64,000 nucleotides of DNA from a virus, in IMG/VR virus record IMGVR_UViG_3300030060_007200; one strand, given 5' to 3'. The notes under the pieces are model-generated. The model saw only the letters and a program-made list of their open reading frames with translations. It was not told the DNA's origin and did not search any database. This document shows positions 1 through 64,000 of this stretch, piece after piece. Within the stretch, counting starts at the first letter, position 1. Every line of letters begins with the position of its first letter. The position numbers were made by a program, and so were the translations under genes.

Positions 1-166
1 TTTCTATAAACATCATACCTGGTGATGATTCGTTAAAATCGTTATATGTTTCAGGGAAATAAGATTTTGCAAACTTTATTAAATCATTTCTAAAGCCACT
101 AAAATCTTTATTAAGATACTTTATATCCTTTACCTGTCTTTTATCTAAATTACAATCATTTGCCAT
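1..166 (-). CDS. Baseplate wedge subunit (T4 gp6-like), N-terminal part; runs off the window
   Basis: Manual translation from ATG at 166 gives MANDCNLDKRQVKDIKYLNKDFSGFRNDLIKFAKSYFPETYNDFNESSPGMMFIE, a typical gp6-like N-terminus; start overlaps the gp25 stop. Confidence 0.85.
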   Translation of the reverse strand, partial: MANDCNLDKRQVKDIKYLNKDFSGFRNDLIKFAKSYFPETYNDFNESSPGMMFIE

Positions 167-690
167 TATAAGTCACCTATTTCTAATGCAATTGTTTGAG
201 TGTCCATAGCATTACCTTTGAACATCGACCAATCTATTTTTATATTCATTCTGTTACCATTTGTAGGAGGTTGTTCTACATTAACAGACTTTAGGTCTAC
301 ATAAGGAAGCCATATAGCTACCTGCTCCTTAATCAATTCTTCTAAACCTTCTCTTAAATCTGGTGTATTATTTTCAAAAAGAGATTTCCATACATCGCAA
401 CCAAATTGAGGATGCATAGGTCTTTCACCTCTGTTTGTAAGTACAAGATTTATTAGATTAGATTTTGTTTGCTCTACTGTTGTATAAGATTGTTGAAAAT
501 CACCTCCATCTTTACCTTTACTACTTTCGTTTCTAGGTATTACAGCCGTGTTACTTCCAGAAGGTGCCAATATTTCATAGCTATATCTTCTTTCAGCACT
601 TGCATTATTTGTAAGAGGTAGTGTTAAACCTATTGCTACATCTCTTTCAAAATCAAGCGGGTTGTATTTATATTGAGGTCTTTTTCTCAT
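166..690 (-). CDS. Baseplate wedge protein, gp25/GPW family
   Basis: QTKSNLINLVLTNRGERPMHPQFGC...LFE...WLPYV matches the gp25 signature. Confidence 0.9.
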   Translation of the reverse strand: MRKRPQYKYNPLDFERDVAIGLTLPLTNNASAERRYSYEILAPSGSNTAVIPRNESSKGKDGGDFQQSYTTVEQTKSNLINLVLTNRGERPMHPQFGCDVWKSLFENNTPDLREGLEELIKEQVAIWLPYVDLKSVNVEQPPTNGNRMNIKIDWSMFKGNAMDTQTIALEIGDL

Positions 691-1082
691 TACTTAAATC
701 TTTTTACTAACTCTGAATAATCTCTTGTTAATGCTTTATCTAAACCATCACCTAAATTAGATACGTCTACAGGTCTGTTGTTTATATCTGTCATTTGAGT
801 TGCAGGACTTGCATTACCTTGCATTGCCATAAATTGACTTCTCATGTCACTCTTAAAATTACCCATTGTAGGATAATCTTCAAATTCACCTATTGATGTA
901 TCGTTTAATACCTCGTTTAGCATAGGGTTGTTAGTGTAATTTTTTGTAACCTTTTTTGCTTTTGTTTTTGATACCTGCTTCTCCATCACATTCATCGCCT
1001 CATTAAGCTCTCGCTTAACTTGACTTTTTATTTCAATTTTTACAACCTCTCGAATAAGTTTTACCAATTCTTTTTTTGTCAT
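690..1082 (-). CDS. Hypothetical late protein
   Basis: Probable start MTKKELVKLIRE at 1082, preceded by AAGGAG and a TATTTATA motif. Confidence 0.6.
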   Translation of the reverse strand: MTKKELVKLIREVVKIEIKSQVKRELNEAMNVMEKQVSKTKAKKVTKNYTNNPMLNEVLNDTSIGEFEDYPTMGNFKSDMRSQFMAMQGNASPATQMTDINNRPVDVSNLGDGLDKALTRDYSELVKRFK

Positions 1083-1128
1083 GTGTACACTCCTTAGCTT
1101 TATATATAAATATCTTAAAGAATTGTTT

Positions 1129-1611
1129 TTACACCCAAGGACCGGTTGCACCGTTAGATGTTTGTGTCCAAGTACCTTGTTGTAACCAGTTTGCTATTAC
1201 CTGTCCACAATTCATAGCCCATTGTGTATGAGGCAAACCACCCATTCCTGATGGGAATGTATTTTCTATAGGGCATTGAGTTGGTGGTATTGCTGCAAAT
1301 GCAGGTAAACAACCTGGTGCGTATGTAGCATAGAATGCGTCTATACCTGCCTTTATTATATTACCTTGTGTATCGGCAACATGACTTGTTCCGGATATTA
1401 CACCAAACGCTGCTGCTTCTGCAGCTGCTATTGTTGCTGATGGTGGAAATATAGAAGGCGACGCAAGTTTTAGAGATTCTGCCCAAGCTTTTGCAGTTCC
1501 TGGTGAAGCCACACCTGATACGTCTCCAGCTGGAGGACCTTGAAACAAAGGTGATTCGGCATCAAAATATTTTGCCATGTTGTTTGCAAATATCGGCACT
1601 AAAAAAGGCAT
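1129..1611 (-). CDS. Ala/Pro-rich protein, probably baseplate-associated
   Basis: Abuts the spike gene; function inferred from synteny only. Confidence 0.45.
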   Translation of the reverse strand: MPFLVPIFANNMAKYFDAESPLFQGPPAGDVSGVASPGTAKAWAESLKLASPSIFPPSATIAAAEAAAFGVISGTSHVADTQGNIIKAGIDAFYATYAPGCLPAFAAIPPTQCPIENTFPSGMGGLPHTQWAMNCGQVIANWLQQGTWTQTSNGATGPWV

Positions 1612-2651
1612 TATTGTTTCATCAGCTCCATTTGTCCTTTAAGTAATGTGTATATCGGTGCTTGAACTGGAGGTCCTGATAGACCACATGATGTTGGATG
1701 CGTTTCCTGAGCCAGCTGTGTTAACATTTCCAAAACAATATCTGCAAGTGCACTAACATTTAATTTCCAGGTTGCAGTAGAAAGACCTATTTCTTTTTTC
1801 GCTGAAAGTATTATATTTTCATTTTTTGCATTAAATATAAGTCTGTCTGAATTTATTATTACCTGAGATTTTCCCATATATGCATTTATTGGTAACATAG
1901 GTATTGCAGGTCCTGTAGGTACTGGTACTGTTTGAGCTGCAGGTGCGTTTGCAGGCTTTAGGTCTATTTTTTGTTTACTTGTTAATAGTACTGTAGAGTC
2001 ATTGTCGTTAACATCTTCTATATGAGTATCACCTGTGTCAGCATGTCCATTTGTTATATACATTATAGGGTCACCATCAGCAGAACCTATTGACCATGTA
2101 TTACCAGGCTTACCTAAAAGCTGAGTAGAGCCTAGTCTTATACTATTATCAAACCTACCTTGTATTATTGTATCACCTTCATAATGCTGTACAGGCTTTA
2201 TATCTTTTTCTGGAAATGTTTCACCTAATACATCATTGGTAAATTCAGTATTGTTAAACGCCATATTAGGTACCGCGTTGACATTTGTGTCACCAAACAT
2301 CTGTATAGTATCAACCCAATAAAATTGAGTCTGTCCAGGTCTTATCTGACCACCTAATGAAGGACCTCTTACCAAAAGTACAATCTCTCCTTTAAGAGGA
2401 TATGAAGCTATATTTTTATTTAGAGGCGGAATCCAAGCACCTATCTCTTCCAAATTTTGTGTAGGTCTTTGTCTGTCTTCTCCCAAAAACTTAACCTTAA
2501 CATATCCTATTTCAGCACCTCCAAATTCCGAGTAAAGCCATTCGTGAGAATCGTTCATTACAACATCTACAACCTCACCTGCTGATACAAGAGTGTTTGC
2601 ATTAGAATCATTATTTGTAAAACTTGCTGCTCTTCCTTTATTTCCAAACAT
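1611..2651 (-). CDS. Baseplate hub/central spike (gp5/gpV-like)
   Basis: OB-fold-like N-terminus (GEVVDV...YPLKGEIV), GDTIIQGRFDNSIRLGS, C-terminal HPTSCGLSGPP spike-tip motif; upstream of gp25 and gp6. Confidence 0.7.
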   Translation of the reverse strand: MFGNKGRAASFTNNDSNANTLVSAGEVVDVVMNDSHEWLYSEFGGAEIGYVKVKFLGEDRQRPTQNLEEIGAWIPPLNKNIASYPLKGEIVLLVRGPSLGGQIRPGQTQFYWVDTIQMFGDTNVNAVPNMAFNNTEFTNDVLGETFPEKDIKPVQHYEGDTIIQGRFDNSIRLGSTQLLGKPGNTWSIGSADGDPIMYITNGHADTGDTHIEDVNDNDSTVLLTSKQKIDLKPANAPAAQTVPVPTGPAIPMLPINAYMGKSQVIINSDRLIFNAKNENIILSAKKEIGLSTATWKLNVSALADIVLEMLTQLAQETHPTSCGLSGPPVQAPIYTLLKGQMELMKQ

Positions 2652-2989
2652 TATTTATTGTCCTCTAAATCTTGTACAGAATCTAATAACTGTCTTTTTT
2701 CCGCCTCAGTTAATAAACCTTCTGTGTTATTACCAGTATCTCTTGTCATTGCTCTTTGTACAATTGCTGCCATTTTAATTAAATGCTCATCATTTTTTAC
2801 ACTGACTTCTAAATATTCTTTTATTATAGGTACAAGTATTGTTGCGTCTCCCATGTTTTTAATCATAGGCTGTAATTGTAATATAAGGTCATTTATCTGC
2901 TTTTCTTTTTTAGCAGAATTGTCGTATATATCTTTCAGTAAACCTTCAAAAGATTTACCTTCAAATATTTCGTCTTCGTTTATTGCCAT
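2651..2989 (-). CDS. Conserved hypothetical phage protein
   Basis: 112 aa ORF with TAGGAG SD and a TATTTATA motif upstream. Confidence 0.6.
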   Translation of the reverse strand: MAINEDEIFEGKSFEGLLKDIYDNSAKKEKQINDLILQLQPMIKNMGDATILVPIIKEYLEVSVKNDEHLIKMAAIVQRAMTRDTGNNTEGLLTEAEKRQLLDSVQDLEDNK

Positions 2990-3020
2990 GCTAACACTCC
3001 TATTTATATATAAATATACA

Positions 3021-3052
3021 AAAGAAAAAACCTGGAGCTTTCACCCCAGGCT
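3021..3052 (-). terminator. Rho-independent terminator
   Basis: Minus strand CCTGGGGT-GAAA-GCTCCAGG hairpin followed by TTTTTTCTTTT, downstream of the 3079 gene. Confidence 0.8.
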
Positions 3053-3078
3053 TCTTATTATATAACAATTGTAATTAC

Positions 3079-3303
3079 TTACTTCTTAATAAAGAATGAC
3101 ATCACAACTACTAATACTATCAATCCTACAAATCCACCATTACCTAGTGAATTTACAAGTGCAGTTAAATTAGCAATTACGTCCATTCCAAATACAGTAC
3201 CGCCAGTTAAGACAGTCCATAGGATTGTTACAGGAAGAACTGCCATCATGATTGATAGAAGTCCACCGAAAAATCCATTTACGTATTTGATTGCTGAATC
3301 CAT
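3079..3303 (-). CDS. Small inner-membrane protein
   Basis: Probable start MDSAIKYV after AAGGAGAG; almost entirely hydrophobic helices. Confidence 0.7.
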   Translation of the reverse strand: MDSAIKYVNGFFGGLLSIMMAVLPVTILWTVLTGGTVFGMDVIANLTALVNSLGNGGFVGLIVLVVVMSFFIKK

Positions 3304-3375
3304 AATTCTCTCCTTGTTTTTAATTTTGTTTTGTGGCATTATTGCCAGCGCGCATTTTTGTTAATTTCTAGTTAA

Positions 3376-3786
3376 TTAAAATTTAAGACCAAATCCTAAA
3401 GTAAGATTTGTAGTCTTAAGACCTGTATTGTATACAACTTTAGGGTCAACATAAATACCCTTATGAATTGTAAATAATTTACCTGCACCGATTGCCATAT
3501 TATCAGTACTTAAACCATCAGTCGCTACGTAAGCGAAATATCCTTTCCAGAAATATCTTGCATGAAAGTCTAACTCCATGTCAACTGTTGAGTCTGCTTG
3601 AGCAACTGAACAACCTATCATTAGATTTTCGGTTACACCATACCCTACAGTAGGGCTAACTGACCATTCAGTCCAAGCAACGTTTGCAACATCACCAGTA
3701 CCTACGTACCAGTCACCTTTGTTTTGCGCTTGAGATGCGAAAGCAAATCCACATACTAAAGCGATTGTTAAAATTAAATTTTTCAT
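3376..3786 (-). CDS. Small outer-membrane beta-barrel protein (Bacteroidota type)
   Basis: Signal peptide ending ASQA-Q, KGDWYVG start, amphipathic beta strands, C-terminal LGFGLKF barrel signature. Confidence 0.75.
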   Translation of the reverse strand: MKNLILTIALVCGFAFASQAQNKGDWYVGTGDVANVAWTEWSVSPTVGYGVTENLMIGCSVAQADSTVDMELDFHARYFWKGYFAYVATDGLSTDNMAIGAGKLFTIHKGIYVDPKVVYNTGLKTTNLTLGFGLKF

Positions 3787-3825
3787 ATTAAATTCTCCTT
3801 CTTGTTTTGGTTAGCTGCGCGCTAT

Positions 3826-4596
3826 TTAATTACGAGATATACTCTCATAAATTTTGTACTTCTCTTTGAAGTCACGTTTTATTACATTTACAACTCGAGA
3901 TATATCCTGTGTCTTTTCATTTGTCATTTCTCGAATTAAAACGTATAAAGCCTTTTTATTATATTTTTCTATATTATCTCTACGTCTAAATAATTCCAAT
4001 ACTGCATAAGCTATTTTCTTATCTGCATCTTTATTAAATTTTTCATCTACGCTATTATCATATTTTTCAACAAATAAATCTGTAAAATCTTTTAGCGATT
4101 CTTTTCTTGCAGCTTGGTGTTCTTCATTTGTAACATCTCTTTGCCTGTCGACTGCTAGTAAATTGTCTTTTGATTTTAGTAATTTATATGCTTTGTTATT
4201 TGTTTGTATACAATAGTTTTTTGCTACAATACTAAAATATGAAAATGCTCTACCTTTATCCTCTGTGTATTTTGGAAGTTTTTGTAATAAAAATCCTATT
4301 ACCTCATATTGCTTATCCTCTGTTGTACCATTCATATAAGGAAACTTAAATCTGTTAATTATATTTTGTGATAATTTCCATATAGGATAATGTATGTGTT
4401 CAGAATAAACCTTGTTTCGTTTATGCTGGCTTTTTTCAGCATTGTAAGCTACAATAGCTTTTTCTGTAACAGGTGTAAAATACATTTTGTTTTTTCTTTT
4501 TCTACCTCTCTTACTCTTGCTGTTCATGTACTCAAGAAAATCCTGCTCATATTTTTCAGCGTTTTCGTAAAATATATCTACAGGACTCTTACTCAT
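3826..4596 (-). CDS. Putative late sigma factor (T4 gp55-like)
   Basis: MYFT...AIVAYN and KYTEDKGRAFSYFSIVAKNY resemble the gp55/sigma region-2 (A/P)F(A/S)YF motif. Confidence 0.6.
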   Translation of the reverse strand: MSKSPVDIFYENAEKYEQDFLEYMNSKSKRGRKRKNKMYFTPVTEKAIVAYNAEKSQHKRNKVYSEHIHYPIWKLSQNIINRFKFPYMNGTTEDKQYEVIGFLLQKLPKYTEDKGRAFSYFSIVAKNYCIQTNNKAYKLLKSKDNLLAVDRQRDVTNEEHQAARKESLKDFTDLFVEKYDNSVDEKFNKDADKKIAYAVLELFRRRDNIEKYNKKALYVLIREMTNEKTQDISRVVNVIKRDFKEKYKIYESISRN

Positions 4597-4867
4597 CTTT
4601 TTTCTCCAAATCATTTTTAAGGTCTTCAATAATTCCTTTTAGTTGACTGAATACTTGTCCTATCTCATCGTCAGATTCAAATCCGCCTTTTTGGTCTGCT
4701 GACTTCATTTGCGTATACGCATCATCAAATCTTTTATATAAATTTATTATTATATCTTCTTGCTCTAATACAATGTCCTCTAACTTATCATGCTTTCTTA
4801 GCATGTTAACAATAATATAAGTAGATATTAAAATAACAGGTAGTGTTGTATATAATATCCATTCCAT
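4589..4867 (-). CDS. Membrane-anchored coiled-coil hypothetical protein
   Basis: N-terminal TM helix followed by coiled coil. Confidence 0.55.
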   Translation of the reverse strand: MEWILYTTLPVILISTYIIVNMLRKHDKLEDIVLEQEDIIINLYKRFDDAYTQMKSADQKGGFESDDEIGQVFSQLKGIIEDLKNDLEKKDE

Positions 4868-5622
4868 TATTTAGCCTCTCCAAATAATCCTGAAAATATA
4901 TCATCAACTGATTTATTTGCTGTTGCTGTATCTAAAGATTTTTTCTTGTATGTTTTCTTTGCAGCCTTTTTAACTTCGCCTTCTACCTTGTTAATCTCAC
5001 CTTCTATTTTAGAAGCCATTAAATCTGCTTGATGTAATACCAAAGGCATATTTGTTTTGAAATTTCTATCTGAATTATAGTGTTTGAAGTATTGTGTGTT
5101 TGCGTCATCATATAAACCGTCGTGAACCATAATAGTTATCATTTCGTTTTCAGAAAACTCAATACCAAATTTTTGTAGCAACCATAAACTTCTATGTTGT
5201 ACTGGCATCCAGTTTAGTTCTGAATTTAGATTCCAAAGTGAGCCTTGATTTTTTCTATGCCATTCGCTTGGGTTAGGTACATATAAGTCTTTTTCTAAAT
5301 CACCGTACTTACCTAAGTCGTGATTAAGTGCACAAAACATTAATTCTTCTAATGTATAACCTTCCATACTTGAGCCCATGTGTTTCCAAAGGTCATATGT
5401 ATGCTTTGCTGCTTTACAAACTCTAATTACATGTTCTACATATCCACCTACAAATGCGTTGTGGTAGTTTATGTTACCTGATGCAGGTGTAAACATCATT
5501 CTTTCTTGGAATGACTTATACATAGTTACAAGTTTTTCTTTTCTTTCACCATCAAAATTTTCCTCGATAATATCCATCAAGGAATTCCAGTTTTGTAGTA
5601 ATTGTTCTTCTGTTAAATTCAT
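4867..5622 (-). CDS. HD-domain phosphohydrolase
   Basis: H..GGYVEH, LNHDLGK, HDG and LHQAD motifs. Confidence 0.85.
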   Translation of the reverse strand: MNLTEEQLLQNWNSLMDIIEENFDGERKEKLVTMYKSFQERMMFTPASGNINYHNAFVGGYVEHVIRVCKAAKHTYDLWKHMGSSMEGYTLEELMFCALNHDLGKYGDLEKDLYVPNPSEWHRKNQGSLWNLNSELNWMPVQHRSLWLLQKFGIEFSENEMITIMVHDGLYDDANTQYFKHYNSDRNFKTNMPLVLHQADLMASKIEGEINKVEGEVKKAAKKTYKKKSLDTATANKSVDDIFSGLFGEAK

Positions 5623-6143
5623 GAATTCTCCTCCATTTTGTTTTTAACTCTACTCCAATAATTAACTGTTTGTGGTTTTGCCAATCCTCTTGGTCCACCA
5701 TTCCAGCATCGAGCTATGTGCTCCGGAGTGTTGAGGTTATAGTGATTACAATATATTTTTAACATCTCTATGGATTTTGTACGACTCCATCTATCGTTGT
5801 ATGTATATATTTTATTTTTTAATATTCTGTTAACATCGTCTACCATAGTCTTTCTTATTTGTAAACAACCAACAGCGTCTTCGCTTGCATTATATGCGGA
5901 ATCGTTACCAGAGCTTTCAACAAAAATAAGAGCAGATATCATATTTGTTTCCATATCTACAAAATCATATATTTCCAATCTATTATTTAGAGTGTCTATT
6001 TCTTTATATAAACTATCTATAATATTTTCATACGATTCTAACTCTTTATGCATTTGCTTAATCTGGTTTTCTGAATCAAGCTGCATCATAAGTAACAATG
6101 CCATTGCCGAAACAATGAACAATACATATAATATATTTTTCAT
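5619..6143 (-). CDS. Membrane-anchored lysozyme-like muramidase (i-type/destabilase or SLT-like)
   Basis: N-terminal TM/signal, coiled coil, VES..GCLQI and ARCWNGGPRG motifs. Confidence 0.7.
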   Translation of the reverse strand: MKNILYVLFIVSAMALLLMMQLDSENQIKQMHKELESYENIIDSLYKEIDTLNNRLEIYDFVDMETNMISALIFVESSGNDSAYNASEDAVGCLQIRKTMVDDVNRILKNKIYTYNDRWSRTKSIEMLKIYCNHYNLNTPEHIARCWNGGPRGLAKPQTVNYWSRVKNKMEENS

Positions 6144-6144
6144 A

Positions 6145-6363
6145 TTAGTCAAATAAAATTTTTAATTGTGCAGGGTCTCCGGTTTTTGTGTCTTTACCGA
6201 AATGCTCTTCGACTTGGTTGTTAGAATATCCTAACGCTTGAGCCATACGCTTGCAGGTTCTCTTAAATTCTTCAATAGTTAAATTGTTATTTACTTTGAA
6301 TTCTATAATCTGTGGTTCTTTAGATATCAATGTGCGATGATATGTTAATTTATCTAATGCCAT
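6145..6363 (-). CDS. Hypothetical protein
   Basis: ORF directly downstream of the repeated promoter at ~6390. Confidence 0.55.
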   Translation of the reverse strand: MALDKLTYHRTLISKEPQIIEFKVNNNLTIEEFKRTCKRMAQALGYSNNQVEEHFGKDTKTGDPAQLKILFD

Positions 6364-6427
6364 TCATTTACTCCAATAGTTTTTATTATATACTAATATA
6401 ACAAATTTTTATGAATTATGAAAACAA

Positions 6428-6931
6428 TTAGCTGAATAATTTTGTAACTAGTGATTCTGTAAATTTACCGTTTATTATTTTTGTGTAGTTTTTAATTTTT
6501 CTTGTAACTTCCTTCTTGTCTTTTTTCCAACGAAGGCCTTTTAGTTCTTTTTTAAGGTTTGCTATTTGCAAAGCCGCTTTATCTTTATATTCTTGTTTTT
6601 CTTTCTTAGAAAGTCTTTTCTTCTTTTCAATTTTTGTTGGTTGTAGAGTACCTTTCAGCTTAGGTTGTTCTACTCCTTTATGGTATACATTACCATTCCT
6701 ATCAACAAATTCTTTCATAAAGTGCCAGCCTGATGGTTTACCTGTATTACCTCTAACATTTATTACAGGCGGCTCGGTCATTTCCATTACGCATTCGTGA
6801 CATACAGTAGATGTTGTATCTTCTGAAACAGGTGAAAACTGTCCACATATTTTACATTCCATGTATTTATACAATCTATCTGGATTCTGATTCCATTTAT
6901 GTCCTTTTCTATATTCTATTGCGTATTCCAT
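6428..6931 (-). CDS. Zn-finger, basic hypothetical protein
   Basis: CKIC...CHEC and a Lys-rich C-terminus. Confidence 0.55.
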   Translation of the reverse strand: MEYAIEYRKGHKWNQNPDRLYKYMECKICGQFSPVSEDTTSTVCHECVMEMTEPPVINVRGNTGKPSGWHFMKEFVDRNGNVYHKGVEQPKLKGTLQPTKIEKKKRLSKKEKQEYKDKAALQIANLKKELKGLRWKKDKKEVTRKIKNYTKIINGKFTESLVTKLFS

Positions 6932-6935
6932 ATTC

Positions 6936-7916
6936 TTATTTTTTACCTTTTACTTTATTTCTTATATTATTAAGTATACCGCTTACAGAGTTTATTTTAT
7001 CCTCAAAGTCCTTAATTTTACGTAAACCATTGGCTACCTCACCATTAAGTGTTTCAACTTTTTCTAAGCGATTCATTCCAGACATGTCCAAACCTAAATC
7101 TTCCATCTCGTCTTTAGTTGTTATTCTACTAAATGCAAAGTTTGCTGTTACAACTAATGCTATTGCTAATGGGTCAAATACAAAAACTATTAAAAGTAAA
7201 AACCAATTAACAACCTTATCCATAGTTGCGCCTGTCATGTCTGATAAATATTTTAGAGGACCTAGCTCTCTTTGTTCTTCATTGCCTATTTCCAATTTTA
7301 ATAAATCAGTATCTAATTTCATTATAGAATCTTGTACAGCTTCTAATTTTAGATTTATATTATTTCTATCATCGATTGTTGTATTTAATTCTGACTGCAA
7401 AGCTTTTCTAGCAGATGATGAAGTGGTTGTTATTAACTGGCCAGATTCTCTATCAACATATTGTACCTGTGCTGGATTTGATAGTGAAACCCTTAATTCT
7501 TTTATAGTATTATTTAATTGAGTTTTTTCTATTATTAGGTCGTTTTTATTATCCTCAAATCTATCCTGCTTTACTTGTAATACTGCCAATGACTTGTCTA
7601 AAAACTCAGACTTTGTTGCAGTCTCTTGATATGCTCCTGATAAAAATCCGTATATACCACCTGATGTAATTACCATTAAAACAAATACTGCAATTGATAA
7701 ATATATTTTTAGAGCCTTGCTTATTTCTTTCCAGTATTGGTAAAGCAGGGATGCGGTGACTAACTTTGCAAACTCTAAACTACCAGCCATTATTATTACC
7801 TGGGTACTTGCGCCTGCAAACAGTTTGCTCAAACCAAATACAGAATAAAATGCTGCTGACGCTGAAACTGACAATGCACTAAACGCTATTAAATAAGGAA
7901 GGATTTTTGTTTTCAT
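6936..7916 (-). CDS. Multi-pass membrane protein with a long coiled coil
   Basis: Three N-terminal TM helices, coiled coil, ELGPLKY...VFDPLAIAL TM segment. Confidence 0.7.
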   Translation of the reverse strand: MKTKILPYLIAFSALSVSASAAFYSVFGLSKLFAGASTQVIIMAGSLEFAKLVTASLLYQYWKEISKALKIYLSIAVFVLMVITSGGIYGFLSGAYQETATKSEFLDKSLAVLQVKQDRFEDNKNDLIIEKTQLNNTIKELRVSLSNPAQVQYVDRESGQLITTTSSSARKALQSELNTTIDDRNNINLKLEAVQDSIMKLDTDLLKLEIGNEEQRELGPLKYLSDMTGATMDKVVNWFLLLIVFVFDPLAIALVVTANFAFSRITTKDEMEDLGLDMSGMNRLEKVETLNGEVANGLRKIKDFEDKINSVSGILNNIRNKVKGKK

Positions 7917-8782
7917 GATTTGCTTGGTGGTTGGTTAGAACTATATACCAATGTATATATTACCTTGCCATCTAAATCTTCTTTGATTCTTATTTCAGAA
8001 TCCACAATTCCTAGTTTTTCTATAATTGTTTGAAGCCTAGATATTTTTTCAGAATCATAATTGCTTATACAAATATATTCACCAATAATTGTTACAACCA
8101 TATTGTTGTAGTCATATCTTTTTTCGAATAAATTATATACCTCTTCATCTAAAACAGGTACTAAAGGTAAATCATGTATAAGTCTTTCTGAATAATATTT
8201 TTGATTTTTTATGTCTAAATTTTCAAACCACTTTTTGAATGATGTATAATCACCTTCAAAAATATTTTTGTCATTGTCTTTCATTAACGACCACATCTCT
8301 ACAGTTGTTAATGCCTCGGGTATATATTTTTTATCTTTACCCATTTTCCAAGTACCATCTTTATTCGATTCGAAGTTTGTTCTATATTGCTTAAATAAAT
8401 TTATTAAATTATCTATAGAATTCAACCCCTGTCTATTTGTATCTTTTATTTTAGGTGGCACATAATCTGAGTATGTATTGTCTAACGTTATTTCCTTAAT
8501 AAGTTTTGTTAAACCTTTTTTACCAGAATCTAATAAATTTTTTAGTTCCTGGCATTTTTCGTATTCTTCTGTTTCAATAAAATAATCTATGATGTCATTT
8601 AGAATATCAGTAAGTTCTTTTACATCTAGACTAAATGGGTCGTATAATATATAATGCGTTTCATTACCTGCTACGGCGAAGTTATCGATTTTTGATTTAC
8701 CGGTAACTAACCTATAGGTATTTAGAAATGCTACATCCAAACCTTCAGTGTTTAATTCTTGTGATTCATACGATTCCATCAT
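7913..8782 (-). CDS. Hypothetical protein with a UvrB/UvrC-like coiled-coil motif
   Basis: IDYFIETEEYEKCQELKN. Confidence 0.5.
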   Translation of the reverse strand: MMESYESQELNTEGLDVAFLNTYRLVTGKSKIDNFAVAGNETHYILYDPFSLDVKELTDILNDIIDYFIETEEYEKCQELKNLLDSGKKGLTKLIKEITLDNTYSDYVPPKIKDTNRQGLNSIDNLINLFKQYRTNFESNKDGTWKMGKDKKYIPEALTTVEMWSLMKDNDKNIFEGDYTSFKKWFENLDIKNQKYYSERLIHDLPLVPVLDEEVYNLFEKRYDYNNMVVTIIGEYICISNYDSEKISRLQTIIEKLGIVDSEIRIKEDLDGKVIYTLVYSSNQPPSKS

Positions 8783-8799
8783 ACTCCAATTATTTATTT

Positions 8800-9037
8800 T
8801 GTTACCTCTAACCTCCGAAGCTTATACGGTGTGCTTCTTCTACCGTTGGTTTAGGGTGCCTTATCAGGCAGCCATCGCCATTTCAACTTGTGCGCCAGTT
8901 ATGCGTTGAACTTCCTTATATCCTTTTCACCGTGTCAAATCCAGTCACCCCCATGTTTTAACCTAAATCTTCTTGTGGAGGTGGAGGGTATCGAACCCTC
9001 GTCCAACAATGCAGCTAATATAAGTAATAGCGTTCAA
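8800..9037 (-). ncRNA. ssrA: tmRNA, circularly permuted two-piece form; tag peptide GAQVEMAMAA
   Basis: T-arm/acceptor 3' half (GGAC-GAGGG-TTCGATA-CCCTC-CACCTCC-A, 9004-8976) is transcribed before the 5' half (GGGGGTGACTGGATTTGAC from 8952); G3-U70 pair; tag ORF 8896-8864 after ATAACT, ending AA-TGA-TAA. Confidence 0.9.
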
Positions 9038-9046
9038 ATATAAATA

Positions 9047-9274
9047 TCACTTCTCTACCTGTTTTTTAGGTTTTCTTCTATAAGTTCTGCGATTATTTTT
9101 AGGTGCAGATTTCCTAGAATTTTTTCCAAGTGATTTGATTTCGTTTTTTAGTAATTCATTTACTAGAATTTTATCTTCTAATAATTGTTTAACTGTAACG
9201 AATCTTTTGTTTAGATATAGTACTGTTCCTAATATACCTAAACCAAATGCTAGTATTACTGATAATGTTATCAT
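9047..9274 (-). CDS. Small membrane-anchored basic protein
   Basis: N-terminal TM helix, basic tail. Confidence 0.55.
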   Translation of the reverse strand: MITLSVILAFGLGILGTVLYLNKRFVTVKQLLEDKILVNELLKNEIKSLGKNSRKSAPKNNRRTYRRKPKKQVEK

Positions 9275-9546
9275 TTCTTATACCCTTTCCATGTTCCTGT
9301 TCCCTCTTCAAGCATGCCAAGTCTTTGTCCTACTTTATACATTTTCTGCATATCATACATAGTCTCTATAACTCTATTTGTTTCAGAGAATGTTAATTCA
9401 ATTCTCTTACCATCTATAAAGAATGTACCGATTAAAGGTTGATTAGCATCTCCTTGCGGACGTAATGCTTTAGCTCCTTTCATTAACTCACAGTCAATTG
9501 TTGACCAAACTTTCCCATACTTTTGGGGATTAAATTTCTTTGCCAT
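9271..9546 (-). CDS. Hypothetical protein
   Basis: ORF overlapping the next gene by ATGA. Confidence 0.55.
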   Translation of the reverse strand: MAKKFNPQKYGKVWSTIDCELMKGAKALRPQGDANQPLIGTFFIDGKRIELTFSETNRVIETMYDMQKMYKVGQRLGMLEEGTGTWKGYKK

Positions 9547-9757
9547 GTTTTATTTTTTTTAGCAAATTATGTCTACTCTTTTACATTTAGGATTTTCGAC
9601 TTTCTCCTTAGAATTATCTAATATATTATTTTAATTTATTAGTTAATTATTATATTAGTATACTAATTATTAGTATTATTAGTAATTACTATTATTAGTT
9701 TTTTACTACTAATATATTAAAAATTTCCGACAAATAAAAATATTTTCAGAACTTTTT

Positions 9758-9994
9758 TTATTTTAATGGATATAAACCTTCTAGTAATTGTATCATATAT
9801 ACATTTATCAGGTTTTGTTTATATTCCAATGATTCGTTTTTAGACATTATCTTTTCTATATAATGACATACAGGACTATCAGTCGGCTGTATTATAGCGT
9901 CGGCTCTATATAAATCAGTGACGCCTTCTGCACCATTATACTTAAATGCAGATATAATTCTATCTTTGTCCAAATATCTTTTATTGAACCCCAT
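9758..9994 (-). CDS. Hypothetical protein
   Basis: ORF within the minus-strand operon. Confidence 0.55.
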   Translation of the reverse strand: MGFNKRYLDKDRIISAFKYNGAEGVTDLYRADAIIQPTDSPVCHYIEKIMSKNESLEYKQNLINVYMIQLLEGLYPLK

Positions 9995-10730
9995 GCTTTT
10001 CCTCTTTCAATCTTTTGTTAAATAATCTATTTGATTCGTAATTATATGTATACAAATGAATCACAGATGCCTGGCTCTTACTAGCAGTGCCTGTAAGTAC
10101 ACCTCCATTGAATATTGAAGACATAATTTTATTTCCTTTTGGTATGTGTCCTCCCTCGCCATCAGCTGTCCAAGTTATATCTTTATAATGAGCAACAATT
10201 TTTCCTTTGCATCTTACAAGTATTTCATTAGCCATAGTTTTATATGGCTTGTTTTTATATCCTCTACAATAGTCTATCCAGTCTTTATCGCCGTATGGGT
10301 CTAGCTTTGTAGATTTTCTAACATTTAATACAACTATTTTTCTATCTGTATTTCTTAATTCTTTTTTCAGTCCCCATAGGTCAATGTTTATACCTGTGTT
10401 TAGCTCGTCTTCAAGCCTATCAAATTTCTTAAAATAATGCTTACCTCCATGACCGCGTTTTATATTTAACAGTCCTTCAGGTATACAAATCTGAGGATAC
10501 TTCCAACAAGTTTCTATCAACATTGTTTCGGCATTTGTAGCGTCCTCTTCTGTCTTAAATCTTCCAAGAAGTCTAAACGAATATTCGTTGTTTCTTAACC
10601 AATCGACTTTTTTACCTGTATCGTTTTCTTGTATATGTTGAGTAACTCTATCTGTCTGGCCTTTACCTACGTAAGCATGTAAACCTTTTTTAGAGAAATA
10701 ACCATATACATAATATTTATATGCTTCCAT
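9981..10730 (-). CDS. GIY-YIG-like (LEM-3 type) nuclease
   Basis: YYVYGY...YVGKG..DRV..H...EDA..AETMLI...LLNI..GHG. Confidence 0.65.
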   Translation of the reverse strand: MEAYKYYVYGYFSKKGLHAYVGKGQTDRVTQHIQENDTGKKVDWLRNNEYSFRLLGRFKTEEDATNAETMLIETCWKYPQICIPEGLLNIKRGHGGKHYFKKFDRLEDELNTGINIDLWGLKKELRNTDRKIVVLNVRKSTKLDPYGDKDWIDYCRGYKNKPYKTMANEILVRCKGKIVAHYKDITWTADGEGGHIPKGNKIMSSIFNGGVLTGTASKSQASVIHLYTYNYESNRLFNKRLKEEKHGVQ

Positions 10731-11046
10731 TTAGAAAATCTTTTTGGTCTTTAAGAGCCTGCTTAAGTTCATCTGACTTAATTTTTTTAGACTTTTTCTT
10801 ACCTCCTTCACTAGCTTTCATTACAGCTAAAGCAGTTTTATCTCTTCGTATAATCCTTTCGTGTGTCATACAAGGATATATTGTAAAACCTACTCTTGAT
10901 TTAGAGTTTTCATCTACTTGTATTTTATAGTCAGGAGTACCGTTATCCTTAAATGTTAATTCTTTAATTTTACCAGTAAGTATTTCGCCGGTTAGAAATT
11001 TGAATGTGACTATGTCACCAACGTTGTATAAATGTTTTTTTGCCAT
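10717..11046 (-). CDS. Hypothetical protein with an SH3/KOW-like N-terminus
   Basis: YNVGDIVTF...GKI. Confidence 0.45.
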   Translation of the reverse strand: MAKKHLYNVGDIVTFKFLTGEILTGKIKELTFKDNGTPDYKIQVDENSKSRVGFTIYPCMTHERIIRRDKTALAVMKASEGGKKKSKKIKSDELKQALKDQKDFLNGSI

Positions 11047-11047
11047 A

Positions 11048-11509
11048 TTATTTATTTAAGTTATTTAATAAGTTTTCTACAGGTGTTAACAATTCTATTG
11101 TGTTAACTGTTGTTGGCCAGTCAAATCCGTTTTGGCCAAAATGAATCCAAGTACCTTTGAAGTCAGATTGACCTCTGGTATTTGTATCGTCGATTAGTAT
11201 GTCTCCAATCAACAAATCTTTTCTATGTGTTAAGAACATTTTTCTAGACAGTTCAGGTAGATGTTTTGCAATCCAGTTTCTTTTCTGTCCCCAAGAATCC
11301 GGGTGGTTCCAGGGTGGAGTTGTAGCAATGAATACCTCATGACCCATATCCAATATTTTTTTAACTGCATCTATTGCACCAGGCATTGGCTCGAACTTTG
11401 AAAAGTCCAGTACCTCATCAGGATTTTTTACGTGTGGTATTTCGTTAGCTGCCTTTTGAAAGTTGGCAAGTACACCATCCATATCTATATAAATTCTTAA
11501 TTTTTCCAT
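11048..11509 (-). CDS. 5'(3')-deoxyribonucleotidase (NT5C, HAD family)
   Basis: IYIDMDGVLANF, PMPGA, K..WI..H and GDILIDD motifs. Confidence 0.9.
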   Translation of the reverse strand: MEKLRIYIDMDGVLANFQKAANEIPHVKNPDEVLDFSKFEPMPGAIDAVKKILDMGHEVFIATTPPWNHPDSWGQKRNWIAKHLPELSRKMFLTHRKDLLIGDILIDDTNTRGQSDFKGTWIHFGQNGFDWPTTVNTIELLTPVENLLNNLNK

Positions 11510-11512
11510 ATA

Positions 11513-11752
11513 TTAAATTGATTCGTTATACCATTCATTGTCTAATTCTTTAGAGCAAGGAACGCTGTCATTAGAAAGTGCTGATACAAAACAAAATACA
11601 GCAATTAGTAAATTGCAAATACAAAATGCCATTTCGTTAAGTGGGTCAGCAAAGTTAATGTAATTTAGAATATCGCCAGTACCAGTAATGTATGCGATGT
11701 ATAGGGCGGCCAAACCTAGTGTAGCGTAGCCAAATTTTTTAATCTTATTCAT
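11513..11752 (-). CDS. Small membrane protein
   Basis: Two TM helices; follows an early-type promoter. Confidence 0.55.
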   Translation of the reverse strand: MNKIKKFGYATLGLAALYIAYITGTGDILNYINFADPLNEMAFCICNLLIAVFCFVSALSNDSVPCSKELDNEWYNESI

Positions 11753-11848
11753 GTTTCAATTGTTATTATTTATACTATAAATATACGCAAAATTTCCGAG
11801 ATATAAAAGGATTTTGCTGCCTTTTTTTTAATTTTATTAACAAAGTTA

Positions 11849-13159
11849 TTAACAATCTCTTTGTGCATTGTAGACGTGTTTTAGTACAGGGAATCGCAAT
11901 GAGTATTCTCCTTGTTTGTTTTGTGACTCTTCAAAGTATTGAACTGTAACAATTTTTCCAAGAATTTTGGTATGGTCTTTGTAGTATTCTTTTCTTTGTT
12001 CTAGTGTAAAACCAGAACCTACACCAACCTTATTACCTTTGTGCTCTATTACGATATTACTTAAACAAGGTATTGTTTTTTCTACACCGTCCTCTATAAT
12101 CCTTATATCTCCATTGACAGCACCGATAACTTTGTATTCAGCATCATGCATTTGTTTTACCTTGAGAATATCCTTAGAACGTTTACCTTTATATCCTGAG
12201 TTTTTACGAATCATAATACCTTCATGACCGGCAGCTATAGCCTCGTCGTTTATGTGGTTGAAGTATTTTACATTAGGTATAAAATCCTGGTCAAGTACAT
12301 CGATAATATTATCGTTACAGTTAGATATATGTAGTTGGTGTATGGAATTTTCATATCGAACATATAGTGGCGTATCGCCTTCTTGTTTCGCAAATTCCTG
12401 AAGTGTAAGCATATCGAATACAAACATCTTAGGGTTATCAATGGTGTGGTTTTTACGTCTTATTTGTTTCATAATATCTTGGAAGTTTTCGTTTCCATTA
12501 TCATCTACAATACATACCTCACCGTCAAGAACAAAGTCGCCTTCGATTTTATTAACCTCGTCAATTAAATTACCTAGTGTTTCAAACTCCTTGCCTTGTC
12601 TAGAATAAGCCTTTGTGATACCGTTTTCTTTAAGTATAATACATCTTACGCCATCTAGTTTCCTAGAACCAAACCATTCCTCGTTTTCAAAATCCGGCAT
12701 GTCCTTAATAGCTTCAGCCAATGCAACCTTGAACTGTGGTATAAGTCCAGGTATTGACTTGTTAATTAAACTAGCGCCAGCACGTGTTTTTAAGTCCTTG
12801 TCAATTATATTGTATATGATATCCTCATATTCTTTATTTGCCAATACAAAACCATTAACCGCAGATATTGCAGCATGGCCAGTAAGTACCTTGTTGTCCA
12901 AGTCGTCAAGTAAATCGAATAGTAAATAAAGGTCGTCGCTATCGCATAGGTCATGACGCTTTTTACAATTGTCTGATGTTACACCAAACTGTATATAAGG
13001 ACTATATACATATTGTAGTACTTGGCAAAGCCATTTGTTTTGAGAATATGATTTGATTATTTCTTTCTTTTCGTTGGAGCTTGATGTAGCTTGTAATTCC
13101 TGTGAAAAGTTTTTGACCGCCTGAAGGGTCCTTTGTGTTTCTAGTTTGTTCCAGTTCAT
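11849..13159 (-). CDS. ATP-dependent DNA ligase
   Basis: KLDGVR (motif I), LDGE, FDML, EGIMIR, ILKVK, VGSGF and LRFP. Confidence 0.95.
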   Translation of the reverse strand: MNWNKLETQRTLQAVKNFSQELQATSSSNEKKEIIKSYSQNKWLCQVLQYVYSPYIQFGVTSDNCKKRHDLCDSDDLYLLFDLLDDLDNKVLTGHAAISAVNGFVLANKEYEDIIYNIIDKDLKTRAGASLINKSIPGLIPQFKVALAEAIKDMPDFENEEWFGSRKLDGVRCIILKENGITKAYSRQGKEFETLGNLIDEVNKIEGDFVLDGEVCIVDDNGNENFQDIMKQIRRKNHTIDNPKMFVFDMLTLQEFAKQEGDTPLYVRYENSIHQLHISNCNDNIIDVLDQDFIPNVKYFNHINDEAIAAGHEGIMIRKNSGYKGKRSKDILKVKQMHDAEYKVIGAVNGDIRIIEDGVEKTIPCLSNIVIEHKGNKVGVGSGFTLEQRKEYYKDHTKILGKIVTVQYFEESQNKQGEYSLRFPVLKHVYNAQRDC

Positions 13160-13377
13160 TTGTTAATTATTATTTATATATAAATATAATAAAAATATAC
13201 GACATATGAAAGGATTATAGCAACTATTTTAGAAAAGTTATTAACAATTATATTCCTAGAAGAAATACAATTACCATAATTGCTATATACATAAACGGTG
13301 TTATATCTATTTTGTTTTCCATATCTATAAATATTTTACTACAATCCCAAGTATGTTAACAAATTATTAACAAATTG

Positions 13378-13722
13378 TTATTTAACTTGCCATTTATACT
13401 CAGTAATATACCAGACCTCATCTGCATAGTATTTGTTTCTCGTGAAATATATTCTTCTTTCGGCCTCCCATTTATTAGAAGACCAATAAACAATGTTGTT
13501 TTTAGCCTCCGATTTTCGATCGGTGTAATACACAATCTTGTCAGCCTGCCATTTGTTCTTTGTTTCATAAACCTTTACAACATCTTTCTCCCATTTATAT
13601 TCGGTAGCATATAACACCTGAGCATTACATGACTCTGCAAATATTACAAAGAAAACCATCAGTGCTGTAAGTATTATCAACAGTCTATTGGCATATTGTG
13701 CGCCTCTTTCTTCTTCTGTCAT
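13378..13722 (-). CDS. Exported repeat protein (DUF6150-like)
   Basis: Signal/TM segment followed by about four VYxTxxKW(E/Q)A(D/E)-like repeats. Confidence 0.5.
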   Translation of the reverse strand: MTEEERGAQYANRLLIILTALMVFFVIFAESCNAQVLYATEYKWEKDVVKVYETKNKWQADKIVYYTDRKSEAKNNIVYWSSNKWEAERRIYFTRNKYYADEVWYITEYKWQVK

Positions 13723-13723
13723 T

Positions 13724-13921
13724 TTAATCTAATTCTAAGTATTTTAATAAAAAATCTAATTTTGCATCTATAGCATCCATCTTTTTAAGAACCTCGTCCA
13801 TCGTCTTAATCATGTCGGCCGCCTCACTCTTTCTCGCTTGCCCGTTCGGGGCGCGGTAGCCATAATTTTTAATTTGGCGTAGTTGGTTAAGGGTTCTTGG
13901 TTTTTTTCTTTTTCCGTCCAT
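13724..13921 (-). CDS. Hypothetical basic protein
   Basis: ORF in the early operon. Confidence 0.45.
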   Translation of the reverse strand: MDGKRKKPRTLNQLRQIKNYGYRAPNGQARKSEAADMIKTMDEVLKKMDAIDAKLDFLLKYLELD

Positions 13922-14096
13922 TGTTTTTCTCTTTGTAAATTTCGTACGCACGTTCGAACTTGTCTCCCATAGTGCGATATTTGTTAGTATCTAGTGTTTT
14001 ACTAATCTTCATGACACCTTCGTATACATGTTCGCCTTCGTTATAAAATTGCATTAACAAATCTTCTACTCTATCAAACCCCATTACATCTTCCAA
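13887..14096 (-). CDS. Hypothetical protein
   Basis: ORF in the early operon. Confidence 0.45.
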   Translation of the reverse strand: MEDVMGFDRVEDLLMQFYNEGEHVYEGVMKISKTLDTNKYRTMGDKFERAYEIYKEKNNGRKKKKTKNP

Positions 14097-14602
14097 TTTC
14101 TAAACGCATAAGCTATTTCGTCGTCCACTTTATTATCCTCAGTATAAGCAATTTTATCAGGTAGAGGTAATAAGGTATTAACAATAGTACGTAGATTAAA
14201 TACATGGGTAGAACTAATGGTATGACTAGCGTATAAGGATTCTATCCAATCGATACACCAGTCGCGTCCACGGTCCAGATTAAATTCCAAATCCTTTAGG
14301 GTACGCGCATAATCTTCGTCGGTAGGAATGCGAAATACTCGAACAGAACCTGTAAGCTTTGTATTAGACTTTGGAGATTTACCACCACGTAGTCCACGCA
14401 TAATACCGTAACCTGCACGCTGCGATAACTTGTTAACCTTGTCTGCTGTGGCCTTGTCCATAACCTGAATTGTATTACCTGTTTTGTGATAGGTAATATC
14501 TACACACGAAACGGCCTCGACGGTACTGCAATCGACACATTCCTTGTAGCCTAGGTCTACACGACCTTGTGGTATTACTGATTTACACTTTATGCAATGC
14601 AT
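14084..14602 (-). CDS. Protein with an N-terminal DksA/TraR-like C4 zinc finger
   Basis: MHCIKCKSVIPQGRVDLGYKECVDCS matches CxxC..IP..R......CxxC. Confidence 0.6.
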   Translation of the reverse strand: MHCIKCKSVIPQGRVDLGYKECVDCSTVEAVSCVDITYHKTGNTIQVMDKATADKVNKLSQRAGYGIMRGLRGGKSPKSNTKLTGSVRVFRIPTDEDYARTLKDLEFNLDRGRDWCIDWIESLYASHTISSTHVFNLRTIVNTLLPLPDKIAYTEDNKVDDEIAYAFRNWKM

Positions 14603-14790
14603 AGCTTTTCCTTTAGTCGACGTATATGTTTGCAGTCCTGATAAGGTCGGTACATATGACCTATACAATCGCAACTGGCACTAGACGTCTTGTGATTAAG
14701 TGTTACTGTATAGTAATTTAGCTTGCCGGTCTTTTTATTACGCGACCCCATTTCGCTATAGTCGCTTGTATATGAAAAAGGATTATCCAT
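14590..14790 (-). CDS. SWIM zinc-finger protein
   Basis: YTV...SCDC......CKHI. Confidence 0.75.
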   Translation of the reverse strand: MDNPFSYTSDYSEMGSRNKKTGKLNYYTVTLNHKTSSASCDCIGHMYRPYQDCKHIRRLKEKLCIA

Positions 14791-15187
14791 TTACTGCACG
14801 TTTTTTATTGTACGTCCACTCCTTTTCCTCTTTGGTAAGGTGTTTGCCTTTTACCGGCTCCATAACATAGTAGTATCCGCCGCAACCGTCGGACTTTTCT
14901 ACTACCTCGTATAACATTTGTTTATCCATATTTTTACAATTTTAATTTATACTACTAATATAATAAATCTTTTCGACATAGAAAAGGATTTTGCTGAAAA
15001 GTTATTAACAATTTTTGTTGTTTGCTTGTGGTGTACCATCATGTCAAAAACAGTTGTTTCTAGGGAAAAAATTTCAGCCCCGATGTGGGAGCAGCCTAAA
15101 GCGTTATGACAAAATGTCATATTGCACTGCTTACAGTTAATTAGACCAGGAACGCATTTTTACGTCCCCAGCCAATTAACCCCCTAA

Positions 15188-16390
15188 TTAAGCTTGTACC
15201 TCATCTTCAACGTTAAATAACTCTTCGTTTGAATCTACGTTGTTTGGGTCATATGACCACTTTTGTACAAGTTGTTTTACGAATGTTCTTTCGGAATCTA
15301 GACCTCCAGCGTTGTCGTATTGTGGATAGATACAAACCTCTGCTGCCTCCTCTAATGAGAAGCCATCGTAAATTAAGCTAGCCATTTCCACCGAGTTCCT
15401 GGTAGATATAGCCGTAGATATACGTGGTGTATCTGTACCTATTTCTATTCTTGTACCACCTACTATATCCCCTATAGCCTCTATTGATTTGCCATCTAAT
15501 TTAGGATATAAGTACGTTAGAAGGTCTATCTCTCCTTCCTTATCCAATACATCCATTTCCACTATAATGAATCTGTCTAACAGTGCTCTATCCATAACTC
15601 TTGTAGCTGTATATTCATTACCTATATTAGCAGTAGCTATGAATGTAACTCCTTTTGCTACCTCTATAGTTGGCGAATCGTCAGCTTCATCCAATCTTAG
15701 GTACCTTTGGCCTTCGTCCAATACCGTCATTAGGATATTGTGGGCATCAGGGTGAGCTCTTGATAATTCGTCTAATAGTATAACCGCATCCTCGGTCTGT
15801 ATAGCTTTGACGAATAGAGCTTCTGAGAAGAACGTTCCATCTTGTTTATTGAAGTGTGTATTACCTATTAAGGTAGAACGTGGGTCCTGAGTGGCACCTA
15901 AGTTGAAATAAAAGCTTGGCCTATCCAGTACTTCAGATACTGATTTTGCAGCCATTGTCTTACCACATCCAGCCGGACCAGTCATCATGATGTTTTTACC
16001 ACGAGCTGCCGACCTCATCAAGTATTTCCATTTAAGAGGCTGCATTTTCAATACCTCTGGTTTAAGGTCCACAGAAGTCTTGATAAAATCCATAAGGGCA
16101 ACTTGCTCTTCCGGTAAATCTACAACCTCAGCTTTAGCTGCCTTAAATTTGGTATCAGGTAGAGGTTGTGACCAGTTAGTGATATTACCACTAGATGAGG
16201 TACCAAATGTAGCTCTGCCGTCCCATCCTTGGTCGGCGTCGTCATCCAACTTAACGGATACCAATATTTCGTTTTTGTACGAATATTTAATCTTTTCAGC
16301 CGCCTTCGTATTTGGCTTAGCTGTCCAAACATCACCTGATTTGTTAACCATTTGTGTGTCTGAGATAGGTGTAAAAAATAATTTTGTCAT
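15188..16390 (-). CDS. MoxR/CbbQ/CobS-like AAA+ ATPase
   Basis: Walker A GPAGCGKT, Walker B ILLDELSR, IATAN, DRALLDRF and STR. Confidence 0.9.
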   Translation of the reverse strand: MTKLFFTPISDTQMVNKSGDVWTAKPNTKAAEKIKYSYKNEILVSVKLDDDADQGWDGRATFGTSSSGNITNWSQPLPDTKFKAAKAEVVDLPEEQVALMDFIKTSVDLKPEVLKMQPLKWKYLMRSAARGKNIMMTGPAGCGKTMAAKSVSEVLDRPSFYFNLGATQDPRSTLIGNTHFNKQDGTFFSEALFVKAIQTEDAVILLDELSRAHPDAHNILMTVLDEGQRYLRLDEADDSPTIEVAKGVTFIATANIGNEYTATRVMDRALLDRFIIVEMDVLDKEGEIDLLTYLYPKLDGKSIEAIGDIVGGTRIEIGTDTPRISTAISTRNSVEMASLIYDGFSLEEAAEVCIYPQYDNAGGLDSERTFVKQLVQKWSYDPNNVDSNEELFNVEDEVQA

Positions 16391-16490
16391 AATTAGGGTT
16401 TAATGATTATTGATTTATACTATAAATCTACGCAATTTTTTTGATATATGAAAGGAAAAAGAGCAAAACTTATTAACAAGTTATTAACAA

Positions 16491-16688
16491 TTATACGTTT
16501 GGCCATGTAGAAGAGCGGTCCCCTACTGCTTCGTAATAGTTGAATATACTCCATCCTGGGTACATAGATAATGCTTTTTGCTTTGCAGATTGTAAATTTT
16601 CTGCCTCTACAGTAGATAGTTTTACTTTTCCTGGGAATACAGGGTTGGATAGATAGATTTGCCAGATGTTTTCGTTGTCTAGATTCAT
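16491..16688 (-). CDS. Hypothetical early protein
   Basis: Directly downstream of the repeated promoter at ~16712-16750. Confidence 0.55.
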   Translation of the reverse strand: MNLDNENIWQIYLSNPVFPGKVKLSTVEAENLQSAKQKALSMYPGWSIFNYYEAVGDRSSTWPNV

Positions 16689-17356
16689 AATTGATATTTG
16701 TTATTAGTTATTTATACTATAAATATACGCTATTTATACGACATAAAAAAATTTTTCAGCGATTATTTTTATGACAATGTGGCAAAAGTTATTAACAATT
16801 GGTGACAAACTGTCATTGCTCTATTTCAGTGTCTAAGTATGCTTTAAGCTACCCCGCCACACCCTATACTACAGCTCTAGAGTACGTATAACAACGCCAA
16901 ATTTCAGTATAATGTACCACTCGATACACTCCAGATATGCTCTCTAGGGCTCTAAAAATGCGACTACGACGCGAATGTGCAAGGTCAAAATGAAATTCTG
17001 ATATATCTTAAGCACCATATATAGGTATATATCCATCGTTATCCTCCATGAAACGAGTATATGAGTAGTCTTGATATATGTGAATAGAAGGGTGGGGAGA
17101 TATTAAGCTACCCGATGTCGTTAAGCTACCTATTCTCAATCTCCCCCATGCCTTCCGTATACTAGAAGTTAGTGTCATCTGAATCTATTTGTTCGCTATC
17201 CCATATTATACTGTATATCATATAAGCCATTCCTATAACTAGTATTCCTGCTACTATCATCTTGATTCCTTTAATCTTTCTTGATGCATTTTAATCTGCT
17301 TATCAATCTTTCTCTTCTGCTCTTTCAATACTCTTATTCTTGCTCTGTGATAAAAT

Positions 17357-17548
17357 TTACCTGTCATTGTATATCTCTTCTATTACTATGATTCCTATTA
17401 TTGCTATCCCAAATAAGGCTGCAATTGGCCACCACCACCAAATAGGTAAAAATACCCATATCCATCCTATATCTATTATACCTGCTATCTTTAATATAGC
17501 CAATAATATCATTAATGATGTCCACGGATTAGCTTTTATTTTTTTCAT
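17357..17548 (-). CDS. Small membrane protein
   Basis: LKIAGIIDIGWIWVFLPIW motif; hydrophobic. Confidence 0.6.
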   Translation of the reverse strand: MKKIKANPWTSLMILLAILKIAGIIDIGWIWVFLPIWWWWPIAALFGIAIIGIIVIEEIYNDR

Positions 17549-17662
17549 CCCATTCTCTTAAATTCTTTTCAAGCTCTTTATGTCTTTGTCTGTTATCTAT
17601 ATGTGATGCTATTTGACTAGTCACGTATATACCTATTACGACTCCAACTCCTATTCCTATAA

Positions 17663-17923
17663 CTAACTCCATGGGAATACTATTCTAACCTTTCCGCCTT
17701 TATATACAATAGGATATTCGTAGTCCTTGCTACCAAATCTTACCTTTACGTTTGCATCCGGATTACTCGCGAATATACGCATAGCGTACGCAAGTGGATT
17801 TGCCACGTTATCGTATACCCCACCGTCATGGACTATTTCTACCGCTCCGGGCCTCGCCTGGGATGATAGATAATGGGCGTCGTGTTGTGATTTACTTCTG
17901 TCTACTTTGAATTCTGTTTTCAT
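17663..17923 (-). CDS. Hypothetical protein
   Basis: ORF track. Confidence 0.5.
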   Translation of the reverse strand: MKTEFKVDRSKSQHDAHYLSSQARPGAVEIVHDGGVYDNVANPLAYAMRIFASNPDANVKVRFGSKDYEYPIVYKGGKVRIVFPWS

Positions 17924-17938
17924 AACCGTTTCCTTTTT

Positions 17939-18238
17939 TTAATTGTTAATTAGTGTTAATATAAATACTGTTGATAATATACCCATAGCTGCAATTAGAA
18001 ATATTGTCATACTATCAGCATATTGCTTTTCTGTTCTACCTTGTAGCCAATCATGTCTTTTCTTTCCTATCTCTCTCCACTGTTCTCCTATTTTCTTTCT
18101 GCCTGTCCCTATATATGTTTGGCCTGTTTCCATATCTTTTAATAACCATTTGGCTGGTACTTTTGTAATGATTTTTAGCTCCACTGGTTTATTCAATTCT
18201 TTTACTTTTGTACCTGCAACTTTTCTTATCTTACTCAT
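17939..18238 (-). CDS. Hypothetical protein with a C-terminal TM helix
   Basis: ORF track. Confidence 0.5.
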   Translation of the reverse strand: MSKIRKVAGTKVKELNKPVELKIITKVPAKWLLKDMETGQTYIGTGRKKIGEQWREIGKKRHDWLQGRTEKQYADSMTIFLIAAMGILSTVFILTLINN

Positions 18239-18398
18239 ATCTTATCTTTTATATACAGATTCGTCTGTAACTACATTTACAATTAGTCTAGTTACTGATA
18301 TACCTGCTAGTACTAATGCCATAGTTGTTGAACCTTCAATATATGTTCCTAATGCTATGGTCAATAGGTATATTGGTACTTCTAATATTCTTATCATC

Positions 18399-19196
18399 TT
18401 AATCATCTTTATTCTCCTTATATTTTAGGTAGTGCTCTTGTTGGTCTTTATCTACCTCTCTCTTTTTTACCTCTTCGAATATATCTCTGTATGATAGTGG
18501 ACTGCCTTGTGGCAATACAATATCGCTATCTACCTTATCAGGGTCTATATCTACATTATCGAAGTCTTTTAGATTTGTTGGATATCCTTCATCATCTACC
18601 TGTATACCTTCATATCCTTTGCCAAGCTTTTTAAGCCAATCCTTTGGCATTCTTTTATCTCTACCAAATACGTTACCAGATATAAGAAAATAACAATTAT
18701 AGCAAAGTATTTCCAAATTATCTATATCGTAATTCTCTCTATTACCATCTTTTTGTGATAACAATAATGGTATTTTACCATCTATTACTCTTGCGTGGTC
18801 AAAGCCACATGATTCACAACAATTAGGCTTTAATCCTGCATTAAACAATCTATCCTTCAAATGATTTAATGGATATTTTTCGTACTTACCATCAAGTACA
18901 TCTTCCAATTTTTGCTTGTGCCTACCTTTGTTGATTTTTCTAGATTTACCTCTTGGTATATACGTTTTTATTGTATTTGTTTCGTAATCCCAAGCTGAAT
19001 GTAATTCCAATAATGTTTTACCTGTTTCAGAATCTATATATGATTCTGCCCATTTCTTATATGTGTTGTATGATATACCTAGATATTTAGCCGCAGAAAG
19101 ATTAGAACGCGTTACTCTCATAGCATCTCGAATATCAGATTCAAGTACTATATAGCCTTTACGAGTTCTTTTTACCTTTGGCTTTAATGGCTTCAT
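18399..19196 (-). CDS. HTH plus HNH-like (Zn-binding) protein
   Basis: AAKYLGISYNTYKKWA HTH; CESCG...L..KDGNRENY..DNLEILCYNC HNH-like segment, with the catalytic His apparently lost. Confidence 0.65.
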   Translation of the reverse strand: MKPLKPKVKRTRKGYIVLESDIRDAMRVTRSNLSAAKYLGISYNTYKKWAESYIDSETGKTLLELHSAWDYETNTIKTYIPRGKSRKINKGRHKQKLEDVLDGKYEKYPLNHLKDRLFNAGLKPNCCESCGFDHARVIDGKIPLLLSQKDGNRENYDIDNLEILCYNCYFLISGNVFGRDKRMPKDWLKKLGKGYEGIQVDDEGYPTNLKDFDNVDIDPDKVDSDIVLPQGSPLSYRDIFEEVKKREVDKDQQEHYLKYKENKDD

Positions 19197-19321
19197 CTTT
19201 TGATTTTACCTTTTATTCTGTATACAACATAACTCAATATTGGTGTACCCATTAACAATGTTAATAAGCTTGGATGTGGTTCTCCACAAAGTCCTAGTGC
19301 GTGTCTTAAAAATTCTACCAT
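19193..19321 (-). CDS. Small membrane protein (42 aa, not in the ORF track)
   Basis: Manual translation MVEFLRHALGLCGEPHPSLLTLLMGTPILSYVVYRIKGKIKR; fills the gap between neighbours exactly. Confidence 0.6.
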   Translation of the reverse strand: MVEFLRHALGLCGEPHPSLLTLLMGTPILSYVVYRIKGKIKR

Positions 19322-19713
19322 TATCCCCAGTCTTCCATTCTATCGTATGAGTAGTCTACCTCATCAAATACCTCCTCATCGATTTTAATTTTACTCTTTC
19401 TCTCTTTATCAATTGTAGGTTGGTTATGAGGTAAATTTGTATCGTCCCCAACCATATTAACAATTGATGCCTGTACCTTTTTAGGTTTTTTATTATACTG
19501 CCTAGTCCAAAATTCAGATGTAAATGCGTTGTGATAGGCATCATATACTGTATCTGCAAATTGTAAATCAGGCCACTCTGGATTAACTACGTTTTTGCCA
19601 TTTGCCTGTATGGTATACCTACCACCTGTATATACGACTTTTGCTCCTTTGAACTTTCTTTGTACGACCTTTTTCATTTTTTGAAAATCAGCCTGTCTTT
19701 TTTCTATATTCAT
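19321..19713 (-). CDS. Hypothetical protein
   Basis: ORF track; probable start MNIEKRQ. Confidence 0.5.
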   Translation of the reverse strand: MNIEKRQADFQKMKKVVQRKFKGAKVVYTGGRYTIQANGKNVVNPEWPDLQFADTVYDAYHNAFTSEFWTRQYNKKPKKVQASIVNMVGDDTNLPHNQPTIDKERKSKIKIDEEVFDEVDYSYDRMEDWG

Positions 19714-19714
19714 A

Positions 19715-20179
19715 TTAGTTTCTTTTATTATCTTGTACGCCTCTTTGTAATTTATCAAACCTTTCCTTATCCTGCTCTGTCAATTTGCTATACCATCCTT
19801 GAAAATTACCTAATTTCATATCTTTGTATTCAGGAAATGCTTCGTATATAGTTCCAGTATAATCTTTTGATTCTCCTTCGTCCATATCCTCATCACCTTT
19901 ATCTGCACCGTGATATACCTCGTTTCCATAATCGCCAGCCTTTCTGCTTCTTATCTGGCCAGTGTCTGGATTACGTTCGTGTATTACTCCATCAAACATA
20001 CTGTTGATTTTTTCTACACCTCTATTCCAATTATCCTGGCAGTATTCCTGGTCATTAAGTCTAGCAAATTTGTCTTGTGTTATCGAAACCTGTACATAAT
20101 CTGTTACCGGATATGTATACCAATTTTTTATGTTACCGCTGATTGCGTCTTCTTTTTTTATCCAAATGTGTATTTTCAT
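19715..20179 (-). CDS. Hypothetical protein
   Basis: ORF track. Confidence 0.5.
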   Translation of the reverse strand: MKIHIWIKKEDAISGNIKNWYTYPVTDYVQVSITQDKFARLNDQEYCQDNWNRGVEKINSMFDGVIHERNPDTGQIRSRKAGDYGNEVYHGADKGDEDMDEGESKDYTGTIYEAFPEYKDMKLGNFQGWYSKLTEQDKERFDKLQRGVQDNKRN

Positions 20180-20180
20180 A

Positions 20181-20396
20181 TTAGTTTAATATTGTTTGTC
20201 TGTGAACATTTATATGCTCGATTAGTTTTTTACCAAAACGGCTTTCAATATCAACCTCTTCTGTGATATACCATTTGCCGTGTACATTAGTTACACTGTA
20301 TATGTTTTCGTATCCATCTGCATCTTTAAGATGTATGTCGTATACAAATCCATTTTCGTGTCCCATTCCGTTTGTAATTGTTAGTTCTGCTTTCAT
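20181..20396 (-). CDS. Hypothetical protein
   Basis: ORF track. Confidence 0.5.
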   Translation of the reverse strand: MKAELTITNGMGHENGFVYDIHLKDADGYENIYSVTNVHGKWYITEEVDIESRFGKKLIEHINVHRQTILN

Positions 20397-20401
20397 AATT
20401 T

Positions 20402-22375
20402 TTATTTAGTTGCGAATTTTTTATTAAGTGATTTAGTTAATTGATTAAGTTGTGTAACAGATATCATTTCTGCATCTTTACCGTACATTTTTTTGAAGTT
20501 TTCTCCATCACCACCATAACCACCAGTAACAAAGAAGCTTAGTACCTTGATACCTCTTGCCTTCATATTGTCAACCTGTGTTTTAGTGTGTTTTTGTGCC
20601 TGCTGTCCCCAGTAATTGATATTTTTGTTTTCAAAGTATGGTTCGCCGTCACTGAAATTGATAAAGTAACTGTCAACACCAGTACCATCAAGTATGTGAT
20701 TTTGTATAGCCTCAAAACATAATCCTTCAGGTGTTGTACCAGGGCAAGTAATGTATTTGAAAAGTTTTGTAATTTTTGTAATTTTATCTTTACGTGAATC
20801 GTAAGCAATAAATATAGCCGGTATAGTAACAGAGCCAACTTGTTCAGTGGTTCTGAATGAGATTACAATATCCAAATTAGATACCATAGATGCAGCTTTT
20901 GCAATAGCCACAGCTGATGTCATTGAATTGTACCATTTGTCACCAGACATAGAGCCTGAAGCATCGATTGAGATATGTGCAATACCTGGTTTGAATTTAT
21001 CGATAAATGTTTGGCTGAATACCTGTTCGCTGCCAAATCCTAGTGATGATATCATTCGCTTATCGATTTTACCTTTTCGAAGTCTTGTATATGTTAATGA
21101 ATTTGAATCGTTACGAACTTGAAGTTTTTTACCAAGCATTGTACCAAGTCTGATACCTTTTATAACTGATTCCTGATTTGCCTCTAATCTGTATTCGTAT
21201 TGATTAGCTGTAATTGTTTCGTAAATATTTGCATCGATAAGAGCTTGTGTAATATTTTTTACAACCAAGCAATCTGTACCAGTACCTTTTTGATAATAGT
21301 TTTTTTGAATTCCATTACCAACAGATTTTATTTCTGAACCAGATTCCTGTACCGCATCCACCTTTTTCTTATCTGATTTTGAAATTGTTTTCTTTTTAGT
21401 TTCGCCATCATTAAATTCGTTTTGCTTTTTGATTGCGTTTCGTAACTGATGTTTTTGAGAATTAGTTAAAGGATTTGAAGCACCAGATGAACCATTTTGA
21501 TTTTGGTTAACCTCGTTTCCATCACCTTCTTTGCCTTTACCATCATTACCTTCACCATCTTCATTATCTTCTTCGACAGGTTCCGGTATATAACTTTCAA
21601 CAATTTTGAATATTTGAAATGCAACATCCAATGAATCCTGAGTTGATTTTAATCTGTCAACATTTCTTAAATCCAATAATTTCCAGATATCGTTAAGGCC
21701 AGGTAAAGCATTTAGGTCACGATTAGGATTTGTTAAATTGATAATCCTAAACATGTAAGATTCCCAATCGTTGTTACGCATTTCATCTGATTTAAGACCT
21801 TTGTCAACAATTTTTGAATTGAAATATTTATCGTACATTGCCTGGTAATAACCTTGATAACCAGGTGCCGAACGGTAAACAAAACTATCGATTCGTCTAT
21901 CTTCTACATAATTAAGAAGAGATTTTACATGATTTCTAATATAATTACAAACAATCCATGTTTTATCCTCCAAGTCATCTGCATTTTTAGCATATTTATT
22001 AGCTATCATATCGAATATCTCTTGCGGAACTACATTAGGATTATCCATTAGATTTTTAAGAATTTTGAAGTCTGTAAGTTTACAGTGTGAACCTTCGTGA
22101 AGTGCCAAGCCAACCGTAGGGTCAAAGTCTTTTTCCTTGATGTTACCAGATATAACCACCTGTTTACCATCTGTAAAGCTTTCGTCCTTTGAAGAATATG
22201 TAACTGGTATAGATTGTCCAGTAACAATATTAACAAAGTTTCCAATAGCTCTTTTTGTAGCCGACATCTTTACGTAATCCTTGCCAGGTTTTATTGTTTC
22301 GCCTGTAAGAACATCGTAATTATCTGTGTCATCCATCCAGAAGCTTGAGTTGTTGTATTTTTGCCAGTTTGCCAT
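20402..22375 (-). CDS. Metallopeptidase-like plus vWA domain protein (CobT-like partner of the MoxR ATPase)
   Basis: GLALHEGSH and NYVEDRRID, acidic linker, MIDAS IDASGSM, GTTPE and FSDGEP. Confidence 0.85.
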   Translation of the reverse strand: MANWQKYNNSSFWMDDTDNYDVLTGETIKPGKDYVKMSATKRAIGNFVNIVTGQSIPVTYSSKDESFTDGKQVVISGNIKEKDFDPTVGLALHEGSHCKLTDFKILKNLMDNPNVVPQEIFDMIANKYAKNADDLEDKTWIVCNYIRNHVKSLLNYVEDRRIDSFVYRSAPGYQGYYQAMYDKYFNSKIVDKGLKSDEMRNNDWESYMFRIINLTNPNRDLNALPGLNDIWKLLDLRNVDRLKSTQDSLDVAFQIFKIVESYIPEPVEEDNEDGEGNDGKGKEGDGNEVNQNQNGSSGASNPLTNSQKHQLRNAIKKQNEFNDGETKKKTISKSDKKKVDAVQESGSEIKSVGNGIQKNYYQKGTGTDCLVVKNITQALIDANIYETITANQYEYRLEANQESVIKGIRLGTMLGKKLQVRNDSNSLTYTRLRKGKIDKRMISSLGFGSEQVFSQTFIDKFKPGIAHISIDASGSMSGDKWYNSMTSAVAIAKAASMVSNLDIVISFRTTEQVGSVTIPAIFIAYDSRKDKITKITKLFKYITCPGTTPEGLCFEAIQNHILDGTGVDSYFINFSDGEPYFENKNINYWGQQAQKHTKTQVDNMKARGIKVLSFFVTGGYGGDGENFKKMYGKDAEMISVTQLNQLTKSLNKKFATK

Positions 22376-22469
22376 ATAGTTTATGTTTAATGTTTTTGAT
22401 TTATACTATAAATCTACGCAATTTTTCCGATATATAAAAGGATTTTTGCATAAAGTTATTAACAAGTTA

Positions 22470-22721
22470 TTAACAATTTTTTCTAACAATATTGTAATTC
22501 CATAATTCACCACAATCTTCATCTTCATCTACAAGATTTAGCTGCAAACAAAGGTGATTAGGTAAAATTTCATTGACCTTTACTACATCAGAGTCTGATA
22601 ATTTTTGCCAATATCCGAATCTTAGTGTAAGTCCAGAATTATTACAACCAACCTGTATGTCATTACAGTCGAAGCGGTCTAGCTTGATTGTTGAAAGTGT
22701 TTGAATGTTTATTCTATCCAT
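22470..22721 (-). CDS. Hypothetical early protein
   Basis: Follows the repeated promoter at ~22740. Confidence 0.55.
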   Translation of the reverse strand: MDRINIQTLSTIKLDRFDCNDIQVGCNNSGLTLRFGYWQKLSDSDVVKVNEILPNHLCLQLNLVDEDEDCGELWNYNIVRKNC

Positions 22722-22953
22722 AGTTAATTTGTTTGATTTATACTATAAATCTACGCAATTTTTCCGACATAAAAAAATATTTTAGCAACTTTTTTTGTAA
22801 AATATGCTAATTTATATTCAGTCTAAATAAGCTTGAGGAAAGCTTTCTTTTTGTGCGTAAATATCATCTACATCTTCAACAGTATATGAAGTAGCATAAA
22901 TATATTCATATATTATTTCCACCTCTTCATTCAATGTAGTTGTTGTTACCCAA

Positions 22954-23148
22954 TCAATCATATTTATTCTCCACTGTTTTTCTTTTTAATGCGCATTTTT
23001 CCATAAGTTTTTTAGTTAATTCGTCACAGCCTTGCCATTTGCCAAATAGTACTCTAAAATTATGTATGAAATTATACGCACCTATTATATGCGAGCTGTT
23101 ATTACAGCTGTATATAACTCTTAGTGCTTTTGTGTATGCTTTTTTCAT
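22954..23148 (-). CDS. Hypothetical protein
   Basis: Probable start MKKAYTK just after the promoter motif. Confidence 0.45.
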   Translation of the reverse strand: MKKAYTKALRVIYSCNNSSHIIGAYNFIHNFRVLFGKWQGCDELTKKLMEKCALKRKTVENKYD

Positions 23149-23185
23149 AATACTAATATAACAAAATTTTCCGATATAAAAAAAT

Positions 23186-26100
23186 TTATTGAGGTCTATT
23201 TGAAAAACTTGTAAACTGTTGTTCGTTTTTATAAGCACCGCCTGAACCTGTATAATGTCCCATTACAGCAGAAGCTCTACCTTGAGGACTTCTACTTTCT
23301 AATTTATATTGGTCGAATGTCCAGCAATTTAGTCCAATAAATCCTACGTACAATCCGTTTTCTAACATCAACATTCCATCTGTCAATACACTACCTGAAT
23401 GGTTAGGTCCCCAATAATTTTTAGGATAGTCTGTTCGAACTTGATATGCGAAAGGTGTAAACTGTCCTTCTTGTTCTCCACATAAACCATTTTGTAATAA
23501 AAATTGAGCATTTGCCTGATTTGGTCCATATTCTGCCAAATGGTCAGGTGCGTGTGAAGGACTTACAACTCTTCTCTTTATACTTTTAAGTCGAACATAT
23601 CCACTAGTTTTGGTAGTTCCTGGTATTATATCAGCACATTTAATAAATCCAATTGAGTTGTTATTGGTATATGTTGAAACACTTGCACTAACATATCCAA
23701 GATGTCCTAATACTGGTGCAGAACCTGTAAAGTGATATAATTCATGAACAGATACAGCTCTTAAATCTTTTGGCCAATCTGCAGAGTCTGGAATAAGTGG
23801 ATGTATTGGTGTTCCTTCACTTGGAAATAAAGGATTGTATATATATAAATTTAGACCTCCAAGAGCTGAGAATTTATATCCATCTGTAAATTCTAAATCA
23901 AATACCTCATCATTTCTTACAGTTTTTAATGCTCTCCATGCAAATATTTCATTACACGTACATGTTGGCCGCTTTGAATAGTATTGCTGGTTATCTGCAA
24001 ACGTTACCCATCTTCCATAATGCTGTAAAGTTACCTCAACACCTCCACCACCTGAACCAAGAGTTGTTCCAAAATTACTCCAGAAATGTCCAGCAACTGA
24101 ATTGTCATCATTGAAGTCATGTATAACACCCATATCAAGGATGTTTGCACCCATTGGAGTACCTCCATTTATCATATTTTGTCTATTGTGGCCTCCATAC
24201 ATACTATTATTATGAGTCTGAGTTTGATAGCAACTTTCTCCACTTGCCAATGCTCTTGCACGAACAACAGAAGCAGTATACATAAATCGATATATATTTT
24301 GCTCTGAAGCTGAATCTAATAATTGATATTTTTGTAACATCTGTGAATCAAAAAACCCTGAATTCAATGGGTCGTTTTTCTCTACAGGTAATATTCTTTT
24401 AATTGAAGGGAAATATCCTAATGAATAAGGTACAGTATTATTTCCTGTATATGTTCCAAATGGGTCTGACGATATAAATGATGCTGTTGCAGCCGAACCT
24501 ACAAGATATACAAATAAACTTGAAGGATTACCTATTACTGCATCGTTTGCGCCATCTCCATTTGTATCGATTGTATTTGTATCAGGGTCTGTTTTTGTAA
24601 AATACCAAGCAACACCTGGAAATGTTGGAGGGCCGCCAAATGGAAACTTCCCTGCATTAAACGTTCCATTGTATTTATAATATGAAGGTCCTGTTTGTGC
24701 TCCCCATTCAGATATTGAATATGTCTGATTACTAAAGATTGTAACTGAAAAAGGTTTTGGTGTTCTTCTTGTGTGCTTAGGCATATTTATTTCCCAGCGC
24801 AATCCTATATGTTCCGGACCAGTTGTATGCCTGCTACTTCCTGTTGTAAAATGATTCATCTCAACAAACATGGATTCATCATGAAGAGGCCTTCCGTTAT
24901 CAGAACTAGAAGTATAAAATGCACCAAAGTTAGGTGAATTTGGGTCTTGATTTCTAGCCCAAGCTGGTTTCATTATTGCATACGCTATTTCACCACCCTG
25001 TCTAGGAAAAGACCATAATTCAGAATGTAATTGTGATTTCATATCGTGCGTACCTTGAAATAAATAAGATGCAGTTACGCCTGTATCTGCTATTTGCTTC
25101 CATAAATCCCAAGAAAACCTTATAGCTCTTGGATTATTAACATAGAATCCATTTACTGATTGTGAAAATCCACTGTTTATTAAATAAGCTGTTGTTGTTC
25201 CATCTGGATTGTCAAAGTCTGCACTAAATGTTGTATATCCTCTTGCACCTGGTATAACTACACTTCCTGTTCTAAACATTCCTTTTAATGGTTGAGTAGA
25301 ATGAGAATAAGGACGATAATGGTTAGGACTATAATCATATCCAGCAAATTCATCAGGATATTGAGTTCCTTGAGGATGGGTAATATCTACAGGAGGCTGT
25401 CCATCACCTGGTCTAGGTCCTTCATACCAAGCAAGTACTGTATTCTGTTGATTATGTATTCTTGAGCCAGAACAAAAAGAGCTAGTATATATTAACACAT
25501 CATTAGCTCCAACTGACCAAGAATAAGGAGCTCTCATATATGCAGCTTTGCCTAATAGTCCATGATATCCATAATAATTACCTCCACCTGAAGCAGACAT
25601 ATGAGGTGTTGGGTCCCAATGTTGAGCTGCTACTGCTTGATTAGCTCGTGAATGGTCCATAGTTCCCCAAAACTGGCCATAAAAATTAAGAGCTAGTGCT
25701 AATGATTCTGCCTTTGACCTTGTCCCTTCAGGCATCCAATCACCATTAACTTTAGTTGTGACCGTTGATGCTGTACTAAAATACATAGGTAAAAAGAATT
25801 CACCGCCAACATAATTTCCACTAACATTTCTTTTTACAATACTACCAAACGACTCCCAATCATCTATATACCATAGGTCCTTAAATAATTGTTTTCTATT
25901 CAAGTCCATAGTACTACCGACATCCATACCATATACAATATCACCTGAAGAATGTGTATACAGACCTGCGTGATATTGAACTCCATTTGAAACACCAGAT
26001 GCAGATGACATAGAAATATAAAATGCTATATTGTTACCACCAACACTTTGAAAAAGAGTTTCTAATTGAGTGCTCGCCTCATAAAAATAATTATCAACCT

Positions 26101-27124
26101 GTCTACCAGCAGGTAAATACGTAGGCCAGTTTTTCCACCAAGCACTAACAAATGTCATATTACCAACTGTTACTCCTCCTGGATGATGTTTTAATACTGA
26201 ACCTGAAGGTTCAAGAGAGTATATCGAATTAGGATATTGAGCATTATTTTCTAGTGTATTTATATTTCTTTCAAACTCAAAATGTTGTGATGCTGTAGTT
26301 TGGTAATTATTGTGAGGCCAATGCCATCCAATATCACCTGCGTTATATGGTCCATATCCACTACCTGTAGTCCATGCAGACATTGTAACTTTAACACCTG
26401 TTTTCATTACGTGTGTTGGTGTACCGTTAATATAAACCATATAATCATTTGTCAATACTTTACCTTTGTCATAAGGATATTGATATAATGCTGATGCTGT
26501 TCCTGATGAACCAAGACTTGAGGAATATCTATCATTTTTTATATGACTTAATACTCTATTTCCATAAGATGTAATTCGACTTGAACTTCTAAAAAATTCA
26601 AATATATCGTAGTTATGGTTTGAAGGATATGTTTTGCTATAATGCTTTGCGTGCTTAAAACCATTCAACCAATCTGTTCTTATACTTCCTGATACTTCTT
26701 TACAACCACAGTCATCATCGTGAAAATCTTCTGTTGTAAAATCAGGTGGTTGCAATCCAGCAGGTATATATGGTGTATTGTTACCTGCCAAACTCGCTAC
26801 TGTTCCATAACTAGCAGACCCCATATTTTGATACGTTGCCACAAATGAAGAGCTCATATTTTGCTCAATATCAAAGTTTATAGGTTGACCTATACCATGA
26901 CTTAATCTATCAAAATTTGTAAGAAATGGGTCACCGTGACCTCTTATCCAGAAATTAGTATTACCCATTAACGCTGCTTTCAAATGATATGCAACATTTC
27001 CAGGATATTGATATGTACCATTATCACTATAAACAAGTTGCTGATGAAGGTCTATATTAGACCAGAACAATAATTCTTCTGGAATTTGAGGATTCGCATT
27101 ACCTGCAGGTAAAAATGTTGCCAT
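23186..27124 (-). CDS. Large Ser/Thr/Gly/Asn-rich protein, probably virion/fibre; C-terminal Hint-like domain
   Basis: 1312 aa, beta-rich composition, many SGS/TGS/TAS/SAS motifs; C-terminus paralogous to the 27124-27825 protein. Confidence 0.55.
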   Translation of the reverse strand: MATFLPAGNANPQIPEELLFWSNIDLHQQLVYSDNGTYQYPGNVAYHLKAALMGNTNFWIRGHGDPFLTNFDRLSHGIGQPINFDIEQNMSSSFVATYQNMGSASYGTVASLAGNNTPYIPAGLQPPDFTTEDFHDDDCGCKEVSGSIRTDWLNGFKHAKHYSKTYPSNHNYDIFEFFRSSSRITSYGNRVLSHIKNDRYSSSLGSSGTASALYQYPYDKGKVLTNDYMVYINGTPTHVMKTGVKVTMSAWTTGSGYGPYNAGDIGWHWPHNNYQTTASQHFEFERNINTLENNAQYPNSIYSLEPSGSVLKHHPGGVTVGNMTFVSAWWKNWPTYLPAGRQVDNYFYEASTQLETLFQSVGGNNIAFYISMSSASGVSNGVQYHAGLYTHSSGDIVYGMDVGSTMDLNRKQLFKDLWYIDDWESFGSIVKRNVSGNYVGGEFFLPMYFSTASTVTTKVNGDWMPEGTRSKAESLALALNFYGQFWGTMDHSRANQAVAAQHWDPTPHMSASGGGNYYGYHGLLGKAAYMRAPYSWSVGANDVLIYTSSFCSGSRIHNQQNTVLAWYEGPRPGDGQPPVDITHPQGTQYPDEFAGYDYSPNHYRPYSHSTQPLKGMFRTGSVVIPGARGYTTFSADFDNPDGTTTAYLINSGFSQSVNGFYVNNPRAIRFSWDLWKQIADTGVTASYLFQGTHDMKSQLHSELWSFPRQGGEIAYAIMKPAWARNQDPNSPNFGAFYTSSSDNGRPLHDESMFVEMNHFTTGSSRHTTGPEHIGLRWEINMPKHTRRTPKPFSVTIFSNQTYSISEWGAQTGPSYYKYNGTFNAGKFPFGGPPTFPGVAWYFTKTDPDTNTIDTNGDGANDAVIGNPSSLFVYLVGSAATASFISSDPFGTYTGNNTVPYSLGYFPSIKRILPVEKNDPLNSGFFDSQMLQKYQLLDSASEQNIYRFMYTASVVRARALASGESCYQTQTHNNSMYGGHNRQNMINGGTPMGANILDMGVIHDFNDDNSVAGHFWSNFGTTLGSGGGGVEVTLQHYGRWVTFADNQQYYSKRPTCTCNEIFAWRALKTVRNDEVFDLEFTDGYKFSALGGLNLYIYNPLFPSEGTPIHPLIPDSADWPKDLRAVSVHELYHFTGSAPVLGHLGYVSASVSTYTNNNSIGFIKCADIIPGTTKTSGYVRLKSIKRRVVSPSHAPDHLAEYGPNQANAQFLLQNGLCGEQEGQFTPFAYQVRTDYPKNYWGPNHSGSVLTDGMLMLENGLYVGFIGLNCWTFDQYKLESRSPQGRASAVMGHYTGSGGAYKNEQQFTSFSNRPQ

Positions 27125-27825
27125 TAGTATGAACCTCCTGTTGGTGTGTGAAATATATATACACCATTTTCTAACATCATTGATGCTCTAATAACACTGT
27201 TTGAAAAAATATCTTGAGGATAAGTTGTTTCAGGAAAACCTGCCATCATTCCAGTACCTGAATTTATTGTAAAGTCTGCAACGCTTTCTACCTTAATACA
27301 GCCTGATGAAACATCTTGTGTTTTGCCATAAGATTGACATGCAACAACATATTCTCCTGCAGTAGGATTATCGAATTGAAGTCCAGTATTTTTTACTACT
27401 AACATTTTATTTCCTAGACCTAATGTTATTGCATAGCCATCTGCAAATGTATATGTATCAACAAGAGTTGTGTTTGTTGAGCCTTGATAATTTGTTACAA
27501 CAAATTTATCTAAACTAGTACATTCACAATTAGGTCTCTTAACCTGCACTCCTGTATTAACAGTTGCTGTAGCATTCGCAGAAGGATTTGCAACACCTGC
27601 TTGTGCTTGTAGTTGAGCAAATGTTGTTAATACACCTTCATGAGTAGCTCTAAAAGGTTTAATCGTAGGAAAATAAGAATATATCTGTCCATTTGCAGTA
27701 CCTGGTCCATAGGTAAAAGCAGCACTTGCAGCTCGTGTCACAAGAAGTTGTGAATTGTTAACAGGTGATTGACATCCTCCTCCTACTGGTGGTGGTCCTA
27801 ATTGTGTCGAAGCTCTTAACGCCAT
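27124..27825 (-). CDS. Paralog of the C-terminal region of the 1312-aa protein
   Basis: Shared YFP(S/T)IK, KRPxCxC, F(T/A)DGY and MLENG(L/V)Y motifs. Confidence 0.6.
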   Translation of the reverse strand: MALRASTQLGPPPVGGGCQSPVNNSQLLVTRAASAAFTYGPGTANGQIYSYFPTIKPFRATHEGVLTTFAQLQAQAGVANPSANATATVNTGVQVKRPNCECTSLDKFVVTNYQGSTNTTLVDTYTFADGYAITLGLGNKMLVVKNTGLQFDNPTAGEYVVACQSYGKTQDVSSGCIKVESVADFTINSGTGMMAGFPETTYPQDIFSNSVIRASMMLENGVYIFHTPTGGSY

Positions 27826-27927
27826 ATTTCATCTTCTAAATCTGTCTTTACTATTCTTGCTTTTAATTTTTGACCTGTTTCGCTTACCAAATATATAATA
27901 TATTCAGTGTCGTTTAATTTTTTAATT

Positions 27928-28194
27928 TCAACTGTCATTTCTTTTTCTCCAATAACCTTGAGGACATTCCTCTACTTTTAATCTTGCTTTAACTTTTATA
28001 TAACAACCACAATCCATACATCTTATTTGTGCTGCATTAAAAAAAGGACACGCATAACAAATTGATTTTCTTTCTTCATATTCAGTCTGTGAAACGTTTT
28101 TGAATCCTGATTTTATATTTAACCACATTGACTTAAAAAATCCTTTTGCCTGCCTAAGGAATTTTCGTCTTTTATACCTATTGCAACATGCCAT
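27928..28194 (-). CDS. Cys-rich small protein (DUF6171-like)
   Basis: RKSICYACP...CMDCGCYIKVKARL...CPQGYW. Confidence 0.7.
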   Translation of the reverse strand: MACCNRYKRRKFLRQAKGFFKSMWLNIKSGFKNVSQTEYEERKSICYACPFFNAAQIRCMDCGCYIKVKARLKVEECPQGYWRKRNDS

Positions 28195-28197
28195 AAC

Positions 28198-29055
28198 CTA
28201 TTCTCCTTTTGAATTTTTTACATATTCTACTTTTATCTTTATTTTTGGCTCGTAACTATCAGGTGTTCTATCATCGATACCAAAATATTCTGATTTATCT
28301 TTATCCATTCTTAATGTAAATTCTAAATCTGTCACATTCATCATTAGCTGGCCTGTGGTAGAAAGAATATCTTTTTCTGTAGGTCCTTTGACCATATCTA
28401 CATTTCTATATGGATTGTTTCTCATATTCTTTGCATGATATGCAGACAAGCCATTTAATACATCGCTAGGTGTTTTTACCTTTGAAAGCATATCTTGTGC
28501 GTATTTCCATCTTAATTCTGATGATTTTTTATTAAGTCCTGAGGTATATCCAGAATCATCATAATCATATCCGTGATTTGTTCTCACATGATTATGACCT
28601 CTATTTAATTTTTTAATAACTGGCTCGTGTTCAGATGTCATTTCTATTGAATATGTATGTTTTGGTGTCGCTACAAATGTATGTCCTTTAACACCAACAT
28701 CTCTTTTGTCGTCACCTTTGAAATTAACTATTGATAATATTGATTCAGACGCTTTTCTAAACATAAGAGCTCGTCTTATTTTTTTACCGTCTTCTGATGG
28801 CTTGCCTTTTTTCTTTGCTAACTTCTTTTCTTTTTCATCTGCATTTACCATAAGAGCAGAATTGATAACAGCAGTACCATAATTATTCATACCTTCTGAC
28901 CAATCAGTATCTTCGTCAACAATATAAACCATTTCTACATCATTGATTAGCTCTCTTACAACTTTAACTCTTGCTGTATAAGAACGGTCTCTATTTTTTG
29001 CTAAAATAATTTTATTATTAACAACAGTATGTGCTATTGTACATTCGTTTATCAT
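28198..29055 (-). CDS. Ntn-hydrolase (Cys nucleophile; C45/C69/choloylglycine-hydrolase-like)
   Basis: Start MINE-CTI after AAAGGAG; LAKNRDR, EGMNNYG and VRTNH motifs. Confidence 0.75.
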   Translation of the reverse strand: MINECTIAHTVVNNKIILAKNRDRSYTARVKVVRELINDVEMVYIVDEDTDWSEGMNNYGTAVINSALMVNADEKEKKLAKKKGKPSEDGKKIRRALMFRKASESILSIVNFKGDDKRDVGVKGHTFVATPKHTYSIEMTSEHEPVIKKLNRGHNHVRTNHGYDYDDSGYTSGLNKKSSELRWKYAQDMLSKVKTPSDVLNGLSAYHAKNMRNNPYRNVDMVKGPTEKDILSTTGQLMMNVTDLEFTLRMDKDKSEYFGIDDRTPDSYEPKIKIKVEYVKNSKGE

Positions 29056-29086
29056 TTGCTCTCCTTTATATATAAATATCAAACTA

Positions 29087-29614
29087 CTATTTAACCAGTG
29101 AAGTTACAATAGTTGTTTCAGGGTATTTCTTTTTAAGAGCGTCGACTGCCTTTATATTTTTAGGTGAATCGTCCATAAAATATATTGGGTCATAACCTTT
29201 TTGAATTTCTTTTTCTATATAATCTGCTTTTTTCTGTGGGTCTCCACTACCTAATGTAATTACATAAGGCTGAATTCCTATTGATTTGAAGAAAGAGTTA
29301 ATTGGTGCGCCAAGTCTTCTCGCTGTAAGTATCGTTACTTTTCTACCACCTTTCTTTAATTGTTTTTTCAATAAATCTGCATTCTTTTTTATTAACCTGG
29401 GATTTCTTATTGGCCTATCAAAATCTCTAAAATCATATGACTGTCCTTTTTTAAGACCTTTATGCACAGCAAACTGTGCCGCATCCAATGTATCTACAAC
29501 ACTTCCTTCATCGTCAACAACATATACCCATGAATCTGATTTTACTAATGTATCATCAAAATCAAAAATGCTTAACATTCTTTTTTCTAATAACAGGTCT
29601 TTTAATTTAATCAT
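29087..29614 (-). CDS. HAD-family hydrolase with a putative capsid-targeting N-terminus
   Basis: MIKLKDLLLE; IFDFDDTL, ILTAR, K and FMDD. Confidence 0.75.
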   Translation of the reverse strand: MIKLKDLLLEKRMLSIFDFDDTLVKSDSWVYVVDDEGSVVDTLDAAQFAVHKGLKKGQSYDFRDFDRPIRNPRLIKKNADLLKKQLKKGGRKVTILTARRLGAPINSFFKSIGIQPYVITLGSGDPQKKADYIEKEIQKGYDPIYFMDDSPKNIKAVDALKKKYPETTIVTSLVK

Positions 29615-30093
29615 AGATACTTTTTCCAATTCTTTTCAGCATTTCTAGCTTGTTTTTCCATAGGATTATTTGTATATCCTTTTTCTCTACCTTGCTTTAT
29701 TTTCTTTGGGTCTTGTGTTGCGTGTGTATATTCATGAAGCATAGCACGTATTACATCTTCCTCAGAATTAAGAGCAGCCTTATATAAATATATAGTATTG
29801 TCTTCATGTACAAATTCAGCATGCTCGTTTTCACCGCCTGGATAATCATCAATTCCACTGTATCTTGCATAAACATTGCTGTGTATTTCGATTTTAGGTG
29901 TACCTTTTCTTGCTCTACCTAAATTTTTAACAACCTGAGGATATATTCTATTAACGATTTTTAATATATCGTTTTTTGACATTCCTTCTGATAGTATTTC
30001 TTTTAATTTTATCATTTTATACGGACAGTTTTTACAACCACAGTTACAACAGAATCCTCGATTTAATAAAAATTCTCTTGATAGAGGCTTCAT
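29611..30093 (-). CDS. Zincin-like (HExxH) protein; in-frame upstream Cys-rich DUF5522-like peptide, second start at 30015
   Basis: RGFCCNCGCKNCPY then MIKLKEILSE; LHEYTHATQ...NPMEKQA. Confidence 0.65.
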   Translation of the reverse strand: MKPLSREFLLNRGFCCNCGCKNCPYKMIKLKEILSEGMSKNDILKIVNRIYPQVVKNLGRARKGTPKIEIHSNVYARYSGIDDYPGGENEHAEFVHEDNTIYLYKAALNSEEDVIRAMLHEYTHATQDPKKIKQGREKGYTNNPMEKQARNAEKNWKKYL

Positions 30094-30282
30094 TTATTCC
30101 CATTTTCTTTCGTATTTTTCTCGTTGGTCAACAAGAACATATTCGACAATATCATTTTTGCCACAGTGAGGACAGTTTAATCTTTCTAAATTAGTTGCCT
30201 CGTTTATCTTCCACTCACCTTTACACGTTTTGTCACTGCACTTATAGATATATGTGTGTCGTATAAATACTTTGTGTCCCAT
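30094..30282 (-). CDS. Zn-ribbon protein
   Basis: Probable start MGHKVF; CSDKTC...CPHCG. Confidence 0.55.
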   Translation of the reverse strand: MGHKVFIRHTYIYKCSDKTCKGEWKINEATNLERLNCPHCGKNDIVEYVLVDQREKYERKWE

Positions 30283-30286
30283 TTTA

Positions 30287-30850
30287 CTACCATTTTCTAC
30301 ATGACCAGTAACGAGCTTTCGTTTTAGGTCCAGGATTATCACAGTTGTGTCTTGCTCTAAATGATTTACGTCTTTCAGGATTGTTCTTTTTGATTCTGTT
30401 CTCTGCACCTTTTGCACCAAAACTAACTTTCTTTACCTTGTCTCCATCTTTAACGTATACCTTAAATTTACTATTACCATCACCTTGCATAGGTTTGTTG
30501 AGTTTAACTTTACGACCTTGATATTCAGCTTCTGAGATGCGTTTAACAGCTTCAACTAACCATTCTGTAAAGCAACCGATGTCTTCCTTTTTAACAAAAA
30601 GTTCATTTTCTGTAATATTATTTATTACCTCATCTAGCTTTCCTTCGAAAAAATACATATCTCTTTGCATCCAACCATCAAGGTTTTCCCATTTACCATC
30701 AACCAAATCGTAATCAATATCATCTGGGTCTTTTACTACAGAAAGCATTGCCTGCTCTCTTTCGTCTTCGCTGGCTTTTTTCCACCATTTTTTGGTAACT
30801 TTTACACCTTTACCAACTCTTCGTTCATTAAGAATTTGTTTTAGCTTCAT
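30287..30850 (-). CDS. Modular putative internal head protein
   Basis: MKLKQILNE; C-terminal EAEYQGRKVKLNKP...SFRARHNCD...ARYWSCRKW module typical of large phages. Confidence 0.65.
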   Translation of the reverse strand: MKLKQILNERRVGKGVKVTKKWWKKASEDEREQAMLSVVKDPDDIDYDLVDGKWENLDGWMQRDMYFFEGKLDEVINNITENELFVKKEDIGCFTEWLVEAVKRISEAEYQGRKVKLNKPMQGDGNSKFKVYVKDGDKVKKVSFGAKGAENRIKKNNPERRKSFRARHNCDNPGPKTKARYWSCRKW

Positions 30851-31823
30851 AATATCTCCATAATTCTTTTCCTAGTTTTTTACCAAATAAAGAATCTGAT
30901 AAAAAATGTTGTTTTGCAATATTTCTACTATATGATATTTCCTCTGCAATTTTCAAAAAACGCATTTTATGCTCAGGATAAATATCACCTAACACATAAG
31001 CTAATAAATAACCTTGCGCTGAATGACCACTTGGATATGATGGTGTCATTGCACTATCGAGAGGTTGGTCATGAAATTTAAGACCATACGATTTAGCAAC
31101 TTGTACAGGTCTAGGTCTATTGTAATGATATTTCAATGATTTAATTATCCATCTTGTTTGTTTCATAACATTTTTCATTAAGTCATAAGAAACATTTATA
31201 TTTAAGTCTTGAGTTCTTTCAATGAAATATTTTTTTATTTTGTCTGCCTTTAATACAAATTCAGGATTAGGTTTTAATTTATCGATTTGCATTAACTCTT
31301 TTCTTGTTTCTATTGAATCGTTAGGTGGAAATGGAAGATTGTGAAAGTTACTGATAGGAAATTCTTTCCATGCACCTTTTTTATCTGACATGTGACTGAT
31401 GGCCTTTTCATCAGGTTCGCCAAATTTTATGTCATTTCTTCCTTCAGTTACCTTATCAGGAAGCTCCTCATAATCTTTCTTAGTCATTTTACTATCCATT
31501 TTCTTTGCAGCTTTTGGGTCTGTCGCAAACATAAATCTTTGTTGTGCCTTGCTAGCAAATTTTTCAAAAAGAAATGAATGTACACCACCTCCTGTACCAA
31601 TACTAGACCATTTGTCATGTTTTATTTTTATTGAAGGATATAATTTTTTTATTGATTTAATTACATCCTTTGGATTTACCTTATATCCATAAAACACACT
31701 CATACCATTTTTATTCAGTTTCGTAACTTTAGGTCTTGTTCTTCCTGAATAATCAATAGATAATTGATATGAAATATCTTTTTTATTTATCTTTTCAAAT
31801 AATATGTTTTGTAATTTAATCAT
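30828..31823 (-). CDS. PAP2/vanadium-haloperoxidase-family phosphatase with modular N-terminus
   Basis: KYHYNRPRP, PSYPSGH, SR.....HF.SD; starts MIKLQNILFE. Confidence 0.8.
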   Translation of the reverse strand: MIKLQNILFEKINKKDISYQLSIDYSGRTRPKVTKLNKNGMSVFYGYKVNPKDVIKSIKKLYPSIKIKHDKWSSIGTGGGVHSFLFEKFASKAQQRFMFATDPKAAKKMDSKMTKKDYEELPDKVTEGRNDIKFGEPDEKAISHMSDKKGAWKEFPISNFHNLPFPPNDSIETRKELMQIDKLKPNPEFVLKADKIKKYFIERTQDLNINVSYDLMKNVMKQTRWIIKSLKYHYNRPRPVQVAKSYGLKFHDQPLDSAMTPSYPSGHSAQGYLLAYVLGDIYPEHKMRFLKIAEEISYSRNIAKQHFLSDSLFGKKLGKELWRYYEAKTNS

Positions 31824-32161
31824 CGGTTTAAGTATTGTCGCCATTTACTATAATCAGGTGCCATATTAGTTCCACCAACATTAACATTAGCTTTTAATTT
31901 ATCTTGAGCATCTAAGTAAGTTGTACGTCCACTTGTGATTTGAAAAGCAAATTTCTTTTTAAGGTTAACAGCAAATAGACCACCAGGCAGACCAATTAAG
32001 AATGTACCTTTAGGAACTTTGGCATAACTTTTACCAGCCATTTGTGTTCCTACACCAGGAATACCACCAGCTGGACGAGTATTATATTTTACCATTGCAT
32101 CTTTTAATATGATAGCTTGGAAGTTAATTCCTTCTCTTAATATGTCTTTTAATCTTGCCAT
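31820..32161 (-). CDS. Hypothetical putative internal head protein
   Basis: MARLKDILRE N-terminus. Confidence 0.55.
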   Translation of the reverse strand: MARLKDILREGINFQAIILKDAMVKYNTRPAGGIPGVGTQMAGKSYAKVPKGTFLIGLPGGLFAVNLKKKFAFQITSGRTTYLDAQDKLKANVNVGGTNMAPDYSKWRQYLNR

Positions 32162-32162
32162 T

Positions 32163-32672
32163 TTATTTTCCTCTTACTTTTTTAGCCAAGTCTTTATCTG
32201 CCTTACCCCAAGTACCAGGACTCTTTGTTGTAAATGAATTTACTCGAGCATATCCCCATTGTTGTTGAGTTGCACCAGGTCTATGTCCAGTTTTCCATGC
32301 AGCCATACCTCTGTTAAATACCTGCTTTAATATACCAAAAGGCATACCTGATTTTTCAGCCTTCTTTTTAAGACCTTTTTTAACAGCAGCGCTCATTTCG
32401 TTAATACCTTTTGACATTTTATATACTTCTTTTATGGTTTTCCAACCGGATTCACCATACATCTGCTTGAATTTTTTTGTATGTGTCGACACTTTTGTTT
32501 TCTCCCCTTTATCACTTCTAAAATCTTTATATGCATCAGGGTCATCGTCATCCATTTTACTTCTTTTTGCGATAACTCTTTCGCGTTCTTCTTTATCGTC
32601 TTTTGATAAACCTTTGAAATATGTAGGGTCTTTTTCTGGTGTTGCAGCTTCAGCTAATTTTTTTAATTTCAT
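32163..32672 (-). CDS. DUF5824-like protein, putative internal head protein
   Basis: MKLKKLAE; LKQVFNRGMAAWKTGHRPGATQQQWGYARVNSF. Confidence 0.7.
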   Translation of the reverse strand: MKLKKLAEAATPEKDPTYFKGLSKDDKEERERVIAKRSKMDDDDPDAYKDFRSDKGEKTKVSTHTKKFKQMYGESGWKTIKEVYKMSKGINEMSAAVKKGLKKKAEKSGMPFGILKQVFNRGMAAWKTGHRPGATQQQWGYARVNSFTTKSPGTWGKADKDLAKKVRGK

Positions 32673-33139
32673 GAGTGTGCCTCGTGTATGTATCTTGTCT
32701 TACCATTAACTCGCTTTGCAATTGTTAATTTCTTTCTGTTTTCTCTATGTGTCACATAGCTAACATGAATCCAGTTAGGATTTTTATCATCACCGAACTC
32801 CCAAATTAACTGGTCAAAATCTAAATTATCTTTTATGTAATGATACATCTCTGCATTTGTTTTATATCCAAAAGTATCATCTAAATCTAAAGCCTGTCCT
32901 TTCATATGTTGAGAATATTTTGAACCACCAATTGCAGTGTTAACTGGTTCGCCTCTGAAAAAGCTATTTATTTTTATAGGTCCGCCAACCCATTCTCTTA
33001 ATGGCTCAAACAAACCTTCTGCTATTTCTTTCATGCATTTTATTTGGTCTTCATTTGGTGTGTTATCAAGACCTCTTCTTAATGCAGTGTTACTATGTGT
33101 ACCTTCTTTCCAACTTACGTGTTTACTAAATCTTTCCAT
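32669..33139 (-). CDS. Peptidase M15A (Zn D-Ala-D-Ala peptidase), endolysin candidate
   Basis: INSFFR...N.AIGGS..SQHMKGQALD...WIHVSY. Confidence 0.9.
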   Translation of the reverse strand: MERFSKHVSWKEGTHSNTALRRGLDNTPNEDQIKCMKEIAEGLFEPLREWVGGPIKINSFFRGEPVNTAIGGSKYSQHMKGQALDLDDTFGYKTNAEMYHYIKDNLDFDQLIWEFGDDKNPNWIHVSYVTHRENRKKLTIAKRVNGKTRYIHEAHS

Positions 33140-33372
33140 TATTTCCCCTTAATTTTTTCAAATGCACTAATACCAAAACAGCCTAGTGTTACCATAACAA
33201 AAGAATTATATATCGTATCATTGATTTCTAGTTGACCACCTCCTACATATCCCATAAACCATATACCAGTAACCAAATCAGCCACTGCAAATAACACCAT
33301 TACTGCAAAAGATACAAATCCAACTATATTCTTTTCATTGATATTATTTTTATCTCTAAATATTTTCCACAT
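33139..33372 (-). CDS. Two-TM membrane protein, holin candidate
   Basis: Two TM helices, basic tail, adjacent to the endolysin. Confidence 0.5.
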   Translation of the reverse strand: MWKIFRDKNNINEKNIVGFVSFAVMVLFAVADLVTGIWFMGYVGGGQLEINDTIYNSFVMVTLGCFGISAFEKIKGK

Positions 33373-33731
33373 TAGAATCCCTCCATTATGATTTCATCTA
33401 TTTTAGCCTGTACTTCTTTTTGTGTTGCTTCCATTGTCATCATAATGTTGGCTTGAAACCTTGCAACTTCTTCTCCATCATTATATATTACAATTGTTGG
33501 TACTACTACAATTTTATACTTTGCTGCAGCCTTTTGGTCTGCTGCGATATCTATAAATTTTGTATCACATTCTTTTAATTTACCTACCCAAGGTACTTTA
33601 TTTTGAGCATTGAAACTTGCATTGAACTGTACGACACATAACCCATCAGTCTTGCAGGGTGTCTGGCCTACAGCAGATGTAACAAATAACCAAAATAATA
33701 TTACTAATAAATATGCTAGTTTTCTTTTCAT
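33372..33731 (-). CDS. Exported thioredoxin-fold protein lacking CxxC
   Basis: Signal peptide; VVQFNASFN in place of WCxxC; YKIVVVPTIVIY..GEEVARF. Confidence 0.7.
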   Translation of the reverse strand: MKRKLAYLLVILFWLFVTSAVGQTPCKTDGLCVVQFNASFNAQNKVPWVGKLKECDTKFIDIAADQKAAAKYKIVVVPTIVIYNDGEEVARFQANIMMTMEATQKEVQAKIDEIIMEGF

Positions 33732-34030
33732 TTATCAAGCTCCTCAATTTTTTCTAAAATATCATTGATATGTATTTTTATTGTATCGACCTCATACTGA
33801 GTCTGTTGAATGATTTGAAACATACTGTCTTGATATTGTATATCTTCTTGTGTAGGTATCCAGATTTCAGATTCTGGTTCTTTCTCGATTACTTTTATTT
33901 CTTCTTTTGGTGATGCAGAAATAACTCCTGCTACAACTATTCCACTAATAAAAACGGCTATCATTACCATTATAGAGCTTTTTGATGTTAAGCATATTTT
34001 TTTACAAAATATTTCGTTAAGTCTTTTCAT
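33728..34030 (-). CDS. Membrane-anchored coiled-coil protein
   Basis: Single TM helix plus coiled coil. Confidence 0.55.
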   Translation of the reverse strand: MKRLNEIFCKKICLTSKSSIMVMIAVFISGIVVAGVISASPKEEIKVIEKEPESEIWIPTQEDIQYQDSMFQIIQQTQYEVDTIKIHINDILEKIEELDK

Positions 34031-34314
34031 TATCTTAATTTATCTATCTTTTCTTCTAAACGCTTTATAGATTCTTTTAATTCTTTAACATCTTCTTGTG
34101 TAGTCATAATTGTCTGTCTAACTAATTGGTCTTTCATGTCAAATTCCATTCTAGTTATTTCTGCAGGTGGAGGTACAGGTAATTCTTTTGCCTCTTGTAT
34201 ATCTGCTTGAAGAGCGAACCACATACCTACAATAGTAAATATTAGTACTGCTATACCTGCTAGCGTTTTTATACTGATATTAAAACTAGTTTCTTCGTTA
34301 AGTTGCTTCGCCAT
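34030..34314 (-). CDS. Membrane-anchored coiled-coil protein
   Basis: Single TM helix plus C-terminal coiled coil. Confidence 0.6.
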   Translation of the reverse strand: MAKQLNEETSFNISIKTLAGIAVLIFTIVGMWFALQADIQEAKELPVPPPAEITRMEFDMKDQLVRQTIMTTQEDVKELKESIKRLEEKIDKLR

Positions 34315-34324
34315 TCTTATTCCC

Positions 34325-35380
34325 CTAAAATACTCTATAATTTATCCCAGCACTAAATCCGTGCCATGTTCTGTTCCAATATTTATTATATGTTCCTTCT
34401 ACAAAAAGTCCTAAATTTTTACTTAACCAGTGTCCGAAAATAACACCTCCTGAATAATCTATCCATTGGCCTCCATTAAAATTGTAATAACTAAATTCAT
34501 TTTCATCATCACTGTAATGTAATGGCATTACGTTGCCCCAAGCATGTAGCCAACTAGATTTTGTATATTTGTAATAATCAAATCCTGCTACCCATGAATG
34601 TGTCCACTGAATAGGTAACTCATCTCTTTTCTTTTCTGTATAATTAGCCAGTGCTTGTGGTATTACAACTGCTTCCCATACTTCTGAACTTGTAGCTACT
34701 GAAATACCTGCAGGGTCAAAATATTCTGCACCACCTTGTCCATCAAATTCTACTGTATACCCTTCTTGTAAAGCTAATTGAGTATAGTGTAGATTGCCTG
34801 TTGATAATTTCCATTCTTCTAATGGGTCATATCCATAAGGCTCTGACATTCTTTGAGCTATACCAATATTAAGTGATATGCCTTTCCATTGTTTTCTTAG
34901 TCTTTGAGAAGATTCAAAATATTGTACATCAGCAAATCCATCTTTAAGATATTCAACCTTAGCAAGCCATTTATCATCAATATATCTTATCATATGATTA
35001 AGGTCAAAATATTCCTGACCTTGTTGTCTTTTATATTCATGTTGAAATAAAAATTCAACCTCGTTTTTCCATAAACCTTCAGTAGCGCCATCACTAAACG
35101 AAGCCTCCAAACCTCTTTTGAAAGCCTCTTTTGGTTCATATCCAAATCTTTTTATCTTTCTAACACCAAGTATAAGTGAGTAGTCATAAGGAGTTTTAAT
35201 TGTAGATGTCTCCAAACCATTTGTAACGCTGTATACATCTACATCTGAAATAGAATTACCACCGTTTACGGCACCATAAAGAGTAGAATATTTGAAAAAG
35301 TCTTTAACTTGGCCGCAACATTCTTTTGGTGCAGCGCAAGATGCTAAAACAACTAATAATAAAAGCAATATTTTTTTCAT
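34325..35380 (-). CDS. Putative outer-membrane beta-barrel/lipoprotein
   Basis: MKKILLLLLVVLASC lipobox-like signal; aromatic-rich strands; ends AGINYRVF. Confidence 0.65.
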   Translation of the reverse strand: MKKILLLLLVVLASCAAPKECCGQVKDFFKYSTLYGAVNGGNSISDVDVYSVTNGLETSTIKTPYDYSLILGVRKIKRFGYEPKEAFKRGLEASFSDGATEGLWKNEVEFLFQHEYKRQQGQEYFDLNHMIRYIDDKWLAKVEYLKDGFADVQYFESSQRLRKQWKGISLNIGIAQRMSEPYGYDPLEEWKLSTGNLHYTQLALQEGYTVEFDGQGGAEYFDPAGISVATSSEVWEAVVIPQALANYTEKKRDELPIQWTHSWVAGFDYYKYTKSSWLHAWGNVMPLHYSDDENEFSYYNFNGGQWIDYSGGVIFGHWLSKNLGLFVEGTYNKYWNRTWHGFSAGINYRVF

Positions 35381-35391
35381 AATTATTATCC

Positions 35392-35628
35392 CTATTTTGT
35401 CATTCTTTGTGTCCAATCTTTTAGCTTATCCTGCAGTTGTTTTTTAATTCCAGGTCCTCTAAAAGTTCCGCCTATCTTCATTGCGTCTTTGATAAAGCTA
35501 TTATATTCTTTGTTCCATTTTACTACCAAAGTTTTTTCAAAATCATTTAATAATTTTGCTCGCTCTTTGTCTTCGCCTTTTGAGATTGTTCCGTCAGGAT
35601 TAGCCTCAATAATTTTTTTTAATTTCAT
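35392..35628 (-). CDS. Small putative internal head protein
   Basis: MKLKKIIE N-terminus. Confidence 0.5.
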   Translation of the reverse strand: MKLKKIIEANPDGTISKGEDKERAKLLNDFEKTLVVKWNKEYNSFIKDAMKIGGTFRGPGIKKQLQDKLKDWTQRMTK

Positions 35629-38600
35629 TGTTTTATCACCCTTGTTGTAAATCTTTTGTTATTATATATAAGTATCAAGTTATATACACCATTACTGTAA
35701 TTTGATAAATCTATTCTTTTAGATTTTTCTCTTGTCATTAACTTACCTTGTAAATTGTATATTTCAACCTCCACATCCAATCTTGTATCTATATTTAATA
35801 CATCGCCTGTTGGATTTGGATAAACCATAATTCCCATAGATGTTATATCTTCAACATTTGTTGGCCAACCTAATTGGCAATAATCATACATTGATATACA
35901 TGATGCATCCCAATCTGTAGTACAGCAATAGTCGTCTACTGATATCACCCAAGCATAACATCCATCATTTAACCAATAAGGTATACCAGGCCCTCCATAA
36001 CATCCTGCATCGTATAAACATGCTGTAGAATCAGTTACATTTGCCAGTGGATTGTAATTATATGCCGCTACATCTGTACAACCTGAAACAATTTCGATAC
36101 ATGAATTATCATCAAAGCATGCTGCCGGGTCATAATTCAATGCTGTAGGGTCAGTACAACCTGAAATATAACAACATGTATTATCAGATGTGTTTGCCAA
36201 TGGATTGTAGTTTAATGCTACTGGGTCGTTACATCCGTATACAAAAGGTTCACATGAACCGTTATCAACATTAGCCAATGGATTATAGTTCCACATTGTC
36301 GAATCTGTACAACCATAAATTGGTAAAATACAGCTAAAATCATCTGTGTTTGCAAGTGGGTCGTAATTTAATGCTGATGGGTCTGTACAACCGTAAACAA
36401 TAGATTGACAAGTGCCATTATCTGTATTAGCTAATGGGTCATAATTAAATGCCGTTGAATCCATACATCCATATATAAACGGTATACAATTTCCTGATGA
36501 TGTATTTGCTGTTGGGTCGTAGTTCCACATTGTATTATCCATACATCCAATTATTACAGGAATACAACTACCATCATTTGTATTTGCTGTTACATCATAA
36601 TTAAACATTGTTGGGTCTGTACAACCGTAAATATAAGGTATGCAAGAACCATCATCTGTGTTAGCTGTTAAACTATAATTATACATTGTTGAATCAGTAC
36701 AGCCGTATACAATACCTACACATGTTCCGTCATCATCTGTAGCAGCAGGATTAAAGTTTATTGAAAGTGGATTTGTACAACCTGCAATTTCCAATTCATC
36801 GCAAACTCCATCACCATCTGTATCTAATATACAAGCTCCATAACAATCATAATATTGAACTGGATATGTACAACCTCCATTATCTACATTTGCAATTGCG
36901 TCGTAATTACAAGCTGTTACATCTGTACAGCCTAAATAAATACAAGAACCATCATCTACATTTGCTAATGGATTGTAATTATATCCTATAGAATCCATAC
37001 AGCCATTCACAATTGGAATACATGAATTATCATCTACTGTTGCTAATGAATCATAATTAAGAGCAAATTCATTTGTACAGCCATATATAATAGGAATACA
37101 ATTGCCATCATCAGTATTTGCCAGTGGGTCGTAATTTGCTGCTGTTGAATCCATACAGCCTAATATTACTGGTACACAAGTATTACCACAAAATGGAATA
37201 CCTACATATTTTGTCCAGAAAGGAGATTCAAAAGATTGTAAAGCTCCTTGACCGTTATTAGCAAAAGGATTTTGTCCTTCATGCATTAAAACAAAGCCAT
37301 CTGCATTTGTTAATTTGAATGAGTTATGCCAAGTTTGAAATTGAACCTCTTGCGGTGGTTGTTGTGGTCCACCTACTTCAAAATAAAATACTTCAACTGG
37401 AATTCCTGGGTCTAAAATAATATTCCATGAACCACCATAATTACCAGGTCCCATTGTATATGTACCAATTATCAATCCGTTTTGATAAACTCCTATATAA
37501 GAATTACCCCAACCATCTCCTGCAGCATCGAATATTTCTAATAAATAATTACAGTCAGGTATTAAATCCATCATTGTTGCTGCTGGGTCATAATTAAATG
37601 CAGCTGGGTCTGTACAGCCGTATGTATGTAATGTTGCACATGAACTGTCATCTACTGTCGCAGCAGGATTAAATTCTACGTAATCATCATCTGTACATCC
37701 TGGTATTGGAGGTATTATAGGACAAGGTGTTGCCATTTGCTGGCCTGAATACAATACGGAACCAAAACCTGGATTGTCCATATACCAAATTGTATCACCA
37801 TCACAGTCGTATATAACAATAGCTCCATCCATCGAACCACCTGAAGTAGAGCCTGCCATACCGTCACCAAAATCATCGTTAACAATAAGTTCGAATCCTG
37901 CAGTTTGGTCTACACAGAAAGTATAAGTGTATGTTTGTCCGATATCGTTAAAATCATATGTTCCTACTGTAGCTTCATCAATAACTCCTAAACTATTCAT
38001 TATCCACGATGTTTCTCCTGGCCAATTATCTAGTGTAATTTCCATTGTTATTTGATATTGAGTTGCAGTATCACAAGATGTACCTGCACAACTTCCATCA
38101 TCATATGTAGCCCATGGGTTATATGATATTTGAGTAGGGTCTGTACAACCTGATATACAAGAAGTAGGTGTGTAAGCTATTGTATCTGATAAACTACCAT
38201 CTAAAAATTCTACCCAACCATAATGTTCTACTGACCAGTTAGGTGGCATCTGACCGTTACCTGCGTAAACTGCAAAGTCTAATGAGTTAGGACCAAGTCC
38301 ATACTGAAAAGGACCTGCGCCATTTTCATTGGAATACCAGAATTTTACAGGTGTACAATTTGTATTGCTATCAAGAGTCCAGTTAAAAAGTACAAGTGTT
38401 TGTCCACCTGGTAAGCAATTTTGTGATGCTGTAGAAGTTAAAAAACCCTGACATGGGTCAAATTGACAAATGCTAGGGTCAGAAATATATGCTGTTGAGT
38501 CATAATTTAATGCTGAAGGGTCTGTACAACCTACTGTTGGTGGAGCACAAGGAGCAGTTGTTAATGTTTCTACCAAACTATCTCCAAAATTACCTGCAGC

Positions 38601-46546: not shown

Positions 46547-47454
46547 TTTATCTCGTCCATAAATTTAAGTCTTCTACAAGTGTTATTTCTTTTTAATTCT
46601 AGACAATCTTCTGATATAAAATATTTAATCATATTTTCAAAATGGTCAGCTTTTTCTATTTCAATATTTTTTACATTTCCATTTTTAATAATCTGTATAG
46701 GATTTGTACATTCAGGTGTTCTAGAAAATGCTCGTTGAAGTTTTAGTACCTCATCTTCACAACTTATTGTTATTTCATTTCTATATGCCTGGCCAAATCC
46801 AAAATTTATATTGGCTATAGAATCCATATATGTAAAACATATTGTACCTCTTTCTATTACCTCAGACTCAATACATGTAAATGTATGGCCTTCAGGTGTG
46901 TCTCCTAATATCCTATAAACAAAACTTAAAGGATATATAAGTGAGTCGTGTATTGAACCACCGCCTAGCTTCTTTGAATATCTTATATCATTTTCATTTG
47001 CAAAATAAGGAAAACAGAAAGTTGCATCGATATGTTTAACATCACCCATATCTTTTAATAATTCATCTATTTTATTATGTACTGGGTGGAATTCATACAT
47101 CAACGCCTCCATACATTTTAAGCCTTTTTGCTTTGCTATGTTAAATAATTCTACAGCTTCTATTGTTGATGTTGTAAAGGTTTTTTCCATAAGAAGATGC
47201 TTTCCTGATAATAAAACTTTTTTGCCCCATTCGTAGTGAAGAGCAGGTGGCAATGAAACATATATTATATCTACGTCACTTTTTAATAACTCATCGTATG
47301 TATATGGGTTTGTATAATATTCAAATCCCCAATCGATTGCTTTGTTAATATCTCTTGACGCTACACCATAAAGCGTTAAATCTTTTACTTTTTTTATTGC
47401 AGGGATTACACATCTCTTTGCAATTGATGAACAACCTAAAATTCCTATTTTCAT
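46543..47454 (-). CDS. Gfo/Idh/MocA oxidoreductase (NDP-hexose 3-ketoreductase-like)
   Basis: IGILGCSSIA.R, YVSLP..LH.EW, HLLMEK and DIRY..KLGGG. Confidence 0.85.
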   Translation of the reverse strand: MKIGILGCSSIAKRCVIPAIKKVKDLTLYGVASRDINKAIDWGFEYYTNPYTYDELLKSDVDIIYVSLPPALHYEWGKKVLLSGKHLLMEKTFTTSTIEAVELFNIAKQKGLKCMEALMYEFHPVHNKIDELLKDMGDVKHIDATFCFPYFANENDIRYSKKLGGGSIHDSLIYPLSFVYRILGDTPEGHTFTCIESEVIERGTICFTYMDSIANINFGFGQAYRNEITISCEDEVLKLQRAFSRTPECTNPIQIIKNGNVKNIEIEKADHFENMIKYFISEDCLELKRNNTCRRLKFMDEIK

Positions 47455-47455
47455 T

Positions 47456-48199
47456 TTAACAATGTGCTATAATACTTCTTAAGCAATGACCTACCCAAGC
47501 ATCTTGCTTACAGCATTCCTTTATTTGATGTAAACTCATCCAAATAAAATTGTCGTTAACTAAATCAATTTCACAATCAACTTCAACAATCATATTTAGA
47601 TTTCTTTTATTATATAATCTACCTCCATCTTCAGCAAGCCATTTTTTGTAAATTACATTGTATTTATCGTCCTGAAAATATTCAAGATAATTAGGTGTGT
47701 TACCTAAATGTGCTTTTTTAATATTACTAAATGTAGCTTGAAGTGTAGGACTTATTTGTACCATATTAGGATTACCTGGTTCACATTTTGCCTCAACCAA
47801 ATAATGAGGTACACCTTCAAATCTTTTTCTTAATACTCCTAAAATACCACCATCCCATCCTGTCTGCTTTACAATAGGCTGGTCCCAACCTCCTTTGCAT
47901 TCACGAACATCAGTTGAAACTCTTAATCCTAATATAGAAAAGAACTCTCCGCTATCATGAAATATTTTTTCGCCATCAATATTCCATTTTTCACATTCGC
48001 TCAAAGATATTTCCTCGACAGTCATTTGTTTTTTATTGATGATATTTTTATACCATTTTTCAATTTGCTCAAACGTATGAAATAAAGACCAATCATTGAG
48101 AGACTCAAAGTTAAATTCAAGTGTATTTATATCAGTATCTATTCCTAACTTTGCAACCTCATTTTTATATTCTGAAAATTTTTCCTTGTATGTTTTCAT
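47456..48199 (-). CDS. NDP-hexose 2,3-dehydratase family protein (single domain)
   Basis: HDSGEFFSILG, WDQPI, AKCEPGN...QISPTLQAT.SN and EDGGRLYNKRN.NMIVE. Confidence 0.85.
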   Translation of the reverse strand: MKTYKEKFSEYKNEVAKLGIDTDINTLEFNFESLNDWSLFHTFEQIEKWYKNIINKKQMTVEEISLSECEKWNIDGEKIFHDSGEFFSILGLRVSTDVRECKGGWDQPIVKQTGWDGGILGVLRKRFEGVPHYLVEAKCEPGNPNMVQISPTLQATFSNIKKAHLGNTPNYLEYFQDDKYNVIYKKWLAEDGGRLYNKRNLNMIVEVDCEIDLVNDNFIWMSLHQIKECCKQDAWVGHCLRSIIAHC

Positions 48200-48876
48200 A
48201 TATTATATCCAAAGTGATTAAGACATGGGATAAGATTTACAAATAATAAATCTAAATCAATATCATGAGTCTTAAAAAAACCATTATATACTTCGTCTCG
48301 CCTTTTATACATTTCAAATTGTTTTTTATCTAAGCCTTTATATCTTCTTGCTTGAAAATTATTTCTGTATCTAGATGTAAAGTTTTTCATATCATCAATA
48401 TATTTAATACCAATAAACTCACATGCAGATTTTACTGTACCTTCAAAGTCATTTAACATGTTTTCTAATTTTACAAGAAAAATTCTATCAGGATAGTTTT
48501 CTTTTATATAGTGATGTATTGTTTGCATCCATATAATATCATCTAAACAACCTTGAAATGTAGCATCATCAGATATTCCGTTGCAGTCATTGCCAGGTTG
48601 ACCTCGATATATTTTTGACATTGCACAGTCACGTAAATCTCTAATTGTCCAAAGTATTTTTAATTCTTTTTCAGAATCTAAAAGATTTTTAACCTGTCTT
48701 AAATTGTCTATATAAACTGTATCTGTTTTGCTTAAATAATTCTTTGTTATCGAACCTCTTCTAAACACCTGTTTATCTTCTGCTATAGATGTCGCTGTTA
48801 ATTCTTTTGTTGCTCGAAGAGTTTCCAAAAGCATATTTGTACCTGTCCTACCACAACTTACTATCAATGCACTCAT
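48196..48876 (-). CDS. Sulfotransferase-fold protein
   Basis: GRTGTNML, IRDLRD..MS and VKLE. Confidence 0.7.
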   Translation of the reverse strand: MSALIVSCGRTGTNMLLETLRATKELTATSIAEDKQVFRRGSITKNYLSKTDTVYIDNLRQVKNLLDSEKELKILWTIRDLRDCAMSKIYRGQPGNDCNGISDDATFQGCLDDIIWMQTIHHYIKENYPDRIFLVKLENMLNDFEGTVKSACEFIGIKYIDDMKNFTSRYRNNFQARRYKGLDKKQFEMYKRRDEVYNGFFKTHDIDLDLLFVNLIPCLNHFGYNI

Positions 48877-49793
48877 ATCAATTCCTTTTTTATAGTTTTA
48901 ATAACATCATCATGTTTTATTTTACTTACACCTAAATTATTTTTTTCAACAAAAATTACATTTGAATTTTTATTTATTGGTGTTACAGAAGATGGATTTT
49001 TATAGTGACCAGGAAGCCAATATGTTTCAAGAGTTATACCAGGATGTTGGTACGCACCCATAACCCATATAGGTCCTGTACTAGATGCGATATAAAAATC
49101 AGATGCCAAAGCAGCTTTTATCTGCTGGAAAAATGACATGTATGTAAGTTTTTTATACGATTTAGAATCATGTAGTCTAGGTTCGCTATCCAATCCATAA
49201 TGAAACACTGTATATCCTTCAGCAATAAGTTTTGATATTAAACCTTGCCACCATTCTTTTGTCGGACATCTTCCAGCTTCTTTTCCATTTCCTGTAAAAG
49301 GCCAAATGGCAATATTTTTATTGAAATAATTTAATTTTATATTATTGTTTTTACTGTATGTACCTTGTATTGTATTTTCTATTCCTACATCAAACCACTT
49401 TTCTAATTTTGGCTTCATCTCATCTTCTGTCAATACTTCCTTCATGTCATATATTCCATGCATGTGTGCAGTTTCTTCTACAAGATTGTAGTTATTAAAC
49501 CAATCAGAAGAAGAGTGTTTATCATTTCGTGCATCATCAACTACTATATCACATTCAGACATAAGTTTTTTATCACCTTCACCATTAAACTCTCCCCAAC
49601 CTTCTGATATTTTTATTTTATCTATAAGAGGATGGTTCAGAAATAACGGAGCAATAAATGATACTTTTCTTTCTATTGGCCATACTTTGTAACTACCAGG
49701 ATATTTTTTTTCAAAATATAATAATGTAGGTAAAGCACATATAGTGTCACCAATTAAACCACCCATCGTTGTCCATATTTTTTTATTCATCAC
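48873..49793 (-). CDS. Glycosyltransferase, GT9-like
   Basis: GLIGD.I.ALP.L, NHPLID and STGP.W..GA. Confidence 0.7.
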   Translation of the reverse strand: MMNKKIWTTMGGLIGDTICALPTLLYFEKKYPGSYKVWPIERKVSFIAPLFLNHPLIDKIKISEGWGEFNGEGDKKLMSECDIVVDDARNDKHSSSDWFNNYNLVEETAHMHGIYDMKEVLTEDEMKPKLEKWFDVGIENTIQGTYSKNNNIKLNYFNKNIAIWPFTGNGKEAGRCPTKEWWQGLISKLIAEGYTVFHYGLDSEPRLHDSKSYKKLTYMSFFQQIKAALASDFYIASSTGPIWVMGAYQHPGITLETYWLPGHYKNPSSVTPINKNSNVIFVEKNNLGVSKIKHDDVIKTIKKELI

Positions 49794-50421
49794 TTACCGT
49801 TTTGCAATTCTTAAATAAATCAAAGTTTCTTAAATCTGGATAATATGGTTCATTTTCATATGAATCAATATTTGGTATATCCTCTTTGTTTGTAGGGTAG
49901 TTTGCCATAAGAGTCAAGCCTCTTGCAGCTTGTTCAGGTGTCATATACGCATTCCATCCTATTGATTTTATATTGTCTTCATGCATTACAACTTCGTTTC
50001 TACCTTCGTATCGTGCCTGCTTTGCAAATGTAACAAGTTCTTTGTCGTCTGTTAAAATCATACCTCCTTTACCTATAGGCAGGTGTTTTTTGATATGAAA
50101 CGAAAGACACATAATAGAACCTTTGATATACATATTTGATGTTAATCTTTTTGCAGCATCCCAAAGCGGATAAGGTTCTAGTTGATAAATACCTTTCCAT
50201 TCATAATCTCTAAACTTTACAGTTCCGCCAACATGCATTATGGATTGAGGTACAGATAGATATGTTCTAGGTGGTATTGTTACCTCTTCAACATTAAGAT
50301 ACTTTGCTGATATCATTAATGCGTCGGTACAGCTATCGGTAGCTATCGCGTATTTAGAACCGCAATAATCTGCCATAGTCTCTTCAAACATTTTTACTAT
50401 TTTATATGGATTGTGTCTCAT
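49783..50421 (-). CDS. DegT/DnrJ/EryC1/StrS aminotransferase (short form)
   Basis: FE...A.Y.G.KYA.A..S.T.AL, DAA and SFHIKKHL.IG.GG. Confidence 0.85.
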   Translation of the reverse strand: MRHNPYKIVKMFEETMADYCGSKYAIATDSCTDALMISAKYLNVEEVTIPPRTYLSVPQSIMHVGGTVKFRDYEWKGIYQLEPYPLWDAAKRLTSNMYIKGSIMCLSFHIKKHLPIGKGGMILTDDKELVTFAKQARYEGRNEVVMHEDNIKSIGWNAYMTPEQAARGLTLMANYPTNKEDIPNIDSYENEPYYPDLRNFDLFKNCKTVSDE

Positions 50422-50632
50422 CTTTACCTTCTGGAAAAACCTCAATACATAAAACATTTTCATCGTTAACCATAATCATAGTACCATCACTACATTCAAA
50501 CTTTGAAAACTGTCCTTGTTTTAAGCTGTCTGTTCTTATACCGTGAAATGTTCTTTTTACACCTCCTACAAAGTGTATTATCTGAGTAACATATTCACCT
50601 TTCTCTATTATTGTTGACTTTAGGTTTATCAT
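50402..50632 (-). CDS. Hypothetical protein
   Basis: ORF after the promoter motif at ~50650. Confidence 0.5.
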   Translation of the reverse strand: MINLKSTIIEKGEYVTQIIHFVGGVKRTFHGIRTDSLKQGQFSKFECSDGTMIMVNDENVLCIEVFPEGKDETQSI

Positions 50633-50678
50633 TTTATTTCCTTTATATCTAATATAACAAATTTTTCCGACATTTGTA

Positions 50679-51386
50679 TCATAAATTTATCTGAATATGA
50701 GGAGGCTGACCAACCAAATTTGCCTCGTTATCTTTATTAAACTTCATCTTAACATTTTTCCAAGGTTCGCTTCTTAATACATAAACATTAAGCCTTCCAT
50801 ATCGAGTAGGCATGGTACCGTGATGTAATATACCAAAAGCCATCTGGCCTAAAAATTCATCAAAGTTTGTTTTATTATATATTAAACCAGGATAAAATGT
50901 ATTATGCTGCATATCTATTTGAGGATATGTTAAATAAAATATACCTCCTTCGACTAACATTTTTTTAGATTCTAAAAAGAAATTATATGGATTGCATAAA
51001 TGTTCAAATGTTTCAAAGCTAAGAAGCACATCTTGTTTTTCTTTTACCTTTTCTGAAAATTTGTCATAGTCAAAATCAGCTTGAATAAACTCAAAAGGTA
51101 ATTTTTGATAATTAGGTAGTTTTTCATCATTAAAATCATATCCATCCATACCTATAACTTTATTACTTTTATCTAGTCTTGAAATTATTCCACCTGGTCC
51201 ACATCCTAAATCACAAATTTTTTGATTGTGAATTAAATTTAGTTTTAACATCTCAACTGTATCATCAAATCTTTTTTGATGTACCTCTTCATAATAATCA
51301 GGGTGCATACCTAATTCTTTTTTATGGTCTTGTGCTGTATAAAATAGTTCAAAGCCTGCTTTTGTATCGTCTTTACTCCAACTCAT
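50679..51386 (-). CDS. Class I SAM-dependent methyltransferase
   Basis: ICDLGCGPG, GMD, FETFEHL.NP and L..GG. Confidence 0.85.
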   Translation of the reverse strand: MSWSKDDTKAGFELFYTAQDHKKELGMHPDYYEEVHQKRFDDTVEMLKLNLIHNQKICDLGCGPGGIISRLDKSNKVIGMDGYDFNDEKLPNYQKLPFEFIQADFDYDKFSEKVKEKQDVLLSFETFEHLCNPYNFFLESKKMLVEGGIFYLTYPQIDMQHNTFYPGLIYNKTNFDEFLGQMAFGILHHGTMPTRYGRLNVYVLRSEPWKNVKMKFNKDNEANLVGQPPHIQINL

Positions 51387-52000
51387 TATATTCTCCAAAT
51401 GGTTTTATCATAGTTAATTTCTTTATTTTGTTCTTTTATTTTATCAAAAAATCTTTCACCTACCCACCAATCTTCCCAAGGCTCCCATATACTATTTCCT
51501 TGTTTGTCATATTTTTCAGTACCTTTTGTAAGTACATTTTCAAAAATCATTTTATATCCTGCATCGTGTAATATTTTTATTGATTCTGATTTTCTATATT
51601 TTGACTCTTCTTCTCCATTATATATGTCATGTTCAAAAGTCATAAAATCAAATGTATATCCACTTGAAATTAAAAGTTTAAGACAAGGTATTGATGCCTC
51701 ATCCACATCAAGAGAAATATAATTAAAATGCTTTGTAGGTATTATATTTCTTAAATCAATAATAAAATTAGAAACAGTTACATCAGATTGTATACAAGGA
51801 TTTCTCCTAGGTGATTCGTTAAATAATTTCACCCATCTTTCTTGATAGTCAACCGAAACACCTTTCCAGCCTAACCATTCCAATGCTGCTGAATTGTTTC
51901 CTTCAAATGGATGGTGGCTACCTAAATCTAGGTACGTACCTCGCCCACCAATTAGTTGGTGTGCACATCTATCTTGATATTCTTTCGAGTAATAATTCAT
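51386..52000 (-). CDS. FkbM/Methyltransf_21-like methyltransferase
   Basis: QD, GTYLDLGS..P..GNNS..LE..GWKG, YISLDVD and TFEHD. Confidence 0.8.
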   Translation of the reverse strand: MNYYSKEYQDRCAHQLIGGRGTYLDLGSHHPFEGNNSAALEWLGWKGVSVDYQERWVKLFNESPRRNPCIQSDVTVSNFIIDLRNIIPTKHFNYISLDVDEASIPCLKLLISSGYTFDFMTFEHDIYNGEEESKYRKSESIKILHDAGYKMIFENVLTKGTEKYDKQGNSIWEPWEDWWVGERFFDKIKEQNKEINYDKTIWRI

Positions 52001-52805
52001 TTGCCCACTCCTTGCGTGTTAATTTTTTTACTTTATCAGTTCCTTGTTTAGATATTTTATTTCTTAATTTTTCATTTTCTAAATAGTAAGCAATCTTTTC
52101 TTGTAAATCTGAAATATCATTGTAAATTACAAGATGCTTTCCATCAACCAAACCTGTTAATTCTCTACCTTCCCAATCATCTGTTAATAGAAAGCCTCCT
52201 GCCGCCAATATTTTATATATTCTATCAGATGCACAATTATCTGTACACATATTCAGATTTATCCTTGATTTTCCTACCTCTATTGAATGTTGTATACCGT
52301 ATGCCGATGAAATTATTTTCACGTTATTTAAGCGCTCTAACACACTGCTTCTATTACCATACACATTACCAATAAATGAAATATCGTATTGCTTTTTAAC
52401 ATTTTGTATAAAATCAGCGGACTCGTCATATCCTTCGCAAAGATAAAAACTATTCTTGTTAAATTTTTTTGCAATGTTCAAAGTTTTTATTTTATCAAAA
52501 TATGCAATATCACTAAAATGTGTTTTCATAGCCATTTCTGATGTATATGTTTTTGCTGGGTCCATAAACCAGAATATAATTTTTTTATTATTTTCTTTTA
52601 ATTTTTTCATTGTATATTGAGATATACCATTTCCTTTTGAAAGTAAAATAATATCATAATCTTTTATTTTTTGTAGCTCAATATTAAAATTAGAAATTGA
52701 CCTATAAGGAAATTCATCGACAGTATGTCCTAAAGACCTTATGCAGTCTCTTTGAGAATTATTTGTTGAGCCTTCAGTAAAAACTCCTATAAATAATATT
52801 TTCAT
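51969..52805 (-). CDS. Glycosyltransferase (CgeB/Glyco_trans_1_2-like)
   Basis: YDISFIG, SRINLN, SDRIY..LAAGGFLLTD and YYLENE..R..I. Confidence 0.85.
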   Translation of the reverse strand: MKILFIGVFTEGSTNNSQRDCIRSLGHTVDEFPYRSISNFNIELQKIKDYDIILLSKGNGISQYTMKKLKENNKKIIFWFMDPAKTYTSEMAMKTHFSDIAYFDKIKTLNIAKKFNKNSFYLCEGYDESADFIQNVKKQYDISFIGNVYGNRSSVLERLNNVKIISSAYGIQHSIEVGKSRINLNMCTDNCASDRIYKILAAGGFLLTDDWEGRELTGLVDGKHLVIYNDISDLQEKIAYYLENEKLRNKISKQGTDKVKKLTRKEWANELLLERISR

Positions 52806-53626
52806 AATTCTGAGTTAATTGTGTCTAATGTGTTACTAACCTTTTCTTCAAGAAAGTCGATTAGCTCTATACCTTTATACTTACCAAACCAATCTTCATA
52901 TGTACATCCAACTCTATTATCTGTTTTTAGTTTAAGACCAAGCATTCTAGCCTCAATTACCAATCTACAGCAAGTTTCAACAGCATGAGAAAAGAATACA
53001 ATACCTTCGTATTCTGACATTACTTTTATTAAATCTTTCCATTGATAACTTTTAAGATAATCAAAATCTATTTTTTGAGTTTCACAAAGTTGTATTGCCT
53101 TATTACTTCGTTTTCCTGGTACAACACACCACTTACCATTTTTGTTTTCTTTGTATGAATTTCTTATATGGTCAAATTGTTTTTGAGAAAATTGCGTACA
53201 GCCAAGAGATTCTACGTTTGTTAAATCTATATGAGAAAGTAAAAGTTGTGCAGAGTGTTTGCTTAAGCAAAAAACTTTATTTGCTGAACTATAAAATTCT
53301 TTATTTACAACTCTAGAAGGTGGTGCAATAAAACCAGGGTACATTACTGTATTTCTAGAATCAACATATTTTTGGTCTCGTTCGATAATAATATAATTTA
53401 CATCTGAGTTTACAAACCAATTTTTATTTTGAGGTGAAAGAAATACAAAGTTAGAAATTATAAAAGTATCAGCCTTATGTATGGTCGGGTCAAATGTACG
53501 ACTTTGAACAGTTTTTATATTATGCCCTTCTTTTGTTAAAAAATTTATTACTACCTCGTCTGAAAGTTCTGCACCTCCTAATATATTATCTATAAAGAAG
53601 TCAGAAATGTATATTATGTTTTTCAT
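52802..53626 (-). CDS. Glycosyltransferase, GT-B fold
   Basis: GGAEL and ETCCRLVIEARMLG. Confidence 0.7.
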   Translation of the reverse strand: MKNIIYISDFFIDNILGGAELSDEVVINFLTKEGHNIKTVQSRTFDPTIHKADTFIISNFVFLSPQNKNWFVNSDVNYIIIERDQKYVDSRNTVMYPGFIAPPSRVVNKEFYSSANKVFCLSKHSAQLLLSHIDLTNVESLGCTQFSQKQFDHIRNSYKENKNGKWCVVPGKRSNKAIQLCETQKIDFDYLKSYQWKDLIKVMSEYEGIVFFSHAVETCCRLVIEARMLGLKLKTDNRVGCTYEDWFGKYKGIELIDFLEEKVSNTLDTINSEL

Positions 53627-54078
53627 TATTTGTCCTCTGGTACGTCTCTATCGAATTCATAGTCTACAAGAGTGACCATTCCCATACTATTAAATAGTAA
53701 AGTTCGATATGAGTTGTTATATAACCTTTTTAAGTCTCGTTTTAATGTTCCCATATAAAATCTTTGAGATGATTGTTCCATAATTAGTTTTGGAATATCC
53801 AATCCTCGTTTTTTATATTTAGGTATTATTCGTATACCTGTTTCTTCAGCCAAGTCCTGGAATTTTATTACTGAAAATTCGTTAAGACTTAATACGTGAA
53901 CCTTTCCAACATAAAGTGGATTAAGAACCAAGAACATATATTGTTTTTTAGAACCATCATTTCTTTTATACAGATTACTTATTACCATACCTTTTTGTAA
54001 ATCATTTTTTGGTATGATTATTCGAGACTGCATTTTCATTAAATGCTGATTGTAAAAATTTGCTCTTGGTGTTGCCAT
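53626..54078 (-). CDS. Hypothetical protein (weak resemblance to T4 gp2 DNA end protector)
   Basis: LVLN...H.L.L and SYRT; low confidence. Confidence 0.35.
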   Translation of the reverse strand: MATPRANFYNQHLMKMQSRIIIPKNDLQKGMVISNLYKRNDGSKKQYMFLVLNPLYVGKVHVLSLNEFSVIKFQDLAEETGIRIIPKYKKRGLDIPKLIMEQSSQRFYMGTLKRDLKRLYNNSYRTLLFNSMGMVTLVDYEFDRDVPEDK

Positions 54079-54575
54079 TATATGTTACCTAATGCGAATC
54101 CTTTTACTTTTTTACAAGCTTCGAGATAGCTTACAAAATATTCTGCCTTTTCCATATTTACTTTAGAATTAAAATCGCCTTGTGCATATTCACGAAGTTC
54201 TTCTTCTGTTAAATCACTGACAGGAGCATAGCACCATTTTATTTGATGGTCGCCGGTAGTCTCACCTGTCGATGCGTCTTTTAATTGTACAGTACCAACA
54301 GGAAAAACCATACATTCCATAGTTTGTATTGTTGCAGGGTACCAATAAGACTCACCATCGTCATGTCTTAAGTCCTTGATTATATCAGGCATACCTTCTT
54401 CATATTTACTTATATCAAAATCTGGATGTTTTTTGTAATTTAGTGGATATTCGTTTGTATAATATCCTGAACTTAAATCCATTTTTGATTCTCCGTTTTT
54501 ATCATCGTTTTCACAAAGAACCATTTCTCTTCCTGTTATCGGGCTTTTTTCCCATACGTCTACTTTTTTATTCAT
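54078..54575 (-). CDS. Hypothetical protein
   Basis: ORF track. Confidence 0.5.
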   Translation of the reverse strand: MNKKVDVWEKSPITGREMVLCENDDKNGESKMDLSSGYYTNEYPLNYKKHPDFDISKYEEGMPDIIKDLRHDDGESYWYPATIQTMECMVFPVGTVQLKDASTGETTGDHQIKWCYAPVSDLTEEELREYAQGDFNSKVNMEKAEYFVSYLEACKKVKGFALGNI

Positions 54576-55848
54576 ATGTCTGTAACTCCTCTAAATTAGG
54601 TACCTCAAAATCTTCAACAGATGCTGCAGGTAGATATTTTTCTAATATATTTTCAAATTGACTAGTCATAACATCTAATGTGAAATTATCTTTCATATAC
54701 TTTGTCTGCTTTCTTGTTTTTTCTAAATACTTTTTATAGTTTTTATATACATCTCTAATCACACCTGATGCGTATTGATAATTAACATAAAACCATTGTG
54801 AGTCTTCCTGAATAACTTCCTTCCAAACAGTTGATTTGTGAACCTGTTTTAATTCACCTGGTAACATTATACCATTTTGTTTGATAAAATCAACATGACC
54901 TGACCAATCTGAAACAATTACTGGCTTTCCTGTAATTGAAAACTCTGCTAGCGGTCTACCATAACCTTCACCGTGTGTAAATGATACCATTGCTTTAACC
55001 TTTGGATGGTTATATAATGAATTCATTTCAGAATCAGTTAGATTACCCCAAACTAAATATATATTAGGTATTTTTGTTTTAGCATCCTGAAATGGAGCGG
55101 TAACATCTTTTATTTTCTGTATAACATTATTTCTTTCAGTAACACTAAATCCTATACCTGTTTTTAATATAATACCTGGTATGTTCTTTTGTGATTTATT
55201 TTTGAAACTTGTAATAATTGTATGAAGTGTACCTCCTATATCTTTTCTATCATGTGTAAATCCACCATTCATCCAGTGGCCACAAATAAGAAAGTTAAAA
55301 TCTTCTTTTATAGAAGAAAGTTGCTTTTCGATTTTAGGCTCTATTTTATCTGTCTTGTTAAAAACAGATGTGTCGATACCTTCCATCAAAATTTCTATAG
55401 GTTTATTCAAAGCCAGTGTCTCTACAACCTCTCCTGTTTGTTGATTCATTTTATCATAGGTACATGTAAATCCTCTAACTGAATGCTCTGAAGGTACGAT
55501 GTTCATATCCATTCTGTTCATACCTTCTAACCATTGAGGTGATACTCTATCAGTTTCAATACCTGCAGTAATACCTATATTGTATTTACCTGCTCTCATA
55601 AACTCATTAGGTACAGTAACTTGAATCCAAATGTCAGGTTCTTGTTGAATTGGTTGTGTTGCTATCAATTCCATTATATCACTATCATTTTCAGTTAGTG
55701 CATCTTTAGGACAATTACCCCATCTTTGGTCGATTATTTTTATATCGTATTTATTCATTTTAATCAAACTTCTGATTAAATCTCTACTATGGTTTCCGTA
55801 ACCACTTCTTGATGTTGACGGACAACTAATAACTATTGTTTGTTTCAT
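54568..55848 (-). CDS. Glycosyltransferase family 4
   Basis: SGYG.HSR, RKD and HGEGYGRPLAEF..TGKPVI...WSGH.DF. Confidence 0.9.
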   Translation of the reverse strand: MKQTIVISCPSTSRSGYGNHSRDLIRSLIKMNKYDIKIIDQRWGNCPKDALTENDSDIMELIATQPIQQEPDIWIQVTVPNEFMRAGKYNIGITAGIETDRVSPQWLEGMNRMDMNIVPSEHSVRGFTCTYDKMNQQTGEVVETLALNKPIEILMEGIDTSVFNKTDKIEPKIEKQLSSIKEDFNFLICGHWMNGGFTHDRKDIGGTLHTIITSFKNKSQKNIPGIILKTGIGFSVTERNNVIQKIKDVTAPFQDAKTKIPNIYLVWGNLTDSEMNSLYNHPKVKAMVSFTHGEGYGRPLAEFSITGKPVIVSDWSGHVDFIKQNGIMLPGELKQVHKSTVWKEVIQEDSQWFYVNYQYASGVIRDVYKNYKKYLEKTRKQTKYMKDNFTLDVMTSQFENILEKYLPAASVEDFEVPNLEELQTYE

Positions 55849-57254
55849 TATACTAATACTCCTGTTGGATAAATTGGTTCTGGTGAACTCGTGTTAATAA
55901 CTTCGAATGAAGGTATAGGCTTAAAAGTTTCAAACAATCCTTCAAATGAATCAATTACTGCAGTACACATACCTTCTTTTGTGAATCCATTTTTGATTGC
56001 CCATTCTCTACCTAACATACCTCTTCTTTTTCTTTCGTCTCTACCTAAATCGTACCAATATTTCAAGCCTTTTTCGATATCTTCAATTGTAGGTCTACTG
56101 TCGTAAATATACGGTGTAGGAGGTGAGCCTTGTAAACTTTGATTTGGCCACAATGGATATGTCCACTCTCCACATTCTTTAGATATTTGACCTCTACTAT
56201 TACTTGGTATTTCTGATGTTAAATCCTCTTTTGTAAATTCTCTACCATCAACCTTGAATCCCATTTGGTCTTGTAAACCTCCGAGTACAGTAGCTATTGT
56301 TGGTGTTCCTGCCATCATAGCTTCCATGTGACTTAATCCAAAACCTTCAGCAGAAGAAGGATTGCAAGATACATCTGCAATATTATATAGTACATTTAAT
56401 TTATCTGCATTTATTTTTGATGTACTAAATACAACCTTCATATCTGGATATAAATTTTTACAAACAGAATTTAGATTTGTACCATGCTCATCAACAATAT
56501 CAGTATGTAATAATAATGCAACGCTGTCTTTTTTGTCATCATCCAATTTACTCCAAAATTGGCCAAATCCTTGAATTAAATCTGATATACCTTTACGTCT
56601 TATATTTCTACTATTAAAGAAAGCAATAAAATCCATATCTAAATCTGGAAACATTTGAGAAGATGTTCCTATAATTTCAGGATTCATATCATCTAAAGGC
56701 TTGTATATTTTTTCATCTATACCGTGCTGTACATATGTTAGGTCTACGTTTTCTACTCTTGGCTTTTTTTGGCAAACATGCTTGTTTATATTGTATGTCT
56801 GCTTTGAAATTGCCATTAACAAGTCGCATGATTCGTAGAAAGGCTCATTCCAATGTGGAAATGGAAGGTCGTCCCATATATTTAGATATGTAAGTGGAAT
56901 ACCTGCAGCTCTAAATTCTGGTGCCATATCATATAGCCATCCCCAGAATCTTGGGTCTGTAAAATGCATAATAGCATCTGGTCTTTCGATCTTGATTAGG
57001 TCTCTTAATACATCTGGATTTCCATATCCATCAACTGGTAATATTTTTAGATATGCGTCTTTTTTATCACCTACAAAATTAGGGTCTTCAGATAAATCTA
57101 AAAATCCTTTTCCTGCTTCAGGATGTTTTATTGCACCTGCAATTTGTACCCAATCATATTTGTGTAATGTTCCTGTAATGATTTCTCTTGACATAGTTCC
57201 TACACCGGAATTAAGTCTTATATCATCGCTTAATAATAATATCTTCTTTTTCAT
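55848..57254 (-). CDS. Glycosyltransferase family 4
   Basis: SGVG, RNIRRK and AEGFGLSHMEAMMAGTP.IA. Confidence 0.9.
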   Translation of the reverse strand: MKKKILLLSDDIRLNSGVGTMSREIITGTLHKYDWVQIAGAIKHPEAGKGFLDLSEDPNFVGDKKDAYLKILPVDGYGNPDVLRDLIKIERPDAIMHFTDPRFWGWLYDMAPEFRAAGIPLTYLNIWDDLPFPHWNEPFYESCDLLMAISKQTYNINKHVCQKKPRVENVDLTYVQHGIDEKIYKPLDDMNPEIIGTSSQMFPDLDMDFIAFFNSRNIRRKGISDLIQGFGQFWSKLDDDKKDSVALLLHTDIVDEHGTNLNSVCKNLYPDMKVVFSTSKINADKLNVLYNIADVSCNPSSAEGFGLSHMEAMMAGTPTIATVLGGLQDQMGFKVDGREFTKEDLTSEIPSNSRGQISKECGEWTYPLWPNQSLQGSPPTPYIYDSRPTIEDIEKGLKYWYDLGRDERKRRGMLGREWAIKNGFTKEGMCTAVIDSFEGLFETFKPIPSFEVINTSSPEPIYPTGVLV

Positions 57255-57423
57255 ATTGCGTAACCTTTTTCTTTATTGTTTTTCTATAACTTTTGTTGTT
57301 AATAAATTCTAATAGTGATATTCTTACCAACTCTCTAAATGTTATTTTTTCATCTATCGAAAGCTTTCTAAAATTATCCCAACAATCTATGTCAACCTTT
57401 ACTGATGTTAATTTTTGTTTCAT
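57223..57423 (-). CDS. Small ribbon-helix-helix-like DNA-binding protein
   Basis: LTSVKVD...W..F.......TF.ELV..SL; AAGGAG and TATTTATA upstream. Confidence 0.55.
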   Translation of the reverse strand: MKQKLTSVKVDIDCWDNFRKLSIDEKITFRELVRISLLEFINNKSYRKTIKKKVTQYEKEDIIIKR

Positions 57424-57476
57424 AACTGTCTCCTTGTAAATAAATACGTATATAAATATATACTTATATATTTTTA

Positions 57477-57875
57477 TTATGAGATAATTACGACTTTTTT
57501 ATCTAATTTTTTTGCCTCTCTTATAGTGTGTTCGCTTCCGCTTGCTTTTTTGCCTTCTGGTATAAAAGCTATTAAATAATCTACATATTTTGCAATCATT
57601 TTATTTCTATGAAAAAAATTCTTAGGTTGATATGTCTTTCCATAGTAATTTTCATGAAGTGCTGAATATAAATTTTTAGGTGTATGTGCCGGATTAAACT
57701 CTATATAATTGCAGCCTAATTCTATAGCATACTTTTTTGCAAATCTATCAGCTCCATCCAAACAGCCTCCTGAAACCACTGTAATATCATTAAATCTATT
57801 TTTTAATGAAAATATAGTATCTTTTATTTTTCTGTGGTTTTGATATTCTCTACTTCCTATTATACCTATTTTCAT
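57477..57875 (-). CDS. SLOG-family protein (YspA/DUF2493-like)
   Basis: IIGSR, VSGG..GAD..A, RN..IA and SG..HTI. Confidence 0.8.
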   Translation of the reverse strand: MKIGIIGSREYQNHRKIKDTIFSLKNRFNDITVVSGGCLDGADRFAKKYAIELGCNYIEFNPAHTPKNLYSALHENYYGKTYQPKNFFHRNKMIAKYVDYLIAFIPEGKKASGSEHTIREAKKLDKKVVIIS

Positions 57876-58786
57876 ACAGCCATTCTCATTTTTGGATTAC
57901 ATAAGTCATGTCGCTTTTTGAATGGGCAATATGTACAACCTGATTTGTATGCAGGGTATTCTGCATCTGGATTTCGTTTGCCATTTACAAAAGCCTTTTC
58001 TACAAACTCGTTAAGAATTTTTGCAGTTTTATTCATAGAAGGTTTGCCAGCCGGCGGATTGTATATCTGTATTCGCTTTTGTGGAAAGTCAAGATTTTCG
58101 TATAATTTACGTTTTACAATAAAATACTCTACATCAATATCTGATTCGCTTACGCCGTATTGTTTTGCAAAATATTTTTTGTATATTCGTAACTGGTCAC
58201 CTTCACCTTTCTTTTTCTTAGGCTTCCAACCAAACATAGATGTCTTTATGTCGATAATCTTTATCCTGTCGCCTTCCTTTATTACCAAATCTGCAAATCC
58301 CATAACCATTATTTTGTCTGAGCCATCTACAGGACATAAGATAGGTATTTCTACACCTAGTAATTCTGTATTTTTCTTTGAAAAATATGCACCTCTACGT
58401 CTTATGAATTCGTCAATAATTGCAACACCGTCTTGATAAAATTCGTTGATTTCTTCTGAAAATGAAAAATGTTTACCGCCTTGTTCATCGACTGCCTTTT
58501 TGTATTCTAGCTTCATTGTATCTGCTAGCTGCTTATGTAGGTCAAGTTTATTTGCGTTAACTATAGATTCCTTGTACATTGTATCAAGATACGTTTGTAA
58601 TACCTCATGCATTGCAGTACCAAAAACCAAAAACATACTTGGCTCGTAATCTCGTATTTTATCGATATATGTTAACTTCCATTGTAAAGGACAGTTTTTG
58701 TACATATTTATTTGACTGTAAGATATTGTTGTCTTACCTTGCTTTCTTGCTTGTATTGCCAAATCTTTAGGTGTTTTTAGAATCAT
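57872..58786 (-). CDS. PD-(D/E)XK nuclease (Cas4/RecB-like)
   Basis: SYSQI..Y..CP, FGTAMHE, E, GFADL, DIKTS, QL.IY and C.YCPF....C. Confidence 0.85.
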   Translation of the reverse strand: MILKTPKDLAIQARKQGKTTISYSQINMYKNCPLQWKLTYIDKIRDYEPSMFLVFGTAMHEVLQTYLDTMYKESIVNANKLDLHKQLADTMKLEYKKAVDEQGGKHFSFSEEINEFYQDGVAIIDEFIRRRGAYFSKKNTELLGVEIPILCPVDGSDKIMVMGFADLVIKEGDRIKIIDIKTSMFGWKPKKKKGEGDQLRIYKKYFAKQYGVSESDIDVEYFIVKRKLYENLDFPQKRIQIYNPPAGKPSMNKTAKILNEFVEKAFVNGKRNPDAEYPAYKSGCTYCPFKKRHDLCNPKMRMAV

Positions 58787-58831
58787 ATTATACTACTAAT
58801 ATACGCAAAATTTCCGAGATAAAAAAATTTT

Positions 58832-59029
58832 TCAGCGACTTTTTTCAATAAGTTTATCAAGATATTGTTTTGCCTTTAACAGGTCTTCAATACCATTTTT
58901 GTGTTTCCATCGGGTAACATATTTAATTATATTACCTTCAAAGAAATCGAGCTTATGAGAGTATGCGTATTCCCACATCTCGATTCCTTGAGTGTAATGC
59001 TTTGGATGCTTTACATTATCCTTAGCCAT
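58832..59029 (-). CDS. DUF3310 (SaV-like) protein
   Basis: V.HP.HY..GIE, GNIIKYV.R...KNG.EDL.KA..YL. Confidence 0.85.
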   Translation of the reverse strand: MAKDNVKHPKHYTQGIEMWEYAYSHKLDFFEGNIIKYVTRWKHKNGIEDLLKAKQYLDKLIEKSR

Positions 59030-59269
59030 TAGGCTGGTCCTTTGGTAAAAATCCTTCTTCAATGTGCCCACATTCTGTACATCTATATACCTGTAATGGT
59101 ATAAGTGTTTCTTTGCCTGTAGGTGACATTACAGCCGATAGTTTCTTAAATAGAAATACAGGTTCAAAAGTTTGACAACCACATTTCGAACATACCATAT
59201 CTTCTAAATCATTTGGATTTATATTTAATCCTGGCTGTCTGTTTGCATTTAAGTTTATTTCTTTTGCCA

Positions 59270-59270
<1 letters not shown>
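59022..59270 (-). CDS. Zn-ribbon protein
   Basis: CSKCG...CTECGH. Confidence 0.6.
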
Positions 59271-61180
<1,910 letters not shown>

Positions 61181-61181
<1 letters not shown>

Positions 61182-61891
61182 TATACTTTCTCCTTTTCTA
61201 ATTCATATTCTGATTTTGTACATACAACGCCTGTCTGCTGTTTTACCATTTCTGGTGTTGTACAACTTTGATTAAAACTTGCAAATTCTGTATGAGATGG
61301 CCATCTACCGCAACCGGCAAATAAACAACCAAAAGCATTTGAAAGATAATCAGCCTTTGCATATTCACATTTTTTTGTAATATCACACATTGGCTTAAAT
61401 CCTTCTGCCAATTTTATACCTGCATCAATCATTCGCTTTCTTAATAACCAATGCAAACCTACAATAAATTCCTCCTCACAAAACTGTAGCCTTCTTGTCA
61501 TTTGGCCTCTTAAAGAACCTATATTTTGTTCAACAATATAGCTACATTCTCTAGACATAAGATTAAATGCAGACATTTCAACTGAACTAAATACATTTTT
61601 CTCTCTATCATCTCTTACATCTTCAAGTTCTTCCAATGTTTCAATAACCTCTTTTTTGAATTCAGGGTCTTTTTCCATTGTTTCCCAAACCTGTGTATAC
61701 ACTACATAATTTGGCTCTTCACTTACCTTGTAGTCTTTGAATTTAATACCTACCCTTGCTCGTGAATGTTGGTCATATTGACAAACAGGTGTTCCTGTTA
61801 TTTTATATGTTATCATTTGTGAATCCTCATTCCAAGATAGGATTTCAACGTCCAAACATTCAATACCTTTTTTAATTTTAACTCTATTCAT
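61181..61891 (-). CDS. Divergent ThyX-fold protein B
   Basis: TYKITG...QHSRARVG, N.GSL.....RL and a Cys-rich tail; canonical RHR..S..SxR motif absent. Confidence 0.5.
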
Positions 61892-62699
61892 TTGTAAACA
61901 ACTTTTTATCTGATTCTTGTAAATCTTCAAATTTTATTTCTTTAATAAAATCCAATACCTTTTCAGTATCATCTGTTATTACCTTAAGATATTCACCAAT
62001 TAGTGGAAACTTATTTGCAACTTCATTAACAACCTTTTTGTATAATTCATTTAGTGCCCAATCTTTATTATCTTCTAGATTAAAACCACCAGAAGCATTA
62101 AAACCTCTCATCGATACAAGAGATAAAAGATTCTGTCCAAAATGATACGAGTGCTGATAACTTTGTGGTAAAAACGACCTTGCAGATTGCCATGATGCCT
62201 GGTCTGTATCTAACGCTTTTGCATATAATGATTTAAGCCTTTCCATAACCTTTACTTCTTTTTTATCAAGCTCGGACATTGTTACGATATCAACATCTGA
62301 CTTATTATTGTCACGGCATCCTATACTCATAAAGCTTGTAAATGGTGTTTGTGTATGATAATCAAATAACCATCTTGGTACACCTCTTACACGAAATATA
62401 AACTGTACCATTTCTCTAGCCTGTGGTAATGTATTATGTGTTAATACTGCCTTAACAACCTCAAGCTTACCTTCAGGTGATGTAATTGGCCATTTTCTTT
62501 GGAATTCATTATCACCCCATGTTGATGTACTTGTTACAAACATAGACTTATATGGGTTTGACATGTGGTCCTCTAATGTGACCTCAACCTCGTCTTGTAA
62601 TAATTTGAATTCTGTTTTTAGTAGTGGTCTTTCCTCAGGTAATGTTCCCATTACAATACGTAGGTTTTCAACCACATCATAACTTAATTTATCTTGCAT
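61884..62699 (-). CDS. Divergent ThyX-fold (FAD-dependent thymidylate synthase-like) protein A
   Basis: V.L..H..NP, E.V.F.F.V.GV.R, SF....RD and AR.FLP..........N..SL. Confidence 0.6.
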   Translation of the reverse strand: MQDKLSYDVVENLRIVMGTLPEERPLLKTEFKLLQDEVEVTLEDHMSNPYKSMFVTSTSTWGDNEFQRKWPITSPEGKLEVVKAVLTHNTLPQAREMVQFIFRVRGVPRWLFDYHTQTPFTSFMSIGCRDNNKSDVDIVTMSELDKKEVKVMERLKSLYAKALDTDQASWQSARSFLPQSYQHSYHFGQNLLSLVSMRGFNASGGFNLEDNKDWALNELYKKVVNEVANKFPLIGEYLKVITDDTEKVLDFIKEIKFEDLQESDKKLFTNE

Positions 62700-62755
62700 A
62701 TTCTATAACCTTTTTATATAATATAAATATAACAAATCTTTCCGACATAGTGAAA

Positions 62756-64000
62756 TTATATCAACTTTTTTATCGAAGAATTTTTACTTTTTGTAAAGCC
62801 GAATTTATTTTTAGATGCCGGTATCAATACAAATTCACCTTCTGATAAACCTGCAATATCTCTTGTATTGAATATTGTTATATATAACTGTTTATAATCA
62901 TCTTCAAGTGCTATTTTATAAAATTCTCTACCAGTCTTTTTTGACTTTTTAATAATAATCTTGTTAATGATTCCATATAATTGAAACCTACCTTTTTCCA
63001 AATCATCAGGGATTTCTTTAGGACTTGTGAGTTGAGTAATAATATCAGGTGCATGGTCATAAAAGAATTCTTTATATTTTGCAAATGGATGTTCATTAAA
63101 ATAAAAGTCAAAGTATTTCTTTTCCCATTCAAACTTTTGTGTCTTATCCCAATCTTTTTCGCCAGCAGTGTCCTGTAATATCTGGTCAATAATACCTTGA
63201 ATAGTCTGAGATTTCTTTTTATTTCTACATGCATTTATTATATCCTCAAGTACTCTAGAATTTTTTAATATACCTTTGAAATAGCCTAGTCTACACAAAG
63301 GTTCATATGTACGTTTTGTAATTTTATTACCAATAATAAACTCAACAAGTTCAATAACTGTATTTATATCACCAGGCTTTACTGAATTGATAATTGCAGC
63401 ATCTTTATCTGGTATACCTTTTACAAGATTAAGACCAAATTTTATTGATTTATTATCATAGTCTATTTCAAAGCTATTACCTGTCTGTCCTATTTCAAAT
63501 TCATTAAACTTAATACCTTTCTTTTTAATCTGTTTTACAAACCAGCTTAATTCTGCATTTGTTGAATGATTAAGAAGTGCTGTATAATATTCATAAGGAA
63601 AATGTACCTTTTGCCACATTGATATATAAGCATTCATTGCGTATGCCAAAGAGTGAGATTTGTTAAATGAATATTCAGAATATTTACCTAGTACATCAAG
63701 TAACTCATCTATATCTCTATCCTTCATGCCATTTGCCTTTGCACCTTTTTTGAATCTATCCAACATGTCGTAAAAATTATCCTTTTTATCTTGATTACCT
63801 TTATGTAATAATTTAAGGATTTTTCTACCACCATCTGCTTCAGCAAGTGTAAAGCCACCAATTTTTTGTAGGATAAACATAATCTGCTCTTGAAATATAG
63901 GTACACCAAATGATTCACCAAGAATATCCCATAGCATCGGAGATTTTTCGTCCAGCAAAAATTTTGCCTCTTCCGGATTTTCGCGGTTTTTGATATATTC
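62756..64000 (-). CDS. dnaE: DNA polymerase III alpha subunit (C-family), 3' part; ORF continues past the window end
   Basis: GVPIFQEQIM, GGFTLAEAD, YSFNKSHS.AY, IKFGL..VKG and a C-terminal OB fold; frame is open to 64000. Confidence 0.93.
   Translation of the reverse strand, partial: EYIKNRENPEEAKFLLDEKSPMLWDILGESFGVPIFQEQIMFILQKIGGFTLAEADGGRKILKLLHKGNQDKKDNFYDMLDRFKKGAKANGMKDRDIDELLDVLGKYSEYSFNKSHSLAYAMNAYISMWQKVHFPYEYYTALLNHSTNAELSWFVKQIKKKGIKFNEFEIGQTGNSFEIDYDNKSIKFGLNLVKGIPDKDAAIINSVKPGDINTVIELVEFIIGNKITKRTYEPLCRLGYFKGILKNSRVLEDIINACRNKKKSQTIQGIIDQILQDTAGEKDWDKTQKFEWEKKYFDFYFNEHPFAKYKEFFYDHAPDIITQLTSPKEIPDDLEKGRFQLYGIINKIIIKKSKKTGREFYKIALEDDYKQLYITIFNTRDIAGLSEGEFVLIPASKNKFGFTKSKNSSIKKLI

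Follow-up and report, generated by a model that had tools for sequence, protein, structure and literature searches.

A putative circularly permuted tmRNA gene of reduced architecture in a probable Bacteroidota phage

Two-piece tmRNAs are established for the Alphaproteobacteria, for some Betaproteobacteria and for cyanobacteria, and they carry fewer pseudoknots than the one-piece form (PMC3968760). The first of these pseudoknots (PK1) is needed for tagging in E. coli unless a hairpin takes its place (PMC3968760). The two-piece form has been described in phages too: a survey of 18,146 phage genomes yielded 53 ARAGORN calls of the two-piece form in isolates, for the most part marine (PMC9004378). 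A tmRNA database of 97,179 sequences includes 79 from phages, and it lists sporadic ‘permuted’ calls in Bacteroidota assemblies, for which the best model was of the alpha type in 18 cases, of the beta type in 23 and of the cyano type in 7 (PMC11915505). Some of these Bacteroidota calls may be members of phage families such as the one described here.

The gene considered in this work lies on the minus strand of a viral DNA of 64,000 nucleotides, which we call the window, meaning by this the whole stretch that was analysed. That it is a two-piece tmRNA of a Bacteroidota phage has good support. As the sequence comparisons suggest, and with a probability that we put at about 0.8, the phage encodes a functional tmRNA here, circularly permuted and of reduced architecture.

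The gene and its parts

In the 64-kb window ARAGORN called a single gene, on the minus strand: a permuted tmRNA (8773-9067) with the tag GAQVEMAMAA and two stop codons. The general permuted model of Rfam, RF04321, gave 67.4 bits where 47 are required (whole-window E = 7.9e-11), and the RNA thereby passes a curated covariance-model threshold for tmRNA; the lineage-specific models stay below theirs. The match to RF04321 runs from 9037 to 8864 and covers the model from end to end. The parts of the gene, together with the motif in front of it, are as follows.

9039-9048, minus strand: conserved motif GATATTTATA, immediately before the tmRNA gene
8976-9037, minus strand: acceptor piece (sequence and Rfam alignment; pairs 85-100%, with compensatory changes)
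9037-9032, minus strand: 3' strand of P2c, in the acceptor piece
9024-9018, minus strand: 3' strand of P2b, in the acceptor piece
9011-9006, minus strand: 3' strand of P2a, in the acceptor piece
9000-8996 with 8988-8984, minus strand: T-arm GAGGG/CCCTC (sequence)
8983-8977, minus strand: acceptor 3' strand CACCTCC (sequence)
8976, minus strand: discriminator A, then CAA; the CCA is not encoded
8953-8975, minus strand: spacer of 23 nt, variable among relatives, expected to be removed in maturation
8897-8952, minus strand: 5' part of the coding piece (sequence, Rfam alignment and pair counts)
8952-8946, minus strand: acceptor 5' strand GGGGGTG, giving a 7-bp acceptor stem with G3-U70
within 8897-8952, minus strand: D-loop analogue ACTGGATTTGAC, in the 5' part of the coding piece
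8933-8928, minus strand: 5' strand of P2a, in the coding piece
8921-8915, minus strand: 5' strand of P2b, in the coding piece
8911-8906, minus strand: 5' strand of P2c, in the coding piece
at the P2c, P2b and P2a coordinates, minus strand: inter-piece helices CATTGT/ACGGTG, CTTATAT/ATATAAG and TTGAAC/GTTCAA (sequence and covariation)
within 8897-8952, minus strand: 9-nt leader CGCATAACT, between P2c and the resume codon
8896-8867 (8861-8896 with the stops), minus strand: tag frame GGC..GCC (GAQVEMAMAA), then TGA and TAA (ARAGORN; frame kept in relatives)
8858-8869, minus strand: helix 5-like hairpin GCCT-GATA-AGGC, stop codon in and beside its loop, 100% of cells paired
8817-8846, minus strand: single H-type pseudoknot (covariation of both stems)
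8846-8842 with 8830-8826, minus strand: pseudoknot stem 1, ACGGT/ACCGT, 97.7% paired
8837-8833 with 8821-8817, minus strand: pseudoknot stem 2, GAAGC/GCTTC; loop variants match their own 3' pentamers

The order of these parts is that of a permuted gene, in which the 3' half of the acceptor and the T-arm are encoded upstream of the acceptor 5' half and the tag, with the spacer between them. The tRNA-like domain has the 7-bp acceptor stem with G3-U70, the discriminator A and a T-arm with a loop of the GGUUCGA type. The tag is a short frame with a resume codon, hydrophobic residues and AA at its end, and a stop codon in or next to helix 5. Each of the elements listed in a first-pass annotation of this DNA was found by reading the sequence of the minus strand at its coordinates, and the central claim made there, that of a two-piece, circularly permuted tmRNA gene, is borne out by the permuted call of ARAGORN, by the RF04321 score and by the covariation among relatives. 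The total length had been put at about 240 nt; this figure can now be refined to a functional span of 221 nt (9037-8817), with the spacer counted in.

The architecture as a whole consists of a tRNA-like domain, a long inter-piece P2 helix in three segments, a ten-codon tag, a stop-codon hairpin and one pseudoknot. PK1, which belongs to the canonical form, is absent: its hairpin is deleted in the alignment to RF04321, and the distance from P2c to the resume codon is only 9 nt, which leaves no space for it. From G1 to the resume codon there are 56 nt in the window, and mostly 55-60 nt across the family, and at the place of PK1 no substitute is seen except the extended P2 helix. The tag is followed by one hairpin and one pseudoknot only; PK1 and two of the pseudoknots usual downstream are missing from the phage RNA, and the description of it as minimised holds good. 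It should be pointed out that the cyano-type model is also without PK1, so that the absence of PK1 is no bar to tmRNA function (the pseudoknot content of the three two-piece lineages was taken from the Rfam models and PMC3968760). The minimum-free-energy fold of the precursor is no better than that of shuffled sequences (z = -0.86), and the support for the RNA is therefore comparative and not thermodynamic.

The motif GATATTTATA in front of the gene has five copies in the window, all on the minus strand (1105-1114, 9039-9048, 29071-29080, 39317-39326 and 41242-41251), against 0.9 expected, and ATATTTAT is kept at the motif position in most of 30 aligned relatives. It probably serves the phage as a promoter or regulatory element. 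Only 2-3 nt lie between the end of the copy at the tmRNA and the first base pair that covaries, a gap that is too short for the normal spacing between a -10 element and the transcription start. The motif abuts the first helix so closely that no position can be given for the 5' end of the acceptor piece. A separate RNA element, a match to the DUF805b RNA motif of Rfam (RF02914, 37.8 bits against a cut-off of 35.6), lies at 9570-9609 on the minus strand, just upstream of a 91-codon ORF (9271-9546) that is without a Pfam family.

Relatives, covariation and the tag

The same RNA was found, in syntenic position, in about 60 marine viral contigs of IMG/VR, which were collected through two scans of that resource and a search by the downstream protein. 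Within this clade a protein of 326 residues (6936-7916 in the window, minus strand) is 58-87% identical, and in about 45 of 55 loci its gene follows the tmRNA on the downstream side at a distance of 1-3 kb. Neither this protein nor a second neighbour of 289 residues belongs to a Pfam or PHROG family, and the ESM Atlas has only viral hypothetical clusters for them.

Covariation was assessed on an alignment of 30 sequences (27 of them distinct), with pairs counted on the structure written from the window sequence. In the 27 distinct relatives, 89% of the cells pair, compared with 38-46% when the partners are slid. There are 21 pairs changed on both sides, and none of 500 shuffles reaches the observed values; the covariation that the first-pass annotation had proposed to look for in related contigs is thus present. 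Pairing amounts to 85-100% in each of seven helices, namely the acceptor stem, the T-arm, P2a, P2b, P2c, the stop hairpin and stem 1 of the pseudoknot. For the acceptor stem and the T-arm the figure is 100% in the 27 distinct relatives, with compensatory changes and an invariant G-U. One pair of the stop hairpin switches from C-G (13) to U-A (12), and three pairs of pseudoknot stem 1 are changed on both sides.

Stem 2 of the pseudoknot was misaligned by MAFFT and was anchored on stem 1 by a script instead. Handled in this way, it shows ten different 3' pentamers, each complementary to its own loop; the match is of 5 bp in 32 of 42 and of 4 bp in another 8, and non-self pairings come to 10%. 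A further helix closing around the pseudoknot, CACCC...GAGGT, was considered and dropped, being 63.5% paired and missing where a terminator follows. Intrinsic terminators stand directly after the pseudoknot in four relatives (L007, L026, L201 and L198), and in the window no terminator was found between the RNA and the next gene.

The tags of the family read G(E/A/T)(Q/H)VE(M/L)AMAA. None of the 36 relatives with ten codons departs from the frame; Ala and Leu are written with different synonymous codons, each of the three stop codons is found, and the leader UAAC(U) ahead of the resume codon is conserved. On these comparisons the tag is under coding selection. Five IMG/VR members (L198, L199, L212, L227 and L258) have a tag of 37 codons, for example GKQVNTTIASIFASLSAIRSLSQETIVAKEQVFAMAA, in place of the ten-codon tag. 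The longer peptides diverge from one another and keep their length, their frame and an end of the form (F/Y/L)AMAA, and ARAGORN gives only a shorter or different reading for these members.

Host, origin and proposed action

The phage very probably infects Bacteroidota, as the first-pass annotation had supposed. A protein of 1099 residues (35625-38924 in the window, minus strand) ends in a T9SS type A sorting domain, which scores 43.2 bits against 27 with the Pfam model and 44.6 against 23 with TIGR04183. Proteins of the same kind (1050-1083 residues) occur in two relatives that are about 80% complete (171 kb and 138 kb), and in none of 14 control genomes. The nearest tRNA-like domain points to the same phylum: in a blastn search of 50,697 phage records (E <= 0.001) only the T-arm and acceptor of Chryseobacterium phage MA9V-3 were matched, which makes it the sole GenBank phage with a similar domain. 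Queries from two other phage families likewise gave hits to tRNA domains only. The polymerase, ligase and GroEL proteins had no close cultured relative from which a host could be assigned.

Among cellular genomes of the phylum the one-piece form is the rule, as had also been stated. A standard tmRNA over the cut-off was found in 57 of 61 sampled Bacteroidota genomes, and a permuted one in none of 151. Two sub-threshold matches to RF04321 in Bacteroidota genomes turned out to be standard tmRNAs. A search for an SmpB gene in the 28 ORFs of the window and in five related contigs, the longest of 171 kb, found none; the window and these contigs are incomplete genomes. The SmpB of the host would therefore have to be used.

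With regard to the origin of the permuted form, a descent from an ancestor that was already permuted, either cellular (alpha, beta or cyano) or from the aquatic phage pool, and that was later trimmed and retuned in its tag and resume codon to the Bacteroidota, has in our view somewhat less than an even chance. Phages in IMG/VR have many families of permuted tmRNAs with short spacers (117 hits with a looser pattern, with many tags), several of them equally short and without PK1 (tags ANDNFALAA, GEYALAAAA and the cyano-type ANKIV...), and a transfer of two-piece tmRNA between phages of hosts in different classes has been argued for (PMC9004378). For the coding piece, the nearest nhmmer matches outside the family are phage families, the beta type among them, and the best lineage model for the RNA is again beta_tmRNA (RF01850). 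This match, however, reaches 47 against 84 bits, and it is a local one to model positions 76-171 that takes in the tRNA domain only. None of the three lineage-specific models (RF01849, RF01850 and RF01851) came to its gathering score on the window, which speaks against such a descent; two other phage loci passed as positive controls (L214 on the beta model with 114.5 bits, L197 on the cyano model with 113.3 bits). Three other overlapping matches of the same clan, to unnamed models, stay below 47 bits. An already permuted ancestor also has to be reconciled with the missing PK1 stem, which the beta and the general permuted models have, with an acceptor piece that lacks the 5' hairpin of the cyano model, and with a tag and resume codon that are Bacteroidia-like.

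This last likeness belongs to the other possible origin, which we consider doubtful: that a one-piece Bacteroidia tmRNA was captured by the phage and underwent a permutation of its own, a further independent origin of the two-piece form. It would agree with hosts in the Bacteroidota, where genomes have only the standard tmRNA, and with the failure of beta_tmRNA at 47 against 84 bits. The motif GACUGG.UUUGACA and the Gly resume codon resemble the tmRNAs of the class Bacteroidia. Among the Bacteroidota tmRNAs examined, a Gly resume codon was present in all eight of the Bacteroidia type and in two others with a G start (L144 and L153), and in none from the other classes of the phylum; as GGC, often in the form GGC-GAA after UAACU, it is common to the phage family and the Bacteroidia-type tmRNAs. 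Yet L214, a true beta-type phage tmRNA, also has a Gly resume codon, and the A-U at the first pair of P2a is also that of the beta and Chlorobia types. Among cellular sequences the acceptor piece does have its top nhmmer match in a Bacteroidia tmRNA (L178), but the 33.1 bits of this match are only 2 bits better than the roughly 31 bits of other phage families, and it is limited to the tRNA-like domain, outside of which nhmmer found no similarity to any cellular tmRNA, those of the Bacteroidota included.

More widely, non-tRNA profiles searched with nhmmer against Bacteroidota, beta and other phage tmRNAs gave nothing significant outside the family, except for a sister group (L201), and with this null result outside the tRNA-like domain the comparison does not tell the two origins apart. 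The first-pass annotation had spoken of an independent, minimised permutation in a phage lineage; the second adjective stands, and the first is neither upheld nor refuted by the failed lineage models and the nhmmer search. The fuller proposal, that a clade of large marine Bacteroidota phages permuted and stripped a captured one-piece Bacteroidia tmRNA and that this natural minimal design still works with host SmpB, is a tentative one with the odds against it.

A pattern scan over GTDB, with a single genome for each species, turned up no member of the family; its hits were tmRNAs of the beta lineage and standard tmRNAs that happen to be followed by GGGG.TGAC. The same scan gave one unrelated minimal form with a Gly tag, in a MAG labelled Clostridium. 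An 87-kb contig of a Clostridium sp.-labelled MAG (CAYXOL010000017.1; L115:3521-3814) holds a short permuted tmRNA with the tag GEYSQTYRMAA, with GGC-GAA at the resume site and without PK1, and is probably a phage contig binned into the MAG.

A pure decoy, in which the tRNA-like domain titrates host SmpB or AlaRS and blocks trans-translation by the host while the tag goes unused, as was proposed for the TLD-only RNA of mycobacteriophage DS6A (PMC4131195), could accommodate both the failure to find SmpB in the 28 window ORFs and five related contigs and the missing PK1 that E. coli needs for tagging (PMC3968760), but it is very improbable, since the tag frame, the resume context, the stop hairpin and the downstream pseudoknot, all needless for a decoy, are conserved through compensatory or synonymous changes, and the variants with 37 codons retain the frame and the AMAA end.

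For a functional tmRNA, the spacer is the part that would be removed. It is variable in sequence and 15-23 nt long in the family. One relative (L032; IMGVR_UViG_3300029319_000114, 2700-2830) has a complete gene for tRNA-Ala(UGC) inside its spacer, placed 4 nt past the discriminator and 12 nt ahead of G1. This arrangement would fit an excision of the spacer by tRNA-processing enzymes, and in this relative tRNA processing would free three RNAs from one precursor. In L035 (2755-2835), and also in L036, L037 and L040, the spacer is about 70 nt long and includes, together with GGGG, a direct repeat of the bases immediately ahead of G1; it looks like a partial tandem duplication of the junction. Charging requires a free CCA end. 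This need, the unconstrained spacer and the nested tRNA-Ala gene all fit the standard two-piece route (PMC11915505).

We infer, and only infer, how such a tmRNA would be processed and charged, how it would tag and what benefit it would bring. RNase P of the host would cut the precursor 5' of G8952, trimming would take place after A8976, and the CCA would be added by the CCA-adding enzyme of the host. Of the mature products, the acceptor piece would measure about 62 nt plus CCA, or about 65 nt, and the coding piece some 136 nt or more; the acceptor stem and P2a-c would hold the two together. The AlaRS of the host would charge the RNA by way of G3-U70 and A73, and together with host SmpB and EF-Tu it would enter the stalled ribosomes of the infected Bacteroidota cell. 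Translation would resume at GGC and add (A)GAQVEMAMAA, a degradation tag that would end in the same way as cellular tags. The likely benefit would be that ribosomes are kept free during the destruction of host mRNA and the shut-off of host expression.

Comparison with known systems

The novelty of the gene is smaller than it had seemed at first. Two-piece phage tmRNAs have been published (PMC9004378), and there are many families of them in IMG/VR, several of which are also without PK1. It was already established that the gene form exists, that phages have it and that standard tools detect it, and the discovery is an incremental one. For the window family, its minimal design and its link to Bacteroidota phages, no description was found in the searchable literature. 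If active, the RNA would be a natural minimal tmRNA, with about 200 mature nucleotides, no PK1 and one pseudoknot, that works with the SmpB, AlaRS and proteases of Bacteroidota, and it would bear on the question of which parts of a tmRNA are really needed. A whole clade of abundant marine phages also supplies a ribosome-rescue RNA of its own to hosts whose gene is of another form, and the reason for the carriage of tmRNA by phages becomes testable in a second host phylum. The family is of use chiefly in these two respects, as a minimal tmRNA made by nature and as a case in which the reason for phage-borne tmRNA can be examined.

The two-piece tmRNAs of aquatic myophages (OM43 phage Melnitz, pelagimyophages and cyanophages; PMC9004378) are similar in that a large, lytic marine phage carries a permuted ssrA gene which ARAGORN reads as permuted; no phage SmpB was reported for them either, and ribosome rescue during infection is the presumed role. 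They differ in that they were placed in alpha- or cyano-like lineages, the same as those of their hosts or close to them, and Melnitz has in addition a glutamine riboswitch in the 3' domain. The window family, in contrast, passes no lineage model, has a Gly resume codon and is carried by phages with Bacteroidota markers. As for the Rfam models, RF04321 shares the gene order and the base pairs of the tRNA domain with the window RNA, but both it and the beta model RF01850 have the PK1 hairpin that is deleted here. The cyano model RF01851 is alike in having no stem between P2 and the tag, and unlike in the 5' hairpin on its acceptor piece.

Chryseobacterium phage MA9V-3, a lytic phage of a cultured Bacteroidota host, comes closest in its tRNA-like domain. 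Its tmRNA (PV245944.1, 22766-23124; L001:2940-3298) is called permuted by ARAGORN and scores 64.7 bits with RF04321; the T-arm and acceptor are 97% identical to those of the window over 33 nt, the tag starts with Gly, PK1 is absent, and the RNA is equally short. The two differ in the spacer, which is about 71 nt long in MA9V-3, in the tag of 17 residues (GNVIDINKYVAKLEVAA), and in the part after the tag, where MA9V-3 has only a hairpin and a terminator and no pseudoknot. A search for genes common to both gave 2 weak hits from 95 ORFs, and MA9V-3 and the window phage are therefore unrelated. Both the record of MA9V-3 and the paper on it (PMC13120357) list the gene only as SsrA/tmRNA, with the permutation unmentioned. 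A ClpX-like gene lies about 4 kb from this SsrA gene. Cellulophaga phage phi38:1 (NC_021796.1; L282:1172-1533) has a one-piece tmRNA of the standard kind that its annotation omits (RF00023, 87.6 bits) and whose tag of 22 residues is read by ARAGORN as AQIEANMEAVNAILNLEVAVGV, so that both forms of the gene occur in phages of Flavobacteriaceae.

The one-piece tmRNAs of the Bacteroidia (tags GENNYALAA, GNEEFALAA and others) share with the phage form the Gly resume codon GGC, the 5' region GACUGG.UUUGACA, the UGGAC junction, a CCA that is not encoded and a tag ending in A(L/M)AA. They are, however, single molecules of 372-401 nt, in those that were retrieved, with PK1-PK4, whereas the phage form is permuted, about 200 nt long when mature, and has one pseudoknot.

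Follow-up and report, generated by a model that had tools for sequence, protein, structure and literature searches.

The window analysed here, a 64,000-nucleotide stretch of viral DNA, encodes a protein, P0001, which is predicted to be a Cys-type Ntn hydrolase and whose putative nucleophile, Cys5, is immediately preceded by the tripeptide I-N-E, a putative prohead-protease site. We consider it fairly probable that the S77 prohead protease of the phage exposes the nucleophile of this Cys-Ntn hydrolase in trans. Ntn hydrolases are textbook self-activating enzymes. If the proposal is true, it would represent a new way of gating them, in which the nucleophile is unmasked by a capsid-maturation protease, and it would also give the T4 targeting and processing system a new role, with cleavage building an active site and not just releasing cargo. 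Head cargo that is tagged with a capsid targeting sequence (CTS) and processed by gp21 is known, as are Ntn hydrolases. To the extent of the literature searched, an Ntn nucleophile that is generated in trans and linked to capsid maturation has not been described, and the search retrieved no paper combining "Ntn hydrolase" and "prohead protease."

Start region of the P0001 gene

The P0001 gene starts with an ATG at position 29055 followed by ATA AAC GAA TGT, which reads M-I-N-E-C and gives an N terminus of M-I-N-E-C-T-I-A-H (Table 1). KNRD corresponds to residues 20 to 23 and RTNH to residues 158 to 161. These codons and motifs, together with a Shine-Dalgarno (SD)-like sequence and an upstream motif, had been listed in the initial annotation of this stretch, and all of them are present.

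The upstream motif, initially called a late-type motif, is the palindrome TTATATATAAA. Exact copies were found in the window at 1099, 3003, 13173, and 29065 and a copy with one mismatch at 35661, and all five sites (four exact and one near) lie 10 to 33 nt 5' of an ORF start. When up to one mismatch was allowed, there were 28 matches versus 13.8 expected, and a count of 28 was reached in 0 of 100 shuffles. TTATATATAAA is a candidate promoter element. Since the copy at 29065 abuts the SD-like sequence, a -10 element and the SD could hardly both be usable there.

Table 1. Features of the P0001 gene and of leader-bearing genes in the window
Feature	Position	Strand	Basis
CDS of Cys-Ntn hydrolase P0001, 285 aa, coordinates including the stop codon	28198..29055	-	ORF and translation
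Leader M-I-N-E, four codons, putative prohead-protease site (I = P3, E = P1)	29044..29055	-	sequence
TGT codon of Cys5, predicted N-terminal nucleophile	29041..29043	-	invariance and superposition
Shine-Dalgarno-like AAAGGAG, 5 nt upstream of the ATG	29061..29067	-	read from sequence
Palindrome TTATATATAAA	29065..29075	-	motif count in window
HAD-like phosphatase, leader MIKLKDLLLE	29087..29614	-	DxDxT motif, weak PHROG 415 match
HExxH protein, leader MIKLKEILSE	29611..30015	-	sequence
DUF5754 protein, leader MKLKQILNE	30287..30850	-	sequence
PAP2 phosphatase, leader MIKLQNILFE	30828..31823	-	PF01569, E value of 1.6e-13
113-aa protein, leader MARLKDILRE	31820..32161	-	sequence
78-aa protein, leader MKLKKIIE, near copy of TTATATATAAA upstream	35392..35628	-	sequence

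Fold and predicted nucleophile

P0001 alone gave nothing useful when searched against Pfam, PHROGs, and the PDB sequences (phmmer), and a profile of 56 family sequences had 0 matches among the PDB sequences. With these sequence searches empty, evidence for the fold had to come from a structural model. The AlphaFold2 model of P0001, built from a 56-sequence alignment, had a pLDDT of 90.7 and a pTM of 0.90 and exhibited a four-layer alpha-beta-beta-alpha fold. The top PDB match in Foldseek was isopenicillin N acyltransferase (IAT; 2x1c, E value of 8e-10), and further PDB matches included choloylglycine hydrolases, penicillin V acylases, NAAA, C69 dipeptidase, and phospholipase-B-like proteins. 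Giant-virus NRDE and TANGO2 proteins were among the BFVD matches.

VIA-align superposition of the model on 50 Ntn entries produced Z scores of 21.1 to 16.4. In the mature chains, model residue 5 was placed on C103 of IAT, C126, C128, or C131 of NAAA, C143 of acid ceramidase, C2 of bile salt hydrolase (BSH), C1 of penicillin V acylase (PVA), and C9 of C69 dipeptidase; it also coincided with C2 of TANGO2 (Z scores of 16.5 to 16.7 to 8sv7 and 9bwa). In precursor structures, residues 1 to 4 of P0001 paired with the final residues of the propeptide. The assignment of P0001 as a Cys-Ntn hydrolase with Cys5 as the nucleophile, originally made by reading the sequence, therefore holds by structure, as judged from the predicted model and its superposition on the mature-chain Cys. 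Residues C5, K20, R22, D23, R24, Y26, G55, N57, N65, G124, N160, G169, and R182 are invariant in the 56-sequence alignment, N21, T159, and H161 are shared by at least 90% of its sequences, and R158 is invariant only in a 12-sequence alignment. Among the invariant residues, R22 and D23 (17 to 18 residues after the Cys), N57, N65, N160, and R182 are candidate auxiliary catalytic positions.

The nearest NCBIfam model was C45_proenzyme (NF040521), titled "C45 family autoproteolytic acyltransferase/hydrolase," with an E value of 2e-5 and a score of 24 bits, below the cutoff of 85. Pfam AAT (PF03417) did not match P0001, and the relatives P0141, P0167, and P0118 pass it with 25 to 31 bits against a cutoff of 23.2. 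P0001 is thus a distant relative of C45 and not a scored member. The fold predicts an amide-bond hydrolase or an acyltransferase, and nothing finer can be read from it.

P0001 resembles NAAA, acid ceramidase, the C45 enzyme IAT, the C59 enzymes BSH and PVA, and the C69 dipeptidase in its Ntn fold (Z scores of 17 to 21) and in a Cys that is first in the mature chain. It differs from them in having no alpha-subunit, in a sequence similarity below the family cutoffs, and at position -1, which in P0001 is Glu within a putative protease site but is Gly in IAT and PVA, Phe in NAAA, and Ile in acid ceramidase; all of these known enzymes self-process or use Met removal. A likeness to TANGO2 and NRDE presumably lies in the N-terminal Cys followed approximately 15 to 20 residues on by NRD(E/R), which we take to correspond to KNRDR in P0001. 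An hmmscan of P0001 against the TANGO2/NRDE Pfam family gave no match at E values up to 1. Unlike P0001, TANGO2 proteins start with M-C and have no leader, a start that is also found in 22 relatives of P0001.

Extent of the family

A word-index search retrieved 171 proteins homologous to P0001, and the family comprises 442 clusters at 50% identity and is found on at least 540 IMG/VR contigs. When three different members were used in tblastn searches of 50,697 isolated-phage records, the family was detected only in Chryseobacterium phages MA9V-1 and MA9V-2, whose homologue has the leader MTSANNNEFLNE directly before the Cys. With 20 kb of the window as the query, megablast found nothing matching among 50,697 phage records. 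Cellular homologues were sought in two scans of one genome per species across 185,579 prokaryote species, which returned 0 and 1 match. The sole match was on a MAG contig, had a [KR]-x-A type of site and an RVASRH tag, and is probably phage DNA. The ESM Atlas clusters of the family were 96 to 100% viral. From the scans of phages and prokaryote species and the ESM Atlas clusters, the family is therefore essentially phage-only; it is large and stands without annotation. The initial annotation had anticipated cellular homologues with M-C, and there are essentially no cellular homologues; the M-C forms occur in phages.

Residues preceding the Cys

The residues before the Cys were surveyed in 332 distinct homologue contexts, of which all but 7 odd ones fell into three main groups. 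Glu was found at -1 in 222 of the 332 contexts, and 217 of these 222 had L, I, or V at -3. The residue at P3 in this Glu class was L in 113, I in 93, V in 11, T in 2, M in 2, and F in 1, P2 took at least 12 different residues, and Asp was found at P1 in 0 of 222. The second group comprised 81 contexts with A, S, or G at -1, all except one of which (80/81) had K or R at P3, and in the third (22 contexts) a bare Met directly preceded the Cys. In related viral loci in which the Cys could be located, the I-x-E-type site before it was kept in 79 of 79, and these counts put the position of I-x-E in front of the Cys far outside chance. Within the Glu class, the conservation of Glu at -1 and of an aliphatic residue at -3 follows the pattern of a T4-type prohead-protease site, in line with the prediction that phage homologues keep (I/L/V)-x-E directly before the Cys.

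Leaders in the Glu class vary in length from 4 to approximately 350 residues. The minimal leaders, which include MINE, MLNE, MKLNE, MRIDE, MRLLE, MVEE, MKITE, and others, all keep [ILV]-x-E, and leaders of up to 6 residues recur, with eight changes between short and long on the domain tree.

In T4, gp21 cleaves after the Glu in I/L-x-E (PMC12991175). Of the 10 residues of the T4 CTS, numbers 4 and 7 determine targeting; processing depends on numbers 8 and 10 (P3 and P1) and is blocked when P1 is Asp, and Alt loses only 7 residues (PMC9026906). The gp21 homologues of giant phages also cut after Glu, but with A, S, or G at P3 (PMC5694885). The putative site of the family, [ILV]-x-E, conforms to this I/L-x-E specificity of T4 gp21.

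Prohead protease in the same genome

The head module of the genome was reached by walking along a 143,306-bp Tara contig from a gp25-like protein in five exact-protein look-ups. The fetched stretch of this contig is 100.000% identical to positions 1 to 10690 of the window, and by coordinates the overlap would run to approximately 13.8 kb. The contig encodes, in order, the terminase, Portal_T4 (E value of 7.4e-78), two small genes, a 210-aa Peptidase_S77 (PF03420; E value of 3.7e-33, 115 bits versus a cutoff of 27), two genes of approximately 355 aa, a bS21-like gene, an acidic 327-aa protein, and Gp23 (E value of 4.6e-77). The source phage is a marine T4-type myovirus. A T4-type prohead protease, which had at first been invoked from the I-x-E site, is therefore encoded in the same genome in the form of Peptidase_S77, and the genes neighboring P0001 have CTS-like leaders that end in the same site. 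S77 was also found in 13 of 17 related Glu-class IMG/VR contigs, including 6 of the 6 that were at least 90% complete.

Leaders shared with neighboring genes

Five to six genes upstream of the P0001 gene have a CTS-like leader of the form M(I)KLK(D/E/N/Q)(I/L)L-x-E (e.g., MIKLKDILxE). Other lineages have leaders of their own around the Ntn gene, namely, MKNLIRxILxE, MNLQESIRRILRE, MNLQESIRRIL(R/K)E, and MIKL(I/T/L)(D/E)(I/L)LxE. In two of the loci (L061 and L064), the Ntn enzyme itself reads MIKLLDLLKE-C or MIKLIDLLKE-C, with the Cys being the first residue after the final Glu of the leader, and the pattern MIKLxxxLxE is common to the Ntn enzyme and 5 to 8 unrelated neighbors. Since these unrelated leader-bearing neighbors have no Cys nucleophile, it is impossible for their leaders to be removed by Ntn chemistry.

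Fusion proteins were also observed. In P0034 and P0073, an HExxH module 54% identical to that of the window is fused before the Ntn domain with the junction DLNE-C, and in P0068, an HAD module 52% identical to that of the window is fused behind the Ntn domain (Ntn-...MLAE-HAD), where L-A-E sits at the place at which the HAD leader of the window ends in L-L-E. As read from these proteins, the fusions keep L-x-E at each module boundary.

[quoted passage not shown] T4 delivers its leader-bearing cargo to the next host by ejection (PMC9026906, PMC3012670). The differences are that the residue after the scissile bond is here the predicted catalytic nucleophile, so that cleavage would build an active site, and that P0001 keeps the cleavage tripeptide only. 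A further parallel is provided by the ejection proteins of phiKZ and SPN3US, which include many packaged enzymes trimmed after Glu by a gp21-related protease and have propeptides of variable length, sometimes with several sites; their site is, however, (A/S/G)-x-E, and no cleavage generating an Ntn nucleophile is reported for them (PMC5694885).

The leader of P0001

The targeting leader of approximately 10 residues that is common to the cargo genes is not found in P0001, which has MINE only. Its 83%-identical relative P0012 reads MIKLKDIISPKINE directly before the Cys. Where P0012 encodes MIKLKDIISPK, the window DNA has TTATATATAAA and the SD-like sequence, and the ATG replaces the codon of the P4 Lys. 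In the P0001 clade, the targeting half of the leader has thus disappeared, and only the cleavage half (M plus I-x-E) persists. The MINE leader has no positions equivalent to the CTS targeting residues 4 and 7 of T4 (PMC9026906), and with these residues missing, P0001 would under T4 rules not be targeted to the core or packaged. For P0001 itself, packaging and delivery to the next host, as proposed in the initial annotation, are therefore conjectural.

Sister clade and Met-Cys forms

On the tree, the sequences with [KR]-x-[A/S/G] before the Cys form one clade nested among the Glu-class sequences. In this sister clade, the Cys is preceded by RVASR[YWF]...[KR]x[AS], and the same tag is found before non-Ntn modules and at C termini; there were 15 matches to RVASR[YWF] in sister-clade loci versus 1 in Glu-class loci. 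The Ntn domain of the clade often heads or lies inside polyproteins of 500 to 2400 aa, whose other domains include poly(A)-polymerase-like, SOD, 2'-5' RNA ligase, ChaC, and topoisomerase IB domains. The clade keeps the same invariant catalytic residues as the Glu class. That one catalytic core tolerates such dissimilar residues before the Cys speaks against a chemical requirement for [ILV]-x-E in self-cleavage. In the sister-clade phage contigs, most of which are incomplete and one of which has direct terminal repeats, S77 was detected in 0 of 8 and S78 in 0 of 8. Since the clade arose once, the covariation with S77 amounts to one switch, and 13/17 versus 0/8 is no statistical test.

Starts with M-C arose at least three to five times on the tree, and 4 of 6 such forms are in phages with S77. 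Masking of the nucleophile is therefore not obligatory, and the enzyme, supposed in the initial annotation to be inactive in the producing cell, does not have to be so.

Proposed activation and alternatives

We propose that P0001 would be idle until the peptide bond before Cys5 is cut and that the cut would be made in trans by the gp21-type Peptidase_S77 of the phage, the sequence I-N-E-C putting the scissile bond at the nucleophile. In relatives with a full leader (10 to 13 residues), the leader would take the proenzyme into the prohead core, like the T4 CTS, and the protease would then remove it to leave active enzyme in the head, which would be ejected with the DNA. The MINE form would enter the head by other means or would become active inside the infected cell at a late stage, when protease activity sets in.

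Since autoprocessing is the norm for this fold, it has a strong prior. The proenzyme would in that case cut the Glu4-Cys5 bond by an N-to-S acyl shift, with [ILV]-x-E being a family-specific requirement and the longer leaders serving only targeting, or nothing. The nearest structural relatives (IAT, NAAA, acid ceramidase, C69 dipeptidase, and PVA) all self-process, and the NCBIfam model nearest to P0001 is that of the autoproteolytic C45 family. Very short self-removed propeptides exist, such as the 3 residues of PVA, and the 11-residue propeptide of Bacillus subtilis PurF ends in E-C. Four-residue leaders, which could hardly target anything, are common in the family, and, because it begins a central strand, the nucleophile may be poorly accessible to a foreign protease, which is a point against cleavage in trans. 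Self-cleavage nevertheless leaves unexplained that P3 and P1 copy the rule of the resident protease while P2 is free and Asp is absent, that the same leader pattern and final Glu occur on neighbors that are not Ntn enzymes, and that L-x-E is found at the HAD boundary in the fusion. It likewise does not account for the use of [KR]-x-[A/S/G] with the same catalytic residues in the sister clade, where S77 was not found. Furthermore, the minimal leaders always keep [ILV]-x-E although a bare M-C start is a viable alternative that also evolved. On balance, we regard autoprocessing, the main rival to cleavage in trans, as doubtful.

A sub-case of cleavage in trans, differing only in the site of action, is that the protease controls timing without packaging, such that the MINE form would be cut in the cytoplasm late in infection and act in the producing cell before it lyses, with amides of the envelope or of metabolites as possible targets. 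The P0001 leader indeed has no targeting part, the M-C forms show that a producing cell can tolerate the enzyme, and T4 gp21 cuts a soluble host CD-NTase from approximately 14 min, which is late (PMC12991175). However, autoproteolysis restrains gp21 activity outside proheads (PMC12991175), and relatives whose shared leader is complete resemble packaged cargo. We consider this scenario unlikely. That another protease makes the cut, whether a host protease or the neighboring HExxH protein, seems highly improbable, because although HExxH-Ntn fusions with the junction DLNE-C exist, the rule at the site is that of S77 proteases. In 53 Glu-class loci, a search within 10 kb turned up no HExxH ORF of this type, and on account of this absence the HExxH neighbor was rejected as the processing enzyme.

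Extending cleavage in trans to the whole family, we suggest, as a proposition that could equally well prove right or wrong, that the pre-Cys tripeptide may be retailored in each phage lineage, with [ILV]-x-E accompanying S77 and [KR]-x-[A/S/G] together with the RVASRY tag being used in large phages in which S77 was not found. The nucleophile would in each case be made in trans, and capsid assembly would be the on-switch. If cleavage in trans is true, the tripeptide before the Cys could be used to read out the specificity of an uncharacterized protease. The leader-tagged arrays and fusions (PAP2, HAD, and HExxH here; poly(A)-polymerase-like, SOD, ChaC, and topoisomerase IB elsewhere) look like injected toolkits, and an understanding of their activation would aid in interpreting them. 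The publication on MA9V-1 presents the virion proteins by SDS-PAGE only, without mass spectrometry. The cultured Chryseobacterium phages MA9V-1 and MA9V-2 would provide a direct test system, and an S77 domain is present in MA9V-2.

Head protease and polyproteins

In the cultured Chryseobacterium phage MA9V-2 (L002, OR513085.1, about 167 kb), the S77 prohead protease domain was found within a very long open frame of 1213 aa, and the gene list of the MA9V-1 paper includes a "prohead core protein serine protease" gene of 4,044 nt. Together these suggest that in the Chryseobacterium phages the protease is fused to other head-core modules. Large phage contigs (L100-L118 and L097, up to 288 kb) were observed to encode polyproteins of 500-2400 aa. 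In these the Ntn hydrolase domain is joined with poly(A)-polymerase-like, SOD, 2'-5' RNA ligase, ChaC, tRNA-ligase CPD and topoisomerase IB domains, and a tag, RVASR[YWF], recurs between modules and at the C-termini. Neither an S77 nor an S78 protease was found in these polyprotein-bearing contigs.

Upstream palindrome and other genes

The palindrome TTATATATAAA was located at window positions 1099, 3003, 13173, 29065 and 35661, lying 10-33 nt 5' of five gene starts, and may be a late promoter or a translational element. In three of the five genes that it precedes, [ILV]-x-E occurs among residues 1-12 of the product (MAINE..., MINE|C and MKLKKIIE).

Further features and their locations
Feature	Location	Strand	Basis
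Polyproteins P0159, P0165, P0167, P0193, P0257, P0258	L100-L118, L097		
PAP2-superfamily phosphatase with shared leader	window 30828-31823	(-)	E 1.6e-13
Long series of sugar-metabolism-like genes	window 42099-57254	(-)	PHROG 2170 matches (two genes), otherwise ORF N-termini
Full-length GroEL	window 59270-60886	(-)	PHROG 5725, E 5e-159
97-aa ORF adjoining GroEL gene	window 60888-61181	(-)	N-terminus only
Ribosomal protein bS21-like gene	L261:14173-14517 (same genome, outside window)		PF01165, weak match

A lipid- or acid-phosphatase, as the PAP2-superfamily gene would supply, is out of the ordinary as putative head cargo. Within the sugar-metabolism-like series, 54568-55848 and 55848-57254 gave matches to the PHROG 2170 glycosyltransferase, the remaining genes being tentatively read as such from their ORF N-termini. 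From its N-terminal sequence, the product of the 97-aa ORF may be a co-chaperonin of the GroES/gp31 type. On the Tara contig L261, the bS21-like gene is situated between the prohead protease gene and the major capsid gene.
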